Translations under genes and position numbers: made by a program
Notes under the pieces: model-generated
What the model was told of the DNA's origin: nothing
Seen by the model: only the letters and a program-made list of their open reading frames with translations
Databases searched by the model: none
In this document: positions 1 through 64,000 of the stretch, one piece after another
Numbering within the stretch: the first letter of the stretch is position 1
How the letters are laid out: the number at the start of each line of letters is the position of its first letter
IMG/VR virus record: IMGVR_UViG_3300044693_000261
Span: 1-64,000 of that record
Length of the DNA stretch: 64,000 nucleotides
Direction: 5' to 3' (one strand)
Source of the DNA: a virus
Taxonomy: Duplodnaviria > Caudoviricetes

Positions 1-10
1 TAGGGCTGAC

Positions 11-349
11 TCACTTGCTGGCGCGCAGTTCGGCCAGGTGGGCGGCCACGTGGCCGGCGGCGTCCTCGCCCTGCTCGGTGCCGAAGCCGAAGTGGTCGTG
101 GTCGTCGCGCCGGCACAGCTCGGCGTCGCGCACGGCCAGCTCGGCCTGCATCTGACGGACGCGGCGACCCTTCTCCCATGCGCCGATCTCGGGGTGGGCG
201 TCCGCGTACTCCTCCCAGCTGCCCAGCCAGCGCCGCAGGTCGACCGTGCGGGCGGCGTGGTAGTAGCGGGCCGCGTTGGCGTCGAGCGTGTCGAGCGCGT
301 ACGCCTCGTCTTCGATCTCCAGCATGACCTGGTTAAAGCCGCTCATCAT
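11..349 (-). CDS. hypothetical phage protein
   Basis: ORF with GAGGGAG RBS, preceded by the full conserved promoter motif (TTGACC...TAAGCT...GTTCCG). Confidence 0.7.
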   Translation of the reverse strand: MMSGFNQVMLEIEDEAYALDTLDANAARYYHAARTVDLRRWLGSWEEYADAHPEIGAWEKGRRVRQMQAELAVRDAELCRRDDHDHFGFGTEQGEDAAGHVAAHLAELRASK

Positions 350-351
350 GT

Positions 352-406
352 TCTCCCTCTCGACCGGAACACGACAAGCTTAACCTACGACGCAAGGTTG
401 GGTCAA
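352..406 (-). promoter_or_regulatory. conserved phage promoter/leader motif (type copy): TTGACC-N18-TAAGCT-N7-GTTCCG-N3-GAGAGGGAG
   Basis: Minus strand reads ttgacccaaccttgcgtcgtaggttaagcttgtcgtgttccggtcgagagggag; about 28 related copies in the window. Confidence 0.8.
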
Positions 407-1707
407 GCGGGAGTTTGCGCCGGCATGGCGATCACGGCCCTGTCGGTCACCGACAGCACCTCCAGCGGCGTGCCAGCGGCGAGCGTCATCGTGCCCGAGG
501 TGACACCCACCGTCGTACCGGCGGTCGCCACCACGATCAGCGTCGTCGCGACGGTGCCGACCGGCGCGGCCAGCCCGAGAGTGATCGCGCCCGGCAGCGC
601 CAGCAGCTGACCGGGAACGGCGTCGATCGGCTCGGACAGCGTCCGATAGCCGGCCACGTCAGTGCCCAGGTCGACCGCGCCGGCCAGGCTCGGCACACCA
701 GGCAGGCTCTCGGTGGGCATGGCGTGCGCGAGCGCGCCGGGCCGGTCCGCGCCGGCGGCCAGCGCTTTCGCGGCGGGCGCGGTGCCGTTGCGGCCGCATT
801 CGATGGCGTGGCTGACGGTCTCGTCGGGCTCGCTGAACAGCAGGCCACAACGGCAGCCGTAGACCTCCTCGGCTCCGGCGGGCAGCACCGACGGGTCAGC
901 GGGGTGCAGCAGGCGCACGCCGCCGACCTCGAACCGGTCGCCGATGCGGCGCACCTGGCCGTCGGCGACGCGGTGCGTGGCACGCACGCGGGTGTCGTGC
1001 TTGGTGATCCACTGGGTGTGGGTGACGCCGAGCGCGCGGGCGGCCGCCAGTGAGGCGTCGCCGGCGAGCGCGGTGGCCAGGGTGCGGCCGGATAGCAACA
1101 GCCAGTTGCCGCCCTTGCGGTGCTGGGCGCGCACCATGTCCACGACCTGATCGAGGGTGTCGGCCTCGGCGCTGGCCTGGTCGATCGTCTCGCGCATGGC
1201 GTCGGCGTAGTGCTGGGCGGACTGCCGGACGCGCTCGGCGGCGTCCTGGGCGGCGGCCGCCATGGATGCGCCGTCGAACAGCGTGGTGCCGGCAGCGCTG
1301 TGGCCCAGACGGCCGGCGACGTCGTCGACGCTGCCGGTGAGGATGCGGCGCGCGGCGGGCAGTGCGGCCGGTTCGATCTCGTCAACGGCCTTGGCCGGGA
1401 CGATGTAGCCGGCGTCCAGCGGGCGCGGCTCGCCGGCGGTCTGGCCGGACCAGAACTTGGTGCCTCGGCGCGCCTTGGGCCCGTTGAGCCGGGCGAGGAT
1501 CACGGCGATGGTGCGATCCAGCCACGCGGTGATCACTCCGGCCATGATCGCCTCGTTGGCGCGGGCGCGGGCGTCGGACAACGCGGCCAGCTGATCACGC
1601 TGCGGTCCAGGGGCTGGGTTCGGCGCGGCCTCGGTCACCGTGATCGAGTTCGCCTGGACTGCCGGGAGGCTATCGCCAGGCAGCGGCTCGCGCGCCGCGC
1701 TGCTCAC
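403..1707 (-). CDS. phage head morphogenesis / minor head protein (Mu gpF, SPP1 gp7 family)
   Basis: Motif WITKHDTRVRATHRVADGQ...HPADP...YGCRC; directly downstream of the portal. Confidence 0.85.
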   Translation of the reverse strand: MSSAAREPLPGDSLPAVQANSITVTEAAPNPAPGPQRDQLAALSDARARANEAIMAGVITAWLDRTIAVILARLNGPKARRGTKFWSGQTAGEPRPLDAGYIVPAKAVDEIEPAALPAARRILTGSVDDVAGRLGHSAAGTTLFDGASMAAAAQDAAERVRQSAQHYADAMRETIDQASAEADTLDQVVDMVRAQHRKGGNWLLLSGRTLATALAGDASLAAARALGVTHTQWITKHDTRVRATHRVADGQVRRIGDRFEVGGVRLLHPADPSVLPAGAEEVYGCRCGLLFSEPDETVSHAIECGRNGTAPAAKALAAGADRPGALAHAMPTESLPGVPSLAGAVDLGTDVAGYRTLSEPIDAVPGQLLALPGAITLGLAAPVGTVATTLIVVATAGTTVGVTSGTMTLAAGTPLEVLSVTDRAVIAMPAQTPA

Positions 1708-3235
1708 CCTCGCTTCCGGCAGGCAGCTCCTTGACCTCGTCGGCGGGCAGCGTCAGCTCGCTGTAGCCGCTCTGCGCGCGCATGCCGTCCAGCTGTGAGT
1801 CCATGTTGCTGTAGAGGTTGGACAGCTGACTGGACAGCGCGCCGCCGCCATCGCCGCCGGGCGGCAGTGCGGGCGCGGCCGGCGCGCCGCCGATCACGGG
1901 CAGCTTGGACACGGCCTCGGCGTCGCCGGCGTGCTCCGGGTCGCTGTCCTGGACGATGACGCGGCCGCCCGGAATCCACAGGGTGCGCGTGGCCGGGACG
2001 TCCCAGCGATCCAGTCCCATCGTTTCGCGCAGGTCGTCGAGGGTGATGCCGCCCTGGGCGAAGGCGCTGAACGCGCGGTCGATGTCGGTGCGCTTATTGC
2101 GGCCGAGCACCCAGACGTCGCTGATGTCGTGCTGGAGGTAGACGTCGTCGTCGAATCCGCCGGGGGTGAGCTGATCGAGCTGTGCGTCCAGCATGGCCAG
2201 CAGCGGACCCTGGCTGTGCTCCCACCACGAGTAGACCTCGGCGTCGGCGTTGTCGAAGGTGCGGCCGGACGCGTCGCCCATCATCGACTCGGGCACGCCG
2301 AACGCGATCGAGAACTCCTTCTCGGTGCGCGACATCGTGTCGCCCCACTGCGTGTCGCGCGGGGTGCCCGAGGTGTCGACCCAGTTCATCTCGTCGGTCT
2401 CGATCACCGTCGTGCGGCCGGCGTGGTCTGGACCACCCTGGAAGCGCGATTGCAGGCGGATCTCGGTGGATTCGGAGATCGGACCCTTGACGCTGAGGAT
2501 GCCGCCGGGGCGGCCGTCGTTCTGAAGGAACCGCCGGTTGTAGAGGCGGGCGTACTTGTCCAGGTCGGCCGAGAGGCCGGCGGCCTCCATTGGCGACATG
2601 CCCCGGCTGAACATCGTGGGGTGCGGGCTGCGGACCCACACCACACCCGAGGGCTGATCGGACACGTCGGCGTCGGGATCCCACGGCGGCAGGTAGTCGT
2701 AGCCGCCGTCCTGCGCGCCTTTCAAGATCCGGAACGAGCCGATGGGGGTGTTGGACCCGGGCAGGATGTCGACGCGGTCGGCGTCGAGCAGGTTCACCGA
2801 GTAGATGCCGCCCTGGTTGTTGCGCACCGCTTCGATGAACACGCCCCGGCTGGACAGCACGTAGTTGGCGACCAGGCGGTGTCGCCAGATCTTGGCCACC
2901 TCGGTCGGGTTGGCCTTGCGGTTGAGCACCCGCAGCAGGCGACGCTGTTGGGGGTCCAACTCCTCGGGCTTGAGGATCTGGCCGTCGCGGGGATCGCCTT
3001 CGCGCAGGATCATGCGCCGGTTGATCGCGTTGGCGCAGATGACCTCGACGCAGCGGAAGATGTACGGGTTGAACTGGTATCCGTCAGCGACGGCGCGGTC
3101 GACGTTCCAGTCCTTGATATAGGGCTGGCCGGGGGTGGTCCAGGTGCGCGGCTCCGACATGACGCGCCCGGCGAGGCCCTTGGTCTCGACCCCCCGGAAC
3201 ATCCGGCGCAGCGCGGGCAGGAACTCCCGAGGCAC
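1670..3235 (-). CDS. phage portal protein (HK97-like)
   Basis: Motifs RGMSPMEAA, FLQNDGRPGGIL, FSIAFGVPESMMG, TFDNA, ITLDDLRETMGL. Confidence 0.92.
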   Translation of the reverse strand: MPREFLPALRRMFRGVETKGLAGRVMSEPRTWTTPGQPYIKDWNVDRAVADGYQFNPYIFRCVEVICANAINRRMILREGDPRDGQILKPEELDPQQRRLLRVLNRKANPTEVAKIWRHRLVANYVLSSRGVFIEAVRNNQGGIYSVNLLDADRVDILPGSNTPIGSFRILKGAQDGGYDYLPPWDPDADVSDQPSGVVWVRSPHPTMFSRGMSPMEAAGLSADLDKYARLYNRRFLQNDGRPGGILSVKGPISESTEIRLQSRFQGGPDHAGRTTVIETDEMNWVDTSGTPRDTQWGDTMSRTEKEFSIAFGVPESMMGDASGRTFDNADAEVYSWWEHSQGPLLAMLDAQLDQLTPGGFDDDVYLQHDISDVWVLGRNKRTDIDRAFSAFAQGGITLDDLRETMGLDRWDVPATRTLWIPGGRVIVQDSDPEHAGDAEAVSKLPVIGGAPAAPALPPGGDGGGALSSQLSNLYSNMDSQLDGMRAQSGYSELTLPADEVKELPAGSEGEQRGARAAAWR

Positions 3236-3308
3236 GACACCCGCCTCTCATTGCTGGTCACCGACACCGTCGACGCGAGGGTAACCGCCCGTCAGGGCCC
3301 GGAAATGC

Positions 3309-3346
3309 TCGACGCGCCGCACGATCATCGTGTGCGGCGCGTCGAC
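3309..3346. terminator. GC-rich hairpin, probable intrinsic terminator
   Basis: tcgacgcgccgcac...gtgcggcgcgtcga inverted repeat. Confidence 0.55.
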
Positions 3347-3391
3347 TGAAGCGGCCGGGGAGTGAATCCTTTGCTTCCGTTGAAAGTTTAA

Positions 3392-3577
3392 CTACCGCTC
3401 CGGCTCGCCTTGATCACGATCGTGTCTCATCAGGACAAACCCGATAGCGATCAGTATCGGTCCGTTGACCAGCAGCAACGCCACCCAGCTGTTCAGCATC
3501 GCGGTGCCGACCTCCAGCGCGGCAACGCCCAGTGCGGCGATGATGAGACCGACGATCTCGCGTCCAGCTCCGCTCAT
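3392..3577 (-). CDS. small two-TM membrane protein upstream of the portal
   Basis: MSGAGREIVGLIIAALG... with two hydrophobic stretches; start overlaps the upstream stop. Confidence 0.65.
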   Translation of the reverse strand: MSGAGREIVGLIIAALGVAALEVGTAMLNSWVALLLVNGPILIAIGFVLMRHDRDQGEPER

Positions 3578-4437
3578 GCCAGCGGCCTCCATCTCGGCGC
3601 GTTCCGACCCCGTCGCAGCCACGCTCGCGCGGTCTCCTCGACCCTGCACACAGCGCAGCCGCAGTGGCCGACCAGCGCACTGTGCCAGCAGTCGTTGCTC
3701 GACCGCAGCGCCGGCTCGATACCGAAGTTGTACCGGCGGACGTGCTCGACGACCAGATCCGCCGGAACATCGACCAACTTCAGCACGGTGCAACCGCGCG
3801 GCAGCTCGCGCGCTGACGGTGGCCGTTCGGCATCCCACAGCAGCACCCCACCGGCAGCGGTGATCACGAGGTAGGTCGCCGGTGCGGGCGGAACGGGGCC
3901 ACCGTGCAGCAGCAGCGCCCGCCGAGCTTGCCGAACACGATGGGTGGCGTTGTCCTCGGCGCTGATCCACACATTCGCGGCGCGCTCGCGGTTGCGACGC
4001 GCCGCGAGCGGCGAGTCCTTCTCGGCCTGGATACGCGGGTCGTCGGGTGCCCAGTGCTCGCGGAAGCCCTCGGCGGTGCGCTGCTCGGCGTAGGCGTCGG
4101 CGCACTGCTCGCGGCAGTACAGCGGTGACGGCCCGTCCGGATCGAGCGGGTCGCCGCAGCGCATGCAGTGCCCGTCGAACGGCGACGCCTCGTCGATCAG
4201 GGTCTGGATCCGGTCGACGAGGTCGGCCGGCGGCTGATCGGTCGACGCGGCGGCCTCGGTCATCGCGGCCTCGAACGCGAGGATTCGCTCCTGCTCGCGC
4301 TCGGCGTTGTCGTGGGTGCTTGGCAGCATCTCCGCCGGAACGTCGAAGGTCTGGGCCAGTTCGTCGATCCACGCACCTCGGACGCTGTAACCGCGTAGCT
4401 GGTCGCGACTGGTCGACTGGTCGTCATCGGTGCTCAT
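3574..4437 (-). CDS. hypothetical protein with Cys/His clusters and an N-terminal terminase Walker-B-like segment
   Basis: ATG overlaps the upstream stop; DQLRGYSVRGAWIDELA; CMRC...YCREQC; CGCAVC. Confidence 0.65.
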   Translation of the reverse strand: MSTDDDQSTSRDQLRGYSVRGAWIDELAQTFDVPAEMLPSTHDNAEREQERILAFEAAMTEAAASTDQPPADLVDRIQTLIDEASPFDGHCMRCGDPLDPDGPSPLYCREQCADAYAEQRTAEGFREHWAPDDPRIQAEKDSPLAARRNRERAANVWISAEDNATHRVRQARRALLLHGGPVPPAPATYLVITAAGGVLLWDAERPPSARELPRGCTVLKLVDVPADLVVEHVRRYNFGIEPALRSSNDCWHSALVGHCGCAVCRVEETARAWLRRGRNAPRWRPLA

Positions 4438-4952
4438 GAGCCGCCGTTGCCTCCCTTCTCCGCCAGAACGGCCGTCGCCAGCGCGGCCACGAACAGCCAG
4501 AACTTGTGCCAGGTCTGGTCGAGCAGCTTGCCGCCGGTGAACGGCGCGCCGGGGCCGAGGCGGTGGAGGAAGCCCTTGCCCAGCGCGTCGTGCATCGCCT
4601 GGGCGGTGTATTCGCGGTCCATGTAGTAGTGGGTGACCGCGCTGACCAGCTGGCCGGCGGCGATGGCCCGCCAGCCGAGGCCGAGGCCGAGCACCCGACT
4701 CACCAGCGCGAGCAGCGCGACCTGGGTGGCGGTGTAGCTGGCGACGTGGCCGGCACAGGCGAGCCTGCCGGTGCGGGTGCGGTGCGCGCAGGTGGCGCGG
4801 GTCGTGCACTCGTCGCGGTGGTGGTCGGCGTGACCGCGCCGGCGCTTACGCCAGGATTGGCTTCCGGTCTGCATGTAGTAGTCGCCGAGGTCGTGCGCGA
4901 TCAGGCTGGCGGCGAGCACGGCGACGAAACGGATGGCGCGAGCGGTGTTCAC
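4434..4952 (-). CDS. DUF3307-like membrane protein
   Basis: HDLGDY..QT, AC..HV..Y, THYYMDR, DQTWH pattern. Confidence 0.75.
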   Translation of the reverse strand: MNTARAIRFVAVLAASLIAHDLGDYYMQTGSQSWRKRRRGHADHHRDECTTRATCAHRTRTGRLACAGHVASYTATQVALLALVSRVLGLGLGWRAIAAGQLVSAVTHYYMDREYTAQAMHDALGKGFLHRLGPGAPFTGGKLLDQTWHKFWLFVAALATAVLAEKGGNGGS

Positions 4953-5164
4953 AGTTCACCCTCCCTGAACAGGTAGCCCGTGATCGGGTCCACGTGTCCA
5001 GAGTCGGGCATGTCTGCGCCGTTCCGTGTGTCATATGACACCGACCGGCAGAGTTCCACGACGCGCACGGCGAGCACCGCCGCGCCGCCGAGCAGCAGGG
5101 CCGCGCCGCCGACGGCGAGTAATCCCAGGCCGCCGGTGATCGCGAGCAGGGCGAGCGTGTCCAT
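4949..5164 (-). CDS. small membrane protein
   Basis: MDTLALLAITGG... hydrophobic; coupled start/stop overlaps. Confidence 0.55.
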   Translation of the reverse strand: MDTLALLAITGGLGLLAVGGAALLLGGAAVLAVRVVELCRSVSYDTRNGADMPDSGHVDPITGYLFREGEL

Positions 5165-5727
5165 CAGGGTCGCCACCACGCGCGGCCGCTGGCGCGCTTC
5201 TCGGCGACGTGGGCGCGGTAGGACTCGATCAGCTTCGCCATGCGCTGCCGTGCCCACTCCGGTGCGCCGCTGAACGTCTCCTCGGCGCGTGCCAGGTCGC
5301 TCGGATCCTGCGGGTAGCTGTCCAGCCGAGGCTGAAAGTCGGGCTCGGTCGCGTAGCGGATCAGCTGACGTGCGCTCACGCCCAGCTGGCGACCCTGCCG
5401 CTGCTCGGTCAGCCACTGCTGGCCGAGGTAGATCATCTCGCGCGTGGGCAGCTCGGCCTCGGGCTCGCGCGGCGGGTGCTCGGCGTCCCACTTGTCGGCG
5501 GCCTCGGCGGCGGCGCGCACGAACCCGGACGGCTCGCGGTGCGACGGCGCGACCGCGCCCCACACGCGCGCCGCCTGGTCCCAGGCGATGCAGGGGCCGA
5601 ACAGCGCGCGGCCGATCTCGACCTCGCGCGAGGCCGGCTGGAGCGCGGCCCAGCGGGCATATCCGGCGCGGGTGCTCTCGTTGTGCTGGCGGTTGACGGC
5701 CCACCACTGCTCGAAAGTCTCGGTCAC
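5164..5727 (-). CDS. hypothetical protein
   Basis: GTG start overlapping the upstream stop, high GC3. Confidence 0.6.
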   Translation of the reverse strand: MTETFEQWWAVNRQHNESTRAGYARWAALQPASREVEIGRALFGPCIAWDQAARVWGAVAPSHREPSGFVRAAAEAADKWDAEHPPREPEAELPTREMIYLGQQWLTEQRQGRQLGVSARQLIRYATEPDFQPRLDSYPQDPSDLARAEETFSGAPEWARQRMAKLIESYRAHVAEKRASGRAWWRP

Positions 5728-5927
5728 GGCTTGCACTCTCCGTTCAGGGCCCGCTCGCACTCGCGGCAGGTGACGTTGCGCGGGTCGCTGGTGACGTTGC
5801 CGTAGCGCACCTTGTCGCCGCAGATGGCGGTCACCGGGAACCGCTGCGACAGCCACAGTCGCAGTCGGCCCACGTGGTGGAACTCGATCTTTCTCAAGAC
5901 CTGGCTCCCGTACAGGATTTCGTCCAT
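5724..5927 (-). CDS. small Cys-containing hypothetical protein
   Basis: AAGGAGGG RBS and the GTTCCG promoter motif upstream. Confidence 0.6.
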   Translation of the reverse strand: MDEILYGSQVLRKIEFHHVGRLRLWLSQRFPVTAICGDKVRYGNVTSDPRNVTCRECERALNGECKP

Positions 5928-5983
5928 GGTCACACCCTCCTTTGCCGGAACACCGCAAGCATAGCCAGCGCAATGCCGGCGGT

Positions 5984-7078
5984 CTAGCGCGCGCGCCGCT
6001 TCGACGCCCACAAGTCGATTCGGTCATAGATCTCGGCCAGCACCACCGAGGCCAGCTCACGCACCTTGCCCGGATCGCCGGCCACCGTCATCGCGGCCGC
6101 GTACTGCGCGGCGTCCCGCAACGCCTGCCGCGTCTCGAACTCGCCGCCCTGCCTGCGGCAGTAGGTGACCACCGCGTAGAGCACGTCATGCAGGAACTGC
6201 ACCGACGCCCCCATCTCGGCGGCCGCCGGCACCGTGTTCTGCATGGCCACGTCGGCCAGCGTCGCCCAGTGCTCGTAGGTCAGCCAGTCCGGCAGCGCCC
6301 GCGCCGGCGCGTCCAGTACGAGCCTGCCCTGCGCCGCTGGGCCGCCGGCCACGGTGGTCCGGCCGTCGCCGAGGTCGGCGGTTTGGCCGGCGATGTGGCC
6401 GGCGTAGACGCCAACGCCGTCGCGCACGATCGGTTCGGCCGTCTCCAGGTCGCCGGTCTGCTCCTCGAAGAAGGAGCGCACACGTTCGCGGCGGCTGGCC
6501 AGCACCGGCAGCACCGAGATCGGCAGGTTGCCCGCGCCGGTCTCGCCGGCGTGCTCCTGCTCGTACTGCTCGACGACCTCGTTCTGCATGGCCTTCAGTC
6601 GGGTGATGACGGCGTTGGCGAAGCCGAACAGGAAGTCGCGCAGGAACGTCACCCGCGACACCCCCGCTGGCTCGCGGGTGCGCGCCATCTCATTGGTCGC
6701 CTGCATGACCAGCGAGGTGTAGAGCATCTGCGTGCGGTCCAGGTCGCTGCGGTAGCCGTAGAGCGTGGCGGACTCGATGGCGTGCCGACCGCGCCATCCC
6801 CGCGTGCTGGACTCGCAGCCGAACACGAAACCGATGGCGGTCAGCAGCTCGGCCTTCTCGTAGGTGTAGGGCGCGTGCATCGTGATCGTCACGCTGTCGA
6901 GACCGCCCTCGTCCTGCCCGCCGGCGGCGTCGAGCATGGCCTGACTGATGCCGTATTCGGTGATCAGCCGCATTGCCTTGCGGCTGGCGGCCTCGGCCTC
7001 CCTCGGCTCGGTGTCGACGCGCTGCGCCCGGTCGAGCAGGGCGCGGACGCGCTTGAGTCGTCGGTCCATCTCGGTCAC
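5984..7078 (-). CDS. DUF2786 domain protein
   Basis: RLKRVRALLDRA...EAEAASRKAMRLITEYGIS; FLRDFLFGFA. Confidence 0.8.
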   Translation of the reverse strand: MTEMDRRLKRVRALLDRAQRVDTEPREAEAASRKAMRLITEYGISQAMLDAAGGQDEGGLDSVTITMHAPYTYEKAELLTAIGFVFGCESSTRGWRGRHAIESATLYGYRSDLDRTQMLYTSLVMQATNEMARTREPAGVSRVTFLRDFLFGFANAVITRLKAMQNEVVEQYEQEHAGETGAGNLPISVLPVLASRRERVRSFFEEQTGDLETAEPIVRDGVGVYAGHIAGQTADLGDGRTTVAGGPAAQGRLVLDAPARALPDWLTYEHWATLADVAMQNTVPAAAEMGASVQFLHDVLYAVVTYCRRQGGEFETRQALRDAAQYAAAMTVAGDPGKVRELASVVLAEIYDRIDLWASKRRAR

Positions 7079-7121
7079 GTGGTGATCCTCTCCAGTCCGG
7101 AACGGGTCAAGGGTTGCCAGC

Positions 7122-7562
7122 CTAGCAGGGCTCGGCGACCGCCCGGCCGCGCGTGAACTCACGCAGCAGCGCGGCGGCGGCCGCCTTGGTGTGTCGGCGG
7201 CCGATACGCCACCGACCGGTAAAGGCGAACCATTCACGGGCATAGGGGGAACGGACAATGTGCCCGATCACGCGGTCACTGTAGATGACGTGCCAGCCAC
7301 CCTCGGAGCGTTTACGTAGGCCGGTGAACGGCGGCCTACGCACGAAGCTCGTGCCACATTCGGTGAGCACGATCCTGTCGACAATGCCGCTGTTCGTTCG
7401 CGTGAGATATTCGACCGTCGCCTGTCTTGTGCGCACGCCTTCGACGCCGACGGGCCGGGCGATGTGGCGTATCTTCAGCCACCCTCGCCCGCCGTTGACT
7501 TCCCTGATGACCATTTCGCGCTTGATATCGACCAGCGCTATTTCGGTCGCCTCCTTGGCCAT
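7122..7562 (-). CDS. hypothetical basic protein with lower-GC codon usage
   Basis: AAGGAGG RBS before ATG; visibly more A/T-ending codons. Confidence 0.6.
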   Translation of the reverse strand: MAKEATEIALVDIKREMVIREVNGGRGWLKIRHIARPVGVEGVRTRQATVEYLTRTNSGIVDRIVLTECGTSFVRRPPFTGLRKRSEGGWHVIYSDRVIGHIVRSPYAREWFAFTGRWRIGRRHTKAAAAALLREFTRGRAVAEPC

Positions 7563-7600
7563 GTTCTGCGCACCTCCTTGTACGACGACCATCGAACATC

Positions 7601-7904
7601 GACGGGGACAGCGGGAAGCCTTCCCCGTCGGCTGCGACGGGGAAGGCGACGGGGAACGACGGGGAATCAGTCCCGGACGGTGCATCGGGTCAGCACGGTC
7701 TGGCACTCCCCGTCGCGGGTGGCGTGCTCCTTCACGGTTCCCCGCAGGCTGATCACGGTTCCCCGTAGCTCGGGGAAGCAGCGGGAGGCGGTCCACTTCA
7801 CGGTTCCCCGTTCGGTGTCGATCACGAGGAGCGTCCGCACGCCGTAGTCCCCGTCGATCTCCCACTGGACGCGCACCGTCCCCGTGACCTCCAGACGCTC
7901 CCCG
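7601..7904. repeat. cluster of GACGGGGA(A)/TCCCCG repeats with a polarity switch near 7670, including hairpin 7619-7646
   Basis: Plus-strand GACGGGGA at 7601, 7636, 7648, 7658; opposite-orientation TCCCCG cores at 7622, 7707, 7739, 7760, 7805, 7848, 7879, 7899. Confidence 0.75.
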
Positions 7905-8452
7905 ACGGTGCCGAAGTGGGCGTTGACGCGGCCGGCGGCCTCCTCGGCGCGCTGCCGCGCCTGCTCCTCGGCGTCAGCGGCGTGCCGCATGCCCTCGCGG
8001 ATCAGCTTCTCGGCGAACTCGATCTGGCGGGGGCTCATCTCGCCCTTGTGCAGCAGGTCCAGGGCGAGGCTGCCGAGGGTGCCGGAGTAGTCGGGCAGGT
8101 AGGTCAGCTCGGCCAGCAACGGGTGCGCGTCGACCAGGGCGGCGATCTTGCCGGGCAGGGCGGCCAGCTTGGCGGCCTCGCGGCGCTCGCGGCGGGCTTC
8201 GCGCAGCTCGCGCTCGTGGTCGCGCTTGGCGATCTGCTCGTGGGTCATCCACGCGCCGCCGCTCGCGCCGGTGGCGGTGCGGCAGCCCCAACACCAGCTG
8301 TAGTCGAGCAGCGAGGGGTAGTGGGCGGTGCCGTTGCACTTCCAGCAGGGCACCCAGACGTGCTCGACGCCGCCGATCATGCGGGTCTCGCCGGCCTCGT
8401 GGATCTTGACGAACAGCTCTGCCGGGACTCCGTTGATCGTGTGCTGGACCAT
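7667..8452 (-). CDS. hypothetical protein with an N-terminal CxxC zinc finger and a C-terminal OB-fold-like region
   Basis: CWKCNGT...CWGC; C-terminal HFGTVGERLE...KWTAS...GTVKEH..RDGECQTVLTRC; full promoter motif upstream. Confidence 0.7.
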   Translation of the reverse strand: MVQHTINGVPAELFVKIHEAGETRMIGGVEHVWVPCWKCNGTAHYPSLLDYSWCWGCRTATGASGGAWMTHEQIAKRDHERELREARRERREAAKLAALPGKIAALVDAHPLLAELTYLPDYSGTLGSLALDLLHKGEMSPRQIEFAEKLIREGMRHAADAEEQARQRAEEAAGRVNAHFGTVGERLEVTGTVRVQWEIDGDYGVRTLLVIDTERGTVKWTASRCFPELRGTVISLRGTVKEHATRDGECQTVLTRCTVRD

Positions 8453-8577
8453 GGCGCTGACTCCCTCTCGCGTGCGGAACACCACAAGCATAACCAGCGC
8501 CGAGAGCTTGGGTCAACGACTACTTTCCGTCACTGTCTCAGGACACCCCCACCTCGTTCGACCCGCCTCGAACATGA

Positions 8578-8674
8578 GACAGCCGTGAGACAGCCAGAAA
8601 GCCTATTACGCGCGCGCGTACGCGTACACACGCACGCCTGCGCATAGGCTGCCCTGCGCTGTCTCACGGCTGTC
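8578..8674. repeat. 17-bp perfect inverted repeat around a 31-nt alternating purine/pyrimidine tract, directly downstream of traB (candidate clt or origin-like site)
   Basis: GACAGCCGTGAGACAGC 8578-8594 and GCTGTCTCACGGCTGTC 8658-8674; inner AGCCTAT/ATAGGCT; alternating tract 8607-8637. Confidence 0.7.
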
Positions 8675-8709
8675 AGGTGTCTCACGGACGGCCGTGCGGG
8701 CCTGTCACG

Positions 8710-10743
8710 TCACGCGCTGTGCTCGCGCACGCGACCCCGGAACATGTACTGGCCGTCGCCCACGCGCTCGATCTCGCCGGACTCCAGCAGGGCCTCGATC
8801 CGGCGGTGCACCGTCGCCCGCGACAGCGTGCTGGCCTCCACCAGCTGCTTGGGGCTCACCGGCTCCTCGGCCGCCTGCTCCAGTCGAGCGCGGAACGCCT
8901 CCTCGGCCTCCGCCGGCTCCAGCTTCGCCGCCGCCGGCGGTTCGTCGTCGAGCTTGGGCAGCTGGCTCAACGACACGTTGGCGATGGGCGGGAAGTCGTC
9001 GCTGAAGACCTCGGCCGGATCGAAGTCGTCACCCAGCTTGCCCGGACGTCCAGTCATCCGATGATCACTCCTGTCTATCTCGTCGGGGACGACCAGCGTC
9101 CTCCAGTACCCGCCGCCGGGCTTCCCGATGGCGTCGTCATCTTCCCCGTCCGGTTCCCCGTCGCGTTCCCCGTCGGCGACCTGCGGTTCCCCGTCGCGTT
9201 CCCCGTCGGCGTCGAGGTCTTCCCCGTCAAGATCGTCGAGTTCCCCGAGCGGGTCCCGCTCGCGGGTGGCGTACGGCTTCCCCGCGACGCGGAAGGTGTC
9301 GGGGTCGAGCTCGGGCTGTTCCCCGTGGTAGAGCCGGTCCAGCGCGGCGGTGATCTCCTCGTCGAGGTAGGGCACACGCCACTTGGTCGGGACCACGTCG
9401 CCAATTTCGATATATCCGACACCGGGGGTGTCGGCCGAGATAGCAGCCGTGTCGACCTGGTCATAACCGTTCAGAATATTCTTCGACTCGCCGCTCTTGT
9501 TGGTGCGGAAACAGACCCGCACGCCGAGCTGGCCCTTAATCTGCGAGGAACCCAGCGCCTCCAGTGTCGGATACTGCGTGGCGAAGATCAGAATGACGCC
9601 GACCGACCGGGCGCGCCGAGCGATCGACTTGAGCTGATTCAGTGCATTCGTCAGATCGCCGTCGCCGGTCAGCTCGGCGCATTCGTCGATGATGGCGACG
9701 ATCACCGGATGACTGGCCGAGGGCTTCCACACCTTCGACCGCCACAGTCGCCGCGACAGGCCACCGCGCTCGCTGACGATCCGGTAGATCGTCTCCACCA
9801 TCTTGACGGCCTCGGGCTTGTCGACCGCCAGCCAGCCGCCGTCGCCGGCCGAGCGGGCCCACTGACCGAACTCTTGGCCACCCTTGAGGTCGATCAGCCA
9901 CGGCACGGCATCGACGGCCGACAGCACGTTGGCGATGATCAGGTTGAGGAAGCTTGACTTGCCCGCGCCGGTCGCGCCGGCGACCAGCATGTGCAGGCCG
10001 CCCCAGCCCTCCTTCCACATGTTCAGCCACAGCGGCTTGCCGTTGGTCTGCCGGCCGAGAAAGATCGGCTGCTTGATCGAGGTGATCAGCTTGGCCTGGT
10101 CGAACTCGACACCACTGGCGTAGGGCTCGCGCTCCTCGTAGATCAGGTGCGTGATGTGCGCGTCGGGCGTGGCCTCCACTCGCAGCTTGCCGCGCTTGAG
10201 TCGCAGCAGCTTCTCGATCCTGCTCACCGACCGGGTCAGGTCATCGGCGGACGCGCCGTCGATCGTCGCCCGCCAGCCGGCCTCGGTCACCCGGAACGCG
10301 CCCTTGGGCATCTTCGCGCCGATCTCGCCGATGGCCTTGGCCACGCCTGGCCACGCCTCGACGACACGCTCCATCTGGATGCGCTGCTCCAGTCGGCCGT
10401 TGGTCGCGAACAGCACGGTGTAGAGCAGGGTGCCGACGAACCACGTCCAGAACATGCCGGCGTGCCAGGGCGAGATCAGGCTGGCGGTGACCAGCCACGC
10501 GGTGATGCTGGTGGTGACCGCGACGCCGAACGCCCTGCTGGGGCCGTCCTGCACGAAGTGCGTGAGCAGCGCCAGCGCGGCCACCAGCGAGGGCAGCAGC
10601 ACGGCGAGCGTGAGCTGCCAGCCAACCTGCGGCAGGCAGGACACGCCGCCGGCGGCGTAGACCAGCGCCGCCAGCGTCAGCGGATACGTCGCTCGGCGGT
10701 GACGCCGGTAGGCGTCCCAGTAGGTGCCGACGTTTGCGGCCAC
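8710..10743 (-). CDS. traB: TraB-type FtsK/SpoIIIE conjugative DNA translocase
   Basis: N-terminal TM helices, HMLVAGATGAGKS Walker A, LIDLKGG, IIDECAEL Walker B, ARSVGVILIFATQYPT, C-terminal wHTH (LSRATVHRRIEAL..GEIERVGDGQY). Confidence 0.88.
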   Translation of the reverse strand: MAANVGTYWDAYRRHRRATYPLTLAALVYAAGGVSCLPQVGWQLTLAVLLPSLVAALALLTHFVQDGPSRAFGVAVTTSITAWLVTASLISPWHAGMFWTWFVGTLLYTVLFATNGRLEQRIQMERVVEAWPGVAKAIGEIGAKMPKGAFRVTEAGWRATIDGASADDLTRSVSRIEKLLRLKRGKLRVEATPDAHITHLIYEEREPYASGVEFDQAKLITSIKQPIFLGRQTNGKPLWLNMWKEGWGGLHMLVAGATGAGKSSFLNLIIANVLSAVDAVPWLIDLKGGQEFGQWARSAGDGGWLAVDKPEAVKMVETIYRIVSERGGLSRRLWRSKVWKPSASHPVIVAIIDECAELTGDGDLTNALNQLKSIARRARSVGVILIFATQYPTLEALGSSQIKGQLGVRVCFRTNKSGESKNILNGYDQVDTAAISADTPGVGYIEIGDVVPTKWRVPYLDEEITAALDRLYHGEQPELDPDTFRVAGKPYATRERDPLGELDDLDGEDLDADGERDGEPQVADGERDGEPDGEDDDAIGKPGGGYWRTLVVPDEIDRSDHRMTGRPGKLGDDFDPAEVFSDDFPPIANVSLSQLPKLDDEPPAAAKLEPAEAEEAFRARLEQAAEEPVSPKQLVEASTLSRATVHRRIEALLESGEIERVGDGQYMFRGRVREHSA
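9142..9327 (-). repeat. array of GACGGGGAA repeats inside traB (candidate TraB recognition sequences)
   Basis: Exact TTCCCCGTC at 9142, 9154, 9166, 9187, 9199, 9220; variants at 9241, 9278, 9319; partly 12-bp periodic. Confidence 0.75.
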
Positions 10744-10764
10744 GGTGGTGCTCCTGTTCCTTTC

Positions 10765-11580
10765 CTAGGCTGTCTTCTGCTCGAAGAACTTGGCCGCGTT
10801 CCTGGGCATCTGCACGCCCGAGCTGTCCAGGAACGGGGCGTAGAGCACGCGAAAGACGGTGCGCGCCGAGCGGATCGGCTCGATCATCTCGGCGGCCTGC
10901 TCACCGGCGCGGATGACGCCGTCGACGACCCGCTTGTCCAGGTCCAGCCGCTCGGCCAGGTCGGCGATCTCCTGCGACAGCCGCAGCGCGCCCAGGACCA
11001 TGTCGTTGAACAGCTGCTCAAGCTCGTGGGCGGTCTCGGGGCTGGCCTCGGCCAGGTAGGCGAATCGCTCGGCCGCCGTGTTGCTGCGCACGATGCGTGC
11101 TCCTCCCATTGCGGTAGCCGCCCCTGGTGGGCTGGCCGTTGTCGTTGTCGTGGGCCGGGGTCCGGTGCCGTGTGTGCGCCGCACCCTCTTGACGCGCTCC
11201 TTGGTCTTGCGCACCTCGTTGTCGAGCGCGCCGGCGTTCTCCTTCTTGCGGACCTTGGCCGGGTCGCACTTGTGCTGGGCTCGGTCGCGCAGATCGTTCG
11301 AGCCGACGCCACAGGCCAGGCAGCGCCAGCCACCGCGCACCAGCTGTTTGATCGTGGGCTGGCGGCTGGCCTTGTTCTCGCCGCCCAGGTCAACCCACTT
11401 GCGCCGCTTGTTGGTCCGCTCGGCCTGCCTGAGCAGCCAGGCGTCGCGGCGCGCTTTGTCGAAGGGAGTGGCCAGAGCCGAGCCGAGCTTCGCGCCGCCC
11501 CAGCCGATGCCCCTGGCGGCAGCCTTCGCGGCGGCGGCGCTGACCTTGCGTCCCACCCTCTTGGCGTTGGTCTTAGCCAT
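10765..11580 (-). CDS. hypothetical protein in the transfer operon (TraA-like position)
   Basis: Lies between the DUF2637 gene and traB; basic N-terminus, CLAC motif, helical C-terminus. Confidence 0.65.
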   Translation of the reverse strand: MAKTNAKRVGRKVSAAAAKAAARGIGWGGAKLGSALATPFDKARRDAWLLRQAERTNKRRKWVDLGGENKASRQPTIKQLVRGGWRCLACGVGSNDLRDRAQHKCDPAKVRKKENAGALDNEVRKTKERVKRVRRTHGTGPRPTTTTTASPPGAATAMGGARIVRSNTAAERFAYLAEASPETAHELEQLFNDMVLGALRLSQEIADLAERLDLDKRVVDGVIRAGEQAAEMIEPIRSARTVFRVLYAPFLDSSGVQMPRNAAKFFEQKTA

Positions 11581-12379
11581 CGCTCTCACCGGTCAACCGC
11601 TTCTCCTCCCAGGCGGGGATCAGGTTCTTGGCATAGCCGTTGGTGCCCGCCTCGCGGTCGACGGAGGCGAACGACACGAGACCGGGGCCGCGCCCGAACC
11701 GCACGTCAGGGTTCTCGGCGACCATCCGGTCGTAGATGCGCTTGATCCGTGCGCTGACGGACTCGCCAATCTCGGTGACGGTGCCGCCGTCGGTGCCCGT
11801 GGCCTCCAGTTCGGCCGGCTGCTCGGCGCGCTGCGTCTGCTGCTGCGGCCGGGCGGCGCGGGCGGCGACCTTGGCGGCGGCCGCGTCGTCGCGGTCGGCG
11901 CGGGCTCGCATGTCGGCGCGGATCATCGCCGCGAGGTGGACCATGAGGCCGAGCACGAGCGGGGCCATGGACGCGAACCCGATGACGACGACGGTCCACC
12001 ACACGGGATCGCCGGCCTTGGTGCCGACCCGCCAGTGCTCGATCGCGTTGCCAATCACCGTGGCCACCAGGCAGAAGATCGCAACGGCGGCGGCGTAGGC
12101 CCGTGTCGTGCTCGACAGTCGGGGGTGCAGCCACGCGCGGGTGGCCGCGAGCACCGCGAAGTCGTAGCCGAGGGGGAACAGGTAGGAGACGCCCTCGGCC
12201 AGGCCGATGTCGTGTCCGAGGTTGCGCAGGGTGTCATAGGACAGGATCGCGGTGGCGATCGCGACCACGCCCATGCTCGCGGTGCGCACGGGGTCGACCT
12301 CGGGCGCGGCGTTGGCGAGCGTGAACCAGCCCCATGCCCGCTGATACCAGCGCGGCGATGATCCGAGCAGGTCGGACAC
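11573..12379 (-). CDS. DUF2637 / Spd-like plasmid spreading membrane protein
   Basis: LSYDTLRNLG..IG....YLFPLGYD, ATVIGNAIEH, four TM segments; AAGGAGG RBS. Confidence 0.78.
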   Translation of the reverse strand: MSDLLGSSPRWYQRAWGWFTLANAAPEVDPVRTASMGVVAIATAILSYDTLRNLGHDIGLAEGVSYLFPLGYDFAVLAATRAWLHPRLSSTTRAYAAAVAIFCLVATVIGNAIEHWRVGTKAGDPVWWTVVVIGFASMAPLVLGLMVHLAAMIRADMRARADRDDAAAAKVAARAARPQQQTQRAEQPAELEATGTDGGTVTEIGESVSARIKRIYDRMVAENPDVRFGRGPGLVSFASVDREAGTNGYAKNLIPAWEEKRLTGESDG

Positions 12380-12543
12380 CGGAACTACCTCCTTCGTGTG
12401 AGACACGGCTCGCACTCCGCGACTCCGATCGGCGGTGCAATTTGCAGACTGAGACACCTACTCTGTGTGGTGTCAGGTGCTATAGTACACCAGTGTCTCA
12501 GGACACGTGTGGCACATCCGCGACAGAGAGCGAGGTACGACGA
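12380..12543. promoter_or_regulatory. divergent kor/tra control region with TGAGACAC half-sites and the GTGTCTCAGGACAC palindrome
   Basis: TGAGACAC at about 12399 and 12450; GTGTC-TCAG-GACAC at 12493-12506; TATAGT -10-like hexamer at 12481. Confidence 0.6.
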
Positions 12544-13302
12544 GTGACGATCGAGCGGAGCGACCCGCCTTACATGCAACTCGCCCTCACACTTCGGGCG
12601 AAGATCCTCAACGGCGACATTCCGGACGGATCGAAGTTGCCCTCAATCCGCGACGCCGCTCGGCAGTACGAGGTCAGCGTGGCCACCGCCACCAAGGGGT
12701 ATGCCCGTCTGCATCAGTGGGGGCTGACGCAGGCGCGGCACGGAGAGGGCACCTTTGTCACCCTGGACGACGTCCGCCACAGCGGGCGGGACCGCATGAC
12801 CACGACCCTGATGACTGGACGATTCTTCGGCAAGACCGGCCAGTACGCCAAGATCATCTCGGCCGAGGTGGTCACCGCCCCCGACAACGTCGCCGACGAC
12901 CTTGGGCTGGCGCGCGGCGCGCGGGTCATCCGCCGTCAGCGCGTCACCCACCGGGCCGACGGCACACCGCTGTCGACCTCCATCAGCTACCACGACGCCG
13001 AGCTGGCCGAGGTCGCGCCCAAACTGCTGGAAAAGGAACGGATCGTCGAAGGACCGGCGTACGTGACCCAGGTGACCGGGCGCGAGCCGAATGAGGGCTA
13101 CGACCGGATCCGTGCCCGTGAGGCCACCGCCGAGGAGGCCGAGCTGCTGGGTATCGAGGTCGGCAAGCCCGTGCTCCAGATGGTCACCCAGGTCTTGTCG
13201 ACCGACGGGGAGTCGGTCGAGTACGGGGTGAGCGTGTCCCGCTCGGACCGGGAGATCACCTACCGCTACCCGCTGGGCGACCTGCGCCGGGAGAGCAGCT
13301 AG
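12544..13302 (+). CDS. GntR/HutC-family (UTRA domain) repressor, KorA/TraR-like
   Basis: PPYMQLA..LR..I..G....GSKLPS...VSVAT..K....L...G....HGEGTFV plus UTRA domain; divergent from spd-tra. Confidence 0.9.
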   Translation: MTIERSDPPYMQLALTLRAKILNGDIPDGSKLPSIRDAARQYEVSVATATKGYARLHQWGLTQARHGEGTFVTLDDVRHSGRDRMTTTLMTGRFFGKTGQYAKIISAEVVTAPDNVADDLGLARGARVIRRQRVTHRADGTPLSTSISYHDAELAEVAPKLLEKERIVEGPAYVTQVTGREPNEGYDRIRAREATAEEAELLGIEVGKPVLQMVTQVLSTDGESVEYGVSVSRSDREITYRYPLGDLRRESS

Positions 13303-13358
13303 AACGCGTCAACGGCCAGGGAGGTCGCCCCCCTGGCCGTTGCGTGACGCTTGTACGG

Positions 13359-13646
13359 TTAACGGCGGTTCGCCGCGATGAACCGGGCGCAGCGCAGCGT
13401 GTGCGCCGCCGCCCGCGTGATGCCAGTCGCGGTGCCGGCCGTTACGAACTCCTCGCCGCACGAACAGCACCACACGCCATCCAGGGCGAGATCGGCGTCC
13501 GTACGGGAGCGCCGGCGAGCCCGTACGGAGATGAGCACCGAACCCAGCCAGCAGGCGGTCCGATACACCACCCATCCGAAAGCCGATGTCGCGCAGAGGC
13601 CGCCGACGATCATGGCGATCAGGCCGAGCAGCTCACCCACCCACAC
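13359..13646 (-). CDS. hypothetical membrane protein
   Basis: Hydrophobic N-terminus and CCSC motif. Confidence 0.5.
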   Translation of the reverse strand: MWVGELLGLIAMIVGGLCATSAFGWVVYRTACWLGSVLISVRARRRSRTDADLALDGVWCCSCGEEFVTAGTATGITRAAAHTLRCARFIAANRR

Positions 13647-14187
13647 GGCATCCCTCGCACTTCTCCCAGTGCTCGCGCGCGACCTCCACAGTCCGCGTGA
13701 CCAGCTCGATCGGATTTCGGGTCTGACACTTCACCGGCCACTGTGCACCCGATCGGCACGTCACGACAGCCCCCAGCCAGAGGCCGAACACCGGCGTGGC
13801 GGATGCCACCGACAGGGTGCTGGTCATCGGCGCGAACATGTGGCTGACCGACAGCAGCGCGCGAGCCTGGTTGCATCGCTGGCCGCGCCGGTGGTCGACC
13901 CACACCTGGCCGAAGGCGAAGGCCACGCCACCCAGGCCGACCAGGCCGATGATGCTGGCGGCGACGTAGAGCAGCGCCGCCGGCATCGTCTCGGAAACCG
14001 GAATCGACGGCAGAACGACGGCGGCGACGGCGGCGGCCGCGACGAGGCCGCACCATGGTGCCCAGTGGCGTGGGTGGCAGTCGGCGATCACCGCGAGTTG
14101 CGCGTTGCGCCACTCGTCAACGAGGGCATCGTGCAGCGGCTTGCGCGTGAGTTCGACAGTGGTGGTCACCCGGCGCGTCATCGCCAC
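13633..14187 (-). CDS. hypothetical membrane protein
   Basis: Two TM segments; overlaps its neighbours. Confidence 0.55.
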   Translation of the reverse strand: MAMTRRVTTTVELTRKPLHDALVDEWRNAQLAVIADCHPRHWAPWCGLVAAAAVAAVVLPSIPVSETMPAALLYVAASIIGLVGLGGVAFAFGQVWVDHRRGQRCNQARALLSVSHMFAPMTSTLSVASATPVFGLWLGAVVTCRSGAQWPVKCQTRNPIELVTRTVEVAREHWEKCEGCRVGG

Positions 14188-14750
14188 GCCTCCTCGGGGA
14201 TGCGCTCGGGCACGTCACCGATGTCGGAGCGGTTGGCCAGCAGCCACGCCCGCACGTCGGACCAGGACCGCAGCAGGTGCGGCAGCGGTCCGGCGGACTC
14301 CAGCAGCGCGGCCGGCTCGGGGAAACCGTCCAGCTGGCTCCAGCGCTGCATGGTGGTGACGGCGCGACCGGCCGCCCGCGCCAGCGTGCGCAGCGACACC
14401 AGCTGCTGCTCGCGCGCGGCCTCGGCGGTGACGGTGGGCAGGTGCCCCCACTTCTCGGTGAACGTGCGCGACCGCTCGGCGATGTTGGCGAAGTACTCGT
14501 CGAGCTGGCTCTTGTCCCAGCGAGGCTCGTTGCCCCAGGTGTAGCGGGGCCGGACGAGGGGCCGCAGCGCCGCCTTGGCGCGCGGGTGCTCGACGCGGTT
14601 GATCGCGTAGAGCAGCGTCAGCTGTCGCAGGCCGGTGCGGTCGCAGACCTGGCCGATGGTCAGGTGCTTGGCCGCCTCCTCCTCGCTGTGCAGCTCGGTC
14701 GCGTGCCTGCGCCACTCGGCGGTGCGCGCGCTGGTGTCGCTCGCGGACAT
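14178..14750 (-). CDS. putative DNA-binding protein with two AlpA/MerR-like wHTH units
   Basis: LTIGQVCDRTGL...PRWDKSQLDEY and LVSLRTLARAAGRAVTTMQRW...FPEP...WSDVRAWL. Confidence 0.65.
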   Translation of the reverse strand: MSASDTSARTAEWRRHATELHSEEEAAKHLTIGQVCDRTGLRQLTLLYAINRVEHPRAKAALRPLVRPRYTWGNEPRWDKSQLDEYFANIAERSRTFTEKWGHLPTVTAEAAREQQLVSLRTLARAAGRAVTTMQRWSQLDGFPEPAALLESAGPLPHLLRSWSDVRAWLLANRSDIGDVPERIPEEAWR

Positions 14751-14767
14751 GTTCGCCTCCTCTGGTC

Positions 14768-15169
14768 TCATCGCTGGTTGCGCGCGTGCTGGTCGCCGAT
14801 CGCGGCGAGCGCGGCGAGCGCGAAGTTGCGCAGGTTGTCGTGGTTGACGTGGAACATGGCGACCGGCGTGTAGTCCGGGTTGCCGGCGGGTCGCAGCAGC
14901 AGCTGGAGCTTGACCAGGTCGATGTCGGCCGAGGTGTCGATCGCGAACGCGACGGCGTCGCCGTTGTCCTCGGTCGAGAGCAGATAGGCGGTGGTGTCCT
15001 CGTCGCGCTGGTAGTAGCGCGGCAGCTTCAGCACGGCGGGGTCGTCGAGTTCGGCCAGTACGGCGTCGGCGATCTCGCCGATGTTGATAGCGGCCTGCGG
15101 CATGTGCTCGGCCAGCTTCTCGACGTAGGGCCGCAGGGCGGCGATGGCCGCGTCGCGAGCGGTGGTCAT
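14768..15169 (-). CDS. hypothetical protein
   Basis: GAGAGGA RBS; promoter motif upstream. Confidence 0.65.
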   Translation of the reverse strand: MTTARDAAIAALRPYVEKLAEHMPQAAINIGEIADAVLAELDDPAVLKLPRYYQRDEDTTAYLLSTEDNGDAVAFAIDTSADIDLVKLQLLLRPAGNPDYTPVAMFHVNHDNLRNFALAALAAIGDQHARNQR

Positions 15170-15271
15170 GGTGCGCGAGTCCTCTCGTCTGGGGTGGCGC
15201 GGTCAGCCTCCCTCTGTCGGAACAGGGCAAGCTTAGCCGGTCTGTGGGTCATTACTCAAGCTCAGGACACG

Positions 15272-15307
15272 CGATACCCCGGACCGGTGATCGGTCCGGG
15301 GTATCGG
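15272..15307. terminator. hairpin terminator
   Basis: cgataccccggacc...ggtccggggtatcg. Confidence 0.6.
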
Positions 15308-15339
15308 TGGGCTCACTCCCGCACGCAGGCTAGTAGTCC

Positions 15340-15609
15340 TCACCAGTCGTAGGCGGTGCAGACGCCCCGCCCGGTCTGGCACACGGCACAGCTGCGCCGG
15401 TGGGCGTCGAGGTCGGCCTGGGTGAGCTGCGGCTCGGCCGAGCGCGGCCGGTAGCCCAGCTCGCGCGGGGCCGCGCCGGCGCGCAACTCGTCGCAGCGGG
15501 CGCAGTCACCCTCGTCGGCCTTGCGGCCGAAGGGCAGCGGCTTGCCGGGCTTGGCCGGGTTGCAGGTGTGGACGGTGTTGCCGGACCTGTTGGTGACTCG
15601 CTCGGCCAT
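15340..15609 (-). CDS. small Cys-rich hypothetical protein
   Basis: CARC, HRRSCAVC; full promoter motif and RBS upstream. Confidence 0.7.
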   Translation of the reverse strand: MAERVTNRSGNTVHTCNPAKPGKPLPFGRKADEGDCARCDELRAGAAPRELGYRPRSAEPQLTQADLDAHRRSCAVCQTGRGVCTAYDW

Positions 15610-15750
15610 CGCGCTCTCCCTCGTTTCGACCGGAACAGCTCAAAGGTAGCCATGACGCAACCTCGGGTCAACCCCTATTCGGAACAGTACAAGGGTTGCC
15701 GGTCATGCTACCGTGGAGCGGTTCCGACACCCACGAGAGAGGACACCCGC

Positions 15751-16701
15751 ATGGCGACATACGACTGGGCCGCGCCGCAGGACGGCCCGGTGCGGCTGCA
15801 CTTCAGCGCCGAGGGCCACTACGACATCACCGTCACCACCGGCCCGGGGATCGTGCGGGCGACCGTCGCGATCGCCATGCCCGACAGCAAGGCCGACCAG
15901 CTGACCGTCGACAGCGAGTCGTCGCTGTCGACGTTCTTCCGACTGCCCAAGGTGACATCGCCGAACGGCGGCACCACGATCATCGGCAACGGCGGCAGCA
16001 TGATCGTCAGTCGCGGCGGCCACGTCAGCACCGTCAGCGGGCGCGGCAACATCACCGTCGTCGACGGCCAGACGTTCGTCGACGGCGTTCGCCTCCAGCA
16101 GCGCGACGAGGGTGTGCACATCGAGTCCGACAAGCCGGTCTACGTCAACGGCAAGCTGATGGTGCCCGCCGACGGCTCGGCCGCCCCGCAGGACGCCGAC
16201 CTCGACCCCAGGAAGATCACCGTAGTCGTGGGGCTGCCCGCCGGCTCCTCGATCGTCAGCCGCGCGGCCGCCGGCGACTTCGTCTCCCGTTCCGTCGACA
16301 AGGCCGCGCTGACCGAGGTCGACGCCAGCACCGGACAGGGCGACGTGCGCGTGGACTACGTGGACGAGTTGAGCGCCGAATCCGGGCAGGGCTGCGTCGT
16401 CGCCGCCAGCATCGGCGACGGCACGCTGGTGACCGGGCAGGGCAACGTGCACGTCGCCAGCTGGACCGGTTCCGGCAGCGCCCGCAGCGGACAGGGCAAC
16501 GTGACCGTCGACTACCTGACCGGCAGCCGCGTCCAGCTGTCCACCGGCATGGGCAACGTCACCGTGCACGGCGGCGGCGCGGGCTCGGCCCGCTGCCGCA
16601 GCGGCATGGGCGACGTGCGCGTCACCAAGGAGGCCGGCAGCGAGTTCACCGCCGAGGCCCGTAGCGGCCTGGGGCGCGTGAGCAACGGGGCGACCGTGTA
16701 G
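15751..16701 (+). CDS. DUF4097 (beta-strand repeat, adhesin-like) protein
   Basis: Repeated TGQGDV/SGQGNV/TGMGNV units; GAGAGGA RBS. Confidence 0.75.
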   Translation: MATYDWAAPQDGPVRLHFSAEGHYDITVTTGPGIVRATVAIAMPDSKADQLTVDSESSLSTFFRLPKVTSPNGGTTIIGNGGSMIVSRGGHVSTVSGRGNITVVDGQTFVDGVRLQQRDEGVHIESDKPVYVNGKLMVPADGSAAPQDADLDPRKITVVVGLPAGSSIVSRAAAGDFVSRSVDKAALTEVDASTGQGDVRVDYVDELSAESGQGCVVAASIGDGTLVTGQGNVHVASWTGSGSARSGQGNVTVDYLTGSRVQLSTGMGNVTVHGGGAGSARCRSGMGDVRVTKEAGSEFTAEARSGLGRVSNGATV

Positions 16702-16783
16702 GCTGCCGGCCGCGCTACTGGTGCAGGTGCGCAACTCGGGAAGTAGGGCCCTCCTCGGCGGCGCGGGGAGGGCCCTCCCATGT

Positions 16784-18394
16784 TCAGGCGATGATGCGCG
16801 ACTCGCCGCCGCCCTTGATCGACAGCTCGGGCATGAGCTGCACGCTCGCCCACACTCCGGCGTCCAGCGGGTCCGGCGACTCCTCCGCGCCCGGAACCCA
16901 CCCGGTCCAACAGTCCTCGTACTCGGGGAACGCGCCCACGCAGTGCACGCGGCCCTGCTCCCACACGCCGGCGACCGGCTCGGCGCGGGTGAGCTTGCCG
17001 CGCGCCGCCCACACGCCGATGATGCGCGGCACCCGCAGGCCCTCGGCCCTGGCGACCATCCGCACCATCGTGGTGACCAGCTCGCCGCCGTTGTTGGTCT
17101 CGGCGGCGATGGCGTCCGCGCCCCACTCCTCGGCGACCTCCAGCGCGCGCCGCGCCCAATGCTCCGGTGTGCCGCGCACGGTGGCGTCCTCCAGCACGTA
17201 GAGGTGGTCGCCGCGCACGATGCCCGGCATGCCCTTGGGCGCAGGCCCGATGCCGACCACGACGATGCCGCAGCGGTCGCTGGTCTTCTTCGAGGTGACG
17301 GCCGGGTCGACGCCGACGACGATGCGCCGCAGCACCGGCACCACGTCGGCGACGCGGATGCGGGTGGCCTCGACCAGCGCCGAGGACACCAGCGCGCCGT
17401 CGACGTCGTCCAGCAGCTCGCCGTCAAGTTCCTGGCGGCCGGTCTTGGTGCCCTTGTACCGCTTGTAGATGGCCTCCACGAACCGGGCCGACAGGTTCGC
17501 GAGGTTGTCAGCGGTGCGCCCCCGGGTGACGACGACATCCGGGTCGCCGTCCTCGGCGCGGCGCAGCAGCTCCTTCAGGACCGGATTGCCGCGCCTGGGT
17601 GTGGTGGTAATGATGAACCGGGGCTGGCGGCCCTTGCGGACCGCCGGCAGCAGCGACTCGTCCCAGAGTTCCTGGATGTTCGGGTAGCTGGCCAGCTCAT
17701 CCAGCCACGCGGCGCGGAAGTTGTAGCCGCGCAGCCGGTCCGGGGTGTCGGCCGAGGCCAGCACGATGCGGCTGCCGCCCCGTACGTAGATGACGTAGTC
17801 GCTCTTGTTGTAGTTGAGCAGGTCGTCACCCAGGGCCGCGAGCAGGCCCGACTCCGGTTCCTCAACGCAGATTTTCCTTGCGTCGCCGAAGGTGGGCGCG
17901 ACCAGCGCGTAGTCGCCCGGCTCATTCACCGCCCATTCGGCCAAGACGTTCGCGCCGGTCCAGGTCTTGCCGAAGCCTCGGCCGGCGAGGATGAGCCAGA
18001 ACATCCACGTGACGCCCGCCGGCGGCAGCTGTGCCGCGCGGGCGCGGCGTCGCCAGGCGCGCGGCAGCGGCGGCTCCAGCTCGCGCAGCGCGCACAGCAC
18101 CGGATCGTCCGGCGCGATGTAGCCGGGGGTGCCGGCCAAGCCGAGCGCCGACCAGTCGACGCCGTCCAGGGTCTTGCCGGGCGTGGCCCCCAGGATCGCC
18201 TCGACCAGGTCGTCGAACGGGTCGACGGCGCGCAGGCTCGCGGCCAGGTCGGCGACGACGGCCGGATCAGCGCCCGCGTTCGCGTACGCGCCGACGCCGG
18301 CGGTCGCGGCGGACAGGCGCGCGGCGTCCTCGCCGACCTGGCGTAGGAAGGCGGCCCGCTCGGCGGCGTCGACGGGGTCGAGGTCGTCTGGCAC
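16784..18394 (-). CDS. terL: terminase large subunit
   Basis: AGRGFGKT Walker A, LRGYNFRAAWLDE Walker B, ITTTP, GRQELDGE, VGVDPA, ETNNGG, SPDPLDA. Confidence 0.95.
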   Translation of the reverse strand: MPDDLDPVDAAERAAFLRQVGEDAARLSAATAGVGAYANAGADPAVVADLAASLRAVDPFDDLVEAILGATPGKTLDGVDWSALGLAGTPGYIAPDDPVLCALRELEPPLPRAWRRRARAAQLPPAGVTWMFWLILAGRGFGKTWTGANVLAEWAVNEPGDYALVAPTFGDARKICVEEPESGLLAALGDDLLNYNKSDYVIYVRGGSRIVLASADTPDRLRGYNFRAAWLDELASYPNIQELWDESLLPAVRKGRQPRFIITTTPRRGNPVLKELLRRAEDGDPDVVVTRGRTADNLANLSARFVEAIYKRYKGTKTGRQELDGELLDDVDGALVSSALVEATRIRVADVVPVLRRIVVGVDPAVTSKKTSDRCGIVVVGIGPAPKGMPGIVRGDHLYVLEDATVRGTPEHWARRALEVAEEWGADAIAAETNNGGELVTTMVRMVARAEGLRVPRIIGVWAARGKLTRAEPVAGVWEQGRVHCVGAFPEYEDCWTGWVPGAEESPDPLDAGVWASVQLMPELSIKGGGESRIIA

Positions 18395-18596
18395 AGCGCC
18401 AGGCTAGGTCGGCGGCCATGCTTGCCGTGTGCGCCGCGCTGATCACTGGCGCTGTGGCCCCAGCCGCACGTAGCCGCCGATGAGCAGGCCGAGCGCGAAC
18501 ACCGCGAGGAACAGCAGCAGGTTGGCCATGGTGCGAACGTAGAAGCGCCCGGCGGCCGCCGAGGGGCGACGCGCCGGGCGCGGTGGAGCGGACGTT

Positions 18597-19046
18597 TCAG
18601 ACAGCGGCCTCGACCACCTCGGGCAGCGGCACCATGACGCCGTCGTCGCCGATGTGCCGCAGGGTGTCGCGGCGCACGCGGAACGCGCGGTGCGCGGTGG
18701 TGTAGATCAGCGCCTGCTCGGGGTCGCTGCCGTACTCGGCGAACCGTCCCGCGACCGGGTCAGTGCCGTAGCCCACCGGCACCCCGGCGACGAGGTCACC
18801 CGGCGCGAATGTGCCGGTGCGGCGGCGCTGCTCCAGCATGAGGCGGTCGCCGTGGGCGAGCGCGGCCATGCCGGCCAGCTGGGTCGCGGCCAGCGCGATG
18901 CGCTGAAGCACGCCGGCGTCACGCACGCACTTCAGCTTCAGCTCGGCCTCACTGAAGTCCCAGTTGCCCTCGGAGTCGCGCCACGCGCCAGGCTCCAGCG
19001 CGGCCAACACCTCGGCGAACACCTCGGCGGGGGTCGCGTTTTTCAT
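18597..19046 (-). CDS. hypothetical protein
   Basis: GAGGAG RBS, coupled operon. Confidence 0.6.
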   Translation of the reverse strand: MKNATPAEVFAEVLAALEPGAWRDSEGNWDFSEAELKLKCVRDAGVLQRIALAATQLAGMAALAHGDRLMLEQRRRTGTFAPGDLVAGVPVGYGTDPVAGRFAEYGSDPEQALIYTTAHRAFRVRRDTLRHIGDDGVMVPLPEVVEAAV

Positions 19047-19270
19047 GATCCACTCTCCTCTCGCGCAGCGGTCAGCCGCTTCTCGCGCCGCATGTTGCGA
19101 CAGAGGTTGGCCAGCACTCCGGCCACGTCGGCCAACTCGCTCAGCTCGGCGGCCGAGCAGTCGGCGAGGATGGCCCGCGCCTCGGCGTAGGTGTCGTCGT
19201 CGGTGTTGAGGCTGTGCTGCACCGACAGGAACGCCTCGGTTTCCTGCCAGGCGGTGCCGTAGCCGCTCAC
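19043..19270 (-). CDS. hypothetical protein
   Basis: GTGA overlap, GGAGG RBS. Confidence 0.55.
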   Translation of the reverse strand: MSGYGTAWQETEAFLSVQHSLNTDDDTYAEARAILADCSAAELSELADVAGVLANLCRNMRREKRLTAAREESGS

Positions 19271-19707
19271 CGGTTGGCCTCCTCGTCCAACCCGGCCAGC
19301 AGGATCAGCGCGCCGACACGGCTGATACGCGGGCCGTGGGTGCCGCCGAGGCCGCGCCGGGCACGCCACTGATCGGCGGTCCGCTCGATCGTGCCGATGC
19401 ACCGGCCGTGGAGGTGGACGGCGTGGACCTCGTCGGCCCAGTCGGCGTCGGTCTGGCGCGTCAGCATGTAGGTCGACCCGTCAGCGGTGCGCACGTACTC
19501 CGGTTCGACGGGCGGCGGCAGGGTCGGCAGGGTGTCCGCGCCACCCCGGCGCGGAGCCTGGGCGGCGGAGATGGCGTCCAGGAAGTCGTCAAGGACGGCG
19601 CGCACCGCGCTGGCGGGGACGCCGTGCGCGGACAGCACCTCGTAGTCCTCGCCGTTGAGCACGTCGGCGATGTCGGTGGCCAGCATGTCCAGGTCGACGC
19701 GCTTCAC
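19267..19707 (-). CDS. hypothetical protein
   Basis: GTGA overlap, AAGGAGG RBS. Confidence 0.6.
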   Translation of the reverse strand: MKRVDLDMLATDIADVLNGEDYEVLSAHGVPASAVRAVLDDFLDAISAAQAPRRGGADTLPTLPPPVEPEYVRTADGSTYMLTRQTDADWADEVHAVHLHGRCIGTIERTADQWRARRGLGGTHGPRISRVGALILLAGLDEEANR

Positions 19708-19904
19708 CGCTGGGCCTCCTTCGTGGGCAGGTCGGCGACGATCCCGATGGGCTCGACGCCGGTGATGGTGGTGGCCACGCCGCAGCCGACCTCGGGGCAG
19801 GTGATGCTCTGGCCCACCTCGAAGTCGCCGCGCAGGATGCCGAAGTCGCCGCACCCCAGCCGCAGCATCGCCGCCGGCTCGCTGGTGATCTTCGTGTCGG
19901 TCAT
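19704..19904 (-). CDS. small hypothetical protein
   Basis: Promoter motif and GAGGAG RBS upstream. Confidence 0.6.
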   Translation of the reverse strand: MTDTKITSEPAAMLRLGCGDFGILRGDFEVGQSITCPEVGCGVATTITGVEPIGIVADLPTKEAQR

Positions 19905-20038
19905 GTCGCTCTCCTCGGTCTCGCGGAACACCTCAAGCATAGCCGTTCGGCCAGCGCTGACGATACCCCAAACGGTGGAACATGGCGAAGGGGCCACCCC
20001 CCCAGGTGTGGCCCCTTCGCCCTACCTCGTCGCGCTGA

Positions 20039-20752
20039 TCAGCGGCGCGGCACCACGGCGTCCGCATGCTGGCTGCGCAGCACCTTCCATGTCGCCACCG
20101 TGAAGCAGAACGACCCCTTGTTGCCCCAGCCGTCACCCCAGCTGTTGTCGGCGTGCAGCACCCACTGGTCCTGACTGCCGCCGGACACCTCCAGGCCACG
20201 CAGCACGAACTCGTGACCGCCCCGGATCGCGCCGGTCGGCCGCACGATCGCCTCGCTGCCCTCGGGCTTGTCGAAACCGCTGTACCACGGCACTCCGACG
20301 ATCACCGGCCCGGTCTGGAGCGCGTGCAGCAGTCCGGTCACGGTGAACGCCCAGCCGTATGAGCCGATCAGACCCTCGGCCTGCGCCTCCTTTGCGACGG
20401 CCAGGCCGGTCGAGCCGGTGTCGACCGGCGGGTAGCTGCCGGCGACCGAGTCGCGCCGGGTCGCGCCGCTGTAGAGCTTCACGGCCAGCGTCTCGTCGAA
20501 CTTCGCGCCATCGGCGGCGTCCGCGCACAGTGGGGCGCAGGCGAGCGCGCCGGCCATGGCGTTGCCGGTGCAGCTGCCGAGGTCGCCCTGATCGAGGATG
20601 GGGCTGTACCGCTCATGCATCACCGACTGGAAGGTCGCGCCCTCGGGTGCCTCGACCGCGTAGTCGCGGCTGCGCGGATCGTGCGCGATGTGCCGGCCGA
20701 GCCGGCGCGCGTGCGGGTCGGTCTCGATGATGTGCGCGTAGAAGGTGCTCAT
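20039..20752 (-). CDS. papain-like C1 cysteine peptidase
   Basis: DQGDLGSCTGNA (Q/C), GGHEF (H), DNSWGDGWGNKG (N). Confidence 0.88.
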   Translation of the reverse strand: MSTFYAHIIETDPHARRLGRHIAHDPRSRDYAVEAPEGATFQSVMHERYSPILDQGDLGSCTGNAMAGALACAPLCADAADGAKFDETLAVKLYSGATRRDSVAGSYPPVDTGSTGLAVAKEAQAEGLIGSYGWAFTVTGLLHALQTGPVIVGVPWYSGFDKPEGSEAIVRPTGAIRGGHEFVLRGLEVSGGSQDQWVLHADNSWGDGWGNKGSFCFTVATWKVLRSQHADAVVPRR

Positions 20753-20851
20753 GCCGCTAGGCTCACATCGGCGCTGCGGTGGGGGCCGACGCCACGCCGG
20801 ACCAGCGCGCACGGCGGCGGCGCTGGTCCGGCGTTTTGGTCATTCGGGACG

Positions 20852-21259
20852 TCAGGCCGTCCAGTAGTCGCGGTCGGTGACCCAGCCGACCTCGGCGAGC
20901 AGCTGCTGCCAGGTGGCGGTCCACAGCGGCTTGCCGTACCAGGTCTTGTTCGTCCAGCCGTAGACGATGCTGCGCCACGCGGTGCGCTGCCACAGGCCGC
21001 CGACGCGCACGTAGCGTTCGTCGCTCGCCCGCCAGACGACGTCACGGTCCGGCTCCTCGTCGCCGGGCAGCCACACGGTCGCGTCGACCGGCATGCCGGT
21101 GACGGCCGTGAACTCCTCGGCGTGGCGCTCCAGCAGCCGCTGCACGGCGGCCGCCTGCCACTGGGGTACCGACCAGCCGTCCTCGCGCGGCAGGTACGCA
21201 CCGGGGGCGGTGAGTGCTCGCAACAGAGTCCTCTCGTCGAGCATGCCACCCTCGCTCAT
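20852..21259 (-). CDS. hypothetical Trp-rich protein
   Basis: ATGA overlap with the upstream ORF. Confidence 0.55.
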   Translation of the reverse strand: MSEGGMLDERTLLRALTAPGAYLPREDGWSVPQWQAAAVQRLLERHAEEFTAVTGMPVDATVWLPGDEEPDRDVVWRASDERYVRVGGLWQRTAWRSIVYGWTNKTWYGKPLWTATWQQLLAEVGWVTDRDYWTA

Positions 21260-21459
21260 CGCGACCACCCGACCAGCCGCGCCGCGCCAACGATGGCCTG
21301 AACGACGGGCATCAGGACGTCGTCGCGCAGGAACGCGACCGCCGCCGGCGCGTACGGCCACAGCATGAGGCCGATGAACGCCACGGTGACGATCCCGCCC
21401 ACCCAGCTCAGGACCGTGAGCCACAGCGGCTCGCGGTTGGTCTCGTTCTCGGTTTCCAT
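21256..21459 (-). CDS. small membrane protein
   Basis: One TM segment; promoter motif and RBS upstream. Confidence 0.6.
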   Translation of the reverse strand: METENETNREPLWLTVLSWVGGIVTVAFIGLMLWPYAPAAVAFLRDDVLMPVVQAIVGAARLVGWSR

Positions 21460-21581
21460 CGCTTCCCTCTCTCGTGTGCGGAACGGCTCAAGCATAGCCG
21501 GCGAACTCGTCGACGCAACCCCTTGACCCAAACTCGCGTCGTTGGCTATCTTTGACGTGTTCCGCGACGAGGGAGAACACG

Positions 21582-22460
21582 ATGGACCTGCTGGAGATCC
21601 AGACCGCCACCCCGGCCGAGATCGACACCCACTACGCGCCCATCTGGGCCGAGTACCTGCGCGCATTGCAGGACCGCCGGCGCGCCGAGGGCGTCATCCT
21701 GCGAAGCAAGCAGAACGTCGCCCGCGTCGCCGTCGCTGGCCGCCGCGCCACCGTCAGCGCCGGCGAGGTCTCGCAGGCGCGCCGGACCGTCGAGCGCGCC
21801 GAGGCCGTGATCGCCAAGCTGGGCCAGCACATCGACCGCTACAACACCGAGTGGAGCACCCGGGGCGGCTGGCCGCAGGTGTGGCTGTGCACCTCGTCCG
21901 ACAACGGCCACTACCACCGGGGCAAGCACTGCGGGTCGCTGCGCTGGGACAGCGAGATCGGCCTGATCCCGATGTTCTCCGGCCTGACCGAGGACGAGAT
22001 CGTCGAGGCGATCGGCTCGGATGCCTGCACCCGCTGCTACCCGTCCGCGCCGGTCGACAAGCCGAGCACCCGAGGGCCGCTGTTCGAGTCGCGCGCCGCC
22101 GAGGCCGAGGCGAAGGCCAAGCGTGACGCCGAGCTGACCGCCAAGCGCGCGAAGGCGGCCGCGAAGGCCATCACCGCGCCGGACGGCTCGCCGCTGCGCG
22201 ACGAGTTCGGCGGCGAGATCAGGACCGAGCGAACCGCGCAGATGTACTACGTGGAAGCCGCCGCTGACGCGATCACGTGGGCCGACCCGCGCACGATCGA
22301 GCAGTACCCGCAGAACTGGGCGGCCAACTCGGCCCGCGCCGCCGAGTACTCGCTGCGGCTGCTGGCCGCGCTGGCGCACAAGAACAACGAGACCCGCAAT
22401 CAGGCGCAGGCCCGACTGGAGTCGAAGGTCCAGGCCAAGGTGCGCGCGTACTGGAAGTGA
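21582..22460 (+). CDS. hypothetical protein (HYHRGKHC...ACTRCYPSAP metal-binding motif)
   Basis: Full promoter motif and GAGGGAG RBS. Confidence 0.75.
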   Translation: MDLLEIQTATPAEIDTHYAPIWAEYLRALQDRRRAEGVILRSKQNVARVAVAGRRATVSAGEVSQARRTVERAEAVIAKLGQHIDRYNTEWSTRGGWPQVWLCTSSDNGHYHRGKHCGSLRWDSEIGLIPMFSGLTEDEIVEAIGSDACTRCYPSAPVDKPSTRGPLFESRAAEAEAKAKRDAELTAKRAKAAAKAITAPDGSPLRDEFGGEIRTERTAQMYYVEAAADAITWADPRTIEQYPQNWAANSARAAEYSLRLLAALAHKNNETRNQAQARLESKVQAKVRAYWK

Positions 22461-22597
22461 CCGACCGGCCGCCGGCGACCTCGGAGTCGCCGGCGGCTAT
22501 GCTTGCCGCGTTCCACAGAGAGAGGTGAACCCATGCAGATCAACAAGCCGGCCGACGACGAGGTGGGCGAGGCTTCCTGGCCGACTGAGGTCACGCC

Positions 22598-22915
22598 GTG
22601 AATCTGACGACGCGTGACGTCGAGTTCACCGCGCCGGTGGACCCGAACGACCGAGCTGGCTGGATGCGGGCAGCAGTGTCCGGCGGCATGGCGATCGGCT
22701 ACGAGGTTGAGGCCGTCTACCGGCGCAGCACGCTGGGCGGTCGCAGCGTCTGGTACCTGCGCGAGGTGCGTATGCGTAGCCTCGCGCGCGGCAACGGCGG
22801 TTTCGCGTCGCTGGCGTGGTACGCCGGCGGGGAGGGGCTGGACAGTATGCACGCCGCGCCCAAGTGGATCATCGACTGGGCGGTCAGCCTCAAGCCGTCC
22901 GCTGACCTGCCGTGA
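22598..22915 (+). CDS. hypothetical protein
   Basis: ORF with GAGG RBS in a coupled cluster. Confidence 0.55.
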   Translation: MNLTTRDVEFTAPVDPNDRAGWMRAAVSGGMAIGYEVEAVYRRSTLGGRSVWYLREVRMRSLARGNGGFASLAWYAGGEGLDSMHAAPKWIIDWAVSLKPSADLP

Positions 22916-23250
22916 TCGAGTACAGCGGACGGCGCGCCGTCCAGACCATCACCGTCACCGTGACCGCCGGCGTGCTCGGGGCCGAGCCCTACGTGTTCGA
23001 CCTGGCCGACCCGAGCTCGCCGAACGTGCTGCCCGACGAGATCGAGGTGACCTACGTCAGCGTCGACGCCGGGCCGTGGATTGCGCTGTCGGTGATGGTG
23101 CTCGGCGCGATGCTGAACGCGCACGGCAACGCCACCACGCAGCGCGTGCGGACCCGCTTCCACCTGCACCTGCCGCACAACCACCGCCACCACCGCACGC
23201 CGCCCGACTGGGTACGCGACTTCCTGCACGCCAACATGCCGCCGAGGTGA
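22912..23250 (+). CDS. hypothetical protein
   Basis: GTGA overlap; followed by hairpin 23265-23302. Confidence 0.55.
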   Translation: MIEYSGRRAVQTITVTVTAGVLGAEPYVFDLADPSSPNVLPDEIEVTYVSVDAGPWIALSVMVLGAMLNAHGNATTQRVRTRFHLHLPHNHRHHRTPPDWVRDFLHANMPPR

Positions 23251-23315
23251 CCGAGGCACGCACGAGAGCGCCCCGCCGGTGAGGATCCGGCGGGGCGCTC
23301 TCGGTGTGCGGCGCG

Positions 23316-23852
23316 TCAGGCCGAGGGGGTCTGCGGGCGCGGGTCGGACTCGGTGACCGAGACGGTGGCGCGGTCGCCGGGCACCACGTCGACGGCGACG
23401 GTGACCGGGGTGACGCCGGGGATCTGCGGGTCGCAGGTCACCACGTACGAGCCGATCTGGTTGGTGCCGGCCACGGTGCACTTGCGCGGGTTGCTCGGGT
23501 CGACCGTGAGGGTCAGCGCGCCGTCGACGTCGACCGACCAGGTCGGGTCGTCGCTGGTGTCGCCGGCCTGGTCGGGCACCTCGACACCCTTGGTGTCGAA
23601 CTCGTCCAGGGTGATGTCGAACTCTTCGGTGTCCTTGATCTGCGGCACTGGTCCGCCTTCCTCTCCGGTGGGTGTGCTGCCCTGCTCGCGCACCACGCTG
23701 TATCTGATCTTCAGGAATGCCGGCCCCACGAGGAACCGGTACAGCATGGTCGCGCCTTTGACCAGGTCAACGTAGTCGACGTGGGGCTTGTCGCGACCGA
23801 ACGACACAGCCATCGCCAGCGCGGTCTCACGCTGCTGGGTGGTGTCCGACAT
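23316..23852 (-). CDS. putative virion accessory protein with an acidic beta-rich (Ig-like) C-terminal domain
   Basis: PTWSVD...LTLTVD..NPRKCTV....GSYVVT; leaderless-type -10 upstream. Confidence 0.6.
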   Translation of the reverse strand: MSDTTQQRETALAMAVSFGRDKPHVDYVDLVKGATMLYRFLVGPAFLKIRYSVVREQGSTPTGEEGGPVPQIKDTEEFDITLDEFDTKGVEVPDQAGDTSDDPTWSVDVDGALTLTVDPSNPRKCTVAGTNQIGSYVVTCDPQIPGVTPVTVAVDVVPGDRATVSVTESDPRPQTPSA

Positions 23853-23959
23853 GGACGCAACGGTAGCCGAGAGCGGCCGGTCGCCGGCGGTACGGCGCGC
23901 CGCCGCTTGACAGGCCGGTTATGCTTGTAGTGTTCCGGTTGAGAGAAGGAGTGGACGCC

Positions 23960-24214
23960 ATGACGCGACAGCTGACCGAGCGCGAGGCCGGCACCGCCGT
24001 GCTGTACCTCGACCTCGACACCCACAACGCCACTCTCGTGCGCGAGACCGGCGACGACTCGATCACCATCACCGGCGTCTACCAGCTGACCGCCGACGAC
24101 GCGGTGTGGGAGGCGACCGGCGGCGAGTACAGCCTGGTCGACTACCTGCACCCCGACCACGGCTGGAAGGCCACCGACACGCCGCGCACCATCTCCCACG
24201 TGCTGGAGCGCTGA
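23960..24214 (+). CDS. hypothetical protein
   Basis: Promoter motif and AAGGAG RBS. Confidence 0.7.
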   Translation: MTRQLTEREAGTAVLYLDLDTHNATLVRETGDDSITITGVYQLTADDAVWEATGGEYSLVDYLHPDHGWKATDTPRTISHVLER

Positions 24215-24215
24215 C

Positions 24216-24389
24216 ATGTCCGAGCCGGCCAAACGCGTGTTCAAGCTGGACGCCACGGGCGGTCTGTACCGGGTCGTCGATGTGACGCCCGGCAGTCCGT
24301 CGGAGATCAACGCTTACATCCGCGACAGCGAGATCGCCCGTCAGGTGCTGGCGCTGGTCGAGGAGCACTACAACGGCGAGGGGCGCTGA
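24216..24389 (+). CDS. small hypothetical protein (57 aa, absent from the ORF track)
   Basis: MSEPAKRVFKLDATGG...; GGAG RBS; fills the gap between neighbours. Confidence 0.6.
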   Translation: MSEPAKRVFKLDATGGLYRVVDVTPGSPSEINAYIRDSEIARQVLALVEEHYNGEGR

Positions 24390-24390
24390 C

Positions 24391-24729
24391 ATGCCTGACC
24401 CGACGCTGGCCGAGCTGCTGGCCGCCGTGCGGTCGACCCGCACCACGCTGCGGCGATTGCAGGGCCACGTACCGACCGATCCCGCCGAGCGGGACATTCG
24501 CGCCGGCCAGTTCGACGACGCGTACCGAACCCACCAGAAAGCCGTGCAGGCGCTGTTTCTGGCGGTCGGACGCGAGCGCGCCGAGCGGCTGTCGCTGGCG
24601 CTGTACCGCGAGCACGAGGGGCTGGACGCCGTGCAGGCCGCCAAGCGGGCGCTGTACCGGGCCCGCGACCTCGCGAAGGCCAGGGCGGCGACCACCGACG
24701 ACATGATCAAGGAGTGGGACCATGCGTGA
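24391..24729 (+). CDS. hypothetical protein
   Basis: Operon context, RBS. Confidence 0.6.
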   Translation: MPDPTLAELLAAVRSTRTTLRRLQGHVPTDPAERDIRAGQFDDAYRTHQKAVQALFLAVGRERAERLSLALYREHEGLDAVQAAKRALYRARDLAKARAATTDDMIKEWDHA

Positions 24730-25282
24730 CCGCGACAACTGCTCGGTGTGTGGCCTCACGCGCCGAGTGCTGAAAGCCGGCGTGATCGGTCAGCACAACT
24801 GCGACACGGGGACTCCGTGCGCCGGCTCCAAGCAGCCGCCGGCCGACTACGCGCCGGTGATCTACGTGGTGCGCGCGTTCGGCGACCTGGTGCGCACGCC
24901 GTCGGGTCGCGGCGGCGACGTGGCGTTCCTGATGGAGTGCTCGCGCGGCGACCTGAAGGGGTTCAACGACGTGTTGCGCGACAAGATCAGGGACTGGAAC
25001 CTCCGCCATTCGATGCGCCTGGAATGCGGCGGCTCGCTGCTCAAGGGCCGCGTGGTGGAGCGGCTGGGCCGCGAGGGCGACGTGTTCGGCGCGTCGCTGT
25101 TCTACTCGGTGCGCGAGGTGCGCGAGACCAACATCCCGCGCGGCCCCTACCTCGGCGGCCCGTTCGCCGGACGGGTGCGCGCGTTGGAGCCGGCCGACCC
25201 GATCGAGGTTAGGCGGATGAGTACCCCGTTGGGCCGGTACGAGCGTGACGGCCAGGCGTGGAAGTGGGTTCCGGCGTCATGA
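24722..25282 (+). CDS. hypothetical protein with an N-terminal Cys/His motif
   Basis: CSVC...H...C; AAGGAG RBS. Confidence 0.6.
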   Translation: MRDRDNCSVCGLTRRVLKAGVIGQHNCDTGTPCAGSKQPPADYAPVIYVVRAFGDLVRTPSGRGGDVAFLMECSRGDLKGFNDVLRDKIRDWNLRHSMRLECGGSLLKGRVVERLGREGDVFGASLFYSVREVRETNIPRGPYLGGPFAGRVRALEPADPIEVRRMSTPLGRYERDGQAWKWVPAS

Positions 25283-26166
25283 GCGGCAAGGCGGCCTACC
25301 TGGACACCCTGATCGCCGAGCTGACGCGAGTGCAGGGCGACCCGCACGCGGCCGACTTCGAGGTGTGGATCGTCGACGGCAAGCGGCTCGCGCCGGCGAC
25401 CGGTGAAGTCCTGGTCGACGAGATCCAGGGCATGATCGGTATCCGCGCCGGCGACGACCCGCTGACCGAGGCCGGAGTGGCCGAGCGGCACCAGCACGAG
25501 ATGCGCCAGTACTACGAGGACATGCGCGTGCTGCTGGAGCGCCACGCCGACTACCGCCGCTGGCTGCGGATCGCGGCCAAGACCTCGGCGCGCAACCTGC
25601 ACGCGGCGCGCAACCGGATCGAGCCGGAGTTGCGGCGCTGCGTCCACCGGATCATGCAGGCTGAAATGCTGTTCGACCGCATGCCGCTGGGCCTGGAGCT
25701 GACCAACGCCATCATGGCGGTCACCAAGGCCCGCGCGGCCGAGATGCGCCAGCATGCCACCGGCCTGCACCCTGCCGGCATCGGCGCGACCACCGCGCGG
25801 GCCACCTCGGCGCGGGCCGATCGCGACCGCGAGGCGGCGGCCGTGACCTACCTGCGGGTGATGCGGGCGACCACCGCGATCCGCATGGCGCTGGCCGAGT
25901 ACCGCCACGCCAGCGCGCCACTGCGATACGGCCTGCGCAAAGGCGAGCTGAACGAGGTGGTGCGCATCGCGTTCGGTCGGCTCGGCTCGGCGTTCGCCCG
26001 GCTGGTCGAGGTCGGCGGCGCACAGCTGGCAGCGCTGGCCCAGCGCGAGCAGCGCCAGCGCTGGCTGACCAAGCCGGGCGAGATACCCGGCCTCGACCCG
26101 CTCGCGCGGACGCGTGAGGCGATCCTGCGCGAGGTGGAACGGCTGGGACGGGAGCGCGCGCGATGA
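25279..26166 (+). CDS. hypothetical helical protein
   Basis: ATGA overlap, high GC3. Confidence 0.65.
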   Translation: MSGKAAYLDTLIAELTRVQGDPHAADFEVWIVDGKRLAPATGEVLVDEIQGMIGIRAGDDPLTEAGVAERHQHEMRQYYEDMRVLLERHADYRRWLRIAAKTSARNLHAARNRIEPELRRCVHRIMQAEMLFDRMPLGLELTNAIMAVTKARAAEMRQHATGLHPAGIGATTARATSARADRDREAAAVTYLRVMRATTAIRMALAEYRHASAPLRYGLRKGELNEVVRIAFGRLGSAFARLVEVGGAQLAALAQREQRQRWLTKPGEIPGLDPLARTREAILREVERLGRERAR

Positions 26167-26855
26167 ACGCCGAGGCCAGCCCCGCCGACCTGGTGCGGAT
26201 GTTCCGCGAGAACGCGGCCGGTCTGCGCGTGCTGCTGGCCAATGTCGAGGGCAAGCTGCCGTCGACGTGGAACGGCAACACGCGCAACGCCATCGAGCTG
26301 CGCCAGTCCCGGCTACTCGACCCGATTCACGAGCTGCGCAAGCGCGGCCACCGTGCGGCGGCCGACGCGCTGCTGGATGAGCACTACCTGCTCACACGCA
26401 AGGACGCCAGCCAGCCGGTGGACGAGGCCGCGCTGCGGCGCTGCCTCGACGAGGTGGCGGTGGCGTTGCAGGACGACCGTCGGCGCGGCTTCGACAAGGC
26501 CGACATCCTCGCCATCGGCGGCAAGCCGTGGGCGAACTGGCGCAGCCGCAACCAGGCCAACCGGATCTACCTGCCGGACTGGCTGTGGATGCCGTGGGCG
26601 GGCCTGGACATCTCCGGCGTCGACGGCAAACCGGACCTGCGCAACTGGGCCACGTGGGGCAAGTGCACGGTGGACGGCCAGCCGGTGGGTCACGTGATCA
26701 TGCAGGAGCTGATGGCGGCGAAGGTGTTCTGGGACAACGGGCTGATCAAGTCGACGGTGGCCGAGGTGTTCACGGCGCAAGGATTCGACGGCGCGCTGCA
26801 TCAGGCTCGGGTGCTAACCGGTATCCGAGGAGCGATCGAGAAGAAGCGAGGTTGA
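26163..26855 (+). CDS. hypothetical protein
   Basis: ATGA overlap; W....NRIYL motif. Confidence 0.65.
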   Translation: MNAEASPADLVRMFRENAAGLRVLLANVEGKLPSTWNGNTRNAIELRQSRLLDPIHELRKRGHRAAADALLDEHYLLTRKDASQPVDEAALRRCLDEVAVALQDDRRRGFDKADILAIGGKPWANWRSRNQANRIYLPDWLWMPWAGLDISGVDGKPDLRNWATWGKCTVDGQPVGHVIMQELMAAKVFWDNGLIKSTVAEVFTAQGFDGALHQARVLTGIRGAIEKKRG

Positions 26856-27153
26856 CATGCCCAGGGACAGCAGCGGCCAGCCCGACCGTGGAGAGGGCGA
26901 CCGGCAGGACGGCCCTCGGCTGACGCCGAGGAACGACGGCAGCGGCCTGTCCGACTGCGACAACGGCGACTGCGTGTGTCACGACGAGTGATCGCGTTGT
27001 AGGCGTATAGGTCGCCGTGAACGCCCTGGGCCACGCGTCCGGGGCGTTCGTTACACACCCGTTACGTTCGCCGGCGAGTTCCTGTAGCCGCTTGACCCAA
27101 CCTTGCGGCACCGGCTATCTTTGAGATGTTCCGGTCGAGGCAGGGAGAAGATC

Positions 27154-27417
27154 ATGGCGCGCAACACGGTCACCGTCGGCAACTTCACCGGCACCTGGAA
27201 GTCCCGCCGCAGCAACACCGCCGGCGCGTGCCTGTGGAACATCACCGAGACCGAGACCCGCTGTGGCGCGACCCGCCGGCGCGGCGACGTGCTCGCCAGG
27301 CCCGCCCGCTGGGCCACCCGCTGCCCGCTGTGCAGCAGCCCGGCCTACTGCCCCGACTGCGGCGACACCGCCGCCACCGGCCACCGCGACGACTGCCGCT
27401 TCGACGGGCAGCGCTGA
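27154..27417 (+). CDS. small Cys-rich hypothetical protein
   Basis: Full promoter motif; CPLC, CPDC. Confidence 0.65.
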   Translation: MARNTVTVGNFTGTWKSRRSNTAGACLWNITETETRCGATRRRGDVLARPARWATRCPLCSSPAYCPDCGDTAATGHRDDCRFDGQR

Positions 27418-27449
27418 CTACCGTTCCGAGCGAGAGAAACGAGACGATC

Positions 27450-27818
27450 ATGCCCAAGCGTGGCGAGGTTCTGCCGTTCAAGGTCCAGTTCACCTACCTG
27501 GCCAACGCGGCCGCCGGACGCGACGAGGACGTCAGCGGCACCCGGCCGTTCCGCACCGAGAGCGAGGCCATGCGCGAGGCCATCGAATTCGCCAAGCGCG
27601 GCGCGCTGGTCACCGTCGACAAGAAGGTCGGCCCCATCACGCACCACCTGGCCAAGCTGGACCCGTGGACCGACGCGCAGCGTCGGCTGGCCGAGCTGGC
27701 CGACGAGGTCACCGAAATCCCGAGCTACGACGGCGAGGCGGCGCAGCTGCGGCGCGCGTTCGCGATCGAGGAGGAGATGCTGGCGCTGATCCGCGAACTC
27801 GGCGTGAAGCGGTTCTGA
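27450..27818 (+). CDS. hypothetical protein
   Basis: GTTCCGAGCGAGAG leader; hairpin 27839-27874 follows. Confidence 0.65.
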   Translation: MPKRGEVLPFKVQFTYLANAAAGRDEDVSGTRPFRTESEAMREAIEFAKRGALVTVDKKVGPITHHLAKLDPWTDAQRRLAELADEVTEIPSYDGEAAQLRRAFAIEEEMLALIRELGVKRF

Positions 27819-27956
27819 TCGGCACCTCGCACAGGCGACGGCCACGGTCCCCACCCTGTCGGGGACCGTGGCCGTTTCGTTATCCACGCGACTTGACCCA
27901 ACCTTGCGTCAGCAGGCTATGCTTGTGGTGTTCCGAACGAGCGAGGGAGTCACCCG

Positions 27957-28307
27957 ATGAGCACCGACACCAGCCGCCGCAACCCGGCCGTCCGCCAGTC
28001 CGCCATCGCCCGGGGCAAGGCGCTGGCCGCCGCGCAGTCCACCCCCGCGCTGATCCTGTCGCTGCTGGCGCTGGCCCCGCGCATCGAGGCCGCCCGCGCC
28101 AAGGCCGAGGCCACCGGCGCAATCGCCGACTACGACACGTGCGCCGCGCTGAACACCGCCCACGCCTGGACCGTCGGCGCGCTGGAGGACCGCTACCCGC
28201 AAGCCGTCGAGGCGCTGGAGGCCGCTTTCGAGGCCGCCGGCGAGGACGGCGAGGTCGACTACGACGCAGTCCTGATCGCCGCCATCCCCGCCGCCGACCG
28301 CATCTGA
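27957..28307 (+). CDS. hypothetical protein
   Basis: Full promoter motif and GAGGGAG RBS. Confidence 0.7.
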   Translation: MSTDTSRRNPAVRQSAIARGKALAAAQSTPALILSLLALAPRIEAARAKAEATGAIADYDTCAALNTAHAWTVGALEDRYPQAVEALEAAFEAAGEDGEVDYDAVLIAAIPAADRI

Positions 28308-28320
28308 CCTGGAGGCTGAC

Positions 28321-28590
28321 ATGGTCACCATCGGCACCGAGACCTACGACCAGCGCGTGTGTCTGCCCTGCGCCGGCAAGGGCGAGAAGTGGGACCCGAC
28401 CATGGCGCACGTCGTTGGCAACGGCGGTACCGGCATGGTCGCCTGCTCCTCGTGCAGCGGCAACGGCTACCGCACCCGCCCCGCCGGCAGCGAGCCCGGC
28501 TTCCTTGACGGCGCGCTGCTGGAGCGCTGCGACCAGGTGCCCGGCCTGCACATCATCGGCTGCGACTGCGGCATGGACGAGGGCGACTGA
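28321..28590 (+). CDS. DnaJ-type CxxCxGxG zinc-finger small protein
   Basis: CLPCAGKG...CSSCSGNG; GGAGG RBS. Confidence 0.65.
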   Translation: MVTIGTETYDQRVCLPCAGKGEKWDPTMAHVVGNGGTGMVACSSCSGNGYRTRPAGSEPGFLDGALLERCDQVPGLHIIGCDCGMDEGD

Positions 28591-28628
28591 TCGGCTGACG
28601 CTGACAACCTGTTCCGAGCGAGAGAGAG

Positions 28629-28910
28629 ATGATCATGGTCAAGACCCGCGAGCACCGCACCGCGCGAGGCGCGCTGCTGTCCGCGCTGGAGCACAAGTGT
28701 GTCAGCGCCGGCCACTACGTCGTCGAGGGCTACACCGTGCGCCATGTGGTGCGGCCATCCCAACGTCGCTACTTGGTCAACCCCCGAATCACCGAGGGGT
28801 GGCGAAAAGACCACTGGGAAATCACCGCGCCGTGGCTGAAGGGTTGCCCCGTCCACGCGGACACGTTCACCGAAGCGCTGGAGTGGATCGGAAGACAGAA
28901 GGGCCTCTGA
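28629..28910 (+). CDS. hypothetical protein
   Basis: Preceded by a 27-bp leader identical to that at 28961. Confidence 0.6.
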   Translation: MIMVKTREHRTARGALLSALEHKCVSAGHYVVEGYTVRHVVRPSQRRYLVNPRITEGWRKDHWEITAPWLKGCPVHADTFTEALEWIGRQKGL

Positions 28911-28978
28911 AGCGCCCCAGGCGCACGACAGAGGCGGCTTGACCTAGTTAGCTCTAACCCGTTCCGAGCGAGAGAGAG

Positions 28979-29320
28979 ATGATCATGAGCAACCCGACCG
29001 GTCCGCTGACCGCGAACGAGCTGGATACGCTGAACACCCTGCTGCGCCGGTTCTTGGACGACATCGGCGCGACGACGTGGCGTTCGGAGATCCTGGCCAC
29101 CCAGGGAGCAGTGCGGCAGGTGCGCAACACCAGGAAGGGAGAGCGCGCGGTGGACGTGAAATGCGAGTGCATGGGGGCCAATCCGGACGGCAGCCACGCG
29201 CGGTCATGCCCTGTGACCACGCGCCCGATGACCACCGGCCCGGACCCGATTCCGGTGTCCGAGCTGCTGAACCGGGGGTCGGTGTTGGACGCCGCCGGCC
29301 TTGCGTCGTGGCGCTCGTGA
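28979..29320 (+). CDS. hypothetical protein
   Basis: Preceded by a 27-bp leader identical to that at 28611. Confidence 0.6.
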   Translation: MIMSNPTGPLTANELDTLNTLLRRFLDDIGATTWRSEILATQGAVRQVRNTRKGERAVDVKCECMGANPDGSHARSCPVTTRPMTTGPDPIPVSELLNRGSVLDAAGLASWRS

Positions 29321-29393
29321 GTCCCTGAAACGCCTCAGACGCGGCGACACCCCCACTCCGGGCCACTGGAGCGGGGGTGTCGCTGTTCGTGCG

Positions 29394-29861
29394 TCAGGCG
29401 TACGTGTAGGCGTTGCTGGCCGTGACGTTCGCGGCGTCGTCCGCGATGACCACGTTGACCGCGCCGGCCGACTTGGCTGGCGTCACGCACGTGATCGTGG
29501 AGTCGTCGACGACCTTGACCTGGGTGGCGGCCGTGCCGCCGAAGGTCACGCCGGTGACGCCGGCGAAGTTCGTGCCCTTGATCACGACCGGCGTGCCGCC
29601 GGCGGTGGTGCCGGTGGCCGGCGTGATCGAGGTGAACGTGGCCGTCGGGTACAGGGCGTCGATCGTGGCCTGCGGCACGATCTCGCCCGTGTGGAACAGG
29701 ATGCGCCGAGCGTCCTCGAAGTGACCGCCCGAGTCCTGGTGCGTGTAGTCCTGGTAAACGGTCGCGTTGACCGTGACCATGGCCGGCGGCGTGACCGAGG
29801 AGGTCAGCGCCTGGAGCGCGGTCTTGGTCAGGACGTTGCCGCTGCTGTCCCTGATGGTCAT
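29394..29861 (-). CDS. IPT/TIG (Ig-like) domain protein, probable virion decoration
   Basis: SITPATGTTAGGTPVVIKGTNF...VTFGG...ITCVTPA..AGAVNVVI......AYTY. Confidence 0.85.
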   Translation of the reverse strand: MTIRDSSGNVLTKTALQALTSSVTPPAMVTVNATVYQDYTHQDSGGHFEDARRILFHTGEIVPQATIDALYPTATFTSITPATGTTAGGTPVVIKGTNFAGVTGVTFGGTAATQVKVVDDSTITCVTPAKSAGAVNVVIADDAANVTASNAYTYA

Positions 29862-30050
29862 GCCGTGAGCCTTCCTGTGCGTGACGCGTCGCCGGCCAGT
29901 ATCGGCCCATCGGCACAGGTGGCGGGCGCGACAGGCCGATCACCGGCGGCGGACATGCAACGGCCCCGATACCTGCGCCGAGGTGTCGGGGCCGTTGGTC
30001 CTGCTCGCGATCATGCAACGCACCGCGTCAAGGTGCGTGTCTCACGGTAG

Positions 30051-30146
30051 CTATTTGGCGGGCTTGCGTCCACAGGCCGGCGCGGTCCAGCCACAGCCGC
30101 AGTCGCACAGCTGGCCAGCCGAGGCCGGCGGAGTGCTGGTGTCCAC
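30051..30146 (-). CDS. 31-aa Cys-rich peptide
   Basis: GAGGAG RBS, GTG start, MDTSTPPASAGQLCDCGCGWTAPACGRKPAK. Confidence 0.45.
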   Translation of the reverse strand: MDTSTPPASAGQLCDCGCGWTAPACGRKPAK

Positions 30147-30178
30147 GTGGTGTCTCCTCTCAACGGTCCGGACATGCG

Positions 30179-30215
30179 ACAGGGCCCGTCCGGTGCTCAG
30201 CCGGGCGGGCCCTGT
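30179..30215 (-). terminator. hairpin closing the tRNA-mimic operon
   Basis: acagggcccgtccgg...ccgggcgggccctgt. Confidence 0.6.
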
Positions 30216-30241
30216 CTGGTGATCTCGTCAGCATGAGATCG

Positions 30242-30332
30242 TGGCCACGGTGGGACTCGAACCACACACCTCCGGGTCCAACGGCCGAACCGCTGATCAA
30301 ACCCGATGCGCTGCCATTTACGCTACGCGGCC
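30242..30332 (-). ncRNA. tRNA-like RNA 5 (91 nt) with an expanded anticodon arm
   Basis: GGCCGCG/CGTGGCC acceptor, TA-GCGT..GCGC D arm, GGTTCGAGTCC T arm with a bulged stem, 25-nt anticodon loop containing an extra hairpin. Confidence 0.75.
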
Positions 30333-30344
30333 GTTCCGGTAATG

Positions 30345-30503
30345 CTACTTGGAACGCAAGCCGCCCGTGTTCCACTTCCCGTGGAACTCCTTCGATCGGT
30401 CGGCGATCTCCCGAGCCTTCGGGTTGCCGGTGATCTTGCCGACCTTCTCGGCCAGCTCGGCCGCGTCAGTGGTCAGCTCCTGCTTCGACCCCTGCTGTGT
30501 CAC
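30345..30503 (-). CDS. 52-aa protein embedded in the RNA operon
   Basis: GGAGGGAGG RBS, GTG start, MTQQGSKQELTTDAAELAEKVGKITGNPKAREIADRSKEFHGKWNTGGLRSK. Confidence 0.65.
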   Translation of the reverse strand: MTQQGSKQELTTDAAELAEKVGKITGNPKAREIADRSKEFHGKWNTGGLRSK

Positions 30504-30719
30504 GTGCCCTCCCTCCAGAACAGGCCGTGACCGGCGGAAGCGACACCGGAGAATAGAAGGCCATTCGCGCCCAGCCAGCCCGGCGCGCTCCCCGGTGTTC
30601 TCCTGCGGCTGTCCACGCGCCGCCGGTCACGGTGTTGGCGCGGGGGCAGTCGGACCTTTGCCCGCGCCGGGGACAGCCTCTGTTCGCCCGGTAGTGCTCG
30701 GGCCTAGTCCGACGGCGTC

Positions 30720-30811
30720 GTGCGCTGGCCGGAGTCGAACCGGCGACCTCGGATCCCGCCCGCTCACTGCTCCGGGCATCGTCCACGCTCTGTCCACTGA
30801 GCTACAGCGCG
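30720..30811 (-). ncRNA. tRNA-like RNA 4 (92 nt) with an expanded anticodon arm and a C1-A72 mismatch
   Basis: GCGCTG/CAGCGC acceptor, TAGCTCAGTGGACAGAGC D arm, AGGTC variable loop, GCCGG-TTCGACT-CCGGC T arm. Confidence 0.78.
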
Positions 30812-31405
30812 CCGGTCGGGACGGTCAAGGCCAACCGGGTCGTGCTCGGGCCCTGGCTTGCCGCAGCGTCCTGCGATCCCGTCGCCCGTCGTGCACCGAT
30901 GCCGCTACCACACGGCGATCGGTCTATCTCACTTCACCGATCGCCGCCACCAGCAGCGATCGGCCTATCTCACCGTTCCGCCCAGTGCATGGCCATGCCT
31001 GCCGCTAACAGGCGTGTCCGGGCGTATTCCGCTCACTTGCGTGTTCCCGTGCTCCACAGCGGACCGCGAATACCCGTAGGTACCTGTCCCTGTTATCAGC
31101 TTTCCATCCCGTGGAGCGCCCGACCTAGGCAGGCCGATCGGTCGGGGTGTTCCTGAACTCAAGCGGAGTGCACTCCGCCCTGCCGTTCGCGCCCTGGTCG
31201 GCGATGAAACCGGCCAGGGCTGGCAACGTCGGCCGCCAAGTCGCCGTCGCCACTCCACATTCTCGACGCCCGGCGTGGATGACCGGGTGGAAACGACTCG
31301 GCCTGCAAGCGAGCCGCCGCCATCGCCCTCGGCTGAAGGCATCCCGCAGGCTGTGGCACCGGTGCGGGCCCGGCGCTCGGGACGAAGGAGAACGTCCCTG
31401 CCACG
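30812..31405 (-). ncRNA. candidate ~590-nt structured RNA between tRNA mimics
   Basis: No credible ORF; long-range pairing CGATCGGCCT/AGGCCGATCG; duplicated GTGAGATAG(A/G)CCGATCGC; several hairpins. Confidence 0.5.
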
Positions 31406-31503
31406 CAGCGCTGCCCGGACTCGAACCGGGGCACGGGGGCTTCCGCCGAACGCGGCGCGGAGTTACCCGGCCGCCACCGCTCTGCCAACTGAGCTACAGC
31501 GCC
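31406..31503 (-). ncRNA. tRNA-like RNA 3 (98 nt) with an expanded anticodon arm
   Basis: GGCGCTG/CAGCGCT acceptor, TAGCTCAGTTGGCAGAGC D arm, CCCGG-TTCGAGT-CCGGG T arm, 32-nt structured loop. Confidence 0.78.
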
Positions 31504-31789
31504 CCCCACTTTCGCGACACCGGCAGGGGATCCGGTTGCCTGCTGCCTGCCGCCGATAAGGAGTCCAATCACCGACAGGCTGCGTCGCTACGGGCCGTCT
31601 GGCTCCAGCGCTGGCGCGCCGGCCGTCCGTCATGCCCTTGTCCGTTCACCATGGTCGTACAGCCGGCGGTCCAGGCAGTGGACCAGACTGCCGCCAGCCA
31701 TCGCATCGGGCCCTAGCACGTTCGGGCCCGCGCTTCGGTCGCACCGAGTTGCCCCGCCAGAGGCTTCTCGTGTGGCGTGCACCGCGTCG

Positions 31790-31889
31790 AACACCAGGCG
31801 GGAGTCGAACCCGCGACCTCCCATGCAACCCGCCGGCCAATTGGCGGGTCCGGCCGTAGGGCGCTCGTAACCGGCTGAGCTACTGGTGT
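31790..31889 (-). ncRNA. tRNA-like RNA 2 (100 nt) with an expanded anticodon arm
   Basis: ACACCAG/CTGGTGT acceptor, TAGCTCAGCCGGTTACGAGC D arm, AGGTC, GCGGG-TTCGACT-CCCGC T arm, extra 8-bp helix GACCCGCC/GGCGGGTT. Confidence 0.78.
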
Positions 31890-31984
31890 CCCGCCCCACT
31901 TGCTGCGAACCGGTAGGGGCCACCGGATATTGCACTAGCACCCATCCAGGCTGCTCGGCCACAGGAGAGCGAACCGAGCACCCG

Positions 31985-32064
31985 TCCCCCGCCCAGGACT
32001 CGAACCTGGGTTCTCCCTGCCGTTCGCTGCTCGGCAGGGCGCGGTACCCATCCGCCACGGGGTG
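31985..32064 (-). ncRNA. tRNA-like RNA 1 (~80 nt) with an 8-bp anticodon stem, 9-nt loop and 6-bp T stem
   Basis: CCCCG/CGGGG acceptor, GCGG/CCGC D stem, CCCTGCCG/CGGCAGGG, CCCAGG-TTCGAGT-CCTGGG. Confidence 0.7.
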
Positions 32065-32255
32065 GCAGCCCGGCCGCACGTGACCGAACTACCCAAACCA
32101 AGGCTTCACCGTCGCGAAGGGACTTACGGCCAGCGTGGGCGGCAAGTTGTACGCAACGTCGTGCGTGCCTTGCGCTCGGTGGCAGTGTGACCCGCCGCCG
32201 AGCCGTTGCCTCGGATGCCCACACCGACGTTTCGAGGCTATCCCTCGGGGGCGGT

Positions 32256-32312
32256 GTTCCGGCCGAGAACATCGGGGGGAAGCTCTCGACCGGAACGGCT
32301 CAAGCTTAGCCG
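32256..32312 (-). promoter_or_regulatory. promoter of the RNA operon (GGCTAAGCT-N6-GTTCCG) and 15-bp 5' hairpin
   Basis: Same motif as the protein-gene promoters but with no RBS or ORF downstream. Confidence 0.7.
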
Positions 32313-32365
32313 GTGAGGCCACGCGACGCAACGCCCATTTACCTGCGAAAACGTCGCCCAGCTGG

Positions 32366-32671
32366 TCAGTGGGCGGCCTCGACCCATCGCCCCGGTGCCG
32401 CCGGCTGACCAGCGGCCGCGTCCCGGTCCTGGCTACGCGAGGTGACCCACAGGATGTCGTTGCCGTCGAGGAACACCTGCCCGTTGACCGCGCTCTCCGG
32501 CGTGTCGCCCCACGGGCGCGTGATCAGCATCGGATAGGTCTGCCCCTCCTCGGCGTAGTTGCCGCCCAGCACGCCGTTCGACGCCTTGCGCCGGCCGTCG
32601 ATCGCCTTGGCGTCGAAGTCCGCCAGCGTGTAGTCCACCCACAAGCCCCGCCGAGGCGCGATGTGACTCAT
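32366..32671 (-). CDS. conserved-type phage hypothetical protein
   Basis: YPMLITRPW...VNGQVFLDGNDILWVTS; ATGA overlap. Confidence 0.7.
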   Translation of the reverse strand: MSHIAPRRGLWVDYTLADFDAKAIDGRRKASNGVLGGNYAEEGQTYPMLITRPWGDTPESAVNGQVFLDGNDILWVTSRSQDRDAAAGQPAAPGRWVEAAH

Positions 32672-33255
32672 GCCTGCCCATCCTCTCGTTCCGCCTGCTC
32701 GCGCGCCGCGAGCAGTGCCGCCTGTAGCTGACGTCGCACCGTCGGGTCGTTGAAGTCCAGACCCATCGCCTCGGCGAAGCGCCGCAGCGCCGACACCAGC
32801 ACAGAGCCCTGCCGGGCGATCGCCTCGACCGCGCGGCGCTCCAGCCCCAGCCGCGCGCCCTGCACGATCAGCCGCTCCAGCGTCTTGCGTTCGTCCATCT
32901 CCAGCTTGACCAGCGCCGTGATCTGCTCGCCCGACTCGACCAGCTCGCCGGTGTGCTGGTCGACCAGGTAGGTGGTGCGGCTCAGCGCCTTGTCGCCGAC
33001 CTCGGCGTAGGCGGCGGCCAGCTGCGCGCCATACAGCTGGGCCCGCTCGGCCGCCACGCTGATCAGACGCGCGTACAGCTCGGCCACGTTCGGCGGCGGC
33101 CCCACCTCGGCCAGCGTCGCCAGCTCATCACGCTGCGCCTGCCGCGACACGGTTGGCGCGTTGCGGGCCGCCAGCACAGCCCTGCGGTCCTCGGCGCGCT
33201 CCGCCGAAGCCTGGCGCACCGACTCGGCGTAGTTGGCCCGCAGATCGTCGCTCAC
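32668..33255 (-). CDS. putative terminase small subunit (actinophage type)
   Basis: ALVKLEMDERKTLERL...ARLGLERRAVE...QG..LV.ALRR....GL helical pattern; next to the inverted-repeat region. Confidence 0.55.
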   Translation of the reverse strand: MSDDLRANYAESVRQASAERAEDRRAVLAARNAPTVSRQAQRDELATLAEVGPPPNVAELYARLISVAAERAQLYGAQLAAAYAEVGDKALSRTTYLVDQHTGELVESGEQITALVKLEMDERKTLERLIVQGARLGLERRAVEAIARQGSVLVSALRRFAEAMGLDFNDPTVRRQLQAALLAAREQAEREDGQA

Positions 33256-33260
33256 CCTGG

Positions 33261-33608
33261 TCAGGGTATGGCGTGAGCCTCCCGAAGCACGGCAGCCATG
33301 CGGCCCGGCTTCAGCCACTCGCCCGTTTCCGGCGCGCCGACCTCGCCGCCGTTCTCCACGTACGCGCCCAGCATGTCCACGCACATCGCGCGGTAGGCGG
33401 CGACCAGCATCTGCCCCGGAGAGCGGCGCGCCGACCCGGATTCCTCGACCTCGCCAGGCGTCGACCAGAGGTAGCCGTCCAGCTCTCGGCGCGGGCTCAA
33501 CTGCTGGCGGGTGCGTTCGCGAAACCAGGCGGCCATACCGCTCGTGGTCCATGGGTACTGGTCAGCGCCGGGAATGCGGCGCGCTACCATGTCCGACATC
33601 GAATCCAT
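33261..33608 (-). CDS. hypothetical protein
   Basis: GAGGG RBS; first gene left of the divergence point. Confidence 0.55.
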   Translation of the reverse strand: MDSMSDMVARRIPGADQYPWTTSGMAAWFRERTRQQLSPRRELDGYLWSTPGEVEESGSARRSPGQMLVAAYRAMCVDMLGAYVENGGEVGAPETGEWLKPGRMAAVLREAHAIP

Positions 33609-33802
33609 CCCTCACGTTGGGTTCGGTCGTCGCCCCGGAGCCTGGCCGCTCGCGGGGCTTTCTCGTGGTCATCCTACGCGGGGTCGGCACGGTAAGGGCC
33701 GTCAGGGCGCGCGGTAGACCAATCCCCGACAACGGGTAGTTGCCGCAGGGCAAGCATCTCCCTCTACTTCATAGGCTTTCTTTCGATGGTCTAGCTCTCT
33801 CA

Positions 33803-33999
33803 ACAAGGTCTATTCGAAACCGCGCGCCAACAAGTTGTGTAATGCAACCATACCTATACCCCCTGTCATCGGTACTAGACCCTCGCCGTAAAGGGTATAT
33901 GGCTTCCACCCGATCACCTTCGAGGGTGTAGCGACCCATGATTACTATACATGGTTGCATTATACAACCTGTTCGCGCGTACTTTCGAATAGACCTTGT
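33803..33999. repeat. AT-rich ~49-bp imperfect inverted repeat with a ~99-bp spacer (candidate origin or packaging site)
   Basis: ACAAGGTCTATTCGAAA 33803-33819 matches 33983-33999 exactly; AACAAGTTGTGTAATGCAACCAT 33829-33851 matches 33951-33973 with 2 mismatches. Confidence 0.8.
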
Positions 34000-34272
34000 C
34001 GCCGCGATACCCCATGGTTTTGGTCCTGTCTCCGGGTGCTAGTGCTTCACGGCTGTCCGATACCAGCCGGCTTGACACGCTACCTCCTTCCACGGAAGGA
34101 TCGCAGGTGTTCCGGCATGCTAGATCTTCCGAGAGAAGGGTGATCTTTACGCTGAGTGATGAACACACCTCACCCCCCTGAAAAAACCTCCCGGTAGTAT
34201 AGGAGTCGAAACACTGTTATGAAACGCAGTCATGATCAACTAACCACGCTGCCGTCACGGACTGTGCACAAC

Positions 34273-35430
34273 ATGGCCCGTCTGCTGTTCAGCAAGCCTC
34301 GCGCCTACACCACCGCCACGCTGGGCGGCCTCGAACTCGTGCTGGAGACGCTGCGCTCGAACGGCCAGCTACCGGCGTGCGACGCGCTCGGCGAAGCCCT
34401 GGTGCCCCTGGTGGACGCCTCGGGCGCGCAGGGCGTGGCGGGTCTGCCGGAGGCGCTGGCGTGTGCCGGGCGGCCACCGCGCGCGGTGTCGGAGGCGTTG
34501 CGTCGCGATGAGCTGGAGATCGCCTTGCGCAACGCGTTTCGCGCGCTGCGCTGGGATGACCTGGTGCCGTGTCTGTCGGCGTGGTCGCCGTCAGGCGGTT
34601 CGGCGACAGACGGCGTCGAGCTGCGGCCGGCGGACGCGGTGGGTCGGCGCACGGTGCTGCTGCGGCTGGCGGAGCGCGTGGTCGACTTCGAGCGCGCCTG
34701 GGACGAGGTGGGCCAGCGGTGGGCGTTCGGTGTGCCGAAGCTGTCGGCGGCGACGGTGAGGGCGGCGGCGCGGACGTTGGCGTTGCCGGTCGGCGGTCAG
34801 GTGGCCGAGTCGACGGTGGCGGCGCAGACGGCGCGGTACGGCAACCGAATCGGTCGCCAGCTGGCGGTGACGCAGATGCCGTCGTGGCGTAGCGCCCTGG
34901 ACTGCGCTTACGTGCCGCGTTCGACGTTGCGCCAGATGATGTGCGTGATGGGCGTGGTGGCCGAGGCGGTGTCGTGCCAGGCGGATCCGGATCGTCCGGC
35001 GACGCTGCGGCAGGTTCACTTCCCGGTGGGTGCACCGGTGCCGCCGGATGCGTGGCACCCCTTCACGTGGTGGCCGGTGTTGAACGCGTGGGGCGCGCCG
35101 ACGAAGGCGGGCCAGTCGGAGGTGGCGACGGCGTGGCGGCTGCCGGCGGCGCAGATGGACGCCCTGGTGTGGGCGCTGTCATGGTCGACGGCGTGGGTGT
35201 TGGCTGCGGCGGCGACGCCGGAGGGCCGGTTGGAGCCGGAGGACTGGGAGGACCACGTCAAGGGCACGCTGACGTACGGCCGCCAGTTGGACATGGCGGG
35301 CGTGTGGGACCTGTACCAGTCGACTCGGGCGGTGCCGGCGCGGGTGCCGTGGCCGATGGGTGATTTCGGGCTGGTGGATTTCGCGGACGCGAGCACGCTG
35401 CCGTGGGCACTGGAGGATGAGGATGCCTGA
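34273..35430 (+). CDS. hypothetical protein
   Basis: Long ORF with G-rich third positions; start uncertain (34219 is possible). Confidence 0.65.
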   Translation: MARLLFSKPRAYTTATLGGLELVLETLRSNGQLPACDALGEALVPLVDASGAQGVAGLPEALACAGRPPRAVSEALRRDELEIALRNAFRALRWDDLVPCLSAWSPSGGSATDGVELRPADAVGRRTVLLRLAERVVDFERAWDEVGQRWAFGVPKLSAATVRAAARTLALPVGGQVAESTVAAQTARYGNRIGRQLAVTQMPSWRSALDCAYVPRSTLRQMMCVMGVVAEAVSCQADPDRPATLRQVHFPVGAPVPPDAWHPFTWWPVLNAWGAPTKAGQSEVATAWRLPAAQMDALVWALSWSTAWVLAAAATPEGRLEPEDWEDHVKGTLTYGRQLDMAGVWDLYQSTRAVPARVPWPMGDFGLVDFADASTLPWALEDEDA

Positions 35431-36496
35431 TCGCAGTCAGTATGAGCGTCCGGTGACGGTGAACGGCGAGGCTGTGCTGTCGCTGTTTCGTGAGCCGGGC
35501 GAGCCGCTGCGGGAGATGGACATCGCGCAGGGTCTGGCGATGCTGGTGGCGCAGGTGTATGGCGGCGCGGCAACGTGGCCGAGCTACGAGTATGCGGCGG
35601 ACGGCGAGCGGCTGACGTTGTCGGTTCAGGTGCACGCGCCGATGTTGCCGCCGGCTGTGGGCCGGGTGGCGTTCACGGTGGGGACCGCGCCGTCGGAGTT
35701 CGCCTCGGCGATGCCGCGCGAGTCGTGGGTGCTGGAGGTGGACGGCGAGCCGCAGGTGCCGGCGGTCGAGGTGATGACCTGCTGGGTGCATCCGCAGGAC
35801 GCGCAGCGTTCGCCGAGCTACCCGGCGGTGCGGCTGAATGGCGTGTGGTGGACCCGCACCGGGGCTGTTGGCACGTTCGTGCAGGTGTCGTGGCCGACGC
35901 TGGTGGAGGTCGCCGGCGGCGGCAGGCTGGCGACTGCGGAGCGCTGCCCGGTGGGCCTGCGCACACGTCCGGGCGATGGCTGGGTACGACAGTGCCTGCT
36001 GCCGCCGAGGCATGACTACCAACACGTGGTGGTCGCGGCGCGTCCTGACGTCGTGTTCGAGTACTTCTCCGACGATCTGCCCGGTGCGGTCAAGGACGTG
36101 CGGCGGGCCGAGGATCCTCGGGTGCTGTGGAGCCTGAAGGACGCCGGACCGGACGGCGAGGGGTTCGTGACGGGGGTGTTTCATACGGTCGACCCGGAGG
36201 CGAATTTCCGCTGGGTGTTCCGGGACTACGGCGGGTGGTGCCTGTTCGAGAAGCCGAAGACGGTGCGTCGGGTGGGCACCTGGCGGGCGCTGCACGGCCT
36301 GCTCGGCGACGGCGTGCTGGACCAGACGCGGCAGTGCGTGCGCGGCCTGCGGGTGTTGGGCGCGTTCGCCCGCACGGAGCGCTGCCTGCTGCCGGATGGC
36401 CACGGCGGTGATGTGCACGTGGTGCACAGCTTGGGCCGCACGCACGCGATCTTCCGCGACTCCGACGGCGACGTGGTGCCGGATGTGACCCGGTGA
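35423..36496 (+). CDS. hypothetical protein with repeated C-L-L-P-x-x-H motifs
   Basis: GGAGG RBS; QCLLPPRH..QHV and RCLLPDGHGGDVH. Confidence 0.65.
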   Translation: MPDRSQYERPVTVNGEAVLSLFREPGEPLREMDIAQGLAMLVAQVYGGAATWPSYEYAADGERLTLSVQVHAPMLPPAVGRVAFTVGTAPSEFASAMPRESWVLEVDGEPQVPAVEVMTCWVHPQDAQRSPSYPAVRLNGVWWTRTGAVGTFVQVSWPTLVEVAGGGRLATAERCPVGLRTRPGDGWVRQCLLPPRHDYQHVVVAARPDVVFEYFSDDLPGAVKDVRRAEDPRVLWSLKDAGPDGEGFVTGVFHTVDPEANFRWVFRDYGGWCLFEKPKTVRRVGTWRALHGLLGDGVLDQTRQCVRGLRVLGAFARTERCLLPDGHGGDVHVVHSLGRTHAIFRDSDGDVVPDVTR

Positions 36497-36885
36497 CGGG
36501 CCCGCGTCTGTGGCTGGCCGAGTCGCGCCCGGCCGAGCCGGCGGGGTTCGTGCGCGCGTTCGTGGAGACCTCCGACGCGGCCTCGCCGATGAGAGACGCG
36601 GTGGTGGTGTCGTTCGGCGACGGCAGCTGGATCTTCCTGGACGCCGACGGCCGTCCGGGAACGACGAACTGGGTGACGCTGCTGAGCCTGGTCGACGCGG
36701 TGGTGGAGTTCTCGCCGGATGTGCACTGCACGGCGGCCTGGGCGGGTCCTGACGACTGGTCGTGGATGCCCGAGGGCGAGCGTCCGTTCCGCTGCGTGTG
36801 GCCGTCACCGCATCCGGGCCCGCACCTGATCCGGGGCCTGATCTGGCTGCCGGGCTCCGAGGGTGAGGTGACGATCGATGCGTGA
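36493..36885 (+). CDS. hypothetical protein
   Basis: GTGA overlap; RCVWPSPHPGPH. Confidence 0.6.
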   Translation: MTGPRLWLAESRPAEPAGFVRAFVETSDAASPMRDAVVVSFGDGSWIFLDADGRPGTTNWVTLLSLVDAVVEFSPDVHCTAAWAGPDDWSWMPEGERPFRCVWPSPHPGPHLIRGLIWLPGSEGEVTIDA

Positions 36886-37192
36886 CTGGACGCCGACGCC
36901 GTTGGACACGCCGCCGGCAGGCGGCACTCCGGTGCCCGAGCCGGAGGACGGCGTGATCAAGGTGCGGCTGCGCAGTGGCGTGGTGCGTACGCACGTGGGC
37001 AGCGTCGTGGTGTGCGGTGAGGTGGTGATGGTGACCGAGGTGAACGCCGTGAACTACCGCCACGACGACGGTCAGGTGTCGTTCGAGATGATCGCCAAGC
37101 GGCGGATGCACTATCCGCTGCGCGCCGTGGAGTCGATCGAGGAGTTGGTGCCGGTCGACGGCCAGGTCACCAGGCAGGTGCATCGTGCGTGA
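36878..37192 (+). CDS. hypothetical protein
   Basis: GAGG RBS, coupled. Confidence 0.6.
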   Translation: MRDWTPTPLDTPPAGGTPVPEPEDGVIKVRLRSGVVRTHVGSVVVCGEVVMVTEVNAVNYRHDDGQVSFEMIAKRRMHYPLRAVESIEELVPVDGQVTRQVHRA

Positions 37193-39461
37193 TGACGTCG
37201 AGTTGGCGACTGCGCGGCACGCGGTGTGCGCGCTGCTGGTGCGCTGCGTGGAGATCGAGCTGTTCAAGGGCCCGGACCGGGTGATCATGTCGCCGCTGGC
37301 CGAGCTGGTGCGGGCGGGGGTGGCGTTGTCGGTGCCGCAGTTGCGGCAGGTGTGGCGGACGCTGGACCGGTACAGGAACGCGCCGTCGTTTCCGTCGGAG
37401 CCGCCGCTGCCGCAGGGTCGCCCGTCTGTGCCGTTGCCGCCCGCGCCGGCGGCCTCGTCGGCCAAGCCGGTGGTGGAGCTGAAGCTGCGCCCGGACGGCC
37501 GTATCGGGGTGACTGCTCCGTTCGCGTTCAAGGACCGGCTGAAGTCGATCACCGGTGCGGAGTGGGACAAGCGACGCAACCAGTGGCACTTTCCGCCGTC
37601 ACCGACCTCGGCGGCGGCGCTGGCGGCGCTGTTTTCCGGTGTCGGCGTGGTGGTGTCGCCGAGCGTGGCGGCGCTGATCGAGCAGGGCGGTCAGGCGAGC
37701 CTGGCCCGGCAGGTGCTGGATCCGGACGCACCGGTGCCGGATCTGCCGTGGTCGGCGTGGTGCCGGGTGGTGCTGGGCGACGGCACGATCGGCTCGCCGT
37801 GGGAGCATCAGCGGCGCGGTGTGGTGTTCTGCTCGGAGTCGCCGGCCTCGCTGCTGAACGTGCGGATGGGCGGCGGCAAGACGCTGACGGCCATCGGCGC
37901 GTTGAACCGGGCGGGGGCGCGGACGGCGATCATCGTGTGCCCGAGCAAGGTTCTCGGTATCTGGCCGGCGGAGTTCCGGGAGCGTTCGCCGATCGAGTGG
38001 CACATCGTCTCGGGGCTGCGCCGGATGTCGACGGGCAGGTTGCGGGCCATGTCGATCGCGGACCGGTTCACCCAGGCCGAACAGACGCTGTTCGACTGCC
38101 GGTGCGGCAAGCCGCACGTGGTGGTGGTCAACTACGAGGCGCTGACCTACGAGCCGTTCGCCAGCTGGCGGCCGCAGGTGGACGCGATCATCTACGACGA
38201 GGGCCACCGGCTGCGCACGCCGTCGGGCAAGGCCAGCAAGACGGCGGCGAAGTGGTCGCAGGGCATTCCACGCCGTATGGCGTTGACGGGCACCGCGATG
38301 CCGCAGACGCCACTGGACGTGTTTGGCCTGTTCCGGGCGCTGGATCCGGGGATCTTCGGCACGTCGTGGACGTCGTTCCGGGCTCGCTACGCGGTGATGG
38401 GCGGGTACGAGGGCCGGCAGGTGGTGGGGCTGCGCAACGCCGAGGACCTGGCCGCGAAGTTTATGAGCATCACCTACCGCCCGGACGTCGAGCTGGACTT
38501 GCCGCCGTGCGTGGACACGACGCTGACGGTCGAGCTGGAGCCGGCGGCGCGCAAGGCGTATGACGCGCTGGAGCGCGATGTGTGGGCGGACATCTCGGCG
38601 GCGGTCCGGGCCGCCGGTGGTCCGGTCACGCCGGACGGGGCTGAGCGCACCGTGTCGCCGGCGAACGCGGCCGTGCTGCTGTTGCGGCTGCAACAGCTGG
38701 CGGGCGGCGCGCTGCCCGACGACTACGGCGACACGGCGGTGGTGAGCCGGGCGAAGGAGAACCTGCTCGCCGAGGCGCTGGAGGACGCCGGCTGTGGGCC
38801 GGATGAGCCGGTGGTGGTGTACTGCCGCTTTCGGCACGACCTGGACGCGGTGGCGCAGGTCGCCGAGCGGCTGAAGCTGCGTTACGCCGAGGTGTCGGGC
38901 CGGCGGTCGGACGGGCTGACCGAGGACAGCACGATGAACCCAGACGCCGACGTGGTGGGCGTGCAGATCCAGTCGGGCGGCACGGGCGTGAACCTGACGC
39001 GCAGCGCGGTCGGCGTCTGGTATTCGATGGGCTTCAGCCTCTCGGACTACCTTCAAGGCCGGGCGCGCCAGCATCGTCCGGGCCAGACGCGACCGGTGCT
39101 CAACATCCACCTGATCGCGGCCGACACCGTCGACGCCGAGGTGTATGACGCGCTGGCGGCGCGGGCGGACGTGATCGCGGCGGTGTTGGCCACGCGTGGC
39201 CTCAAGCCGGACGCGTTCGACTCGAACGTCGGCGTGCGCGAGCTGGAGGAGATGGGCGAGGTTCGGGGTGAGGCGGCCGAGTTGCCGGCGCAGATCCTGG
39301 AGGTGTTGGGGCGCGGGCGGCTGTCGTCGGCGAGTGTGGGCGCGCCGTCGACGGGCTCGGGTCGGTTGTCGGGGGCGCGGGCGGCGCGGTCCACGGTGGC
39401 CTCGATCGAGAAGGAGTCGCTGGCCGAGGTGGCGGCGCGGTTCGACCTGTCGGACTTCTGA
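37185..39461 (+). CDS. SNF2-family DEAD/H helicase with a HARP-like N-terminal domain
   Basis: MGGGKT, IVCP, VVNYE, IYDEGH, LTGT, GGTGVNLT, QGRARQHRPGQTRPV; LKSITGAEWD....WHFP. Confidence 0.92.
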   Translation: MRDDVELATARHAVCALLVRCVEIELFKGPDRVIMSPLAELVRAGVALSVPQLRQVWRTLDRYRNAPSFPSEPPLPQGRPSVPLPPAPAASSAKPVVELKLRPDGRIGVTAPFAFKDRLKSITGAEWDKRRNQWHFPPSPTSAAALAALFSGVGVVVSPSVAALIEQGGQASLARQVLDPDAPVPDLPWSAWCRVVLGDGTIGSPWEHQRRGVVFCSESPASLLNVRMGGGKTLTAIGALNRAGARTAIIVCPSKVLGIWPAEFRERSPIEWHIVSGLRRMSTGRLRAMSIADRFTQAEQTLFDCRCGKPHVVVVNYEALTYEPFASWRPQVDAIIYDEGHRLRTPSGKASKTAAKWSQGIPRRMALTGTAMPQTPLDVFGLFRALDPGIFGTSWTSFRARYAVMGGYEGRQVVGLRNAEDLAAKFMSITYRPDVELDLPPCVDTTLTVELEPAARKAYDALERDVWADISAAVRAAGGPVTPDGAERTVSPANAAVLLLRLQQLAGGALPDDYGDTAVVSRAKENLLAEALEDAGCGPDEPVVVYCRFRHDLDAVAQVAERLKLRYAEVSGRRSDGLTEDSTMNPDADVVGVQIQSGGTGVNLTRSAVGVWYSMGFSLSDYLQGRARQHRPGQTRPVLNIHLIAADTVDAEVYDALAARADVIAAVLATRGLKPDAFDSNVGVRELEEMGEVRGEAAELPAQILEVLGRGRLSSASVGAPSTGSGRLSGARAARSTVASIEKESLAEVAARFDLSDF

Positions 39462-39566
39462 GACACCGGCTACCCTATAAGTGTTCCGCGAGAGGGGCCG
39501 CGCCGTCGGACGCGGCTCTGCCTGACATGATCAACGCCACCGACTCAAGTTACTGGGGAGTAGCCC

Positions 39567-39848
39567 ATGCCGTTGCCCTATCGCCCACACCTCGCGCCGC
39601 CGGCCGACGCGCCGCAGGTCGCCGAGCAGCTGCGCCAGATCCTGGAGTCGCAGCCGCTGACCTACGCCGCCGGTCGCACGCACTACACGGCCACCGGTGC
39701 GGAGAGCTACCCGCCGCCCGAGGGCGACCTGGAGCCGCACCGACTGGTGATGCAGGTGGTCGAGGTGGACGAGAACGACCGCGAGCACGTGGTGTCGCGG
39801 TGGCTGGTGACGGTCGAGCCGTTACCGCTGTCAAGGACCGTTTCGTGA
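39567..39848 (+). CDS. hypothetical protein
   Basis: GGGGAG RBS; promoter motif upstream. Confidence 0.55.
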   Translation: MPLPYRPHLAPPADAPQVAEQLRQILESQPLTYAAGRTHYTATGAESYPPPEGDLEPHRLVMQVVEVDENDREHVVSRWLVTVEPLPLSRTVS

Positions 39849-40019
39849 ACGGAGGGAGCGTTACGTGAAACCCATCATCGGATGTCTGGCCGTGCTGGCC
39901 GCGTTCATCGTGATGGCGGTCGCCTACCGGCCGATACTGCTCGGGCTGGTGCCGCTGGTCATCGTGGTGATGGTGCACGTGTTCGGCCGTACGCCGCGCC
40001 AGCGCCGCAGGGACTGGAC

Positions 40020-40355
40020 GTGACAGGCATCGACTGGTCGAAGGTCGGCCCGAAGCTGTGCCCGACCGACGGCTGCGAGCACCGCATCGAGCTGGCGTTC
40101 ACGCCGGCGCACCCGTGGTCGCTGGACTGCGAGCGCGGTAGGTGGTGGCGCGGCTGCCTGGCGGCGGCCGCGCCGCGCGAGCCGGGACGCCAGCGCTGCG
40201 AGTGCCCCGGCTGCCAGCCGATGGCCGACGTGAAGTTGAACCTGCGGCTGACGCGCAAGCGGTGCCGTTGCGACCCGCAGCGCATCGCCGCCGAGCTGGC
40301 CGCACGAACCGAGGAGGTGGGCGACGGTGCTGTGGACGAGGCCGCCGAGCTGTAG
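40020..40355 (+). CDS. Cys-rich hypothetical protein
   Basis: GTGA overlap; multiple Cys pairs. Confidence 0.5.
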   Translation: MTGIDWSKVGPKLCPTDGCEHRIELAFTPAHPWSLDCERGRWWRGCLAAAAPREPGRQRCECPGCQPMADVKLNLRLTRKRCRCDPQRIAAELAARTEEVGDGAVDEAAEL

Positions 40356-40596
40356 ACCGTACTGCTGTGGCGCGAACGACAACGGGCCGCCGTTCGCGCT
40401 GTGGTTCTGGCACGACGGCGTCGACCCGGTCTGGCTGTGTCAGCCGCACCTAAACATCTGGCTGGATCTGGCCGACGAGGGCGAGATCGGCGAGCCGCTG
40501 CGACTGGAGTTCGTACGGCCGCCGACGCTGACCGAGGTCGCCGAGGTGATCGAGCGCGAGTACGGCGCGGCGTTGCGGGTGCTCGGTGAGGCTTGA
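40327..40596 (+). CDS. hypothetical protein
   Basis: GAGGAGG RBS; CRPYC...LCQPH. Confidence 0.55.
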   Translation: MLWTRPPSCRPYCCGANDNGPPFALWFWHDGVDPVWLCQPHLNIWLDLADEGEIGEPLRLEFVRPPTLTEVAEVIEREYGAALRVLGEA

Positions 40597-40653
40597 CCCA
40601 ACCTTACGTTGACGGCTATCCTCGCTGTGTTCCGGTGACGAGAGGATGAGGAC

Positions 40654-41382
40654 ATGCGCAAGGAGCATCTGGTCGCGGCCCGCGTGTACGCCAACGCGGC
40701 GCGCGCCACCGACACGGGCGACGTGGTCGTGCTGGTCTCGCCCACGATGGTGCGCCGCAGCGTGCCGTCGATGGGCAGCGGCGACGGCTGGGGTGAGCTG
40801 AGCAAGGCCCGCCCCGGCGAGAGGCCGGGCCAGCAGCGGGCCACCGGCTGGGGTAAGCCGCTGCTGGCCGAGGTCGGCTACCTGGCGGTGAAGATCACCG
40901 ACAAGCAGGAGCGCGACCAGCTGATCAACGGCGTCGACGACAACGGTCAGCCGACCAACGCCGGCGCGTCGCTGGTGATGGGCTGGGCGCTGGTGTGGGC
41001 CGAGCAGGTCGCCGGCAAGAACCTGAACGCGCGGGTGACCGAGGGCCACAACCACCGCTACGCGCTGGTGATCGCCGAGGCGCGCACGCTGCGGCCGCTG
41101 CGCGAGCACCGGCGGGCCCTCGTCGAGGCCCGCAAGGACGCCGAGCAGCGCGCGGAGGCCAACCGTCAGCGAAGCGATGAGCTGTTCGTGCTGCGTGAGC
41201 AGGCTTCTCGTCAGCTGGCGGCGATGAATCTGTCGCTGGACGACCTGGAGGACGACGGCATCGCCGAGCACTACCGCCTGGTTCCGGTGCCGGTGACGCT
41301 GCTGGCCAAGCTGGCGCAGATGGCGCACTCGTTCCACCTGATCCCGGAGGGCGCGGAACTCATCTACCCCGGTGGCGACTGA
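40654..41382 (+). CDS. hypothetical protein
   Basis: Full promoter motif and RBS; hairpin 41400-41431 downstream. Confidence 0.7.
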   Translation: MRKEHLVAARVYANAARATDTGDVVVLVSPTMVRRSVPSMGSGDGWGELSKARPGERPGQQRATGWGKPLLAEVGYLAVKITDKQERDQLINGVDDNGQPTNAGASLVMGWALVWAEQVAGKNLNARVTEGHNHRYALVIAEARTLRPLREHRRALVEARKDAEQRAEANRQRSDELFVLREQASRQLAAMNLSLDDLEDDGIAEHYRLVPVPVTLLAKLAQMAHSFHLIPEGAELIYPGGD

Positions 41383-41458
41383 TCTGGCGACAACCCAGCG
41401 ACAACCCCCGGTCATCCGATCGGGGGTTGTCCTGTTTGTGACCACTTTCTGGCTTGTC

Positions 41459-41495
41459 GTGTCCTAGGACACCCGGTTATGCTGATGACGTTCCG
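41459..41495 (+). promoter_or_regulatory. promoter with a perfect GTGTCCTAGGACAC palindrome in the -35/-10 spacer
   Basis: ttgtcGTGTCCTAGGACACccggtTATGCTgatgacGTTCCG. Confidence 0.7.
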
Positions 41496-41514
41496 ACGAC
41501 GATTGGGGTAAACC

Positions 41515-41709
41515 ATGGGTCACCACAAGACGCGCGGTGAGGGTGCGCCGTCGCGGGCCAAGCCGCTCGGCCAGCGCAGCGAGATGTTCGGCAAGAAGGC
41601 CAACCCGCAGGTCGCCGACAACGATCTGGCGGAGCCCGGTGTCGTCGAGGAGCTGCTGCGTGAGGGCAACGACACCGAGAAGCACCCGTACAAGCCGAGC
41701 GACGGCTGA
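41515..41709 (+). CDS. small hypothetical protein
   Basis: First ORF after the promoter. Confidence 0.5.
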   Translation: MGHHKTRGEGAPSRAKPLGQRSEMFGKKANPQVADNDLAEPGVVEELLREGNDTEKHPYKPSDG

Positions 41710-41728
41710 CCGGAGAGGAGTGATCACG

Positions 41729-41983
41729 ATGGACTGGAGACATCGCGCGGCCTGCCGCGACGAGGACCCCGAGCTGTTCTTTCCCGTGGGCAACTCCGGC
41801 CCGGCGCTGCTCCAGATCGCCGAGGCCAAGACGGTTTGTCGCCGGTGTCCGGTGGTATCCCGCTGCCTCACCGAGGCCATCGAGTGCGGAGACGACGCCG
41901 GCGTGTGGGGCGGCATGAGCGAGGACGAGAGGCGCGCGCTGAAGCGGCGCAATGCCCGGACGAGGGCCCGCAGCAATGCCTAA
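41729..41983 (+). CDS. whiB: WhiB-family Fe-S transcription factor, WhiB1/WblE-like
   Basis: MDWRHRAACRDEDPELFFPVGNSGPA...CRRCPV...C...GVWGGMSEDERRALKRR. Confidence 0.95.
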   Translation: MDWRHRAACRDEDPELFFPVGNSGPALLQIAEAKTVCRRCPVVSRCLTEAIECGDDAGVWGGMSEDERRALKRRNARTRARSNA

Positions 41984-42369
41984 GGGCAGCAAGTCCTCGG
42001 ACAGCGGCTCCTCAGCTTCGCCGAAGCAGCCGAAGCAGTCGAAGTCGCCGTGCGACCCGGTGTGCAGGGGGCCGTGGAAAAGCACCGACAACCGCGACCC
42101 GTACACCGGCAAGTTGGTGTATCCGATGAAGAAATGCACCATCTGCGGCACGGAGTCCTGACCTCGGCGCACCGCGCCGCGATGGGCCTGGCACACTGGT
42201 CGGGCGTTCTCACTGCTTGACCCAGCTCACCCCACGGCCCCGCCGGCCCCCTCCATCCGTCCGGCGGGGCCGTGGCATGTCCGGGTTCGGATTGCTCCTT
42301 GACCCACATCTGCGGCGCTGGGTATGCTCGACGTGTTCCGGCAAGACATCCCCGAGAGAGGGTCGACCC

Positions 42370-43089
42370 ATGCGGACGCAAGACCTCAAGCCCGGCACGG
42401 CGTACCTGTACCGCGAGAACGGCCGTGGCCCTGGCGTCATGGTGTACGCGATCGACAACAGGCCGTGGCGGCAGCGCCAGCGCGGCTACTCGGGCGAGAA
42501 CCCGACCTTGCGCACCCTGTCGCTGACCGATGACGACAGCGGGCAGCAGTTCCGGGGCGCGCCGGTGCTGATGATCGACAAGTTCGAACCCGAGTTCGAG
42601 CTGCCCGAGCAGCTGCTGGCCCAGCGCGCCGACATCATCGCCGGCGCGGTGCGGGTCAAGGGTGTCTACCGGATCCAGCTGCGGGAGGTGCCCAACCCGA
42701 ATCCGGGTGTCCGCACGCGCATCGAGGTGCCCGAGGCCATCTGGGAGCGCGCCGGCCTCGGCGACGGCCCGGTCCGCCACCGCGTGACCGTGCACGTGGT
42801 CAACCCCCGGTGGATCGTCGGCCCGTGGTCGGAGCACGTGGAGTCCCACCGTCGCAACGCCGAGCGGACGGAACGACACCTCGCCGAGGAGCGGGAGCGG
42901 GCTCGCGCTCAGCACGACCGGATGGGTCAGATCGCGGCGCTGGGGCGGTTCGTGAACGTCGACCTGACGCTCCGGTCCCTGTCCACCTTCGACGACACGG
43001 TCATCGTCAGCTCGGCCGACCTGCTGACGGTGCTTCAGCGCCTGCACGCCGCGCGCAGCACCCTGACTCACCCGGGGGACGCGCTCTGA
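42370..43089 (+). CDS. hypothetical protein
   Basis: Full promoter motif and GAGAGGG RBS. Confidence 0.7.
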   Translation: MRTQDLKPGTAYLYRENGRGPGVMVYAIDNRPWRQRQRGYSGENPTLRTLSLTDDDSGQQFRGAPVLMIDKFEPEFELPEQLLAQRADIIAGAVRVKGVYRIQLREVPNPNPGVRTRIEVPEAIWERAGLGDGPVRHRVTVHVVNPRWIVGPWSEHVESHRRNAERTERHLAEERERARAQHDRMGQIAALGRFVNVDLTLRSLSTFDDTVIVSSADLLTVLQRLHAARSTLTHPGDAL

Positions 43090-43529
43090 TGGGCTGGTGG
43101 AGCGGTACGCCGAGCATCACCGGTATCGACCCGGATGACCTGATCACCGCCGCGCACGAGCTGGGCCACGCGGTGTGCGCCTACGCGCACGGCGTGGGCG
43201 TCACCTCGATCACCCTGGGGCTGACCACGCTGGACCTGCCCGACGACGACGACGAGTTCACGCCGCAGCACTGGCGCGCCTACCTGGTGGGCTGCATGGC
43301 CGGCTACGAGGCCGAGGTGCTGTGGGCCCGCCGGGTCGGCGGCACGGCCGACAAGAGGCAGTCGGGTCTGGACATGCGCAACTTCCGGACCTACCGCAGG
43401 CGTGGCCGGATCGACATCACCGAGGGGCAGGCCCGCCGTGCGGCGCGGGTGGCCGTGAAAAGGAACTGGGGCCGGATCCGGCGTCTCGCGCCGGTGCTGG
43501 CGATCGAGGGGTCCATCGCCCCGTGGTGA
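43089..43529 (+). CDS. HExxH metallopeptidase-like protein (stand-alone M41-like domain)
   Basis: TAAHELGHAV...MAGYEAE...SGLD. Confidence 0.7.
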   Translation: MGWWSGTPSITGIDPDDLITAAHELGHAVCAYAHGVGVTSITLGLTTLDLPDDDDEFTPQHWRAYLVGCMAGYEAEVLWARRVGGTADKRQSGLDMRNFRTYRRRGRIDITEGQARRAARVAVKRNWGRIRRLAPVLAIEGSIAPW

Positions 43530-43551
43530 TCGAAAGGAGCATTCTCCGCTG

Positions 43552-44157
43552 ATGAGCGAATCCCGCGTGCGCAGCATGACCGCGATCGAGCTGGTGGCGG
43601 CCGCTGAGGAGGCGGCGCGCCGCCGGGTGACCGCGCCGGACCGGGTGCCCGAGTGGGTGTCCGAGGGCGCGGGCGCGCCGCCGCCGGTGATGCCGATGCG
43701 CTACATCGAGGCCACCAAGCGGGTCGCCACCGCGCTGTTCGACGGCGACCTGGCGCGCACCCTCTACGACGACTTCTGGACGCTGGCCGACGAGGTGGGC
43801 CGCGACTTGACGCGGGTCGCCGGCGAGAGCCTGCGCAGCAGCCTGAACCTCGCCGAGTGCGAGAACTGCGGCGGCGAGCACGCGTTGGTGGCGCTGACGG
43901 TCCAGACCAACGTCGGTATTCCGGCGCAGGTCGCGCCGGGCATGCGCACCGCGATCACCTGCTCGGTGCTGCTGGCCTGCGAGGTGCCCGAGACGCGGCA
44001 CCCGATGTTCGCCGGCGAGCGCGGCAGCACCCAGAACCTGACCGGCCTGTGCGCGCTGGCGTGGATCCGCGCGCTGGCCGTGTGCGACGCCCTGCGCGTG
44101 CAGGTCGTCTCGCCCGACGAAATGATCCGCAAGCTGAACGGAGACGACGACCAGTGA
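43552..44157 (+). CDS. hypothetical protein
   Basis: AAGGAG RBS; CENC. Confidence 0.65.
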   Translation: MSESRVRSMTAIELVAAAEEAARRRVTAPDRVPEWVSEGAGAPPPVMPMRYIEATKRVATALFDGDLARTLYDDFWTLADEVGRDLTRVAGESLRSSLNLAECENCGGEHALVALTVQTNVGIPAQVAPGMRTAITCSVLLACEVPETRHPMFAGERGSTQNLTGLCALAWIRALAVCDALRVQVVSPDEMIRKLNGDDDQ

Positions 44158-44807
44158 CCGACACGATGCAGTCATCCACAACTTATCCACAGCCTGTGCA
44201 TGCCGCCGGCGCGGCCCGCGAGGAACTATCCCTGCGGATCTTCGACCTCGCCGACGCGCTGACCGAGCAGGCCAAGGCGGTGCGCTCGATCGCCGAGCAC
44301 GTCGAGGCCGGCAGGCCGTTGCAGCACCACGACGGCGCGACGTTCACCGCCGCCGAGGCCGTCGCCTGGGTGGCCGAGGCGCTGGAGGCCGTCACGAAGC
44401 GAGCCGACCTGTCCGCGCTCGTGCGCGACGCCGCGACACACGACGTGGCCGTCGCCCGCGCCACTGAGGCGAACTGGCTGATCGGCTCCGTGGAGCGCGA
44501 CTACGTGTCGGCGCTCAACGCGGTGTTGGCCTCGCCGGCCGAGGCCGTCGACGACCGGCAGCGCTGGCGCGGGCAGGCCGAGGCTTACCACGACATCGAC
44601 CGCGCGGTGCGGGCCCGACACAGCTTCCCCGCGCCGATGCTGCGCAACCGGGGATGGCGCGAGCTCAACGGCGTCTACAGCGATGCCGACATCGCCGGAT
44701 TCCGACATGGCCACGACGCGCAGGCCGAGGCCGGGCGCGACACCGCCGCCGGTGTGTTCGCCGCCGGTCCGGACGACCTGACCGACCTGGCGGCCGACAA
44801 TGGCTGA
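44154..44807 (+). CDS. hypothetical protein
   Basis: GTGA overlap. Confidence 0.6.
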   Translation: MTDTMQSSTTYPQPVHAAGAAREELSLRIFDLADALTEQAKAVRSIAEHVEAGRPLQHHDGATFTAAEAVAWVAEALEAVTKRADLSALVRDAATHDVAVARATEANWLIGSVERDYVSALNAVLASPAEAVDDRQRWRGQAEAYHDIDRAVRARHSFPAPMLRNRGWRELNGVYSDADIAGFRHGHDAQAEAGRDTAAGVFAAGPDDLTDLAADNG

Positions 44808-45366
44808 CGACGCCGAGCTGGAGATCGATCTCAACCGGCGCATCGAGCGCGAGTCGGCGGACGTGGCCGAGGCGTTCGTGCGCAGCATGGGTGGCATTCG
44901 CGACTCGGTCGCCGCCGAGCGGCTGCGCAACAGCATCACTCGGGCGACCAGGCACGCGGTGGCGCGGGAGATCATGGCGTGGCTGGAGTCGGGCGTCTAC
45001 CGCAGTCACGGCGCGGTCGGCGCGTGGGAGCTGGGCGACCGTCTCGCGCTGCTGACCGACACCGCGCCCGACGACTGGCACCAGCACCCGGGCGCGAGCC
45101 TGCGCAGGCTGTACGCCGACGGCGGCGTGTCCGTCGACGGCCAGTGGGTGCCGTTCCGCGCGATGGCCACGGAGACGGTGCGGGCGGAGATGCTGGGCCA
45201 GCTGCACGCCGGTCTGGGTACGACGGCGGCGCAGCCCTCGACACCGGGGCCGAGCGCGCGGCCGTGGATCACGGTCTCGGCGCTGCGCAAGCTCGGCGTG
45301 TCCACCGACCTCGGCCATCTGCGCGAGTTCTTCGGCGCGGTCGACGTCGAGGTGGTGGATCGGTGA
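44800..45366 (+). CDS. hypothetical protein
   Basis: Coupled operon. Confidence 0.6.
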   Translation: MADDAELEIDLNRRIERESADVAEAFVRSMGGIRDSVAAERLRNSITRATRHAVAREIMAWLESGVYRSHGAVGAWELGDRLALLTDTAPDDWHQHPGASLRRLYADGGVSVDGQWVPFRAMATETVRAEMLGQLHAGLGTTAAQPSTPGPSARPWITVSALRKLGVSTDLGHLREFFGAVDVEVVDR

Positions 45367-45701
45367 CGCGCGCCTACCCGACACACGTGACCGACGCGGT
45401 CGCGTTCGTGGAGATGACGCCGCCGGTCGCAGCGATGTTCGCGGCGATCGTGCGGCAGGCCGCCCGCTACGGCGTCAAGGAGTTGAGCGAGCAGGTGCGC
45501 GCGATGACCGAGGTCTACGAGGACCCGGCGGGCCGCGCGGCAATGGTCGACTTCGCCAAGCGCAACCTGTACAGCAGCGCGGCCAGGAACGGCTACGCGG
45601 TGCTGACCTGCACGGTCGACGAGTGGACCAATCCGAGCGGCGGCTGGCGCACCACCGTGCGGGTCAGCGCTGTGCCCCTGAGCGACGTGGAGCGACCGTG
45701 A
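45363..45701 (+). CDS. hypothetical protein
   Basis: GTGA overlap. Confidence 0.55.
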   Translation: MTRAYPTHVTDAVAFVEMTPPVAAMFAAIVRQAARYGVKELSEQVRAMTEVYEDPAGRAAMVDFAKRNLYSSAARNGYAVLTCTVDEWTNPSGGWRTTVRVSAVPLSDVERP

Positions 45702-46087
45702 CCGAGCAGGCGACCCGAGCGTTGTCGGCGGCCGAGATCGGCCGCTCGCTCAATACGGCAGTCAAGCCCCGCAGCGCTGGCGTCGAAGGCGAGGTCTACC
45801 CCGCCGACGAGACGCAGGCCGCCGCGATCGTGGTGGAGTGGTTGAACCAGTCCGGTCTACGCGAGGCTGTTGAGGACCGCATCCTGGCCGGCTCGCACGA
45901 GATGGACATCGCCCGCGCGTTGGCCGCCTACCTGGTGCTGAAGCTGACCGACGACGGCCGTTTCACTTTCCCGTCGGTGGAGGAGCTGATGGCCGAGCTG
46001 GGCGAGCGGACGGTGACGTTCACCGCCGACGACCAGGTGATGGTGCTTCAGGTGCACCCCGAGGGCGAGGAACCCGGCGGTGAGTGA
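45698..46087 (+). CDS. hypothetical protein
   Basis: GTGA overlap. Confidence 0.55.
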   Translation: MTEQATRALSAAEIGRSLNTAVKPRSAGVEGEVYPADETQAAAIVVEWLNQSGLREAVEDRILAGSHEMDIARALAAYLVLKLTDDGRFTFPSVEELMAELGERTVTFTADDQVMVLQVHPEGEEPGGE

Positions 46088-46310
46088 CGACAACGCCGAG
46101 GTCACCGACGGTGGCTACAACTTCGTCACCGAGTCGTTCGGCCTGGTCGACACCGGTGCCGGTTGGATGATCGAGGCCAAGGACGGCTCGGGCGAGGCGA
46201 TCATGGTGCCCGAGGTCGAACTGTGGCGGCTGGCGGACGTTCTGTGTCAGGCGCACGTCGCCGCCGGCCGCAAGCGAGGGGAGGCCAAGCGCCGTGTCGC
46301 GAAACGCTGA
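46080..46310 (+). CDS. hypothetical protein
   Basis: GAGG RBS, coupled. Confidence 0.55.
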   Translation: MSDDNAEVTDGGYNFVTESFGLVDTGAGWMIEAKDGSGEAIMVPEVELWRLADVLCQAHVAAGRKRGEAKRRVAKR

Positions 46311-46899
46311 ACCGGTCGCGCCCCGGATCTGGTGGTCGCCGACCCAGGGTGTGATCACCGACGGTCAGGGCTCCGGTCCGGAGCTGCCGGCCGACGCGGT
46401 GCCGTATCGACCGGCGGACATTCGGGCTGGCCTGGAGCTGGGGCGCGCTGCCGGCGCTTCCTGGCCGATGGCCAAGCCGCCGCGTGTGTGGTGGTCGGCC
46501 GAGCGCGGCGGCCTGATCGTCGGCAACCCGGACATGGATCCAGCTGACTACGGCTCGATCCCGGCTGACGCCGTGCCGTACGGGTTCAACCCGAAGCCGG
46601 ATCCGGACCTGATCCGGTGGTGCGAGTATCCGGACTGCCTGGCGTCCTTCCATGCGATCAGCGGACCGGCCGAGAACGGCTGGCTGTACCGCAAGGGCCG
46701 GGGCGTCGGCGGCGCGCTACTGCTGTGTCCGGCACATCGGGACGATTCGCACCTGATCAGCTCGGAGGGTTTCACCCGCGATGATCCGACCGTGACCGTG
46801 GTGTGCGACTGCGGCGACCGGGCGGTGATCAAGCCGACGACCGGCTGGGCGATGCGGCAGTGGTGGGCGGCGCATGTGCGCACCGTTGACCGGCCGTGA
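46294..46899 (+). CDS. hypothetical protein with an internal duplication
   Basis: PRxWWS...PADAVPY present twice; GGAGG RBS. Confidence 0.6.
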   Translation: MSRNAEPVAPRIWWSPTQGVITDGQGSGPELPADAVPYRPADIRAGLELGRAAGASWPMAKPPRVWWSAERGGLIVGNPDMDPADYGSIPADAVPYGFNPKPDPDLIRWCEYPDCLASFHAISGPAENGWLYRKGRGVGGALLLCPAHRDDSHLISSEGFTRDDPTVTVVCDCGDRAVIKPTTGWAMRQWWAAHVRTVDRP

Positions 46900-46948
46900 C
46901 ATGGGTGAGTATTCTCGATGTGTTCCGGCAGTGAGAGGTAGGTGAACC

Positions 46949-47314
46949 ATGGACATGACCCCTGGCAAGCGGCGCTCGTTCAAGCCGATCCCGTTCGGCT
47001 TCGACAGTCGCCCCTGCGCGCGCTGCGATGAGCGCATGGCCATCGGCAAGCAGGTGCCCAAGGGGGTGCGCCGGCACGTGGCTCGCCACCTATGCAACGG
47101 CTGCTACCCGACGGTCGCCAAGGCGGGTGAACTCAACCAGTTCGGACGGATCACCTGCGACAGTGACCAGCTCGCTTCGCGGGTCGAGGCGCTGCTGGCC
47201 GAGGGCAAGACCCTGGCTGACTGCGCTCGGATCTTCGCCACGCCGCGCACGACCTTGGACAGCGCCCTGCGTCGGCACCGCGCGCTGGTCGAGAACGGAG
47301 AGTCGCATGCCTGA
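46949..47314 (+). CDS. zinc-finger plus HTH putative regulator
   Basis: CARC...LCNGCY; EGKTLADCARIFATPRTTLDSALRR; promoter motif upstream. Confidence 0.65.
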   Translation: MDMTPGKRRSFKPIPFGFDSRPCARCDERMAIGKQVPKGVRRHVARHLCNGCYPTVAKAGELNQFGRITCDSDQLASRVEALLAEGKTLADCARIFATPRTTLDSALRRHRALVENGESHA

Positions 47315-47747
47315 GATCGTGGCCTGCCGGTGGTGCACCCATCCGGTGCCGCAGACCCCCAAGGGAGTGCACCGCAAGCACGCCGTCGACGGCTCGCTGG
47401 TGTTCCGCACCGAGGCCGGCGACGACGGCAAGCCGCGCCCGCCGATGCTGCCCTGCGATGGCTCCGGCTTGGTCAACCCGCCCGAGGGCGAGCCTCTGCC
47501 GGTCGCGTGGGTGACGCTGCGGCCGTGCGGCTGCGTCGAGGGTGTCGCCTACCTGTGGGCGTACGGCACTCGTCGCGCCGCCGCGCGCGAGATGGGCGCG
47601 ACCGACGGCTCCCGGCTGCTGGTGTGCGTCGACAGGGCTGGCCACCTCGCGGCCGTCGACAGCCTGCGCGCCCACAGCCTGGACAACCAGGGGCACCAGC
47701 ATCCCGAGCTGACGTACCTGCCGCACCCGCTGGACGGTGCGCGGTGA
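47307..47747 (+). CDS. hypothetical protein
   Basis: GGAG RBS; CRWC...H...CDGSG. Confidence 0.6.
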   Translation: MPEIVACRWCTHPVPQTPKGVHRKHAVDGSLVFRTEAGDDGKPRPPMLPCDGSGLVNPPEGEPLPVAWVTLRPCGCVEGVAYLWAYGTRRAAAREMGATDGSRLLVCVDRAGHLAAVDSLRAHSLDNQGHQHPELTYLPHPLDGAR

Positions 47748-48262
47748 ACAGTCGGGCCGAGCAGCTGGCCGTCGGCTGGGAGCGTATGACCGGTTCGGTG
47801 CATCCCGAGCAGGCCAAGATCTTCCGGTTGTGCGCCAAGCAGTTGCGTGCCGCGTTCGACGGGTCCGACTTCGGCCTGTCGCGCGCGGCGTGGGTCGTGG
47901 TCTGCCAGGACTGCGACCACGCGCCGCACGAGGGTGAGCAGTGCCGCAAGGCGTCCAACCCCGAGAACCCGACGCTGTGCGATTGCACATCCGACAAGCT
48001 CGCGCAGATGCTGGCCTCCGACGAGGTGCTGCTGGCGGTGCTGACCGAACAGGTCGCCGAGGAGGTCGCCCGCGCGTTGTCGGCCGCCAAGCGGGGCGAT
48101 GACCGCCAGTGGCGCACGCTGCCCCGATTCATGCAGTGCACCATCGCGCGCGGCTATCTGCGGGACTTCGCGGTGTCGCTGCCCATCCTGCTGCGCCACT
48201 GGCGTGGCCTGGTGTCCGGCGAGGGCTGGATCGACCGTGTCAAAGCTGAGGAGAACTCGTGA
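47744..48262 (+). CDS. hypothetical protein
   Basis: GTGA overlap; C.H..H....C...C.C. Confidence 0.6.
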   Translation: MNSRAEQLAVGWERMTGSVHPEQAKIFRLCAKQLRAAFDGSDFGLSRAAWVVVCQDCDHAPHEGEQCRKASNPENPTLCDCTSDKLAQMLASDEVLLAVLTEQVAEEVARALSAAKRGDDRQWRTLPRFMQCTIARGYLRDFAVSLPILLRHWRGLVSGEGWIDRVKAEENS

Positions 48263-48906
48263 CCGACACCACCGTCTCGCTGTCGGCGATCGCCGACGCG
48301 CTCGTGCGCCTCGGCGACCACGCGCTGGCGCTGGGCCGCATCGATCGCACCTACTGCTACCACCCCGACCGGCGGCGCAAGGAGAACGTCGCCGAGCACA
48401 CGGTGATGCTGGGCTGGATCGCGCCGGCACTGGCGCAGCAGCTGTTCCCCGAACTCGACCGTGGCCTGATCGCGCAACTCGCCCTCGTGCACGACGCGGT
48501 CGAGATCTACGCGGGCGACACCCCGACGTTGCGCATCACGGCGGCGGAGCGCCTGGCCAAGGCCGACCGCGAGCGCGCGGCCGCCAACCGGATCCGCGAG
48601 GAGTTCCTGGCCACCCTGCCGTGGTTCACCGCGTTGGTCGACGAGTACGAGTCGCAGCGCCTGCCGGAGTCCCGCTACGTCAAGGCGGTCGACAAGCTGC
48701 TGCCCAAGATCGTGCACCTGCTCGACGGCCTGCACGGCCTGCACGAGCAGGGCATGGACCGCGCCGAGCTGACCAGGGTGCTGACGCAGCAGGACCTGGA
48801 CATGCGGGGCTACGCCGGCGAGTACGACGCGCTGTTCGCGATCCGACACGAGCTCGTGTCGGCCGTCCTGGGCCATCCCAGCTGGCAGGCTGCCGATCAT
48901 GCCTGA
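48259..48906 (+). CDS. HD-domain phosphohydrolase (YfbR / 5'-deoxynucleotidase-like)
   Basis: ENVAEHT, ALVHDAVEIYAGD, EYE...ESRYVKAVDKL. Confidence 0.88.
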   Translation: MTDTTVSLSAIADALVRLGDHALALGRIDRTYCYHPDRRRKENVAEHTVMLGWIAPALAQQLFPELDRGLIAQLALVHDAVEIYAGDTPTLRITAAERLAKADRERAAANRIREEFLATLPWFTALVDEYESQRLPESRYVKAVDKLLPKIVHLLDGLHGLHEQGMDRAELTRVLTQQDLDMRGYAGEYDALFAIRHELVSAVLGHPSWQAADHA

Positions 48907-49147
48907 ACAGGACTTCGAGACCACACCGTCCGGCTGGACGCTCGTACTGACCGACTGGTGGAACGCCAGCGCGCGGGTCACCATCACCCTCAAATCCGGG
49001 ATTCAGTTCACCGGCGACCTGGTCAAGCCGCCGCGCGACGAGGCGAACTCGCTGGGCACCGTGACGCTGGTCGACAGCCGCCCGCGTGTCGAGTCCAAGC
49101 ACACGGTGGCGTTGGCCGAGATCGCCGCGATCACGGCAGCGAAATGA
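48899..49147 (+). CDS. small Sm/Hfq-like-fold hypothetical protein
   Basis: VTITLKSGIQFTGDL...HTVALAEIAAI. Confidence 0.5.
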   Translation: MPEQDFETTPSGWTLVLTDWWNASARVTITLKSGIQFTGDLVKPPRDEANSLGTVTLVDSRPRVESKHTVALAEIAAITAAK

Positions 49148-49322
49148 GGATCCGCCGCTGCGCGTGGTGCGCGGTCGACCTGCGGCCATGGCAGTGGCGG
49201 CACTGCCGGCAGTGTCGGCGCGCCCTGCTCGGCGACGCCGGCCTCTACCTGCGCGGCGGCGGCCCGCCGTTCCCGTTCGGGTCGCGGCGCAACCAGAAGC
49301 AGCCATCCCGGAGGGAGACACG

Positions 49323-49574
49323 GTGAAGATCAGACGCGGCCAGCAGGCCGGAACGCAGTACACGCCGCACCAGTTCGCCAACAACTGGATCAGCGTCGAG
49401 GAAGCCTCGCACGTCTACAACCCGTTGCAGGTCGAACTGGAGACCGAGAACGAGGTGCAGTGGTTCCTCAACCAGGACGACCCGCGCAACGTCGGCACGT
49501 TCTGGGACGAGTGGGAGTTGGACCGCGAACAGCGGATCTTTCGCCGGCGCGAGCCCGCCAAGGAGTCCGAGTGA
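49323..49574 (+). CDS. hypothetical protein
   Basis: GAGGGAG RBS. Confidence 0.6.
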   Translation: MKIRRGQQAGTQYTPHQFANNWISVEEASHVYNPLQVELETENEVQWFLNQDDPRNVGTFWDEWELDREQRIFRRREPAKESE

Positions 49575-50164
49575 TCGTCGTCGCCGGTGGCCGAGGGGCC
49601 GGGAAGTCGACCAAGCTGGCCGCCTGGGTGCTGAACGGCCATCCGGTGCGGGTCTGGCCGTACTGGTCGCGGATCGCGGTGGTCAGCAACGCGACGTTGC
49701 GCGATCACTTCGTGGTGTCGTTCGGGCTGCCCGAGCACGTCGTCTACAGCGCCGAGGACTTCCGCGACAAGATGCGCGGCAAGCTGACCGGCAAGATGCG
49801 CGAGCAGGTGGAGATCGGCGTGGATGAGCCGGCCATCCTGCTGTCGCACGTGCTGCGTCTGCCGGTCGGCCTGCTGGCCACCGAGGCCGATGAGGTCTGG
49901 ACCACCGCCGGTGCGCTACTGGCCGGTAACGGACAGGGCGCGGACTTCGAACGCGTCGGCGGCCTCGGTATGGTGCCTGGCCGCGTCGAGCTGTCCACCG
50001 GCTCGGCGATCGCCACCGACGGCGACATGCGCGCGATCGAGCACGCCCGCGAGATGTTCCGCACCGGCGGCCCGCGTGCCGAGCTGGCCCCCGGCCTGTT
50101 TCCCACCGCCGAGCCCGGCCATCCCCGATTCGACCGCATCCACGTGGAAGGAACCCAGTCGTGA
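49571..50164 (+). CDS. small P-loop NTPase-like protein
   Basis: N-terminal AGGRGAGKST and IGVDE. Confidence 0.6.
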   Translation: MIVVAGGRGAGKSTKLAAWVLNGHPVRVWPYWSRIAVVSNATLRDHFVVSFGLPEHVVYSAEDFRDKMRGKLTGKMREQVEIGVDEPAILLSHVLRLPVGLLATEADEVWTTAGALLAGNGQGADFERVGGLGMVPGRVELSTGSAIATDGDMRAIEHAREMFRTGGPRAELAPGLFPTAEPGHPRFDRIHVEGTQS

Positions 50165-50592
50165 CCAAACCTGACCGTGAGGCGAGCGTGACCGCCTCGA
50201 TCCCGCTATCCGTTCCGGAGCCCGATGTCCCCGCTGAGCCCGGCTCGCCGACCGCCGAGGCCGAGCTGGCTGAGCGGGAGCGCGCCGAGGAGGAGGCCGA
50301 GGCGAACTTCTGGTCGTGGTGCGAGGTGGACCGGGCCCGCAAGGTGGCCGCGATCGTCACCGACTACCACAGCCAATTCGTGCCGGCGCTGGCGCGGGGG
50401 CTGCGCGCGGCGGACGCGGCGGCGATCCCACCCGAGCAGATCGCCGAGCAGATGAGCAGGGTCTTTCAGCACATCCTCGCGGCTCTGGCGGGCGAGCAGG
50501 ACCCGGTCAAGCTGGGGATCGAGCACAGCCGCGAGACGATCGGGCGCGTGCACGTCGCGATCACCAGCCCGCCGGGGGGGCTGTCGCGGTGA
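50161..50592 (+). CDS. hypothetical protein
   Basis: GTGA overlap. Confidence 0.55.
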   Translation: MTKPDREASVTASIPLSVPEPDVPAEPGSPTAEAELAERERAEEEAEANFWSWCEVDRARKVAAIVTDYHSQFVPALARGLRAADAAAIPPEQIAEQMSRVFQHILAALAGEQDPVKLGIEHSRETIGRVHVAITSPPGGLSR

Positions 50593-50876
50593 CCGCGATG
50601 CTGACCAGGTCGACCGGGGAGCTGCCCGAGCACGGCACTCGGGCCCGCTACGACGCGCCGCATCACTGCCACTGCGGCACCTGTCGGCGCGGCAACCGGG
50701 AACGGGCGGCCGCCGCCAAGGCCCGGCGGCTGGCCACACGCGAGTGGGTGGACGCCCCGGGCGGCGGCTACTGGTTCGCGCACTTGGCCAGTAAGCACGA
50801 CGCCAGCACGTACGCGAACTGGGGCTGTGGGTGTCCCGAGTGCAAAGCGGATCACTCGGGACGCCTGAAGGCGTGA
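50589..50876 (+). CDS. actinophage HG(T)..Y...C.C..C repeat protein
   Basis: HGTRARY...CHCGTCR and HDASTYANWGCGCPECK. Confidence 0.65.
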   Translation: MTAMLTRSTGELPEHGTRARYDAPHHCHCGTCRRGNRERAAAAKARRLATREWVDAPGGGYWFAHLASKHDASTYANWGCGCPECKADHSGRLKA

Positions 50877-50940
50877 CGCGTGGGGGCTTGTGCCCCTACG
50901 CACTCTCTGGTTATGCTGCATGTGTTCCGGCGCACGAGAG

Positions 50941-51085
50941 GTAGCACCAACGCAGGGACGCTCGACATGGCGAAGCCCCCGACCTGCGGGGGCTTGGAAG
51001 TGGCGGCCGTCCTTCGACGACGATCGACCTGGAAGGTTGCCCACAGGGGGCAACCCATGGACGACCGCCGCGCACATGGTGCCAC
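50941..51085 (+). ncRNA. candidate multi-stem RNA directly after a conserved promoter
   Basis: Closing helix GTAGCACCA/TGGTGCCAC, with hairpins AAGCCCCCG/CGGGGGCTT, GGCGGCCGTCC/GGACGACCGCC and GGTTGCCC/GGGCAACC. Confidence 0.5.
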
Positions 51086-51127
51086 ATCTGGTGTTCCACC
51101 CGCCAGCACAGCCAGGGAGTGGTCTCG

Positions 51128-51247
51128 ATGCAGCGCAACACCAAGGGGATCCGCCGCACCGCGCGCAACCGCGCCGATCGGCGACTCGCCGCCAGCCAGC
51201 AGGCGATGCTGGTGCTGGCCGCCGAGCTGGCGGGCAACCGCCGCTGA
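51128..51247 (+). CDS. 39-aa Arg-rich peptide
   Basis: GGGAG RBS; followed by a hairpin at about 51253-51293. Confidence 0.4.
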   Translation: MQRNTKGIRRTARNRADRRLAASQQAMLVLAAELAGNRR

Positions 51248-51315
51248 ACCGCGACAACGACCCTGCGCCTCTCCTCGGTGCAGGGTCGTTGTCCTACATG
51301 GAGGAAGGGAACCGC

Positions 51316-51795
51316 ATGGCCGAGCTGAGCTACACCCAACCGCTGGACGTCGGCGACATGGTCGCGCTGCTGCACCACGCCGCCGACGTCGACGTGCCGA
51401 TCGTCGGCATCAGCCGCGTCGACGCCGATCCGTACGTGGTCGGCCCGGTCATCACGGTGACCATCGGCGAGATCGGCACCATCTCCGAGGACGGCTACCG
51501 CACCGACGGCATCAGACCGTTCGTGACCTTTGCCGAACGCCTCGGCGTGCAGGAAGTGCTGATCACACCGCTACGCGAGGGCTGCTACTGGACGCGCGCG
51601 TTCGGCAGCGTCGGCACGATCGCCGTCGAGTTCCAGACCGCCCGCAGCGACTACCCGCTGCTGCGCGACCTGTTCGAGGCCAACCAACCCATCCCCGAGG
51701 AGCAGGACCCGGCCGAGCCGTCGGTCATGCTGCCCCTCGCCCAGCTGGCGGCCGCGCTCGACGCCGCCACGACCAAGGAGGACACGACCCCGTGA
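51316..51795 (+). CDS. hypothetical protein
   Basis: GGAGGAAGGG RBS. Confidence 0.65.
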   Translation: MAELSYTQPLDVGDMVALLHHAADVDVPIVGISRVDADPYVVGPVITVTIGEIGTISEDGYRTDGIRPFVTFAERLGVQEVLITPLREGCYWTRAFGSVGTIAVEFQTARSDYPLLRDLFEANQPIPEEQDPAEPSVMLPLAQLAAALDAATTKEDTTP

Positions 51796-52286
51796 CCAAA
51801 CCCGACTACGTGCACACCGACGAGGACGACGCGCCGGAGGTGCTGATCACCGGCGAGCCGGTGACGGAGCAGCCGCCGACCGGCTGCGACTGCGAGGAGT
51901 TCATCGCGCGTGGCGCGCATAGCGTGCGCTGCTCGTGGTGGAACATTCACGAGCCGGTCAGCCGCGACCGGGACGGCGGCTACGCCGACTTCGCCGACGC
52001 GATGACCACCGGCATCGGCCGGCGGGACCCGCGCCTGCTGGCGGTCAAGGCCGACGCCGGTTGGATGGCCCGATTCCTGTCGATCGGCACCCTCGCGGCG
52101 GCGCTGATCAGCCTGTACACGGTCGCGATCTGGGCGGTGCAGCTCGCCTACGAGGCGAGCCCGTCGGCGTGGCTGGCGGGCCTGCGGCTGTTCCTGGTGC
52201 TGTTCGGGTTGCTGCTGGCGGTGGTGGTCGCCCTCGCGGCGGTCCGCTACAACCTGCGCCGGCACAGCAGCGCCGGCGGCCGCTGA
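51792..52286 (+). CDS. membrane protein
   Basis: Two C-terminal TM segments; AAGGAGG RBS. Confidence 0.6.
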   Translation: MTKPDYVHTDEDDAPEVLITGEPVTEQPPTGCDCEEFIARGAHSVRCSWWNIHEPVSRDRDGGYADFADAMTTGIGRRDPRLLAVKADAGWMARFLSIGTLAAALISLYTVAIWAVQLAYEASPSAWLAGLRLFLVLFGLLLAVVVALAAVRYNLRRHSSAGGR

Positions 52287-52365
52287 ACGGCCCGATCGAA
52301 AGCTTGTGTCCTAGGACGCTGCCGGTTATGCTCGCAGTGTTCCGAGCGTGAGAAGGAGGGCCGAC

Positions 52366-52953
52366 ATGGTCCCGCAGGACATCGCCGCCTTGGCCGCAGC
52401 CTACGGCGCACCCGCTCCGACCCCCGAACCGGCCGTCGACACCCGCGCCGCCCAGCGTGAGATCGTCGCCGGCGGCGTCGACATCGACAAGATGGTGCAG
52501 CTGGACAACCTCAAGCAGCGCAAGCGGGACCACGAGAGCGCGGCCGACGCGCTCGGCGAGGAGATCGCCGCGCTGGAGGCCGAACTGCTGGAGCAGTTCG
52601 CGCTGTCCGGCGAGCACGACAAGTCGCTGCCGACCGGCCGCCGAGGCTCGCCCCGCTGCCAGATCTGGGGCTCGCGCCGCCCCGAGGTTACCGACGCCGA
52701 GTACTTCGCCGCGTTCGCCGAGGCCGGCGAGGATTGGGCGGTGCTGGTCCGCGACAGCGTCAACGCGCGGTCGCTGGCCAGCAAGATCAAGGAGCTGGAC
52801 GAGACCGGCATGGCCGGTGCGCAGCAGCTGGAGGCGCTGCTGCCCGAGCCGATCCGCCGCGTCATCGCGCCGGTCGAGAAGTGGTCCATCGGCTTCAACA
52901 ACATCTCCAACGGGAGCAAGGGCAGGCGTCTGCCCCAGCGGACCGGCGAGTAG
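52366..52953 (+). CDS. phage replication-module coiled-coil protein
   Basis: AAGGAGG RBS; promoter with the palindrome upstream. Confidence 0.7.
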   Translation: MVPQDIAALAAAYGAPAPTPEPAVDTRAAQREIVAGGVDIDKMVQLDNLKQRKRDHESAADALGEEIAALEAELLEQFALSGEHDKSLPTGRRGSPRCQIWGSRRPEVTDAEYFAAFAEAGEDWAVLVRDSVNARSLASKIKELDETGMAGAQQLEALLPEPIRRVIAPVEKWSIGFNNISNGSKGRRLPQRTGE

Positions 52954-53084
52954 GTCTCCGCGCCCGCGTGTCGCGGGAACGGACCCGGCCCCCCCGGTCC
53001 TAGCCTGTGGTCTCCGGCTGGGGTGGGCTAAACCCCCTGGGCACCGTGTACCTGCGGTGTTCGACGACGATCGAAGGAGGCGGC

Positions 53085-53975
53085 GTGACCGACGTCGTGC
53101 CGAGCAACACCATCGACGCCATGCACGAGGCGGAGATGATTCAAGCGTTCGTGGAGAAGTACCCCACCCTCGACCCGAACAACAACCTGATCGAGTTGCT
53201 GGAGGACAACATCGGGTCGGCCGAGGAGGGTGGCGGCATCACCTTCTCCGACCTGGACCGGGTCACCGTCACCCCCGGCGGTACGCCGTCCTGGGTGGTG
53301 CCGGATCTGCTGGCCGGCGAAACCATGGTCAAGAAGCTCACCGGCATCGTCCTGCGGTGGGAGGCGTCCCGTGCGTACTGGGACTCCACCGACCTGTCGG
53401 ACTCCCCGCCGGACTGCTCCAGCCGCGACGGCGTCACGCCCATCCCGGGCGGCCTGTACGCCGAGGGTGGTGAACGGGCCGACGAGAACCCGCCGATGCC
53501 CTACACCGTGCGCGGCGTCGAGGTGGTCGACCCGGAGACCGGCCAGCCGGCCCTGCGGGTGTCGTGCGCCAACTGCCCGATGAACCAATTCGGCAGTTCG
53601 CTCAAGGGCACTGGCGGCAAGGGCTGCAAGGAGTCCCGACTGCTCTACCTGATGCGGCCGGGCGAGTCGCTGCCGACCATCGTCAGCCTGCCGCCGACCT
53701 CGATCCGACCGCTGAAGTCCTTCCTGCTCAAGGTCGGCGCGGCCAAGGGCAAGCGGTACAACCAGATCGAGATCGGGCTGTCGCTCAAGACGGTCACCAA
53801 GGGCGGCAACTCCTACGGCGAGGTCGTGCCCAACCTGGAACGCATCCTGGAGAACTCCGAGGCGGCGCTGGCCGAGGCGGCATCGGAGGAGTTCGCGGGC
53901 CTGCTTCAGCGCGCGCCGGTCCCGACGCTCGCGATCGCTTCCGGGGAGGGCACAACCACCCAGGCCGAGTCGTGA
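53085..53975 (+). CDS. conserved phage replication-module protein (putative ssDNA-binding or annealing)
   Basis: PPDCSSRDG, CANCPMNQFGS, GKGCKE.RLLYL, PTIVSLPPTS; precedes the primase. Confidence 0.65.
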   Translation: MTDVVPSNTIDAMHEAEMIQAFVEKYPTLDPNNNLIELLEDNIGSAEEGGGITFSDLDRVTVTPGGTPSWVVPDLLAGETMVKKLTGIVLRWEASRAYWDSTDLSDSPPDCSSRDGVTPIPGGLYAEGGERADENPPMPYTVRGVEVVDPETGQPALRVSCANCPMNQFGSSLKGTGGKGCKESRLLYLMRPGESLPTIVSLPPTSIRPLKSFLLKVGAAKGKRYNQIEIGLSLKTVTKGGNSYGEVVPNLERILENSEAALAEAASEEFAGLLQRAPVPTLAIASGEGTTTQAES

Positions 53976-56137
53976 CCCGGGCCGAGCACGCCGGCGAGTT
54001 CGCCGCTGCGCTGCTCGGTCCCCACGGCGACAGCCTCGCCGGCCACTTCGTCACCGTGTGGTCGGTGGAGGGTGATGGCAACCGGACGCGATGGATCCCG
54101 GCCGACAAGCCGGAATCCGTCGCGTCCGCCGTCGTCGAGGCGGACGAGACAGCAGGCACCCGGGCCGTGTACCTGGGCATCGCGTTGGCCGCCTCCGCAG
54201 GAGCGCACAACGAACGCATGGTCGACGACGTCGGCAAGAGACGTGGCGTGCCCGTCGCGGGTCTGCTGGGCGTCATCGCCGATATCGACATCGCCGGCCC
54301 GGGGCACGACGAGAAGCGCGTGCTGCCGCCGGATGAGGCCGCCGCGCGCCGGGTGATCGATTCGATGGGCCTGCCGCCCACGCTGATCACGCACACCGGT
54401 GGCGGGATGCACGCCTACTGGCTGTTCCCCGAGCCGTGGATCTTCGGCCAGGTCGACATCGACATGTTCGGCAAGCCCGTGGTCGACGCCGACAAGGTCG
54501 CCGCCGACCGCGCGGCGGCGGCCGACCTGCTGTGGTCCTGGGTGACAACGCTGCGGATCAACGCCCGCAGCATCGGTGGCTGGTGGGTCGACCCGGTGGG
54601 CGACCTGACCCGGGTGCTGCGGGTGCCCGGCAGCACCAACCGCAAGGTCAGCCCGGCGCGGCCGGCGGTCGTGCTGGAGCGCGACGAGGCCAACCGCTAC
54701 GACAGCGACACGCTGCTGGCGCACGTGGCGGACGCCAAGGTGCTGGAGCAGTACCGGCTCGCCGGCAAGGAGATCACCGAGGGCCTGCTGGCCGGGGTGG
54801 ACGTGACGGCGGTGTGGGCGCGGGCGACCTCGCCGGCCTACGCGGCGCGCGATCACCTGCCGCCGTGGCTGGAGCTGGTGATCGAGCTGGACGCCGACAT
54901 GGGCGACGGCAAGATCGGCGCGACCTTCGCCGGCAAGCGGCCCGACCTGCGCGGCGACCCGTCGTCGCTGGACGCCTCACTGGTGCGGCTGCTCGCTGAC
55001 GCCGAGGTCGAGCCCGAGATGATCTGCGAGGCGGTCATGTGCCGCCGGCTGCGGACCGGCGAGAAGATCGAGAAAGTGGACCCGCGCACGCGGGTCGACT
55101 ACCTCAACCGGACCGTCGGTCGGTTCATCGCCGAGTCGCGGATCAAGAAAGCCAAGCGGGAGGCCACCCTCGCCTCGGCGGCCCACACGCTGGCCGAGGC
55201 GACCGCCGAGCCCGAGCCGGAGCCTGAACTAGACGTCGGGCCGACACCGCTGACCCTGGTCGAGGAGAAGGCGGTCAGCGGCTCGGTCGACGAGGAGCCG
55301 ATCGAGGACGCACCGTCGGGCGCGCCCGACATCGACCGCGTCGACGACGACGGCACGACGCTGGCCGAGCCGGGCAAGCCGACCGAGCAGGAGCAGGCCG
55401 CACTGGCCAAGGCGACCTCGCTGTTGGCCTTCCCAGAAGGGTTCACCCTGTGGCGGGTCGAATGGCGGGAGGGCCGCCGAACCGATCAGATGCGGCTGTG
55501 GGTGTACCGATCGGCACAGACCACGCCGCCGCGCGGAATGGAGGAGTGGAAGCCGAACAGCGCGGTGCCCACCAGGTGGCACCCCAAGGAGTCCTACGAG
55601 GAACCCGGCAAGGTCTGCGGGCACCTGCTGCACGACCTGCACCTGGGCACTGGTCAGCCGCAGCGGGGATGGCGTGGCGACGGCGTCCCGCTGCTCTACC
55701 AGGTGTTGCACGAGGTGAAGGTGGGCACGCCGCGCGGCGCGATCCGAGCGGCCGTGCGGGACTACCTGGCGGCCAGTCCGCCGATCGATCAGTTCAGCGT
55801 CGCCCGCGACGCCGGCCACCCGTGGCTGATCGCCGACACCCCACACAGTGCGCCGACCGTGGCCGTGCCGGTGCCGGTGCTGCGCCGGCACCTGGCGCAG
55901 ATGGGCGAGGTATCCGTGCTTTCCCCTGAGGAGGTGGTGACGATGGCCGCCGCGATGGGCTGCGGCGTCCGTTCGGGCGTCGTGGTCGCCGAAGGCGGGC
56001 GGCCAGTGCGGGATGCCCGCACGTGGCTGGTGATCGCGCCGGGACTGTTGACCGGCGACGAGTGGCAGGACGTTCGGCTGGCTGTGGCGAACTACCGCGA
56101 CCAGCAATCCGGCGCGCACCTGCGAGCGGTCCCGTGA
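53972..56137 (+). CDS. RepB-like (AEP superfamily) primase / replication protein
   Basis: IADID, HTGGGMHAYW, RVLRVPGSTNRK, D.S..D..L helical domain, DYLNRTV. Confidence 0.8.
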   Translation: MTRAEHAGEFAAALLGPHGDSLAGHFVTVWSVEGDGNRTRWIPADKPESVASAVVEADETAGTRAVYLGIALAASAGAHNERMVDDVGKRRGVPVAGLLGVIADIDIAGPGHDEKRVLPPDEAAARRVIDSMGLPPTLITHTGGGMHAYWLFPEPWIFGQVDIDMFGKPVVDADKVAADRAAAADLLWSWVTTLRINARSIGGWWVDPVGDLTRVLRVPGSTNRKVSPARPAVVLERDEANRYDSDTLLAHVADAKVLEQYRLAGKEITEGLLAGVDVTAVWARATSPAYAARDHLPPWLELVIELDADMGDGKIGATFAGKRPDLRGDPSSLDASLVRLLADAEVEPEMICEAVMCRRLRTGEKIEKVDPRTRVDYLNRTVGRFIAESRIKKAKREATLASAAHTLAEATAEPEPEPELDVGPTPLTLVEEKAVSGSVDEEPIEDAPSGAPDIDRVDDDGTTLAEPGKPTEQEQAALAKATSLLAFPEGFTLWRVEWREGRRTDQMRLWVYRSAQTTPPRGMEEWKPNSAVPTRWHPKESYEEPGKVCGHLLHDLHLGTGQPQRGWRGDGVPLLYQVLHEVKVGTPRGAIRAAVRDYLAASPPIDQFSVARDAGHPWLIADTPHSAPTVAVPVPVLRRHLAQMGEVSVLSPEEVVTMAAAMGCGVRSGVVVAEGGRPVRDARTWLVIAPGLLTGDEWQDVRLAVANYRDQQSGAHLRAVP

Positions 56138-56961
56138 CCGCCATCCCAATCGGGGTCGCCGTGCGACCGCCGACCTCGGTGGCCGACAGCGTGCACGCCA
56201 TGACGGCGCTGCTCGTGCAGGGCCGCATCGGCGGCTGCATCGCCTGTCACGGATCGTCGGTGTGGTGGCTGCCGGACGGCTTTACCGACGGTGCGAGCGT
56301 GTGCGTGCACCCGCGCTGTGTGCCGACCTTCTACGCCATGGAGGAGTTCGACGACGCGCCGTCAGTCGGACCGGTCAAGCCGATGGGCGCGTACGCCGCG
56401 ATGGGCGCGCCGGTCGCGGTCGAGTCGGCGGTGCCGCTGCGGCGCACCCTCGAATGGGCCTATGACGATCCGCGCCGGTGGATGGTGCGCGTAGAGGGCG
56501 TCGTGACCAGCTGGGCCACGCCGTTCGGCAGCGACATCCACGCCGTGGCGCTGTACGAGCGGATGCGCCTGCTGGCCGAGCGCGGCCTGTCGGCGAACCC
56601 GCACTGGCACAACCAGATCGTCGGGGTGGCGCTGCTCGGCCCCGAGGGCGGCGTGATGGGCTCGTGGATCGCCGACAAGGGGTGTTGGTTCGAGGATGGC
56701 AAGGAGCGCTGGCCCAGCCTGAGCCGGCGCGGGGTGTTCACGACCTGCTCGGCCTGCCGGGCGGTGCGCTGGCCGAGCTGCTGGATGGACGGTCGCGACC
56801 GCTGCCTGGACTGCGTGCGCGCCGATGATCCGGCCGACGATCCGCGCCCGTACTGGCCGGACGATCCCAACCCTCCGCCCGAGTCCGTCTGGCCCGAGCA
56901 CCTGCGGTCCGCCTACAAGCCGAAGCGGCTCGGTCTGCCGAAGGGGATGCGCGGACACTAG
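56134..56961 (+). CDS. hypothetical protein with Cys motifs
   Basis: GTGA overlap; CIAC, CSAC, CLDC. Confidence 0.6.
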   Translation: MTAIPIGVAVRPPTSVADSVHAMTALLVQGRIGGCIACHGSSVWWLPDGFTDGASVCVHPRCVPTFYAMEEFDDAPSVGPVKPMGAYAAMGAPVAVESAVPLRRTLEWAYDDPRRWMVRVEGVVTSWATPFGSDIHAVALYERMRLLAERGLSANPHWHNQIVGVALLGPEGGVMGSWIADKGCWFEDGKERWPSLSRRGVFTTCSACRAVRWPSCWMDGRDRCLDCVRADDPADDPRPYWPDDPNPPPESVWPEHLRSAYKPKRLGLPKGMRGH

Positions 56962-56999
56962 ACTGGCTATGCTTTACCTGTTCCGACGAGAGGAGACCC

Positions 57000-57821
57000 G
57001 TGTCCGTCAATCTGCTGTGGTTCGACGCCGAGACCGGCGGCTTGGACCTGGACAACGACAACGTGCTGGAGGTGGCGTGGACCGTCACCGACCACGACGG
57101 CAACCAGCTCACGCCGCTGCGCCAGCACCTCGTGCACCTCACGCCGCCCGGCAGCGACCGCCCCGACGTGCACCCGGCCAACGCGTTCGCCTGGGTCAAC
57201 CGCGCGCCGGCGCTGGTGCAGGAGATGCACGAGCGGTCCGGCCTGGCCGCCCAGTACCGCGCCGCCTATCCGCACATGGTCACCACCGACGCGAGCCTGA
57301 TCGAGGAGTCGATCCGCCTCGACCTCGAAGCCGCGACCCGTGCGCACGCCGCGCGCGGCGACACCCCGGTCAGCCGGAGCTACCTCGCCGGCGCGGGCGT
57401 CAGCCACTTCGATCACGAGCTGCTGGCCATCCACACGCCGCAGTTGGCCGGTCGCGGCGGCCTGCTGCACTACCGCGACATCGACGTGTCGGTGGCGCTG
57501 TGCACGCTGACCGGCGGCGACCACGAGGGCGGTTCGACCAGCCTCGACGACGTCGTACTGGTCCGCACGCTGGACTACATCTACGCCCAGACCGAGGCGC
57601 TGTACGACAGCCAGCACGCCGCCGGCCTGATCGAGCGCGTCACGCACGTCACCAGCTCGATGGACATGCTGCCCAGCGCCGAGGAGTTCGAGGGCATCGA
57701 GAAGATCGTGCAGGCCGACGAGGCTCCGCACCGCGCCGGTCCGGACGTGATCCGCGCGCTGGTGCTGTTCCGACTGCTGCGCGGCCACCGACAAGCGATA
57801 CAGACAGGCGGTGATCGGTGA
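57000..57821 (+). CDS. oligoribonuclease (Orn)-like DEDDh exonuclease
   Basis: WFDAETGGLD, LEVA..VTD, EMHERSGL, LAG.GV.HFD, LHYRDIDVS, HRAGPDV. Confidence 0.85.
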   Translation: MSVNLLWFDAETGGLDLDNDNVLEVAWTVTDHDGNQLTPLRQHLVHLTPPGSDRPDVHPANAFAWVNRAPALVQEMHERSGLAAQYRAAYPHMVTTDASLIEESIRLDLEAATRAHAARGDTPVSRSYLAGAGVSHFDHELLAIHTPQLAGRGGLLHYRDIDVSVALCTLTGGDHEGGSTSLDDVVLVRTLDYIYAQTEALYDSQHAAGLIERVTHVTSSMDMLPSAEEFEGIEKIVQADEAPHRAGPDVIRALVLFRLLRGHRQAIQTGGDR

Positions 57822-58438
57822 TGGGTTTCGTCGTCACCACCCTATTCTGCGCGCTGGTCGCCATCGGGCTGTGGGTGTACGGCCGTCGCGCCCGACGCGA
57901 CAACGAACACCTACGCGCCCAGCTGGCCAAGCTGATCGAGGCCAGACATCCGGGCTTGGTCGTTCCGCCGGGCATGCAGTACGTGCCGATCACGCCAGCC
58001 GACCCGCCGCCGCCACCGGGAATGGATCCGGCGACGCGTCCTGTGGCCGCCTACCGCTCGCGCCGACAGCCCGAGGGTGTCTGGGTGGTCGCCGGCACGT
58101 GGTCGGAGCAGCCGGTCGAGGTCGTGCCGAGCGCGGCGGCGGCCGAGCTGCTGGCCTACTGGATGTCGTGCGACGAGGTGTGCGTGACCCACGAGGTGCG
58201 CTACCTGTCGCGTGGCGAGACCAACCCGATCGCGCCGCAGGTCAACCGGCGCGTCAAGGCGCTCGCCGCGTGGGCGGTGACGGCCACGGTAGCCGGCAGG
58301 CTGGAGGCATTGCCGCCAGGCAATCCGCTCGCGCCGCTGCCGCCCGAGGTGGTCGAGAAGTTCCGGCGGGACTTCGCCGACCTCCAGCACCGTCGGCAGC
58401 GGCTGGAAGCCGACATGCACCATCGGAACGAGCCATGA
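57818..58438 (+). CDS. membrane-anchored hypothetical protein
   Basis: N-terminal TM segment. Confidence 0.6.
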   Translation: MMGFVVTTLFCALVAIGLWVYGRRARRDNEHLRAQLAKLIEARHPGLVVPPGMQYVPITPADPPPPPGMDPATRPVAAYRSRRQPEGVWVVAGTWSEQPVEVVPSAAAAELLAYWMSCDEVCVTHEVRYLSRGETNPIAPQVNRRVKALAAWAVTATVAGRLEALPPGNPLAPLPPEVVEKFRRDFADLQHRRQRLEADMHHRNEP

Positions 58439-58650
58439 GCACCCTTCCGCCGGTGGTGTGGCTGCTCTTGGCGGGCGTGGCCGCCGTGCTGATCCTGGCC
58501 GCTGTGGACGCCTACGAGCAGCGCAACGCCGAGCGGCACGAGGAGTTCCTGGCGACGCTGGCGCGCCTGCGTACGGCGACCACGGCGGGTAGGCACGCGC
58601 TGCCCGAGGATCCCCCGACCGAGACGATTCCGACCGTTGCCGTGTCGTAG
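58435..58650 (+). CDS. small membrane protein
   Basis: ATGA overlap, one TM segment. Confidence 0.55.
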   Translation: MSTLPPVVWLLLAGVAAVLILAAVDAYEQRNAERHEEFLATLARLRTATTAGRHALPEDPPTETIPTVAVS

Positions 58651-58790
58651 GACACCGGCTATGCTTGGGTCGTTCCGGCAATAACTACAGCTTCCGCCGG
58701 TGCCGGGGTGTTTCGGCGCTGCCTCCTCCCGATGAGGCAGCGCCTCGTGTCCCCCGACACCGGCGGTTCCCACGTTCAGGGAGGTCAACG

Positions 58791-59009
58791 ATGACGGGTG
58801 TGCTTTCCGGCTTCCGGGTCGGCCAAGAGTGGCGGTTCAATGGCCCCGGCGCGAGTCGGGACGTGGAGATCGGCAGCGTCGACGCCACGCACGCGCACGG
58901 CAAGGTGATTCGCATCGACCGCCAGCGGCTGCCCGTCGACCGCCAGCACGACACCTCGGTCGCGATCGTCGCGCTGGCCACCAACTGGCATCTGATCAAG
59001 GACGCGTAG
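58791..59009 (+). CDS. small hypothetical protein
   Basis: GGGAGG RBS. Confidence 0.55.
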   Translation: MTGVLSGFRVGQEWRFNGPGASRDVEIGSVDATHAHGKVIRIDRQRLPVDRQHDTSVAIVALATNWHLIKDA

Positions 59010-59011
59010 CC

Positions 59012-59266
59012 GTGGACCAGCGCAAGGCCCGCAAACTCGTCGCTGAGACGGTGGCCGCCTTCGCCCGCGAGCGGGCCACCGCGTTCGCCGGCAACACGGG
59101 CGCGACCAACGCCCTGGAGTACTCCGCCGACGACCGCGACCGGCTCTACCGCGCCTTCGACGCGCTCGCGTCCGAACTGGCCCGGCGCGCCGGCTTGCCG
59201 CACCTTCCCGCACCGATCGACCCCGATCAGATCTCCCTATTCGACGAAAGCGAGGCCACTCCGTGA
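59012..59266 (+). CDS. small hypothetical protein ending in QISLF (beta-clamp-binding-like motif)
   Basis: AAGG RBS; DQISLFDE near the C-terminus. Confidence 0.55.
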   Translation: MDQRKARKLVAETVAAFARERATAFAGNTGATNALEYSADDRDRLYRAFDALASELARRAGLPHLPAPIDPDQISLFDESEATP

Positions 59267-59608
59267 AGCGCGCCACCGACTGGTTCTTGATCATCGCTGC
59301 ACTGGCACTGTTCCTCGGCGGCGTGGCCAGTCTGTTCCTGTGGGACTGGCGCTACATCGCCGGCGGCGTAATCGGCGCGGTCTGCTCCGCCATCGCCAAG
59401 GCTGCCGTGGAAGGCCCGGATCGTCGATGATCTGGGGCTGGCTGGCGGTGATCGCCGCGACCACCAATCTGGTCACGACGGCCGTCATTGACCGTCGGCG
59501 GCACAACGTCGCGAACTGGTGGATCCTGACCAGCGTCGGCCTGCTCAGTGGCAGCCTGGTCCTGTTCGCGCTCGCATGGATGGCAGTCATCGGCGGCCGG
59601 GGCGCGTC

Positions 59609-60508
59609 GTGACCGAAGTGTCGGGCCCGGACCGTACGGTCGTCCACATGAGACCGTTGCCGTCGGGCGAGGTGTGGTCGCCCTCGCGGGCCCGCAAGTA
59701 CCAGCAGTGCCCCCGAGCGTGGTGGTTGAGCTACCGCAGCGGGATCGAGGGCACGCCGCCGCCGGTGCATTGGCGGCGGGGCAGCGTCGCGCACGCCGCG
59801 CTGGAGGCGGTCTACGACACGGTCGCCCAGCTGGAGCGGCTGCCCTGGCCGGGCGTCACCTGCGAGGTGTTCTACCCGATCGCCGAGCACGCCCTGCACG
59901 TCGCCTGGCGCGAGCACGAGATGCCCGACGACAACGCCATGCGCGACACCCTGCTGGAGCAGCTGCGGATCGTGCTGGCCGACCAGTTGATGCCGCATCC
60001 CAGCTCGATCCTCGGCGTCGAGCTGGAGCTGTCCGGCGTGATCGAGCACCCCGCCGGCTCGGTGCCGGTCCGAGGGCTGGTCGACGTGGCGTTGCGGTTG
60101 GCCGAGGACTGGCTGCACGTGCGCGACTGGAAGACCTACAGCACCATCCCGTCCAAGGAGGAGCTGCGCGGCGACCTCCAGCTGGGCACCTATGCGCTGC
60201 TGGCGGCCCGGCGGTTCCCGTGGGCTCGGCGGGTGTCGGCCAGCATCTACAGCGTGCCCAAGGCGTTTGAGCGCGATGTGACGTTCACGCCGTACGACCT
60301 GGACGTGATCGCCGAGCGCCTGGCCGACATCGCGCACACGGCGAACGCGGACGAGGAGTGTGTGCCGCAGCCGTCCGAGTGGTGCGACACCTGCTCACAC
60401 AAGGAGCACTGCCCGATCTTCGCTCCGGACGTGCCCATCGGACCCGCGACGGACACGAAGCTGATCACTAACATGCGCGCCGCCGTCTACGACCTGGAGG
60501 GTTTTTGA
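59609..60508 (+). CDS. RecB-like PD-(D/E)XK nuclease (Cas4/AddB-like Cys cluster)
   Basis: SPSR...Y.QCPR, RGS..H.ALE, RGLVD, RDWKT, QLGTYA, C..C.....CP. Confidence 0.88.
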   Translation: MTEVSGPDRTVVHMRPLPSGEVWSPSRARKYQQCPRAWWLSYRSGIEGTPPPVHWRRGSVAHAALEAVYDTVAQLERLPWPGVTCEVFYPIAEHALHVAWREHEMPDDNAMRDTLLEQLRIVLADQLMPHPSSILGVELELSGVIEHPAGSVPVRGLVDVALRLAEDWLHVRDWKTYSTIPSKEELRGDLQLGTYALLAARRFPWARRVSASIYSVPKAFERDVTFTPYDLDVIAERLADIAHTANADEECVPQPSEWCDTCSHKEHCPIFAPDVPIGPATDTKLITNMRAAVYDLEGF

Positions 60509-60510
60509 TC

Positions 60511-60702
60511 ATGTGCACACGATGCGAGAGTGCCGAGGCGTCCGGTACGGAGGTGTCCGAGGCGGCCTGTATGGACGTCGTGTCGGACTGCCCCGAGTGC
60601 AAGTCGGTGAACTCGGTGAGCATTGGTCCGGTGTCGCCGAATCCGGAGTCGGGCGACGTCGCTGACTGCGACGTCTGCGGCTGGCAGTCGGAGACATTCT
60701 AG
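60511..60702 (+). CDS. small zinc-ribbon protein
   Basis: CTRC, CPEC, CDVC; GGAGG RBS. Confidence 0.5.
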   Translation: MCTRCESAEASGTEVSEAACMDVVSDCPECKSVNSVSIGPVSPNPESGDVADCDVCGWQSETF

Positions 60703-60797
60703 TCCATAAAGGACTACGCAGAGTGCGTGTAGACGACACGCGGAAACGCCCCTAGCATACCCGGCAGACGACGACCGGTAAGACCTGGAGGACCACA

Positions 60798-62672
60798 GTG
60801 GACAATCGGCTTTCCATAGCCACACTGCACACCCTCGTTCGAGGCAGGGTTCAGCGGATCTGGGGGCCGCCCGGCTGCGGCAAGACGACCACCCTGGCCA
60901 ACCGCACGCTCGCGACGGTCCGTGAACGCGGCCCCGAGTCGACCATGATTGTCAGTTTCACCACCACGGCGGCCGCCGCCATCGCCGACGCCGTCAATGA
61001 GGCGGCGCTGCGCTCGGGCACCGGTATCGCCATCCCCGACCGCAACATCGGCACCCTGCACAGTCTCGGCTTCCGCGCGATCGGCACACCGGACGTCGCC
61101 CTGGACCCGAAGAAGATCACCGGATGGAACGACACCTGCCCGGCCGACTGGCGCATTCGACCGGACGGTCGGCGGTCCACACCGGACATGGCCGCCGAGA
61201 CCGGCATGCTCGGCGGGGCCGAGGCGCTGGAGGAGGTGCGCAGCGGCGATGCGCTGCTCGGCCAGATGGAGCTGCTGCGGGCCACGCTCACGCCCGAGGA
61301 GGACTGGCCGCAGCGGGTGCGCTCCTTCGCCACCCGCTGGGACGAGTGGAAGCGGGACAACGGCCTGGCCGACTTCGGCGACATGATCCTGGGCGCGCTC
61401 GACCGGGCGCTGGACGGCGAGCCCGCGCCAGGGCGGCCCGAGGTGTTCATCGTCGACGAGGCGCAGGACTTGACCCCGGCCGAGCTGGCGCTGGCGTTCC
61501 TGTGGGGCGGCGCGGCCGGCGTCACCGTGCTCGCCTTCGACGACGACCAGAGCATCAACGCCTGGCGCGGCGCGGACGCCTCGCCGCTGCTGCGGCTGGG
61601 TACCGACGAGAACGGCCAGCCTCGTGGCGACGTCGAGATCGTCGACCGGGTGCTGGAGCAGTCCTACCGCATCCCCTCCAGCGTGCACAGCGTTGCCGAG
61701 CGCTGGGTGCACCGCATCCCGCCCAACGCCCGACACGAGAAGGTCTACAACCCGCGCGCCGAGGTCGGACACTGCTACACCGCTGGCCTGACGCTGAACG
61801 ACCCTCGGCTGATCAGCCACATCCGCGAGGACGTCGAAGCCGGCCGCAGCGTCATGGTCATCGCGTCCTGCGGCTACATGCTGACCCCGGTGCTCACCGG
61901 ACTGCGTCAGCAGGGCATCCCGTTCGCCAACCGGTACCGGCCCGCCGAGCCGCGCTGGAATCCGCTGCGCCGCCCGGCCAAGGGCCTGGGCCTGGCCGAG
62001 CGGGTCTACCGCTACCTGGTCGTCGACCAGTCGCTACCCGAGCGGACGTTGTACGACCGGCACGGCGAGCCCGCCGGCACCGAGCAGCGCTGGCGGTACT
62101 GGACCGGCGACGACATCCGGGCATGGTTGCCGCTGGTGCGCACCTTCGGCGAGGGCCGAGTGCGCATCCTGGCCAACGGGGCCAAGAGCAGGGCCGAGAC
62201 GCTGCCCGACGGTCCGGTGCCGTGGCCGCTGATCGCCGACTTGTTCACCGACGTCACCGCGCTGGAATGGGCCGTGGCCCCCGACATCGAGTTCCTGGCG
62301 GCCAACGCGATCAACGCCGAGACCCGCAAGAAGCTGGAATACCCGGCGCAGGTGGTGCGCACCTTCGGCGCGGCCGCGCTCGACGAGGAGCCGCTGGTCA
62401 CGATCGGCACCATCCACAGCGTCAAGGGCGGCGGCGCGGACGTCGTCTACCTCGCGCCCGACCTGTCCACCGCCGGCGCGACCCAGTGGTACTCGACCGA
62501 TGAGGGCGAGCGCGACCAGATCATCCGTCTGTTCTACGTCGGCCTGACTCGGGCTAAGCAGCGCGTCGTGGTGCTCAACGCCTGCGGCCAGCACACGGTG
62601 CCGCGCCGCATGCTGGTGCCGGTAGAGCTGGAGGTCCGCGACCTGCCGGAGGTCGCCAGTGTCAGCGCCTGA
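60798..62672 (+). CDS. UvrD/Rep-family SF1 helicase
   Basis: GPPGCGKTT, SFT, GTLHS, VDEAQD, DDDQSI..WRGA, LEQSYR, TIHSVKGG, FYVGLTRAK. Confidence 0.92.
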   Translation: MDNRLSIATLHTLVRGRVQRIWGPPGCGKTTTLANRTLATVRERGPESTMIVSFTTTAAAAIADAVNEAALRSGTGIAIPDRNIGTLHSLGFRAIGTPDVALDPKKITGWNDTCPADWRIRPDGRRSTPDMAAETGMLGGAEALEEVRSGDALLGQMELLRATLTPEEDWPQRVRSFATRWDEWKRDNGLADFGDMILGALDRALDGEPAPGRPEVFIVDEAQDLTPAELALAFLWGGAAGVTVLAFDDDQSINAWRGADASPLLRLGTDENGQPRGDVEIVDRVLEQSYRIPSSVHSVAERWVHRIPPNARHEKVYNPRAEVGHCYTAGLTLNDPRLISHIREDVEAGRSVMVIASCGYMLTPVLTGLRQQGIPFANRYRPAEPRWNPLRRPAKGLGLAERVYRYLVVDQSLPERTLYDRHGEPAGTEQRWRYWTGDDIRAWLPLVRTFGEGRVRILANGAKSRAETLPDGPVPWPLIADLFTDVTALEWAVAPDIEFLAANAINAETRKKLEYPAQVVRTFGAAALDEEPLVTIGTIHSVKGGGADVVYLAPDLSTAGATQWYSTDEGERDQIIRLFYVGLTRAKQRVVVLNACGQHTVPRRMLVPVELEVRDLPEVASVSA

Positions 62673-63174
62673 TGACCATGTCCGATGGGACGAGGACACC
62701 ACGCTGCCCGTGGTGCGGGACGTCAGTCTGCCCGATGACGTGGCGCTGGTGATGCCGCGCGGCGTCACCGTCGGCGTCGAGGACGAGACGCCCGCTGTGG
62801 TGCGGCCACGCGCTACGCGGCAACGCGGCACCGGGACCGCGCGTCACCGTAGCGAGGCGGACATCCAGGCCGCCTACGTGGCGCGGCTGAAGCACCTGGA
62901 CGGCTACGTGATCGTGACCACGGGGTCGCGGTATCTGCCGACCGGCACACCGGACACCCTGGGTTGCTACCGGGGGCGCATGGTCGTTGTGGAGATCAAG
63001 CGGCCGGGCGAACGCCCGACCGGAGCGCAGTTGGGTCAACTGCGACGCTGGCAGCTGGCCGGCGCGCTGGTGGCGTGGATCGATAACGAGAGACAGCTCG
63101 ACGACGTGCTGTCGCACGTGAACGACCTGGAGTGGGTTAACGACCTATCCAGACCAGGTGATGGGAGAAGCTAG
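62659..63174 (+). CDS. VRR-NUC domain nuclease / resolvase
   Basis: SEADIQ, GTPD, VEIKRPG..PT..Q. Confidence 0.85.
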   Translation: MSAPDDHVRWDEDTTLPVVRDVSLPDDVALVMPRGVTVGVEDETPAVVRPRATRQRGTGTARHRSEADIQAAYVARLKHLDGYVIVTTGSRYLPTGTPDTLGCYRGRMVVVEIKRPGERPTGAQLGQLRRWQLAGALVAWIDNERQLDDVLSHVNDLEWVNDLSRPGDGRS

Positions 63175-63446
63175 TGACCGCCATGGGTGCGGGCGCGACG
63201 CCCCCGGAGGTGACCGTCTTGTCGGTCGCGCCGGGGGCGTCGACGTCTCTGGAGCGTAGCGAGAAGCGACTGATTGACAGCGCTCTGCGATTGGGCGAGT
63301 TCGTGGAGGTCACGCCGCCGGTGCTGCGTCTGATCACCAAGCTGAACAAGCTGACCAAGGGTCGACTCGGCGGCCGCATGCTCGCCCTGCTGGACGCCGT
63401 GCACGACGTGCGGTTCTGGCGCGCCAGGCAGGGCGAGAACAGCTAG
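63174..63446 (+). CDS. hypothetical protein
   Basis: Last plus-strand ORF, overlapping the holin stop. Confidence 0.45.
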   Translation: MTAMGAGATPPEVTVLSVAPGASTSLERSEKRLIDSALRLGEFVEVTPPVLRLITKLNKLTKGRLGGRMLALLDAVHDVRFWRARQGENS

Positions 63447-63787
63447 GCGACGATGCTGTTGCGGCCCCCGCCGATGAATCCGCCGGCGCGGTTCACGCGG
63501 GGGCCGATCCCGGTGGTCTTCCAGACGCCGAGGTACGCGCCGATGCCGAACACGAACGCGGTCACGCTGGTCAGCAGTGCGCCGATCACGTCGAATGGGG
63601 TGTCGTTCTGGAGCGCGCCGAGCCAGGTGGACAGGAAGCCCGACAGCGCCGAGAGCACGAGCAGGACGACCGATCTGACGGCGTCGCTGGCGTTCCACCG
63701 CGTGACCAGCCCGGACAGCAGTGGCAGCACGGTGCCGATCAGCATGCCCAGCACCTGGGCGAGGTCGAGGTGAAGCAGGTAAACCAT
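63443..63787 (-). CDS. putative holin
   Basis: Three TM segments, LIGTVLPLLSGLVT...YLGVWK.TG pattern, GAGGAG RBS. Confidence 0.75.
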   Translation of the reverse strand: MVYLLHLDLAQVLGMLIGTVLPLLSGLVTRWNASDAVRSVVLLVLSALSGFLSTWLGALQNDTPFDVIGALLTSVTAFVFGIGAYLGVWKTTGIGPRVNRAGGFIGGGRNSIVA

Positions 63788-63803
63788 GATCGTCTCCTCG
63801 CGG

Positions 63804-63998
63804 TCAGGCGTTGGCCTTGGGGGTCATCGTGCCGGTCACGCCGTTCAGCGTGATGTCGTACTCGGCCGCGCCGCCGCCCCCGCCGACACCGCCGGCGAGC
63901 AGGGTGGCCAGGTTGGCCAGGTTGTTCTGACCCTGCTCCCAGCGGTTGTGCTTGGCTTCCAGGTTGGCGATGTCGTCCGTGGTCAGGTTCCACAGGAC
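63804..63998 (-). CDS. C-terminal end of a gene truncated by the window edge, possibly the endolysin
   Basis: Open frame VLWNLTTDDIANLEAKHNRW...GTMTPKANA* directly upstream of the holin; the function is inferred from position only. Confidence 0.45.
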   Translation of the reverse strand, partial: VLWNLTTDDIANLEAKHNRWEQGQNNLANLATLLAGGVGGGGGAAEYDITLNGVTGTMTPKANA

Positions 63999-64000
63999 CG

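Follow-up and report, generated by a model that had tools for sequence, protein, structure and literature searches.

In Streptomyces plasmids, TraB binds 8-bp direct repeats in the clt locus via helix α3 of its winged helix-turn-helix (wHTH) domain, and the clt of pWTY27 overlaps the tra gene by 16 bp (PMC4447253, PMC3583192). Matching the publication, a plasmid resembling pWTY27 has five copies of TGACACC that start 16 bp inside traB. KorA/TraR repressors of Streptomyces conjugative plasmids are of the GntR type, and a role of traR/korA has been described (PMC4447253). The locus considered here shares several features with the clt loci of pSVH1, pJV1, pIJ101, pWTY27, and AICEs: one FtsK-type pump that ends in a winged helix, a cluster of 7–9-bp repeats that lies in or close to the 3′ part of tra and is rare elsewhere on the replicon, inverted repeats in the locus, and a module with a GntR-type Kor repressor and DUF2637/Spd-like genes. 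It differs from them in having two parts spread over 1.7 kb with blocks of opposite polarity, in carrying most copies inside coding sequence (the traB linker and an unrelated gene), and in its replicon, a tailed phage whose TraB shares only ~25% identity with the TraBs of plasmids; among plasmid loci, the four compared (L008–L011) have one downstream array or no clear one. The pSVH1 clt word, which we take to be GACCCGGA, is not clustered in the phage genome, where its 13 copies are scattered.

FtsK with KOPS and SpoIIIE with SRS provide a second comparison, since the phage word is likewise an 8-bp G-rich word, probably read by the C-terminal winged helix of an FtsK-family motor. Its orientation appears to matter because the opposite blocks are conserved. 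Whereas KOPS and SRS occur chromosome-wide with a skew that flips at dif/ter, the phage word is confined to a single locus of 1.7 kb and shows no enrichment in the rest of the genome. Conserved opposite arrays offer a concrete, testable handle on whether TraB recognition repeats are directional and on how a ring-shaped hexameric pump carries a closed double-stranded replicon from one Streptomyces hypha to another.

The Streptomyces plasmid-phages pZL12 and pSLE1 resemble the present case in combining a tailed-phage genome of ~90 kb with a Streptomyces-type tra gene. Both reportedly have ParA and ParB and replicate as plasmids. In contrast, searches of the 103-kb record, which is 91% complete according to CheckV and may be incomplete, gave no matches to ParB_N, AAA_31, or Phage_integrase and detected no Rep, while virion genes were found; plasmid-type partition or replication genes like those of pZL12 were therefore not seen in it. 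Because integrase, ParA, and ParB were not found, there is no evident plasmid state out of which the phage could conjugate. The locus is a further indication that complete transfer modules of the plasmid type occur in tailed actinophages, and such modules may blur the distinction between infection and conjugation.

The transfer module and its TraB protein

The tailed phage has a genome of 103,348 bp and a high-GC actinomycete as its host, and the window is a stretch of 64,000 nucleotides of this record. The following genes and regions surround the repeats.

7122–7562, minus strand: orf146, a small gene directly past array B, with the ribosome-binding site AAGGAGG and an ATG at 7562
7667–8452, minus strand: gene downstream of traB, 261 aa, function not assigned
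8530–8700, no strand: spacer between traB and gene 7667–8452, with five copies of TGTCTCA
8710–10743, minus strand: traB, 677 aa, membrane-anchored FtsK/SpoIIIE-type translocase
8746–8883, minus strand: winged-helix coding region of TraB (aa 621–666), recognition helix S-R-A-T-V-H-R-R-I-E
10765–11589, minus strand: CxxC-motif protein of 274 aa, from the same operon as traB and upstream of it
11573–12457, minus strand: Spd-like DUF2637 membrane protein, upstream of traB in the same operon
12334–13302, plus strand: divergent GntR/UTRA regulator of the KorA/TraR repressor type (GntR, E = 1.2e-12; UTRA, E = 6.1e-22)

The translation of traB has hydrophobic N-terminal helices (aa 20–115), the Walker A motif GATGAGKS, an acidic linker at about aa 470–545, and a C-terminal winged helix. 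Profile searches match PF01580 (E = 6.5e-10, above the cut-off) and phrog_1358 (E = 1.6e-37), and tblastn gives 23–27% identity to TraB of Streptomyces plasmids over aa 70–493. Families of wHTH domains match aa 621–666, and the AlphaFold model of the C-terminus is predicted as helix-helix-helix-strand-strand with a pLDDT of ~90 in the core; the top structural matches of this model are all winged-helix DNA-binding domains. By its sequence and predicted fold, the protein is a TraB of the Streptomyces type, with membrane anchor, FtsK/SpoIIIE ATPase, and C-terminal winged helix, as the initial annotation had taken it to be; the TraB architecture and the wHTH fold are confirmed.

The GntR regulator of the Kor/TraR type and the spd-like membrane genes lie beside traB, between terL (16784–18394) and the portal gene (1670–3235). 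The order DUF2637 gene, CxxC gene, traB is kept in all relatives, the regulator has an identical position in L001, L002, L022, and L026, and the gene order of the module is also seen in two Streptomyces plasmids (L010 and L011). Besides TraB, the GntR regulator has the sole other recognizable sequence-specific DNA-binding domain in the module; no DNA-binding family was detected in the DUF2637 protein, the 274-aa CxxC protein, or the product of orf146. The last is a homolog of 150-aa genes in L001 and L002, and a domain search found no known domain in it. Megablast of positions 7000–11000 against plasmid and phage collections gave no nucleotide relatives, a scan of IMG/VR with the TraB alignment gave no relatives, and a scan of genome contigs with the same alignment gave only distant motor-domain matches, which were left out of the comparison.

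Arrays of the word and codon choice

The word GACGGGGA is strongly clustered: 13 of its 15 copies in the 103,348-bp genome lie within 7601–9228 (1.63 kb), and the window has 14 copies against 4.6 ± 2.3 in dinucleotide shuffles. Its core CGGGGA occurs 23 times in 7601–9325; set against the rest of the genome, the count is 23 in 1.9 kb and 49 in the remaining 101 kb. The clustered copies form three arrays.

9142–9328, minus strand: array A, nine sense-oriented copies in the traB linker, spaced by 12 or 21 bp
7707–7904, minus strand: array A′, seven sense-oriented CGGGGA cores in the C-terminal domain of gene 7667–8452
7601–7665, plus strand: array B in a 104-bp spacer, four copies in the opposite orientation and one in the orientation of traB

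Array A, 250–600 bp upstream of the traB stop codon, consists of six exact copies of GACGGGGAA on the minus strand (9142, 9154, 9166, 9187, 9199, and 9220) and three CGGGGAA variants (9241, 9278, and 9319), and encodes DGE-type repeats through the rare codons GGG and GAA. TRF reports a 33-bp unit (×2.3) and a 12-bp unit (×6) in the linker. Because part of the array is this recent 33-bp tandem duplication, its copies are not all independent; the duplication leaves unexplained the copies in other frames, in the other gene, and in the spacer. The cores of array A′ on the minus strand (7707, 7739, 7760, 7805, 7848, 7879, and 7899) fall in the last 240 bp of the gene, where there is also one copy of opposite orientation at 7771. 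They span three reading frames and five peptides (RGT, DGE, DGD, TGT, and VGE), and RGTV is encoded three times, each as CGG GGA ACC GTG. In array B, the plus-strand copies are at 7601, 7636, 7648, and 7658 and the minus-strand copy at 7622, the copies at 7622 and 7636 forming a perfect 13-bp stem with a 4-nt loop (7618–7647). Same-strand spacing of the words peaks at 12, 21–22, and 33–35 bp, a periodicity of about 11 bp. The two local blocks of opposite polarity converge at the stop codon of gene 7667–8452. The repeat coordinates, six exact copies, variants, and seven cores recorded at the outset all hold, and the strand switch near 7670 is real and conserved in relatives.

The words in traB and in gene 7667–8452 come from codon choice and are under selection at the DNA level. 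When synonymous codons were resampled, 0.76 CGGGGA cores were expected in the traB linker, which has nine, and 0.34 in the last 90 codons of gene 7667–8452, which have seven; the observed counts were reached in none of 5000 resamplings. Against a codon-resampled null, of the kind that the initial annotation had asked for, both genes show an excess. CGGGGA in these two genes is in the sense orientation 16 times, whereas the other genes (65.6 kb) avoid it on the sense strand, with 7 sense and 18 antisense occurrences. Between the window, L001, and L002, third codon positions inside the word are conserved at 27 of 28 sites, against 458 of 629 (73%) elsewhere. In L001 and L002, all nine sites of array A and six of the seven of array A′ are kept, and array B retains all five copies at unchanged distances, with variation in the loop of the hairpin.

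The product of gene 7667–8452 begins with a CxxC...CxxC region, continues in a long helical part, and ends in an all-beta domain that many phages conserve (phrog_2319, E = 1.9e-19, matching aa 173–273); the structure model of the product is of low confidence (pLDDT 60). Homologs in three phages without detectable TraB have the same residues encoded by CGC GGC or GGT and hold 0–1 copies of the word. Since these homologs use ordinary codons, the earlier suggestion of recoding is upheld: as judged from the codons compared, the gene is synonymously recoded at conserved Gly-containing positions to hold the word. The locus offers a clear example from nature of a probable protein-binding array that synonymous recoding has placed in coding DNA, even in the gene for its own probable reader.

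Relatives of the phage TraB

Roughly 140 TraB clusters match with E below 1e-30. At least 12 divergent relatives of the phage TraB show the layout again, with a sense-oriented array in the linker ahead of the winged-helix domain and a second, usually inverted, array 0.3–1.6 kb downstream. In all ten relatives tested by resampling, the relative's own word is in excess in the last 750 bp of traB. The downstream array is mostly inverted in L004, L019, L022, L026, L028, L030, and L032, oriented like array A in L027, and mixed or palindromic in L020, L023, and L033. Because these last four depart from the pattern, the inverted layout is frequent rather than universal. The search gave no convincing word in L021, L025, and L029.

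The conserved pair of opposite arrays is found with at least six different words, and the word changes with the TraB lineage. Recognition helix SRATVHR goes with CGGGGA (the window phage, L001, L002, L004, L019, and L027), KSTWLY with CGAGAC, and NERTVYR with GTGGCCA. SSSWFY followed by variable residues goes with AGTCCCGC, AGTCCCGG, CCCGGGAC, AGTCGCGC, or GCGGAAAC, so that in this group the word varies though the first half of the helix is constant. Among relatives with the CGGGGA word, the helix is near-invariant, though the proteins are just 40–46% identical. Lineages thus have different words, and those with a common helix have a common word, in a sample of few clades in which all module proteins co-diverge; therefore, this co-variation does not single out TraB. 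Differences between the word clades are also seen in the C-terminal tail of DUF2637 proteins. Clustering at traB, spacing of ~11 bp, and change of word by TraB lineage agree, at the level of sequence, with the proposal that the repeats resemble TraB recognition sites.

Readings of the two-part locus

With a probability of roughly 0.65, we consider the arrays to be a clt, a transfer locus that acts in cis, here in two parts and serving the TraB of the phage itself. TraB would be a membrane-anchored hexameric FtsK-type pump for double-stranded DNA whose C-terminal winged helix reads cGA-CGGGGA-A, a word placed at a spacing of about one helical turn in two blocks of opposite polarity. The first block would comprise the sense-oriented arrays A and A′ in the traB linker and the 3′ end of gene 7667–8452, and the second the inverted array B in the spacer past that gene. 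A floppy linker accepts almost any residues, and therefore a site can be written there by codon choice; a docking site at this position would keep the pump gene and its site genetically inseparable. Into gene 7667–8452, the word entered by synonymous recoding of the conserved Gly-containing positions. We infer that TraB is the binder, that transfer depends on having the locus in cis, and that the two polarities cause pumps to be loaded in opposite directions.

An unlikely variant retains the arrays as true docking sites and assigns them to another module protein as reader (the tail of the DUF2637 protein, the 274-aa CxxC protein, or the product of orf146), which might, for example, tether DNA at the membrane beside the pump. 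In the DUF2637 tail, a stretch resembling a helix-turn-helix is conserved but differs between word groups (AGT-x-GYAK-x-x-x-P with CGGGGA and T-P-GYGRKVV with CGGGAC), and SpdB2 binds double-stranded DNA, but this binding was reported to be non-specific (PMC4170104). Furthermore, array A lies in every relative inside traB, just upstream of the part coding for the wHTH, the helix is near-invariant among the TraBs that have the CGGGGA core in common, and DNA-binding families were detected in none of these other candidates. Still less probable is that the arrays are plasmid-type iterons, a parC-like centromere, or a pac/cosB site read by the small terminase, with traB nearby incidentally. Phased short repeats in direct and inverted sets are indeed typical of iterons and centromeres as well, those of pWTY27 being 7–8-bp words in both orientations (PMC3583192), and the module has terL and the portal gene at its sides. 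However, neither Rep nor ParA nor ParB was detected in the genome, the array stays in the traB linker where the neighboring genes of relatives differ, and the word changes with the TraB lineage.

Two further explanations are very improbable. An acidic low-complexity linker expanded by replication slippage, together with a terminator hairpin, would give the arrays no function at the DNA level. The tandem units found by TRF and the perfect 13-bp hairpin (7622/7636) just past the stop codon are what it would produce; it is already contradicted by the resampling, the codons of homologs, the relatives, and the third-position constraint. The word is spread over three frames of an unrelated structured domain via rare codons that homologs without detectable TraB do not use, it recurs inverted in non-coding DNA, its synonymous sites are constrained, and distant relatives retain the layout while word and linker peptides differ. 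A KOPS-like polar word that steers the translocase toward a terminus near 7670 across the whole genome, as the initial annotation had envisaged, draws on the kinship of TraB with FtsK and on the convergence of the local blocks at the stop codon of gene 7667–8452. This claim of genome-wide polarity did not survive, since the word is not enriched outside the cluster (2 of 15 copies, where chance would give ~7 over 103 kb) and the core's strand bias there tracks the coding strand. Over the 103-kb genome, we saw neither replicon-wide over-representation nor an orientation-independent skew that flips at a terminus.

Within the clt reading, it is conceivable, if doubtful, that the words are polar loading sites like KOPS. 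The opposite arrays would load two TraB rings facing opposite ways; starting in the ~1 kb that separates the arrays, these rings would reel both genome arms through the membrane simultaneously. In this way, a tailed phage that shows no sign of existing as a plasmid or in integrated form might transmit its genome as naked DNA from one hyphal compartment or hypha to another, with no need for virions.

Several other candidates were rejected. A G-quadruplex does not fit because the words of several lineages lack G runs (CGAGAC, CGCGAC, GTGGCCA, and CGGAAAC). A translational pause at rare linker codons cannot be the sole cause, as the word is also found in non-coding DNA and in other frames. A scan found no canonical terminator past gene 7667–8452, and the 13-bp hairpin there has no U tail. 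The GntR repressor is an unlikely reader of the arrays, since its divergent promoter region is without the array word and carries TGTCTCA instead, three times at 12399–12500. In the spacer 8530–8700, which has the five TGTCTCA copies, there is a perfect 17-bp inverted repeat (8578–8594/8658–8674), and a promoter-like site follows at 8516–8487. From its sequence, this spacer region, outside the array, is probably an operator of the GntR (Kor-like) repressor. TGTCTCA is also present in L004, at 8060–8200.

Repeat arrays in traB and its neighbour

The repeat word, with the consensus c-G-A-CGGGGA-A, occurs as GACGGGGA in 15 copies in the 103-kb genome, 13 of which lie within 7601-9228, and its 6-base core CGGGGA is found 23 times between 7601 and 9325. 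Re-counting in the window and the genome bore out every coordinate listed in the initial annotation.

Repeat arrays and the gene beyond array B
Array A, 9142-9328: nine sense-oriented copies, in the traB linker
Array A′, last 240 bp of gene 7667-8452: seven sense-oriented copies
Array B, 7601-7665: five copies, four in opposite orientation, in the 104-bp spacer after gene 7667-8452
7122-7562 (-): previously uncalled 146-codon gene (strong RBS AAGGAGG, ATG at 7562), marking the end of this spacer

Along the traB strand, the order in the window lineage is A (+), A′ (+) and then B (- - - + -). Array B contains a perfect 13-bp hairpin, which may also act as a terminator of the preceding operon. 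The 146-codon gene is concealed within an over-long 247-aa ORF (7122-7865); it has homologues in two TraB-related loci, L001 (9170-9622) and L002 (9192-9650), gave no match in a family search, and has a third-position G+C below that of its neighbours. Directly past array A lies a single antisense core (9084-9089, +), found at the same place in L001, L002, L004 and L019; all members of the CGGGGA group have it, encoded through a conserved peptide V-V-P-D/E, and it may either belong to the site or be there by chance.

The arrays are selected at the DNA level, as codon resampling, reading in three frames, strand counts and third-position conservation all indicate. When synonymous codons were resampled 5000 times from the genome's own codon usage, the traB linker, which has 9 cores, was expected to hold 0.76, and the C-terminal 90 codons of gene 7667-8452, which have 7, were expected to hold 0.34; neither observed count was reached in any resampling. 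The word is translated in three frames, as DGE, DGD, RGT, TGT and VGE, employing the rare codons GGG, GGA and GAA. There are 16 sense copies of the core in traB and gene 7667-8452 (2.8 kb), and 7 sense versus 18 antisense in the 65.6 kb of the 84 remaining predicted genes. Among the window, L001 and L002, whose proteins are about 80% identical, third codon positions are identical at 27 of 28 sites inside the word compared with 458 of 629 elsewhere; all nine word sites of array A and six of the seven of A′ are kept, and array B is invariant, the loop of its hairpin being variable. A 33-bp tandem duplication accounts for part of array A, which means that some of its copies did not arise independently.

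The proposal that the phage gene next to traB had been recoded to carry the word is supported by its homologues. The domain at the C-terminus of its product (phrog_2319) is widespread among phages, tblastn having matched it in phages of Streptomyces, Gordonia, Erwinia, Aeromonas and Cronobacter. No FtsK/TraB gene passes the Pfam cut-off in Streptomyces phages Zuko and KimJongPhill or in Gordonia phage Stormageddon. In all three, the aligned residues are conserved (for example R-G-T-V-K, G-D-Y-G and the Gly that precedes V-K-W) but are written with other codons (CGC GGC ACC GTC, GGT GAC, GAC GGC), leaving 0-1 cores per homologue. The N-terminal half of the window protein (7940-8452, -) carries a zinc-ribbon-like CWKC...CWGC pair and, after it, a helical stretch of some 110 residues.

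Words and polarity in relatives

A word-based search yielded only three close TraB relatives (82%, 81% and 43% identity). With a profile, 138 proteins at E <=1e-30 were recovered from 1.84 billion representatives, many of them matching over the full length, winged helix included. The DNA compared comprised the loci of 8 of these 138 proteins and 9 loci from a metagenome scan. Short words were in excess over the synonymous null in the last 750 bp of traB in all ten loci tested by resampling, and relatives carry a second array of the same word 0.3-1.6 kb downstream. Between lineages the linker peptides are wholly different (DGE, GGD, SGT, ATG etc.), whereas within each lineage the DNA word is kept. 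Same-strand neighbours are spaced with peaks at 12, 21-22 and 33-35 bp; this period of about 11 bp places the sites on one face of the helix.

Words and TraB recognition helices by locus
CGGGGA(C): L004, L019, L027; SRATVHR, as in the window
AGTCCCGC: L022, L026, L030; SSSWFY group
AGTCCCGG: L023; SSSWFY group
CCCGGGAC: L033; SSSWFY group
AGTCGCGC: L020; SSSWFY group
GCGGAAAC: L031; SSSWFY group
CGAGAC: L028; KSTWLY
GTGGCCA: L024; NERTVYR

Orientation of copies (sense, antisense) in the traB-internal and downstream arrays
L004: internal 11, 2; downstream 5, 18
L019: internal 15, 2; downstream 7, 15
L022: internal 13, 0; downstream 5, 15
L026: internal 8, 1; downstream 6, 10
L028: internal sense-oriented; downstream twelve consecutive antisense copies

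The internal array is also sense-oriented in L030, L031 and L032, and the downstream one mainly antisense in L030 and L032. The pattern does not hold in L027, where both arrays point the same way, nor in L020, L023 and L033, whose words are mixed or palindromic. In L024, a low-GC relative (53%), both arrays (4690-4787, 5450-5737) consist of a nearly palindromic word, GTGGCCAC, and in L033 opposite copies of CCCGGGAC overlap; for these two lineages, orientation cannot have the same significance. The switch of strand described initially is thus real and often conserved locally but does not extend to the genome scale: GACGGGGA is not enriched outside the cluster in the 103-kb genome (2 copies versus about 7 expected by chance). 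Since, in addition, the genome-wide strand skew of the core tracks gene orientation, the KOPS-like reading was rejected.

The transfer module and its putative clt

A block resembling a conjugation module of Streptomyces is flanked by terL and the portal gene.

Module genes
12334-13302: divergent GntR/UTRA regulator
11573-12457: DUF2637 membrane protein
10765-11589: 274-aa protein
8710-10743 (-): FtsK/SpoIIIE protein of 677 aa (TraB)

With transmembrane helices at its N-terminus and a winged helix at its C-terminus, the last of these has the TraB architecture; it shares only 23-27% identity with plasmid proteins annotated as TraB. Its C-terminal 88 residues are predicted by a structure model to fold as helix-helix-helix-strand-strand, and their top structural matches are all winged-helix DNA-binding domains. 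The 274-aa protein has a C-x-x-C-G motif kept in all relatives.

TraB recognition repeats in clt loci have been described before. In pSVH1, helix alpha-3 of the TraB winged helix recognises repeated 8-bp motifs in clt, and Streptomyces plasmid clt loci combine direct and inverted repeats that may extend into the tra gene, as do 16 bp of the pWTY27 clt (PMC4447253, PMC3583192); in the pWTY27-like plasmid locus compared here, the repeats reach into the tra gene as published. The phage locus fits this paradigm, and 7601-9328 is probably the clt of the phage-borne TraB (probability about 0.65). This estimate takes into account that binding and transfer are predicted, that the co-variation of word and helix is seen in a handful of clades whose module proteins all diverge together, and that the tail of the DUF2637 protein, too, differs between word groups. 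The cited clt literature does not describe the two-part layout with usually inverted blocks, a block within traB linker codons, the recoding of an unrelated structured domain for such repeats, or a tailed phage that has all of this but lacks plasmid and integration genes.

As the candidate reader of the arrays, TraB is favoured because the array lies invariably in traB itself in the relatives compared, because its recognition helix is near-invariant among proteins just 40-46% identical that share the CGGGGA core, and because no DNA-binding family is detectable in the other small module proteins. The GntR regulator has a better operator candidate than the array word in TGTCTCA, which occurs 11 times in the window against 4.7 expected: five copies lie between traB and the next gene (8534-8684), inside a pair of perfect 17-bp inverted repeats (8578-8594 / 8658-8674), and three in the region of the divergent GntR promoter (12399-12500). 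TGTCTCA is also found in L004 (8060-8200) and is likely a Kor/GntR operator linking the two promoters.

Placing the site in traB's own dispensable linker would keep pump and site linked, and its extension into the neighbouring gene would require synonymous recoding. If FtsK and SpoIIIE are taken as models, the opposite polarity of the blocks suggests that pumps may be loaded in opposite directions; alternatively, the six winged helices of one hexamer could bridge both blocks and form a loop.

The phage replicon

The whole linear virus record (IMG/VR; 103,348 bp, 70% G+C, CheckV completeness 91%), of which the window is the first 64 kb, is a tailed phage.

Tailed-phage genes in the window
16784-18394: large terminase (terL)
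1670-3235: portal
403-1707: MuF-like protein

The record further encodes an HK97-type capsid, baseplate J and a lysin, and no integrase, ParA or ParB was detected in it. The entire transfer module, together with DUF2786/DUF7168 and DUF4097 genes, lies between large terminase and portal (1670-18394), all on the same strand, and breaks up the usually contiguous packaging block. Among Streptomyces plasmid-phages, pZL12 is already known to carry a tra gene. Several Streptomyces 'plasmids' of 125-132 kb (CP109288.1, NZ_CP107934.1, NZ_CP122459.1 and others) encode a portal 34-36% identical to that of the phage, and at least NZ_CP122459.1 also has an FtsK/SpoIIIE gene whose match to TraB is at 30% identity; these records appear to be phage-plasmids, relatives of phage Gilgamesh.

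Follow-up and report, generated by a model that had tools for sequence, protein, structure and literature searches.

A 103-kb uncultured phage of high-GC actinobacteria carries, beside its portal gene, a set of genes resembling the conjugation modules of Streptomyces plasmids: a TraB-like DNA translocase, a DUF2637 membrane protein and a divergently transcribed GntR/UTRA regulator (Table 1), as expected from the kor-spd-tra type module proposed in a preliminary description of this DNA. The record (IMGVR_UViG_3300044693_000261) is 103,348 bp long and 91% complete by CheckV; the window, meaning the whole stretch of DNA analyzed around the module, covers its first 64,000 nucleotides. We put it at slightly better than even that the genes form a TraB-type module for DNA translocation, native to and conserved in a clade of ~100-120 kb actinophages, and that this module serves virion-independent transfer of phage DNA. 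Since the module appears old and conserved within the phage group, the phage may have a second way to spread that needs no virus particles, and by analogy with the plasmid systems we infer that its DNA could pass between hyphae of a presumably mycelial host.

Two related phage records of 112-120 kb (G001 and G002), with 33-37 proteins in common with the 103-kb record, also carry a GntR gene, a membrane protein gene and traB next to the portal, in the same layout. In both, the module lies 4-6 kb upstream of the portal, and terL lies ~55 kb from the portal, after a UvrD-like helicase gene. The module is therefore portal-proximal in all three phages, which does not support an accessory block separating terL from the portal, as had been proposed; the terL-module-portal placement is particular to the 103-kb genome and its closest kin.

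The translocase, its regulator and neighboring genes

The 677-aa product of the traB-like gene contains an FtsK_SpoIIIE domain (Pfam, E 6.5e-10) with a Walker A motif, GATGAGKS, near residue 256 and a Walker B motif, IIDE, near residue 350; GxxGxGKS and DE are invariant in both TraB alignments (A1, A3). Hydropathy places hydrophobic segments within residues 20-115, consistent with a membrane anchor, and a low-confidence structure model has four N-terminal helices at residues 16-137. An acidic disordered linker separates the ATPase from a predicted C-terminal winged helix, where weak HTH family matches (Pfam) fall at residues 621-666 and where residues 610-668, predicted as H-H-H-E-E, have the best local confidence of the model. 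This C-terminal domain is colinear in all six aligned TraB sequences. Pfam, NCBIfam, hydropathy and the model together bear out the original call of a TraB-type FtsK with TM helices, an ATPase and a wHTH.

NCBIfam plasmid_TraB (NF041214) was the best family, colinear over residues 38-668 with 110 bits (E 1e-31), compared to 24 bits for the chromosomal FtsK family (NCBIfam), and the score did not reach the 800-bit equivalog cut-off of NF041214. Streptomyces plasmid TraB proteins are 23-27% identical to the phage protein over 50-63% of its length. By these scores the protein ranks as a distant relative of plasmid TraB, not an equivalog.

The regulator gene, which also has PhnF/HutC-like NCBIfam matches, occupies the position of TraR/KorA, divergent from the tra/spd operon with palindromic and repeated operators in between, and the divergent arrangement recurs in G001 and G002. 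Its reading frame in Pfam spans 12334-13302(+), but the most likely start is the GTG at 12544 rather than 12334, since the resulting 252-aa product resembles the 250-aa homologue in G001. The DUF2637 gene, with a Pfam reading frame of 11573-12457(-), most likely starts at 12406. It is the first gene of the tra operon, an SpdB2-like position, and its product runs from a TM domain through a charged helical stretch into a C-terminal domain; analogous TM plus coiled-coil proteins stand at this position in G001 and G002. Spd families besides DUF2637 were not recognized in the module. Family searches including Pfam, PHROG and NCBIfam gave no informative match for the 271-aa accessory protein, and the small membrane protein encoded at 13633-14181, whose membership in the module is uncertain, had no match in Pfam, PHROG or NCBIfam. 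The accessory, DUF2637 and GntR/UTRA genes of the preliminary description all stood as gene calls, with the starts of the latter two corrected.

Table 1. Features of the module, its cis sites and context genes (positions in the window)
Feature	Position	Strand	Basis or remark
Portal, Phage_portal	1670-3235	-	Pfam; context gene
Second GACGGGGA(A) array	7601-7666	+	Four + copies, one - copy; intergenic
261-aa gene, phrog_2319	7667-8452	-	Between both arrays
Phage-type promoter TTGACC-18-TATGCT, then GTTCCG	8475-8516	-	Serves gene 7667-8452
Long palindrome directly 3' of traB stop	8520-8712		Sequence, motif counts, fold
traB-like gene, 677 aa	8710-10743	-	Pfam FtsK_SpoIIIE; NCBIfam plasmid_TraB; phrog_24831 full-length
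Six exact GACGGGGAA copies, sense strand of traB linker	9142-9228	-	Candidate in-gene clt / TraB recognition repeats
Accessory gene, 271 aa, basic N-terminus	10765-11580	-	GC3 frame; between DUF2637 gene and traB
DUF2637 membrane protein, 277 aa	11573-12406	-	Pfam DUF2637 E 4e-8; hydropathy
Divergent promoter/operator region	12407-12543		Palindrome GTGTCTCAGGACAC at 12493-12506
GntR/HutC-type regulator + UTRA, 252 aa	12544-13302	+	Pfam GntR 1e-12, UTRA 6e-22; phrog_10724
Small membrane protein, 182 aa	13633-14181	-	GC3 frame, hydropathy; module membership uncertain
Large terminase (terL), Terminase_6N/6C	16784-18394	-	Pfam; context gene
Perfect palindrome GTGTCCTAGGACAC	41459-41472		Between -35 and -10 of phage early promoter
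GTGTCCTAGGACGC, one mismatch	52306-52319		Between -35 and -10, promoter of gene 52366-52953
GTGTCGTAGGACAC	58642-58655		Directly upstream of -10, promoter before gene 58791-59009

Repeat arrays and operator-like palindromes

The 103-kb record contains 10 copies of the 9-mer GACGGGGAA (1.3 expected), and all fall at 7621-7658 or 9142-9220, restricted to the linker of traB and to sequence 1.5 kb downstream. The six linker copies encode all six linker DGE tripeptides with two rare codons: GGG makes up 10.6% of codons for Gly, and GAA 10.3% of those for Glu. The proteome contains 11 further DGE tripeptides, none of them spelled in this way. A recent 33-nt duplication accounts for part of the linker array, however, and this lessens the weight of the codon argument. 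The second array, directly 3' of gene 7667-8452, has its four + strand copies inverted with respect to those in traB, and the final 240 bp of that gene hold five ACGGGGA cores in traB-sense orientation. Each relative has an array of its own: G001 carries GTGACTGA three times in the corresponding traB linker, four times inverted 1 kb downstream and once more in 111 kb, and G002 carries SCGGGGAM seven times in the linker. The linker motifs differ among the three phages, and the winged-helix sequences likewise differ. Motif counts far above chance confirm that the cis sites are repeat-rich, as initially noted.

A second element, the operator-like palindrome GTGTC-N4-GACAC, has 5 exact occurrences compared to 0.13 expected; copies overlie three phage promoters and also occur in the kor/tra promoter. 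TGAGACA boxes lie at 12450 and 12494 in the divergent region, with another at 12399 just within the DUF2637 gene. Five more of these boxes and one operator-like CTGTCTCAGGACAC occupy the arms of the long palindrome at 8520-8712, whose centre is an alternating purine-pyrimidine tract and whose fold has a dG of -107.5 kcal/mol (z -7.0), which makes it a candidate for a terminator, a protein-binding site of the clt or kor kind, or both. The promoter motif at 8475-8516 has ~22 copies genome-wide, among them copies flanking the module on either side and others within the block. The suggestion that cis signals extend into flanking phage genes was thus borne out in this genome by the palindrome, which is present at three early promoters, but did not carry over to G001 and G002, where there is no palindrome-to-promoter wiring; because operators stay within the module there, their spread to phage promoters is specific to the 103-kb genome.

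As a working model, the regulator would keep traB repressed, as in plasmid kil-kor pairs, and in the 103-kb genome may also occupy the three phage early promoters. Upon de-repression, TraB would act jointly with the DUF2637 protein: as hexamers in the septal or hyphal membrane, it would bind the GACGGGGA(A) arrays via the winged helix and then pump double-stranded phage DNA into adjoining hyphal compartments or contacting hyphae. If this is true, the phage genome spreads without virions, like Streptomyces plasmids and as reported for pZL12. Distinctive here are a clade with no recognized integrase or ParA and the operator copies on three phage promoters.

Origin of the module and alternative roles

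The whole-genome search for an integrase or ParAB proposed in the preliminary description gave no match to tyrosine integrase (PF00589), serine recombinase (PF00239, PF07508), ParA (PF13614, PF01656) or ParB (PF02195) anywhere in the 103,348-bp record, whose 91% completeness limits these absences; integrase and ParA (searched there as PF13614) were also not found in the complete relative G002. No direct repeats of at least 16 nt flank the TraB module, in line with the original observation that neither an integrase nor att repeats surround it. Within the block no xis gene was recognized, and no Rep family was among the Pfam, PHROG and NCBIfam matches of the block genes, several of which had no match at all. 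The 91%-complete record thus has virion genes but not the plasmid partition functions that accompany them in phage-plasmids of the P1/N15/pZL12 type, nor the integrase, excisionase and flanking att repeats that mark an AICE. Since neither integrase nor ParA was found in the record or in the complete relative, the stable plasmid or prophage state needed for classical conjugation is not evident.

The module could be a passenger, either a captured plasmid or AICE remnant kept without benefit to the phage or a selfish kil-kor addiction pair. The closest named relatives of the module come from plasmids (TraB proteins), it has its own promoter and regulator, its codon adaptation is slightly under the genome mean (z -0.5 to -1.6), and TraB is far more diverged between clade members (29% identity) than the portal or TerL (56-59%). 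However, the reading frames, supported by GC3 frame analysis, are intact and full length, three phages at only 29% TraB identity share the architecture and the portal-proximal site, every traB linker retains its own repeat array, operator copies sit at phage promoters, and no int or att, nor any rep among the family matches of block genes, was recognized. We therefore consider a passenger origin improbable. The layout kept in two distant relatives, the TerL and TraB homologues of closer relatives on contigs of matching length, the missing int and att and the flanking phage promoter motif support the view that the module is old, conserved and, as far as sequence can tell, native to the phage clade rather than a passenger AICE, in agreement with the preliminary description. 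A chimeric assembly as the source of the juxtaposition of terL, the tra genes and portal is barely credible: the record was assembled from a metagenome and lacks end repeats, and terL lies elsewhere in G001 and G002, but composition is uniform along the record, and the phage promoter motif occurs either side of the module and within the block. Moreover, closer homologues of TerL (90% identical) and TraB (81-82%), drawn from JGI and Logan assemblies, occur on contigs of identical size (106,538, 103,791 and 18,194 bp), and since the shortest spans just 18,194 bp, terL and traB are near each other there too.

If the module is native, its pump might still act within the infected mycelium rather than between cells, moving or segregating genomes across closing septa or into prespores (a spore carrier state), or causing superinfection exclusion. 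FtsK/SpoIIIE-type pumps with sequence-directed loading work at division and sporulation septa, and the mutually inverted arrays of the 103-kb genome and G001 resemble polar loading signals. Another route to persistence would be useful to a clade without integrase and ParA, and FtsK-like genes without kor/clt features are common in large Streptomyces phages. In contrast, the GntR regulator, DUF2637 protein, winged-helix TraB and short repeats match a plasmid transfer unit and not chromosomal FtsK, and we regard a purely intramycelial role as possible but doubtful. It overlaps with virion-independent transfer, as septal spreading is already part of plasmid Spd/TraB function. A part in a defence or counter-defence system, suggested by PADLOC matches of the FtsK/HerA-like ATPase to mad8, SspH and HerA models, appears very unlikely, as those matches are confined to residues 224-445, the generic core of the ATPase, PADLOC matched no partner from the mad8, SspH or HerA systems, and the best full-length match is TraB.

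Comparison with known transfer systems

In the plasmid pSVH1, clt lies within the 3' end of traB and has the motif GACCCGGA. According to Thoma et al. (2015, PMC4447253), clt regions contain direct 8-bp repeats recognized by the cognate TraB, traB and traR are a kil-kor pair, and the targets of TraR are repeats between traR and spd. The phage module resembles the traR-spd-traB-clt unit in its GntR-type regulator, which is transcribed away from a spd/tra operon across intergenic repeats and an inverted repeat; in a TraB built from membrane anchor, FtsK ATPase and DNA-recognition C-terminus; and in short direct repeats, which are clt in pSVH1 and a candidate here. Unlike pSVH1, the phage has a TraB that is only ~25% identical and under the NCBIfam TraB cut-off, the repeat GACGGGGA(A), no recognized rep and a single recognizable Spd-like protein (DUF2637), and its module is embedded in a 103-kb phage.

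AICEs such as pSAM2, SLP1 and pMEA300 carry a kor (GntR), spd and tra set, whose single translocase moves double-stranded DNA (PMC2440964), and the phage module has a gene set of this type. However, int/xis, rep and att at tRNA genes define AICEs, which measure 9-24 kb, whereas no int, xis, rep or att-like repeat was recognized in the phage block.

Among phages and phage-like elements, the phage-like PhiNon1 of Nonomuraea gerenzanensis (NZ_LT559120.1) has a DUF2637 gene and, a short way downstream on the same strand with a few genes in between, a gene for a 654-aa TraB-like protein (26% identical), although a GntR gene is not annotated beside it. PhiNon1 is 59 kb, integrates at a tRNA-Val gene and also replicates (PMC5431353). 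Wofford and NootNoot, 130-kb Streptomyces phages, and Gilgamesh (gp10) are likewise large phages with an FtsK-type ATPase, in some followed by a membrane protein. In these cultured Streptomyces phages the FtsK matches cover the ATPase core alone (32-42% of the query, 24-27% identity), and Gilgamesh, unlike the 103-kb phage, has a tyrosine integrase; no phage record covering 80% of the TraB-like protein was found.

The plasmid-phage pZL12/phiZL12 was reportedly described by Zhong et al. in 2010 (J Bacteriol 192:3747). Two later sources present it as a ~90-kb Streptomyces element that joins tailed-phage structural genes to a TraB-type transfer locus (PMC3583192, PMC4487206), one of them as a circular plasmid with repA and parAB (PMC4487206). 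The 103-kb phage, in contrast, has no ParA, ParB or integrase matches, and its portal has no pZL12/pSLE1-type match among 32 plasmid matches and therefore belongs to a different lineage. pZL12 nevertheless provides a precedent for a single genome using both virions and conjugation.

A TraB-type gene module in a tailed-phage genome

The 103,348-bp IMG/VR record, whose opening 64 kb make up the window, is that of a tailed phage, with a G+C content of ~70%, no end repeats and a completeness of 91% per CheckV. Genes were called via third-position G+C. The long minus-strand structural arm (63-103 kb) runs on across the record's arbitrary start into the MuF-like and portal genes, and the plus-strand arm encodes SNF2 and UvrD helicases, an HD nucleotidase and a PD-(D/E)XK nuclease. 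Near-identical DNA was not found in phage and plasmid collections. Across both arms, ~22 intergenic sites, 20-45 nt upstream of start codons, carry a promoter-like motif, written GGCTATGCTTG-N3-TGTTCCG in the direction of the genes, with TATGCT as its -10 box and an invariant GTTCCG after it; the copies at 5946, 8475 and 15218 fall within the terL-portal interval. Four tRNA-like genes, one with a four-base anticodon (ARAGORN), lie on the minus strand at 30241-32063, in a ~2-kb stretch without credible ORFs.

The preliminary description had listed a TraB-type FtsK, an accessory gene, a DUF2637 gene and a divergent GntR/UTRA gene, and family matches together with gene calls bore out this set. 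The 677-aa TraB-like protein has hydrophobic helices at its N-terminus, followed by an FtsK/SpoIIIE ATPase, then an acidic linker, and at its C-terminus a winged helix. Its top family was NCBIfam plasmid_TraB, colinear over residues 38-668 (E 1e-31), at a score of 110 bits that is far under the 800-bit equivalog cut-off, compared with only 24 bits for chromosomal FtsK. Identity to Streptomyces plasmid TraB proteins was ~25%, across 50-63% of the protein's length. The subfamily is not rare, as a profile of six TraB-like proteins matched 264 representative clusters at E 1e-30 or better. With TraB alone or an alignment of TraB-like sequences (A1) as query, species genomes gave relatives at 29-33% only, and no related loci were found in viral or metagenome contigs. 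Six sequences gave a poor AlphaFold model of TraB (pLDDT 47.9), from which secondary structure alone was used. Family and Atlas searches found no relatives of known function for the 271-aa accessory protein, the Atlas search returning unnamed clusters only, at scores below 0.8, and tblastn of the DUF2637 protein against phages gave no match.

Coordinates of phage genes, module genes and cis elements
Feature	Position	Strand or orientation	Remarks
MuF-like protein	403-1707
Portal	1670-3235
Second GACGGGGAA array	7601-7666	mostly opposite	four copies; intergenic
GTGTC-N4-GACAC, one mismatch	8533		after traB
traB-like gene	8710-10743	minus	677 aa
GACGGGGAA array, traB linker	9142-9228	sense strand of traB	six copies
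Accessory gene	10765-11580	minus	271 aa; upstream of traB, same operon
DUF2637 membrane protein gene	11573-12406	minus	upstream of traB, same operon
GTGTC-N4-GACAC	12493		kor/tra promoter
GntR/UTRA (HutC-type) regulator gene	start best placed at 12544	plus	divergent from tra operon
HTH gene	14178-14750		with terL, G001 97.9-101.1 kb; G002 21.9-25.2 kb
Large terminase (terL)	16784-18394
GTGTC-N4-GACAC	41459, 52306 (one mismatch), 58642		between -35 and -10 of three phage early promoters
Promoter-like motif, example copies	365, 5946, 8475, 15218, 19924, 21479, 27910, 42315, 52319, 58652

Conservation and placement of the module

TerL alone as query gave no related loci, and an IMG/VR scan with a TerL alignment found two relatives, both with a TraB-like gene. 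These phages, G001 (111,566 bp; TerL identity 56-59%) and G002 (120,179 bp with terminal repeats, rated complete; TerL identity 54-57%), share 33-37 proteins with this record, and reading of the full genomes showed that the structural arm is syntenic. In both, a GntR/UTRA gene is divergent from the tra operon, as in this record, and the operon encodes a 278-296-aa protein with TM segments and a coiled coil, a small protein, a 721-725-aa TraB-like protein and a small TM/zinc-ribbon protein. This layout of GntR, membrane protein and TraB lies near the portal, 4-6 kb upstream of it in each relative. Their TraB is only 29% identical to the present one and is colinear with it to the end, winged helix included. 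Between portal and GntR gene, G002 carries a sigma-70-family factor with regions 2 and 4 (79002-79718) and G001 a DUF5753 protein (44642-45460); the same interval here has neither.

The module could be read as a passenger AICE (actinomycete integrative and conjugative element), and the preliminary description, which favored a native module, had named att repeats and an integrase among the marks of such an insertion. Both were looked for and neither was found: no tyrosine integrase, serine recombinase, ParA or ParB was recognised in the 103,348-bp record, and the flanks of the module hold no direct repeat of 16 nt or more. Neither integrase nor ParA was found in the complete relative G002. Composition is uniform, and the codon adaptation of the module is only mildly below the genome mean. 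Since int and att are absent and the module is conserved in the clade, AICE insertion was rejected; the decisive evidence on this point is comparative.

A further part of the preliminary description, that the module lies in an accessory block dividing terL from the portal gene, is not supported as it stands. In G001 and G002, terL closes the replication arm, beyond a UvrD-like helicase and ~55 kb from the portal, so the module splits no ancestral terL-portal pair. The comparison indicates instead that terL and the neighbouring HTH gene were rearranged, standing after the helicase in the relatives and having moved to adjoin the tra module here. An assembly chimera, which had also been raised, would account for this juxtaposition, but it has little support: misassembly is unlikely because TraB homologues (81-82%; P0002-P0004) and TerL homologues (90%) are recorded on contigs of identical sizes (106,538, 103,791 and 18,194 bp) from JGI and Logan assemblies. 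Co-residence was inferred from these identical sizes, and the 18,194-bp contig would therefore place terL and traB within 18 kb of each other.

The HTH gene adjoins terL in all three phages. Its 190-aa product (33-39% identity) has two HTH-like halves, gives weak PHROG matches to excisionase and DNA-binding families, and might be a small-terminase-like DNA-binding protein.

Repeat arrays and operator-like sites

Three classes of cis signal all occur far above chance. GACGGGGAA is present in 10 copies in 103 kb, against 1.3 expected, and in two places only, the traB linker and an intergenic array; the gene that separates these two places holds five shorter cores of it in its 3' end. The linker copies encode all six linker DGE tripeptides as GAC-GGG-GAA, in which GGG and GAA each account for ~10% of their own codon family, and none of the 11 other DGE tripeptides in the proteome has this spelling. 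As an argument, this codon usage is suggestive and not proof, because a recent duplication of 33 nt makes up part of the linker array. In G001, GTGACTGA occurs three times in the traB linker and in four inverted copies 1 kb downstream, with just one more in 111 kb, and G002 has SCGGGGAM seven times in the same linker. The repeat motif differs among the three phages along with the TraB recognition domain, as has been described for plasmid TraB and the clt locus (PMC4447253).

TGAGACA has 12 copies. Two clusters hold eight of these, three in the divergent promoter region and five on a palindrome of 193 nt (fold -107.5 kcal/mol, z -7) that closely follows the stop codon of traB. The palindrome centre (8606-8640) is a ~30-nt alternating purine-pyrimidine tract, ACGCGCGCGCGTACGCGTACACACGCACGC, prone to Z-DNA or cruciform formation. 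Outside the module, a stray copy of a module box motif, TGTCTCATCAGGACA, lies ~190 nt upstream of the portal start (3421-3437), and GTGTCTCACGG at 30036-30046, in the non-coding stretch preceding the tRNA-like genes, matches the copy at 8677 exactly.

The HutC-operator-like palindrome GTGTC-N4-GACAC has five exact copies against 0.13 expected. One-mismatch copies alone are not significant (10 observed, 7.6 expected), and exact copies and copies at promoters were the only ones used. The earlier claim that the cis signals reach into phage genes held in this genome, where the palindrome sits on three early promoters, but not in G001 and G002, where it was not found on phage early promoters and operators are restricted to the module's own promoter.

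A possible transfer route and its precedents

Sequence establishes which genes are present and in what order, the operator-like site of the divergent promoter, and the repeat arrays together with their conservation. We propose that the GntR protein would repress the tra operon, as in kil-kor pairs, and respond to a ligand via its UTRA domain, while TraB hexamers would load onto GACGGGGA(A) arrays via the winged helix; together with the DUF2637 membrane protein they would then drive double-stranded phage DNA through septa or points of hyphal contact. In this genome the regulator may also gate part of the phage programme, as suggested by the copies of the palindrome over three early promoters. 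As neither integrase nor ParA was found in this record or in G002, the cargo may be replicating phage DNA and not a stable plasmid.

On a further reading, this clade of large actinophages would lack lysogeny and plasmid-maintenance genes of any recognisable kind and possibly be virulent. That such phages use a TraB pump, their own repeats and a ligand-sensing GntR switch to push replicating genomes through septa or hyphal contacts, a virion-independent movement like that of plant viral movement proteins, with the repressor here coupling spread to three early promoters, is a proposal we consider rather unlikely as a whole. A serious rival of the transfer route proposed above, with which it overlaps in part, is that the pump moves genomes across sporulation or vegetative septa. 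Identity of the TraB-like ATPase as a defence system has little support and was rejected, as PADLOC matches were to a generic ATPase only.

If the module works as proposed, phages of filamentous actinomycetes would have a second route of spread that needs neither particles nor receptors, which would alter the picture of how plaques grow, of how development contains phages and of the gene flow that phages drive in soil. Three related phages, each with its own pairing of TraB winged helix and repeat motif, make a natural test bed for cargo recognition by these pumps.

The general idea of combining virions with conjugation is not new. The Streptomyces plasmid-phage pZL12/phiZL12, a precedent, is reported (Zhong et al. 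2010 and papers citing it) to combine virion genes with a TraB-type transfer locus. PhiNon1 of Nonomuraea has a DUF2637 gene and a TraB-like gene. The FtsK-like genes of cultured large Streptomyces phages match this TraB in the ATPase core only. SpdB2 homologues have been noted on actinophages, where they might aid the spread of phage DNA (Thoma et al., PMC4447253). Seven Streptomyces plasmids of 125-133 kb (NZ_CP122459.1, CP109288.1, NZ_CP107934.1, CP108533.1, NZ_CP108441.1, NZ_CP070374.1 and NZ_CP107821.1) carry a portal 34-36% identical to that of this phage and resemble a family of phage-plasmids or of prophages kept outside the chromosome; in NZ_CP122459.1 an 18.9-kb gene directly follows the portal, and this plasmid also has Mur ligase genes and an FtsK-like gene (30% identity over the ATPase core). 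Beside these systems, three points are new: the clade has neither integrase nor ParA, repeat arrays written into the gene co-vary with TraB, and operator-like copies lie on phage promoters.

Follow-up and report, generated by a model that had tools for sequence, protein, structure and literature searches.

The minus strand of the window (the whole 64,000-nucleotide stretch of DNA that was analyzed, from an uncultured, high-GC phage) carries, between positions 32308 and 30179, a single unit composed of a phage promoter, five tRNA-shaped elements (E1 to E5), one 52-aa open reading frame (ORF), and a terminal hairpin; all features described below lie on this strand. The locus is also present in two relatives, L056 and L053, with approximately 94% and 75% nucleotide identity, respectively. 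The operon starts at the promoter motif TAAGCT-N6-GTTCCG (32291..32308), which is identical in both relatives. The GTTCCG copy at 32291-32296, recognized as the promoter in a preliminary description of this DNA, is part of a motif, TAnnnT-N6-GTTCCG, with 22 occurrences in the window where 0.1 would be expected. The GC-rich hairpin at 30179..30215, which the same description had placed at the end of the unit, is also present; read from the sequence, it is a candidate terminator devoid of a U tract that was not called by a consensus terminator scan requiring a T run, and it is kept in both relatives, in which substitutions preserve the stem. Between promoter and E1 lies a leader of 227 nt (32065..32290), whose last 60 nt or so (32065-32125) are conserved; identity to L053 reaches 82% in this 3’ part, as opposed to 68% for the leader as a whole, and L053 has, in addition, large insertions upstream. 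Leader and successive spacers measure 227, 94, 286, approximately 593, and 387 nt by reading of the sequence.

The suggestion that these 2.1 kb are mostly non-coding holds for approximately 1.85 kb, from about 30510 to 32360, over which coding signal is missing as judged by GC3, but fails for the 387-nt segment between E4 and E5. The latter consists mainly of a small protein gene, the 52-aa ORF (30345..30503), which displays a GC3 of 0.90 versus approximately 0.7 in its surroundings, is preceded by a GGAGG-type ribosome-binding site, and has a homolog in L053 (39% identity over 28 aa, E 4e-6). No viral locus was found with a 294-aa reading of the upstream ORF, which really represents two genes.

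All five elements keep the acceptor, D, and T arms, and their coordinates had been proposed correctly to within 1 nt. As initially described, each can be read as having U8 (T8 in the DNA), a 4-bp D stem, GG in the D loop, a T arm, no encoded CCA, and, at the position of the anticodon arm, a lengthened arm of 25, 42, approximately 42, 36, and 35 nt in E1 through E5, or 8-25 nt beyond the normal arm. The pairing acceptor stem attributed to each of them is present overall, but is compromised in E1, where just 5 or 6 clean pairs adjoin a 6-bp T stem, and in E4, which carries a C1.A72 mismatch; in these two elements, one or two mismatches are located at the top of the stem. These five are the only tRNA-like genes of the 103-kb virus record. 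When this entire genome was scanned for perfect 5-bp T stems closed by a TTCRANY loop, four sites were identified, all inside the locus; E5 has the TTCRANY loop as well, but with one bulged U in its T stem.

The arms differ from one element to the next. E1 (31984..32064), called by ARAGORN, has an 8-bp arm with a 9-nt loop (25 nt in total); comparison with L053 reveals four compensatory pairs, two in the D stem and two in the extended arm, while the loop sequence is not conserved (9 nt versus 11 nt). E2 (31790..31889) combines a perfect 7-bp acceptor and the D and T arms with a 42-nt arm, in which an internal loop separates a 3-bp outer stem from an inner hairpin; in L053 the outer stem displays a C-G to G-C change, and the inner hairpin is kept, with 5 bp and a GCAA loop in place of 7 bp and an 8-nt loop. 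The long arm of E3 (31405..31503) is capped by a U(A/G)AC tetraloop and followed by a variable region of approximately 17 nt; relative to L053, 24 of its pairs are kept and three are changed on one side, and in L056 E3 takes a 72-nt form whose 5-bp stem is capped by GAAG. E4 (30719..30812) has a body paralogous to that of E3 (22 of 25 positions match in the 5’ half, and 20 of 24 match in the 3’ half) and an unrelated 36-nt arm; it is absent from L053, and its place in L056 is taken by an unrelated 137-nt element with an arm of approximately 80 nt. In E5 (30241..30332), the 35-nt arm consists of 7 bp and, past a UGAU bulge, another 6 bp capped by a 5-nt loop; the distal hairpin shows one compensatory change with respect to L053 (C-G to U-A). 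E1, E4, and E5 contain CAG(C/U)G, a short likeness to the ACAGCAA-insert RNAs discussed below, which L053 does not conserve in E1; for the same reason no weight was given to the AGCAG likeness between the E1 and E4 loops.

It had been anticipated that gene finders would classify the elements as pseudo or undetermined tRNAs. ARAGORN called E1, E3, E4, and E5, every one with an implausible anticodon arm and one with a 4-base ‘anticodon’, and found E2 in intron mode only; in this mode, introns were proposed for E2, E3, and E5. E5 (49.5 bits) and E3 (38.8 bits) are both above the 29-bit gathering threshold of the Rfam tRNA model (RF00005), as is the L053 homolog of E3 (51.5 bits); E2 reaches only 21.5 bits, to tRNA-Sec, and E1 and E4 have no match. 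The search against other families, which had been proposed along with this prediction, yielded no family match: tmRNA was detected neither by the ARAGORN tmRNA mode nor by Rfam models, GOLLD and ROOL models did not match positions 29800-32700 even at E <= 10, and for YrlA (RF02553), whose cut-off is 69 bits, the scores obtained in the window were only 19-20 bits and stemmed from the T and D arms. RNAs of the kind seen here were not found described in Rfam 15 or in the literature searched.

None of the elements can decode. Eleven copies from the three genomes were scanned, and none has, at the position expected for a tRNA (directly after position 26), a 5-bp stem closed by a 7-nt loop with U33 and R37. 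The only formal match to such an anticodon hairpin is displaced: it is the distal hairpin of E5, which can be drawn as a 5-bp stem and 7-nt loop with U33 and R37, but sits atop 7 extra bp and a 4-nt bulge, and whose ‘anticodon’ varies between relatives (UCG versus CGC).

The view of the elements as punctuating long structured RNAs is supported only in part, by two regions that are conserved with compensatory changes. The core of the E2-E3 spacer (31504..31789) is 86% identical to L053, and RNAalifold identifies five pairs that are changed on both sides, three of them within a hairpin at 31703-31733 whose loop, GAACGUGCUA, is invariant. This spacer is bounded by tRNA-shaped bodies in all three genomes; flanked and covarying in this manner, it is as expected for a piece freed by tRNA-type cuts. 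The second region is a structured RNA of approximately 70 nt (30646..30716) located directly after E4 and upstream of the small ORF, which is 81% identical to L053 and displays two compensatory pairs in an 8-bp helix. It is retained in L053 despite the absence of E4, indicating that not every conserved spacer needs a body on its 5’ side. The E3-E4 spacer (30813..31404, 592 nt) is poorly conserved; it contains two 41-nt tandem repeat hairpins at 30894-30973, and only 56% identity to L053 is seen over the half that aligns. With a folding z-score of only -2.3, and mostly deleted in L053, it was rejected as a large conserved non-coding RNA. In the place of the E1-E2 spacer, L053 has a small ORF.

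The shape of the elements is under selection. In the comparison with L053, 21 of 210 positions differ in paired columns, where six compensatory pairs and five one-sided changes are seen, as opposed to 45 of 155 in unpaired columns; covariation counts are small, since the locus is carried by three distinct genomes only. The compensatory changes are located in the D stems and also in the rebuilt arms, and E5, the best-conserved element (91% identical to L053), and E3 (86%) exceed the neighboring ORFs, which are 48-60% identical at the nucleotide level. This pattern, with changes biased toward unpaired columns and compensatory where paired, argues against decay and, along with the lack of a canonical anticodon loop in all 11 copies, sustains the original proposal that the elements are selected, non-decoding mimics rather than decayed tRNAs. 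Whole elements (E3 and E4) have been exchanged between the window phage and L056. These swaps, and the common body that carries unrelated arms in E3 and E4, identify the body as the constant part. Such an exchange of arms, in phages with 94% identity across this locus, points to rapid selection, which may be tied to host defense.

Beyond these relatives, no match was obtained when the 2.3-kb locus was compared by blastn with 50,697 phage records. Two conserved spacer 20-22-mers were not found in IMG/VR and yielded only four chance matches of 20-25 nt in metagenome contigs, and arms and spacers had no blastn match in approximately 120 IMG/VR loci, in which T-arm and D-arm words alone match. No such locus is present in five phages with approximately 60% capsid identity (G001-G005), which have one ordinary tRNA among them, elsewhere. 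In L054 and L055, which encode more distant homologs of the 195-aa neighbor protein, protein genes are found downstream, with no T-arm motif there; L057 and L058, judging from called genes only, are alike in this respect.

Codon supply and escape from anticodon nucleases are the usual explanations for tRNA genes in phages. With five tRNA bodies and no working tRNA, translation cannot be the purpose of this locus, and the five RNAs are most likely tRNA mimics or processing modules. A more specific scheme, to which we assign about an even chance, is that of an early-promoter RNA operon of an actinophage-like myovirus, from which non-decoding RNAs and spacers would be released by the tRNA maturation enzymes of the host. 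RNase P and RNase Z recognize a tRNA through its acceptor/T stack and elbow rather than through the anticodon arm. Each body retains what maturation enzymes recognize, namely the acceptor/T-arm stack and the D/T elbow, with the anticodon arm replaced by a longer helix or a differently capped hairpin. Host RNase P would cut the 5’ end of every body, and the 3’ end would be finished by RNase Z or 3’ exonucleases and subsequently by the CCA-adding enzyme, so that a primary transcript of approximately 2.1 kb would give rise to stable tRNA-shaped RNAs of 80-100 nt with lineage-variable arms. The pieces in between, including at least two conserved structured RNAs and the small-ORF mRNA, would be the other cleavage products. 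Host enzymes would have to act, as a Pfam search of 129 ORFs called by GC3, three large genes excepted, revealed neither a splicing endonuclease nor an RtcB-type ligase in the genome, nor a CCA enzyme or Ro60 gene; a 2H-phosphoesterase domain is present in the genome. For E1 and E4, whose acceptor stems are imperfect and which lie below the Rfam tRNA threshold, cleavage is less certain. Long arms maintained through compensatory changes would be superfluous in a mere processing signal, so that a separate function of the arms is probable. [quoted passage not shown]

Two further explanations can be offered for the aberrant arms, and both are very improbable. In one, the elements are true tRNA genes whose short introns or protective inserts are removed by a host or phage activity to yield decoding tRNAs, much as other phage tRNA-bodied genes in IMG/VR have inserts beside an intact anticodon loop. 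The ARAGORN introns in E2, E3, and E5 are in line with this, and E5 has UUUGA before and GA after an 18-nt hairpin, one particular excision of which creates a 7-nt loop; E5 would, however, then be a tRNA-Ser(UGA) that lacks the long variable arm and carries A73. Neither in E1-E4 nor across all homologs does any excision recreate a canonical stem and loop, in agreement with the initial statement that removal of an intron after position 37 would not regenerate a normal anticodon; loops differ between relatives, as in E1 and the distal hairpin of E5, and that of E3 in L056 measures just 4 nt. The inserts are in addition too short for group I introns, splicing of such short inserts is not known in bacteria, and the enzymes expected for it (splicing endonuclease, RtcB-type ligase) are missing from the ORFs searched. 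The other explanation, also highly unlikely, holds that the elements are functionless leftovers of a former phage tRNA cluster in decay. The layout of the locus does correspond to the common arrangement of a tRNA cluster with interspersed small ORFs, the acceptor stems of E1 and E4 are weakened, and E4 is dispensable in L053; but substitutions avoid paired columns and are compensatory where paired, aberrant arms included, E5 and E3 are better conserved than the adjacent ORFs, the same arm is altered in all five elements while the elbows are intact, and a normal tRNA is seen at this position in none of the relatives.

A third alternative overlaps with the scheme of host processing and, although clearly less probable than an even chance, is a serious one: the RNAs could themselves be effectors, that is, mimics by which a host protein with affinity for tRNA bodies is occupied or diverted. 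Such a protein could be a nuclease of a tRNA-targeting defense or toxin-antitoxin system, an enzyme of tRNA modification or CCA addition, or a ring protein of the Ro60/Rsr type, which is the kind of target that Y RNAs have. The rebuilt arm would in such a case be uncleavable or a docking handle, with the RNAs still processed like tRNAs and the spacers of secondary importance. Arms held by compensatory change yet swapped between near-identical phages are what one would see in an arms race, but no partner protein was identified, and the minimal tetraloop hairpin of E3 in L056 is hard to see as a handle. Over its last 29 nt, which comprise T arm and acceptor sequence, E5 is 96.6% identical to an unannotated element of Gordonia phages, which is circularly permuted like YrlA Y RNAs and has a neighboring element with a weak YrlA match (31 bits). 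A 23-mer of this match has three occurrences in 185,579 species genomes, none of them actinobacterial, and a host tRNA common to those representative genomes therefore does not explain it. Furthermore, a scan of IMG/VR detected at least 99 tRNA-bodied elements with oversized arms. A link to Ro60 itself was not supported: the TROVE gene is absent from the window genome, the Gordonia phage Fryberger, and ten other records tested (12 in all), the YrlA motif GNCGAAN0-1G is at chance level and, on the RNA strand, lies solely within coding sequence, and the YrlA score of the window falls far short of the Rfam cut-off.

The proposed operon of processed, non-decoding RNAs can be compared to several known systems. 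In the tRNA gene cluster of phage T4, two small, stable RNAs of unknown function, C and D (species 1 and 2), are co-transcribed with tRNAs and processed like them. Set side by side from their description, they resemble the RNAs of the window by analogy only, and they sit beside eight working tRNAs, whereas the window phage has none. Canonical phage tRNAs (RF00005) share with the elements the acceptor, D, and T arms (GTTCRANYC loop), scores above threshold in the cases of E3 and E5, and a tRNA-cluster-like setting with small ORFs, but not the lack of an anticodon stem-loop at the decoding position. The YrlA Y RNAs (RF02553; Chen et al. 2014, PMC4201824), which occur in actinobacteria and mycobacteriophages, likewise do not decode and likewise resemble tRNAs in their D/T elbow and acceptor stem, and the T arm and acceptor of E5 are common to the permuted YrlA-like element of Gordonia phages. 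In the YrlA layout, however, a loop closes the acceptor, and the Ro60-binding helix is made up of the 5’ and 3’ ends, as seen in the Gordonia relative of E5; all five window elements have the reverse topology, with an open acceptor and a closed lower arm, lack the GNCGAAN0-1G motif, and reside in a 103-kb record without a Ro60/TROVE gene (PF05731). Engineered tRNA scaffolds (PMC3753655), tRNA-gRNA arrays, and MALAT1-mascRNA (PMC11693755) also employ a tRNA body to confer RNase P/Z processing and stability on a non-decoding RNA and to set the ends of a neighboring RNA; scaffolds and arrays are artificial and MALAT1-mascRNA is eukaryotic, while the operon described here is natural, belongs to a phage, and has five modules.

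If the bodies do act as processing or stability modules or as mimics, annotation pipelines miscall or miss a whole class of phage RNAs, and the tRNA-scaffold trick of engineers would already be in natural use. A broader and more tentative extension, possible but rather unlikely, is that the tRNA body serves phages as a general, exchangeable chassis, on which any grafted arm would be transcribed, excised by host tRNA enzymes, and stabilized. Arms would then be lineage-specific payloads (decoys, protein handles, antisense loops) swapped by recombination, and this operon an all-payload array within a large undescribed class that might include the permuted YrlA-like elements of Gordonia phages and RNAs with an ACAGCAA insert. 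The elements are short and easily synthesized, and a cultured relative is available for one body type in Gordonia phages of the genus Ronaldovirus, so that the question is directly testable. The ACAGCAA-insert RNAs are tRNA-bodied RNAs of IMG/VR phages that were found in phage tRNA regions and carry a hairpin and the ACAGCAA insert as 40-50 extra nt in the lower arm; unlike the window elements, they keep an intact anticodon loop beside the insert.

The minus-strand operon at 32308-30179, carried by a virus record of 103,348 bp (rated 91% complete, 70% G+C) whose first 64 kb make up the window, has the same layout as a phage tRNA region, with the difference that every tRNA in it is codon-blind. 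It starts with the motif TAnnnT-N6-GTTCCG (32291-32308, minus strand), which is promoter-like and occurs in the window in 22 copies, on both strands, versus 0.1 expected by chance; further copies lie, for example, at 365-382, 5946-5963 and 58660-58677. The preliminary description had named GTTCCG as a conserved promoter, and the arm and spacer lengths, U8, D arms, terminal hairpin and lack of an encoded CCA that it gave were all recovered upon reading of the sequence. It had also described the locus as mostly non-coding, and a GC3 frame plot, in which coding signal is strong on either flank, detects none from ~30510 to 32360; the exception is an ORF at 30345-30503 (GC3 0.90), a 52-aa gene that makes up most of the segment between E4 and E5. 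The genes for a tail sheath, an HK97-type capsid protein, a terminase, a portal protein and WhiB, together with the likeness of the capsid protein to its Brevibacterium and Gordonia phage counterparts (~46% identity), lead us to read the virus, from its sequence, as a probable myovirus of a high-GC actinobacterium. An intergenic stretch of ~650 bp at 33560-34220, with ~52% G+C versus 70% genome-wide, separates divergent gene blocks at a point where GC skew switches sign, and may be an origin or control region.

The five tRNA-shaped elements, E1 to E5 (31984-32064, 31790-31889, 31405-31503, 30719-30812 and 30241-30332), associate a body, formed by the acceptor, D and T arms, with a rebuilt arm at the place of the anticodon arm. 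ARAGORN calls four of the five, forcing an anticodon arm in each, with E2 called in intron mode only, and the threshold of the Rfam tRNA model is passed by E5 (49.5 bits) and E3 (38.8 bits). The whole 103-kb genome holds four perfect T arms, all within this locus, the fifth T arm of which, that of E5, has one bulged U in its stem; no further tRNA was found elsewhere in the record. A 5-bp stem with a 7-nt U33/R37 loop at the tRNA position is present in 0 of 11 copies from three genomes, and the sole formal match to an anticodon loop is the distal hairpin of E5, which sits on top of 7 additional bp plus a bulge of 4 nt and whose triplet is not the same among relatives. Were the elements intron-containing tRNAs, splicing should recover a decoding arm; no single excision, however, yields a normal arm across the elements and their homologues. 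The earlier view of the elements as non-decoding is upheld, and they are unlikely to be intron-bearing.

Relatives carrying the locus were found via a 195-aa protein encoded upstream. The same locus is present in L056, from a 103,926-bp contig of a JGI soil metagenome (identity ~94%), and in L053, from a Logan assembly (~75%), and is absent in the more distant relatives examined; it is known in these two genomes and the window virus only. Conservation with respect to L053 is uneven along the operon, decreasing from E5 (91%) through E3 and the core of the E2-E3 spacer (86% each), the last 60 nt of the leader (82%), the RNA after E4 (81%), E2 (76%) and E1 (72%) to two small ORFs (48-60%), while the E1-E2 and E3-E4 spacers are mostly replaced or deleted. 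One structure was written for each of E1, E2, E3 and E5, and compared between the window and L053. E1 keeps 18 pairs, with no one-sided change, four compensatory pairs (two in the D stem and two in the extended arm) and one broken, terminal pair; E2 keeps 22, with one one-sided and one compensatory change (outer arm stem) and none broken, its inner hairpin being retained in L053 with altered length and loop. In E3, 24 pairs are kept, three changes are one-sided, none is compensatory and one pair is broken (U.U in the window, U-A in L053); in E5, 27 are kept, with one one-sided change, one compensatory (distal hairpin) and none broken. Summed over the four elements, differences fall at 21 of 210 paired versus 45 of 155 unpaired columns, a pattern that, with counts that are small and come from three genomes, is not what decaying pseudogenes would show.

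The constant part of these elements is the body, and the variable part is the arm. E3 and E4 have a common body (22/25 and 20/24 positions) and unrelated arms. L056, otherwise 93-100% identical to the window, differs in these two elements: its E3 measures 72 nt and has a 5-bp stem with a GAAG cap, and the place of E4 is taken by a 137-nt element whose acceptor stem is another one and whose arm, of ~80 nt, is branched. E4 is wholly missing from L053. The E2-E3 spacer contains a hairpin (31703-31733) with three compensatory pairs and an invariant loop, GAACGUGCUA, adjoined by an almost invariant hairpin of ~100 nt, and the ~70-nt RNA after E4, with two compensatory pairs, is retained by L053 despite the missing element. 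The E3-E4 spacer (592 nt), whose folding z-score is modest (-2.3), contains two repeat hairpins of 41 nt each and lacks conservation. In place of the window's 94-nt E1-E2 spacer, L053 has an ORF of 54 aa (8451-8615) and a ribosome-binding site for it. Immediately past the terminal hairpin lies a small Cys-rich ORF (30011-30175, minus strand), of which L053 has a shorter homologue, followed by a 94% conserved stretch (29862-29950) upstream of a TIG-domain gene. In E1, E2, E3 and E5 the discriminator is followed by C-G (CGG, CGA, CGU and CGA), as it is in the L053 homologues and the L056 replacement of E4; in E4 itself this is register-dependent. The C-G may serve as a signal for 3' processing.

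The tRNA parts that are retained here are those recognized by RNase P, RNase Z and the CCA-adding enzyme (see also PMC4201824, PMC3753655), and for this reason we infer that host enzymes would cut the transcript at every body, releasing tRNA-shaped RNAs plus the intervening pieces. The bodies may act mainly as punctuation, the arms may be functional as mimics or handles, and both may be true, because the arms covary and are rapidly exchanged. Pfam scans of 129 ORFs called by GC3, a set excluding genes of 322, 882 and 2,272 aa, revealed no splicing endonuclease, RtcB-type ligase, CCA enzyme or Ro60, and a link of the locus to Ro60 found no support in the tests made. Matches include, at 58.8-103 kb of the record, DpdA (7-deazaguanine DNA modification), an Acb2/Tad1 hairpin-domain protein and a 2'-5' RNA ligase/2H-phosphoesterase domain; a 631-aa protein has a PHROGs RNA-ligase match at its N terminus, as well as head maturation protease matches. 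The literature searched gave no account of naturally occurring phage tRNA bodies that carry grafted arms; the closest published cases are YrlA, mascRNA, RNAs C and D of phage T4, and the different bacterial tRNA mimics of a 2026 preprint.

A scan of IMG/VR for tRNA-type D and T arms 46-76 nt apart gave at least 119 loci, at least 99 of which have a paired acceptor stem. The latter comprise three groups: tRNA-Tyr genes interrupted by eukaryote-type introns, some of these genes on giant-virus contigs; a large family, within big phage tRNA arrays, with a hairpin and ACAGCAA next to an intact anticodon loop; and many others, including high-GC elements of the same build as those of the window. Members of the ACAGCAA family (L064, L066, L071, L091, L160, L166, L179 and other loci) are tRNA-bodied genes of 110-125 nt in which an insert of ~40 nt, hairpin then ACAGCAA, interrupts the 5' strand of the anticodon stem, and which Rfam scores as tRNA with a long insertion. 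Over its 3'-terminal 29 nt, E5 is 96.6% identical to unannotated elements of the Gordonia phages Fryberger and Ronaldo and their relatives, elements whose body is circularly permuted (T arm, closed acceptor hairpin, D arm), which is the YrlA layout; a neighbour of the matching element gives a weak YrlA match (31 bits). Fryberger (MH479913) has three unannotated tRNA-like elements (2358-2428, 2484-2572 and 2626-2766 of its locus L182) upstream of the tRNA-Asn and tRNA-Leu that are annotated. One, of 64 nt, is a mini form reduced to acceptor and T arm, and the other two are circularly permuted and YrlA-like; in sister phages the same region is annotated as a hypothetical protein. A 23-mer common to E5 and the Gordonia phage elements occurs in 3 of 185,579 species genomes, none actinobacterial, lying in two of them within tRNA-bodied genes with an ACAGCG insert, while the third copy is incomplete. 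Two alphaproteobacterial MAGs carry tRNA-Thr-like genes of 91-93 nt (L184, 4382-4474; L185, 3161-3251) that have a GUCGAACAGCG insert ahead of the anticodon stem, encode an ACCA end, and have 23 nt of T arm and acceptor in common with E5.
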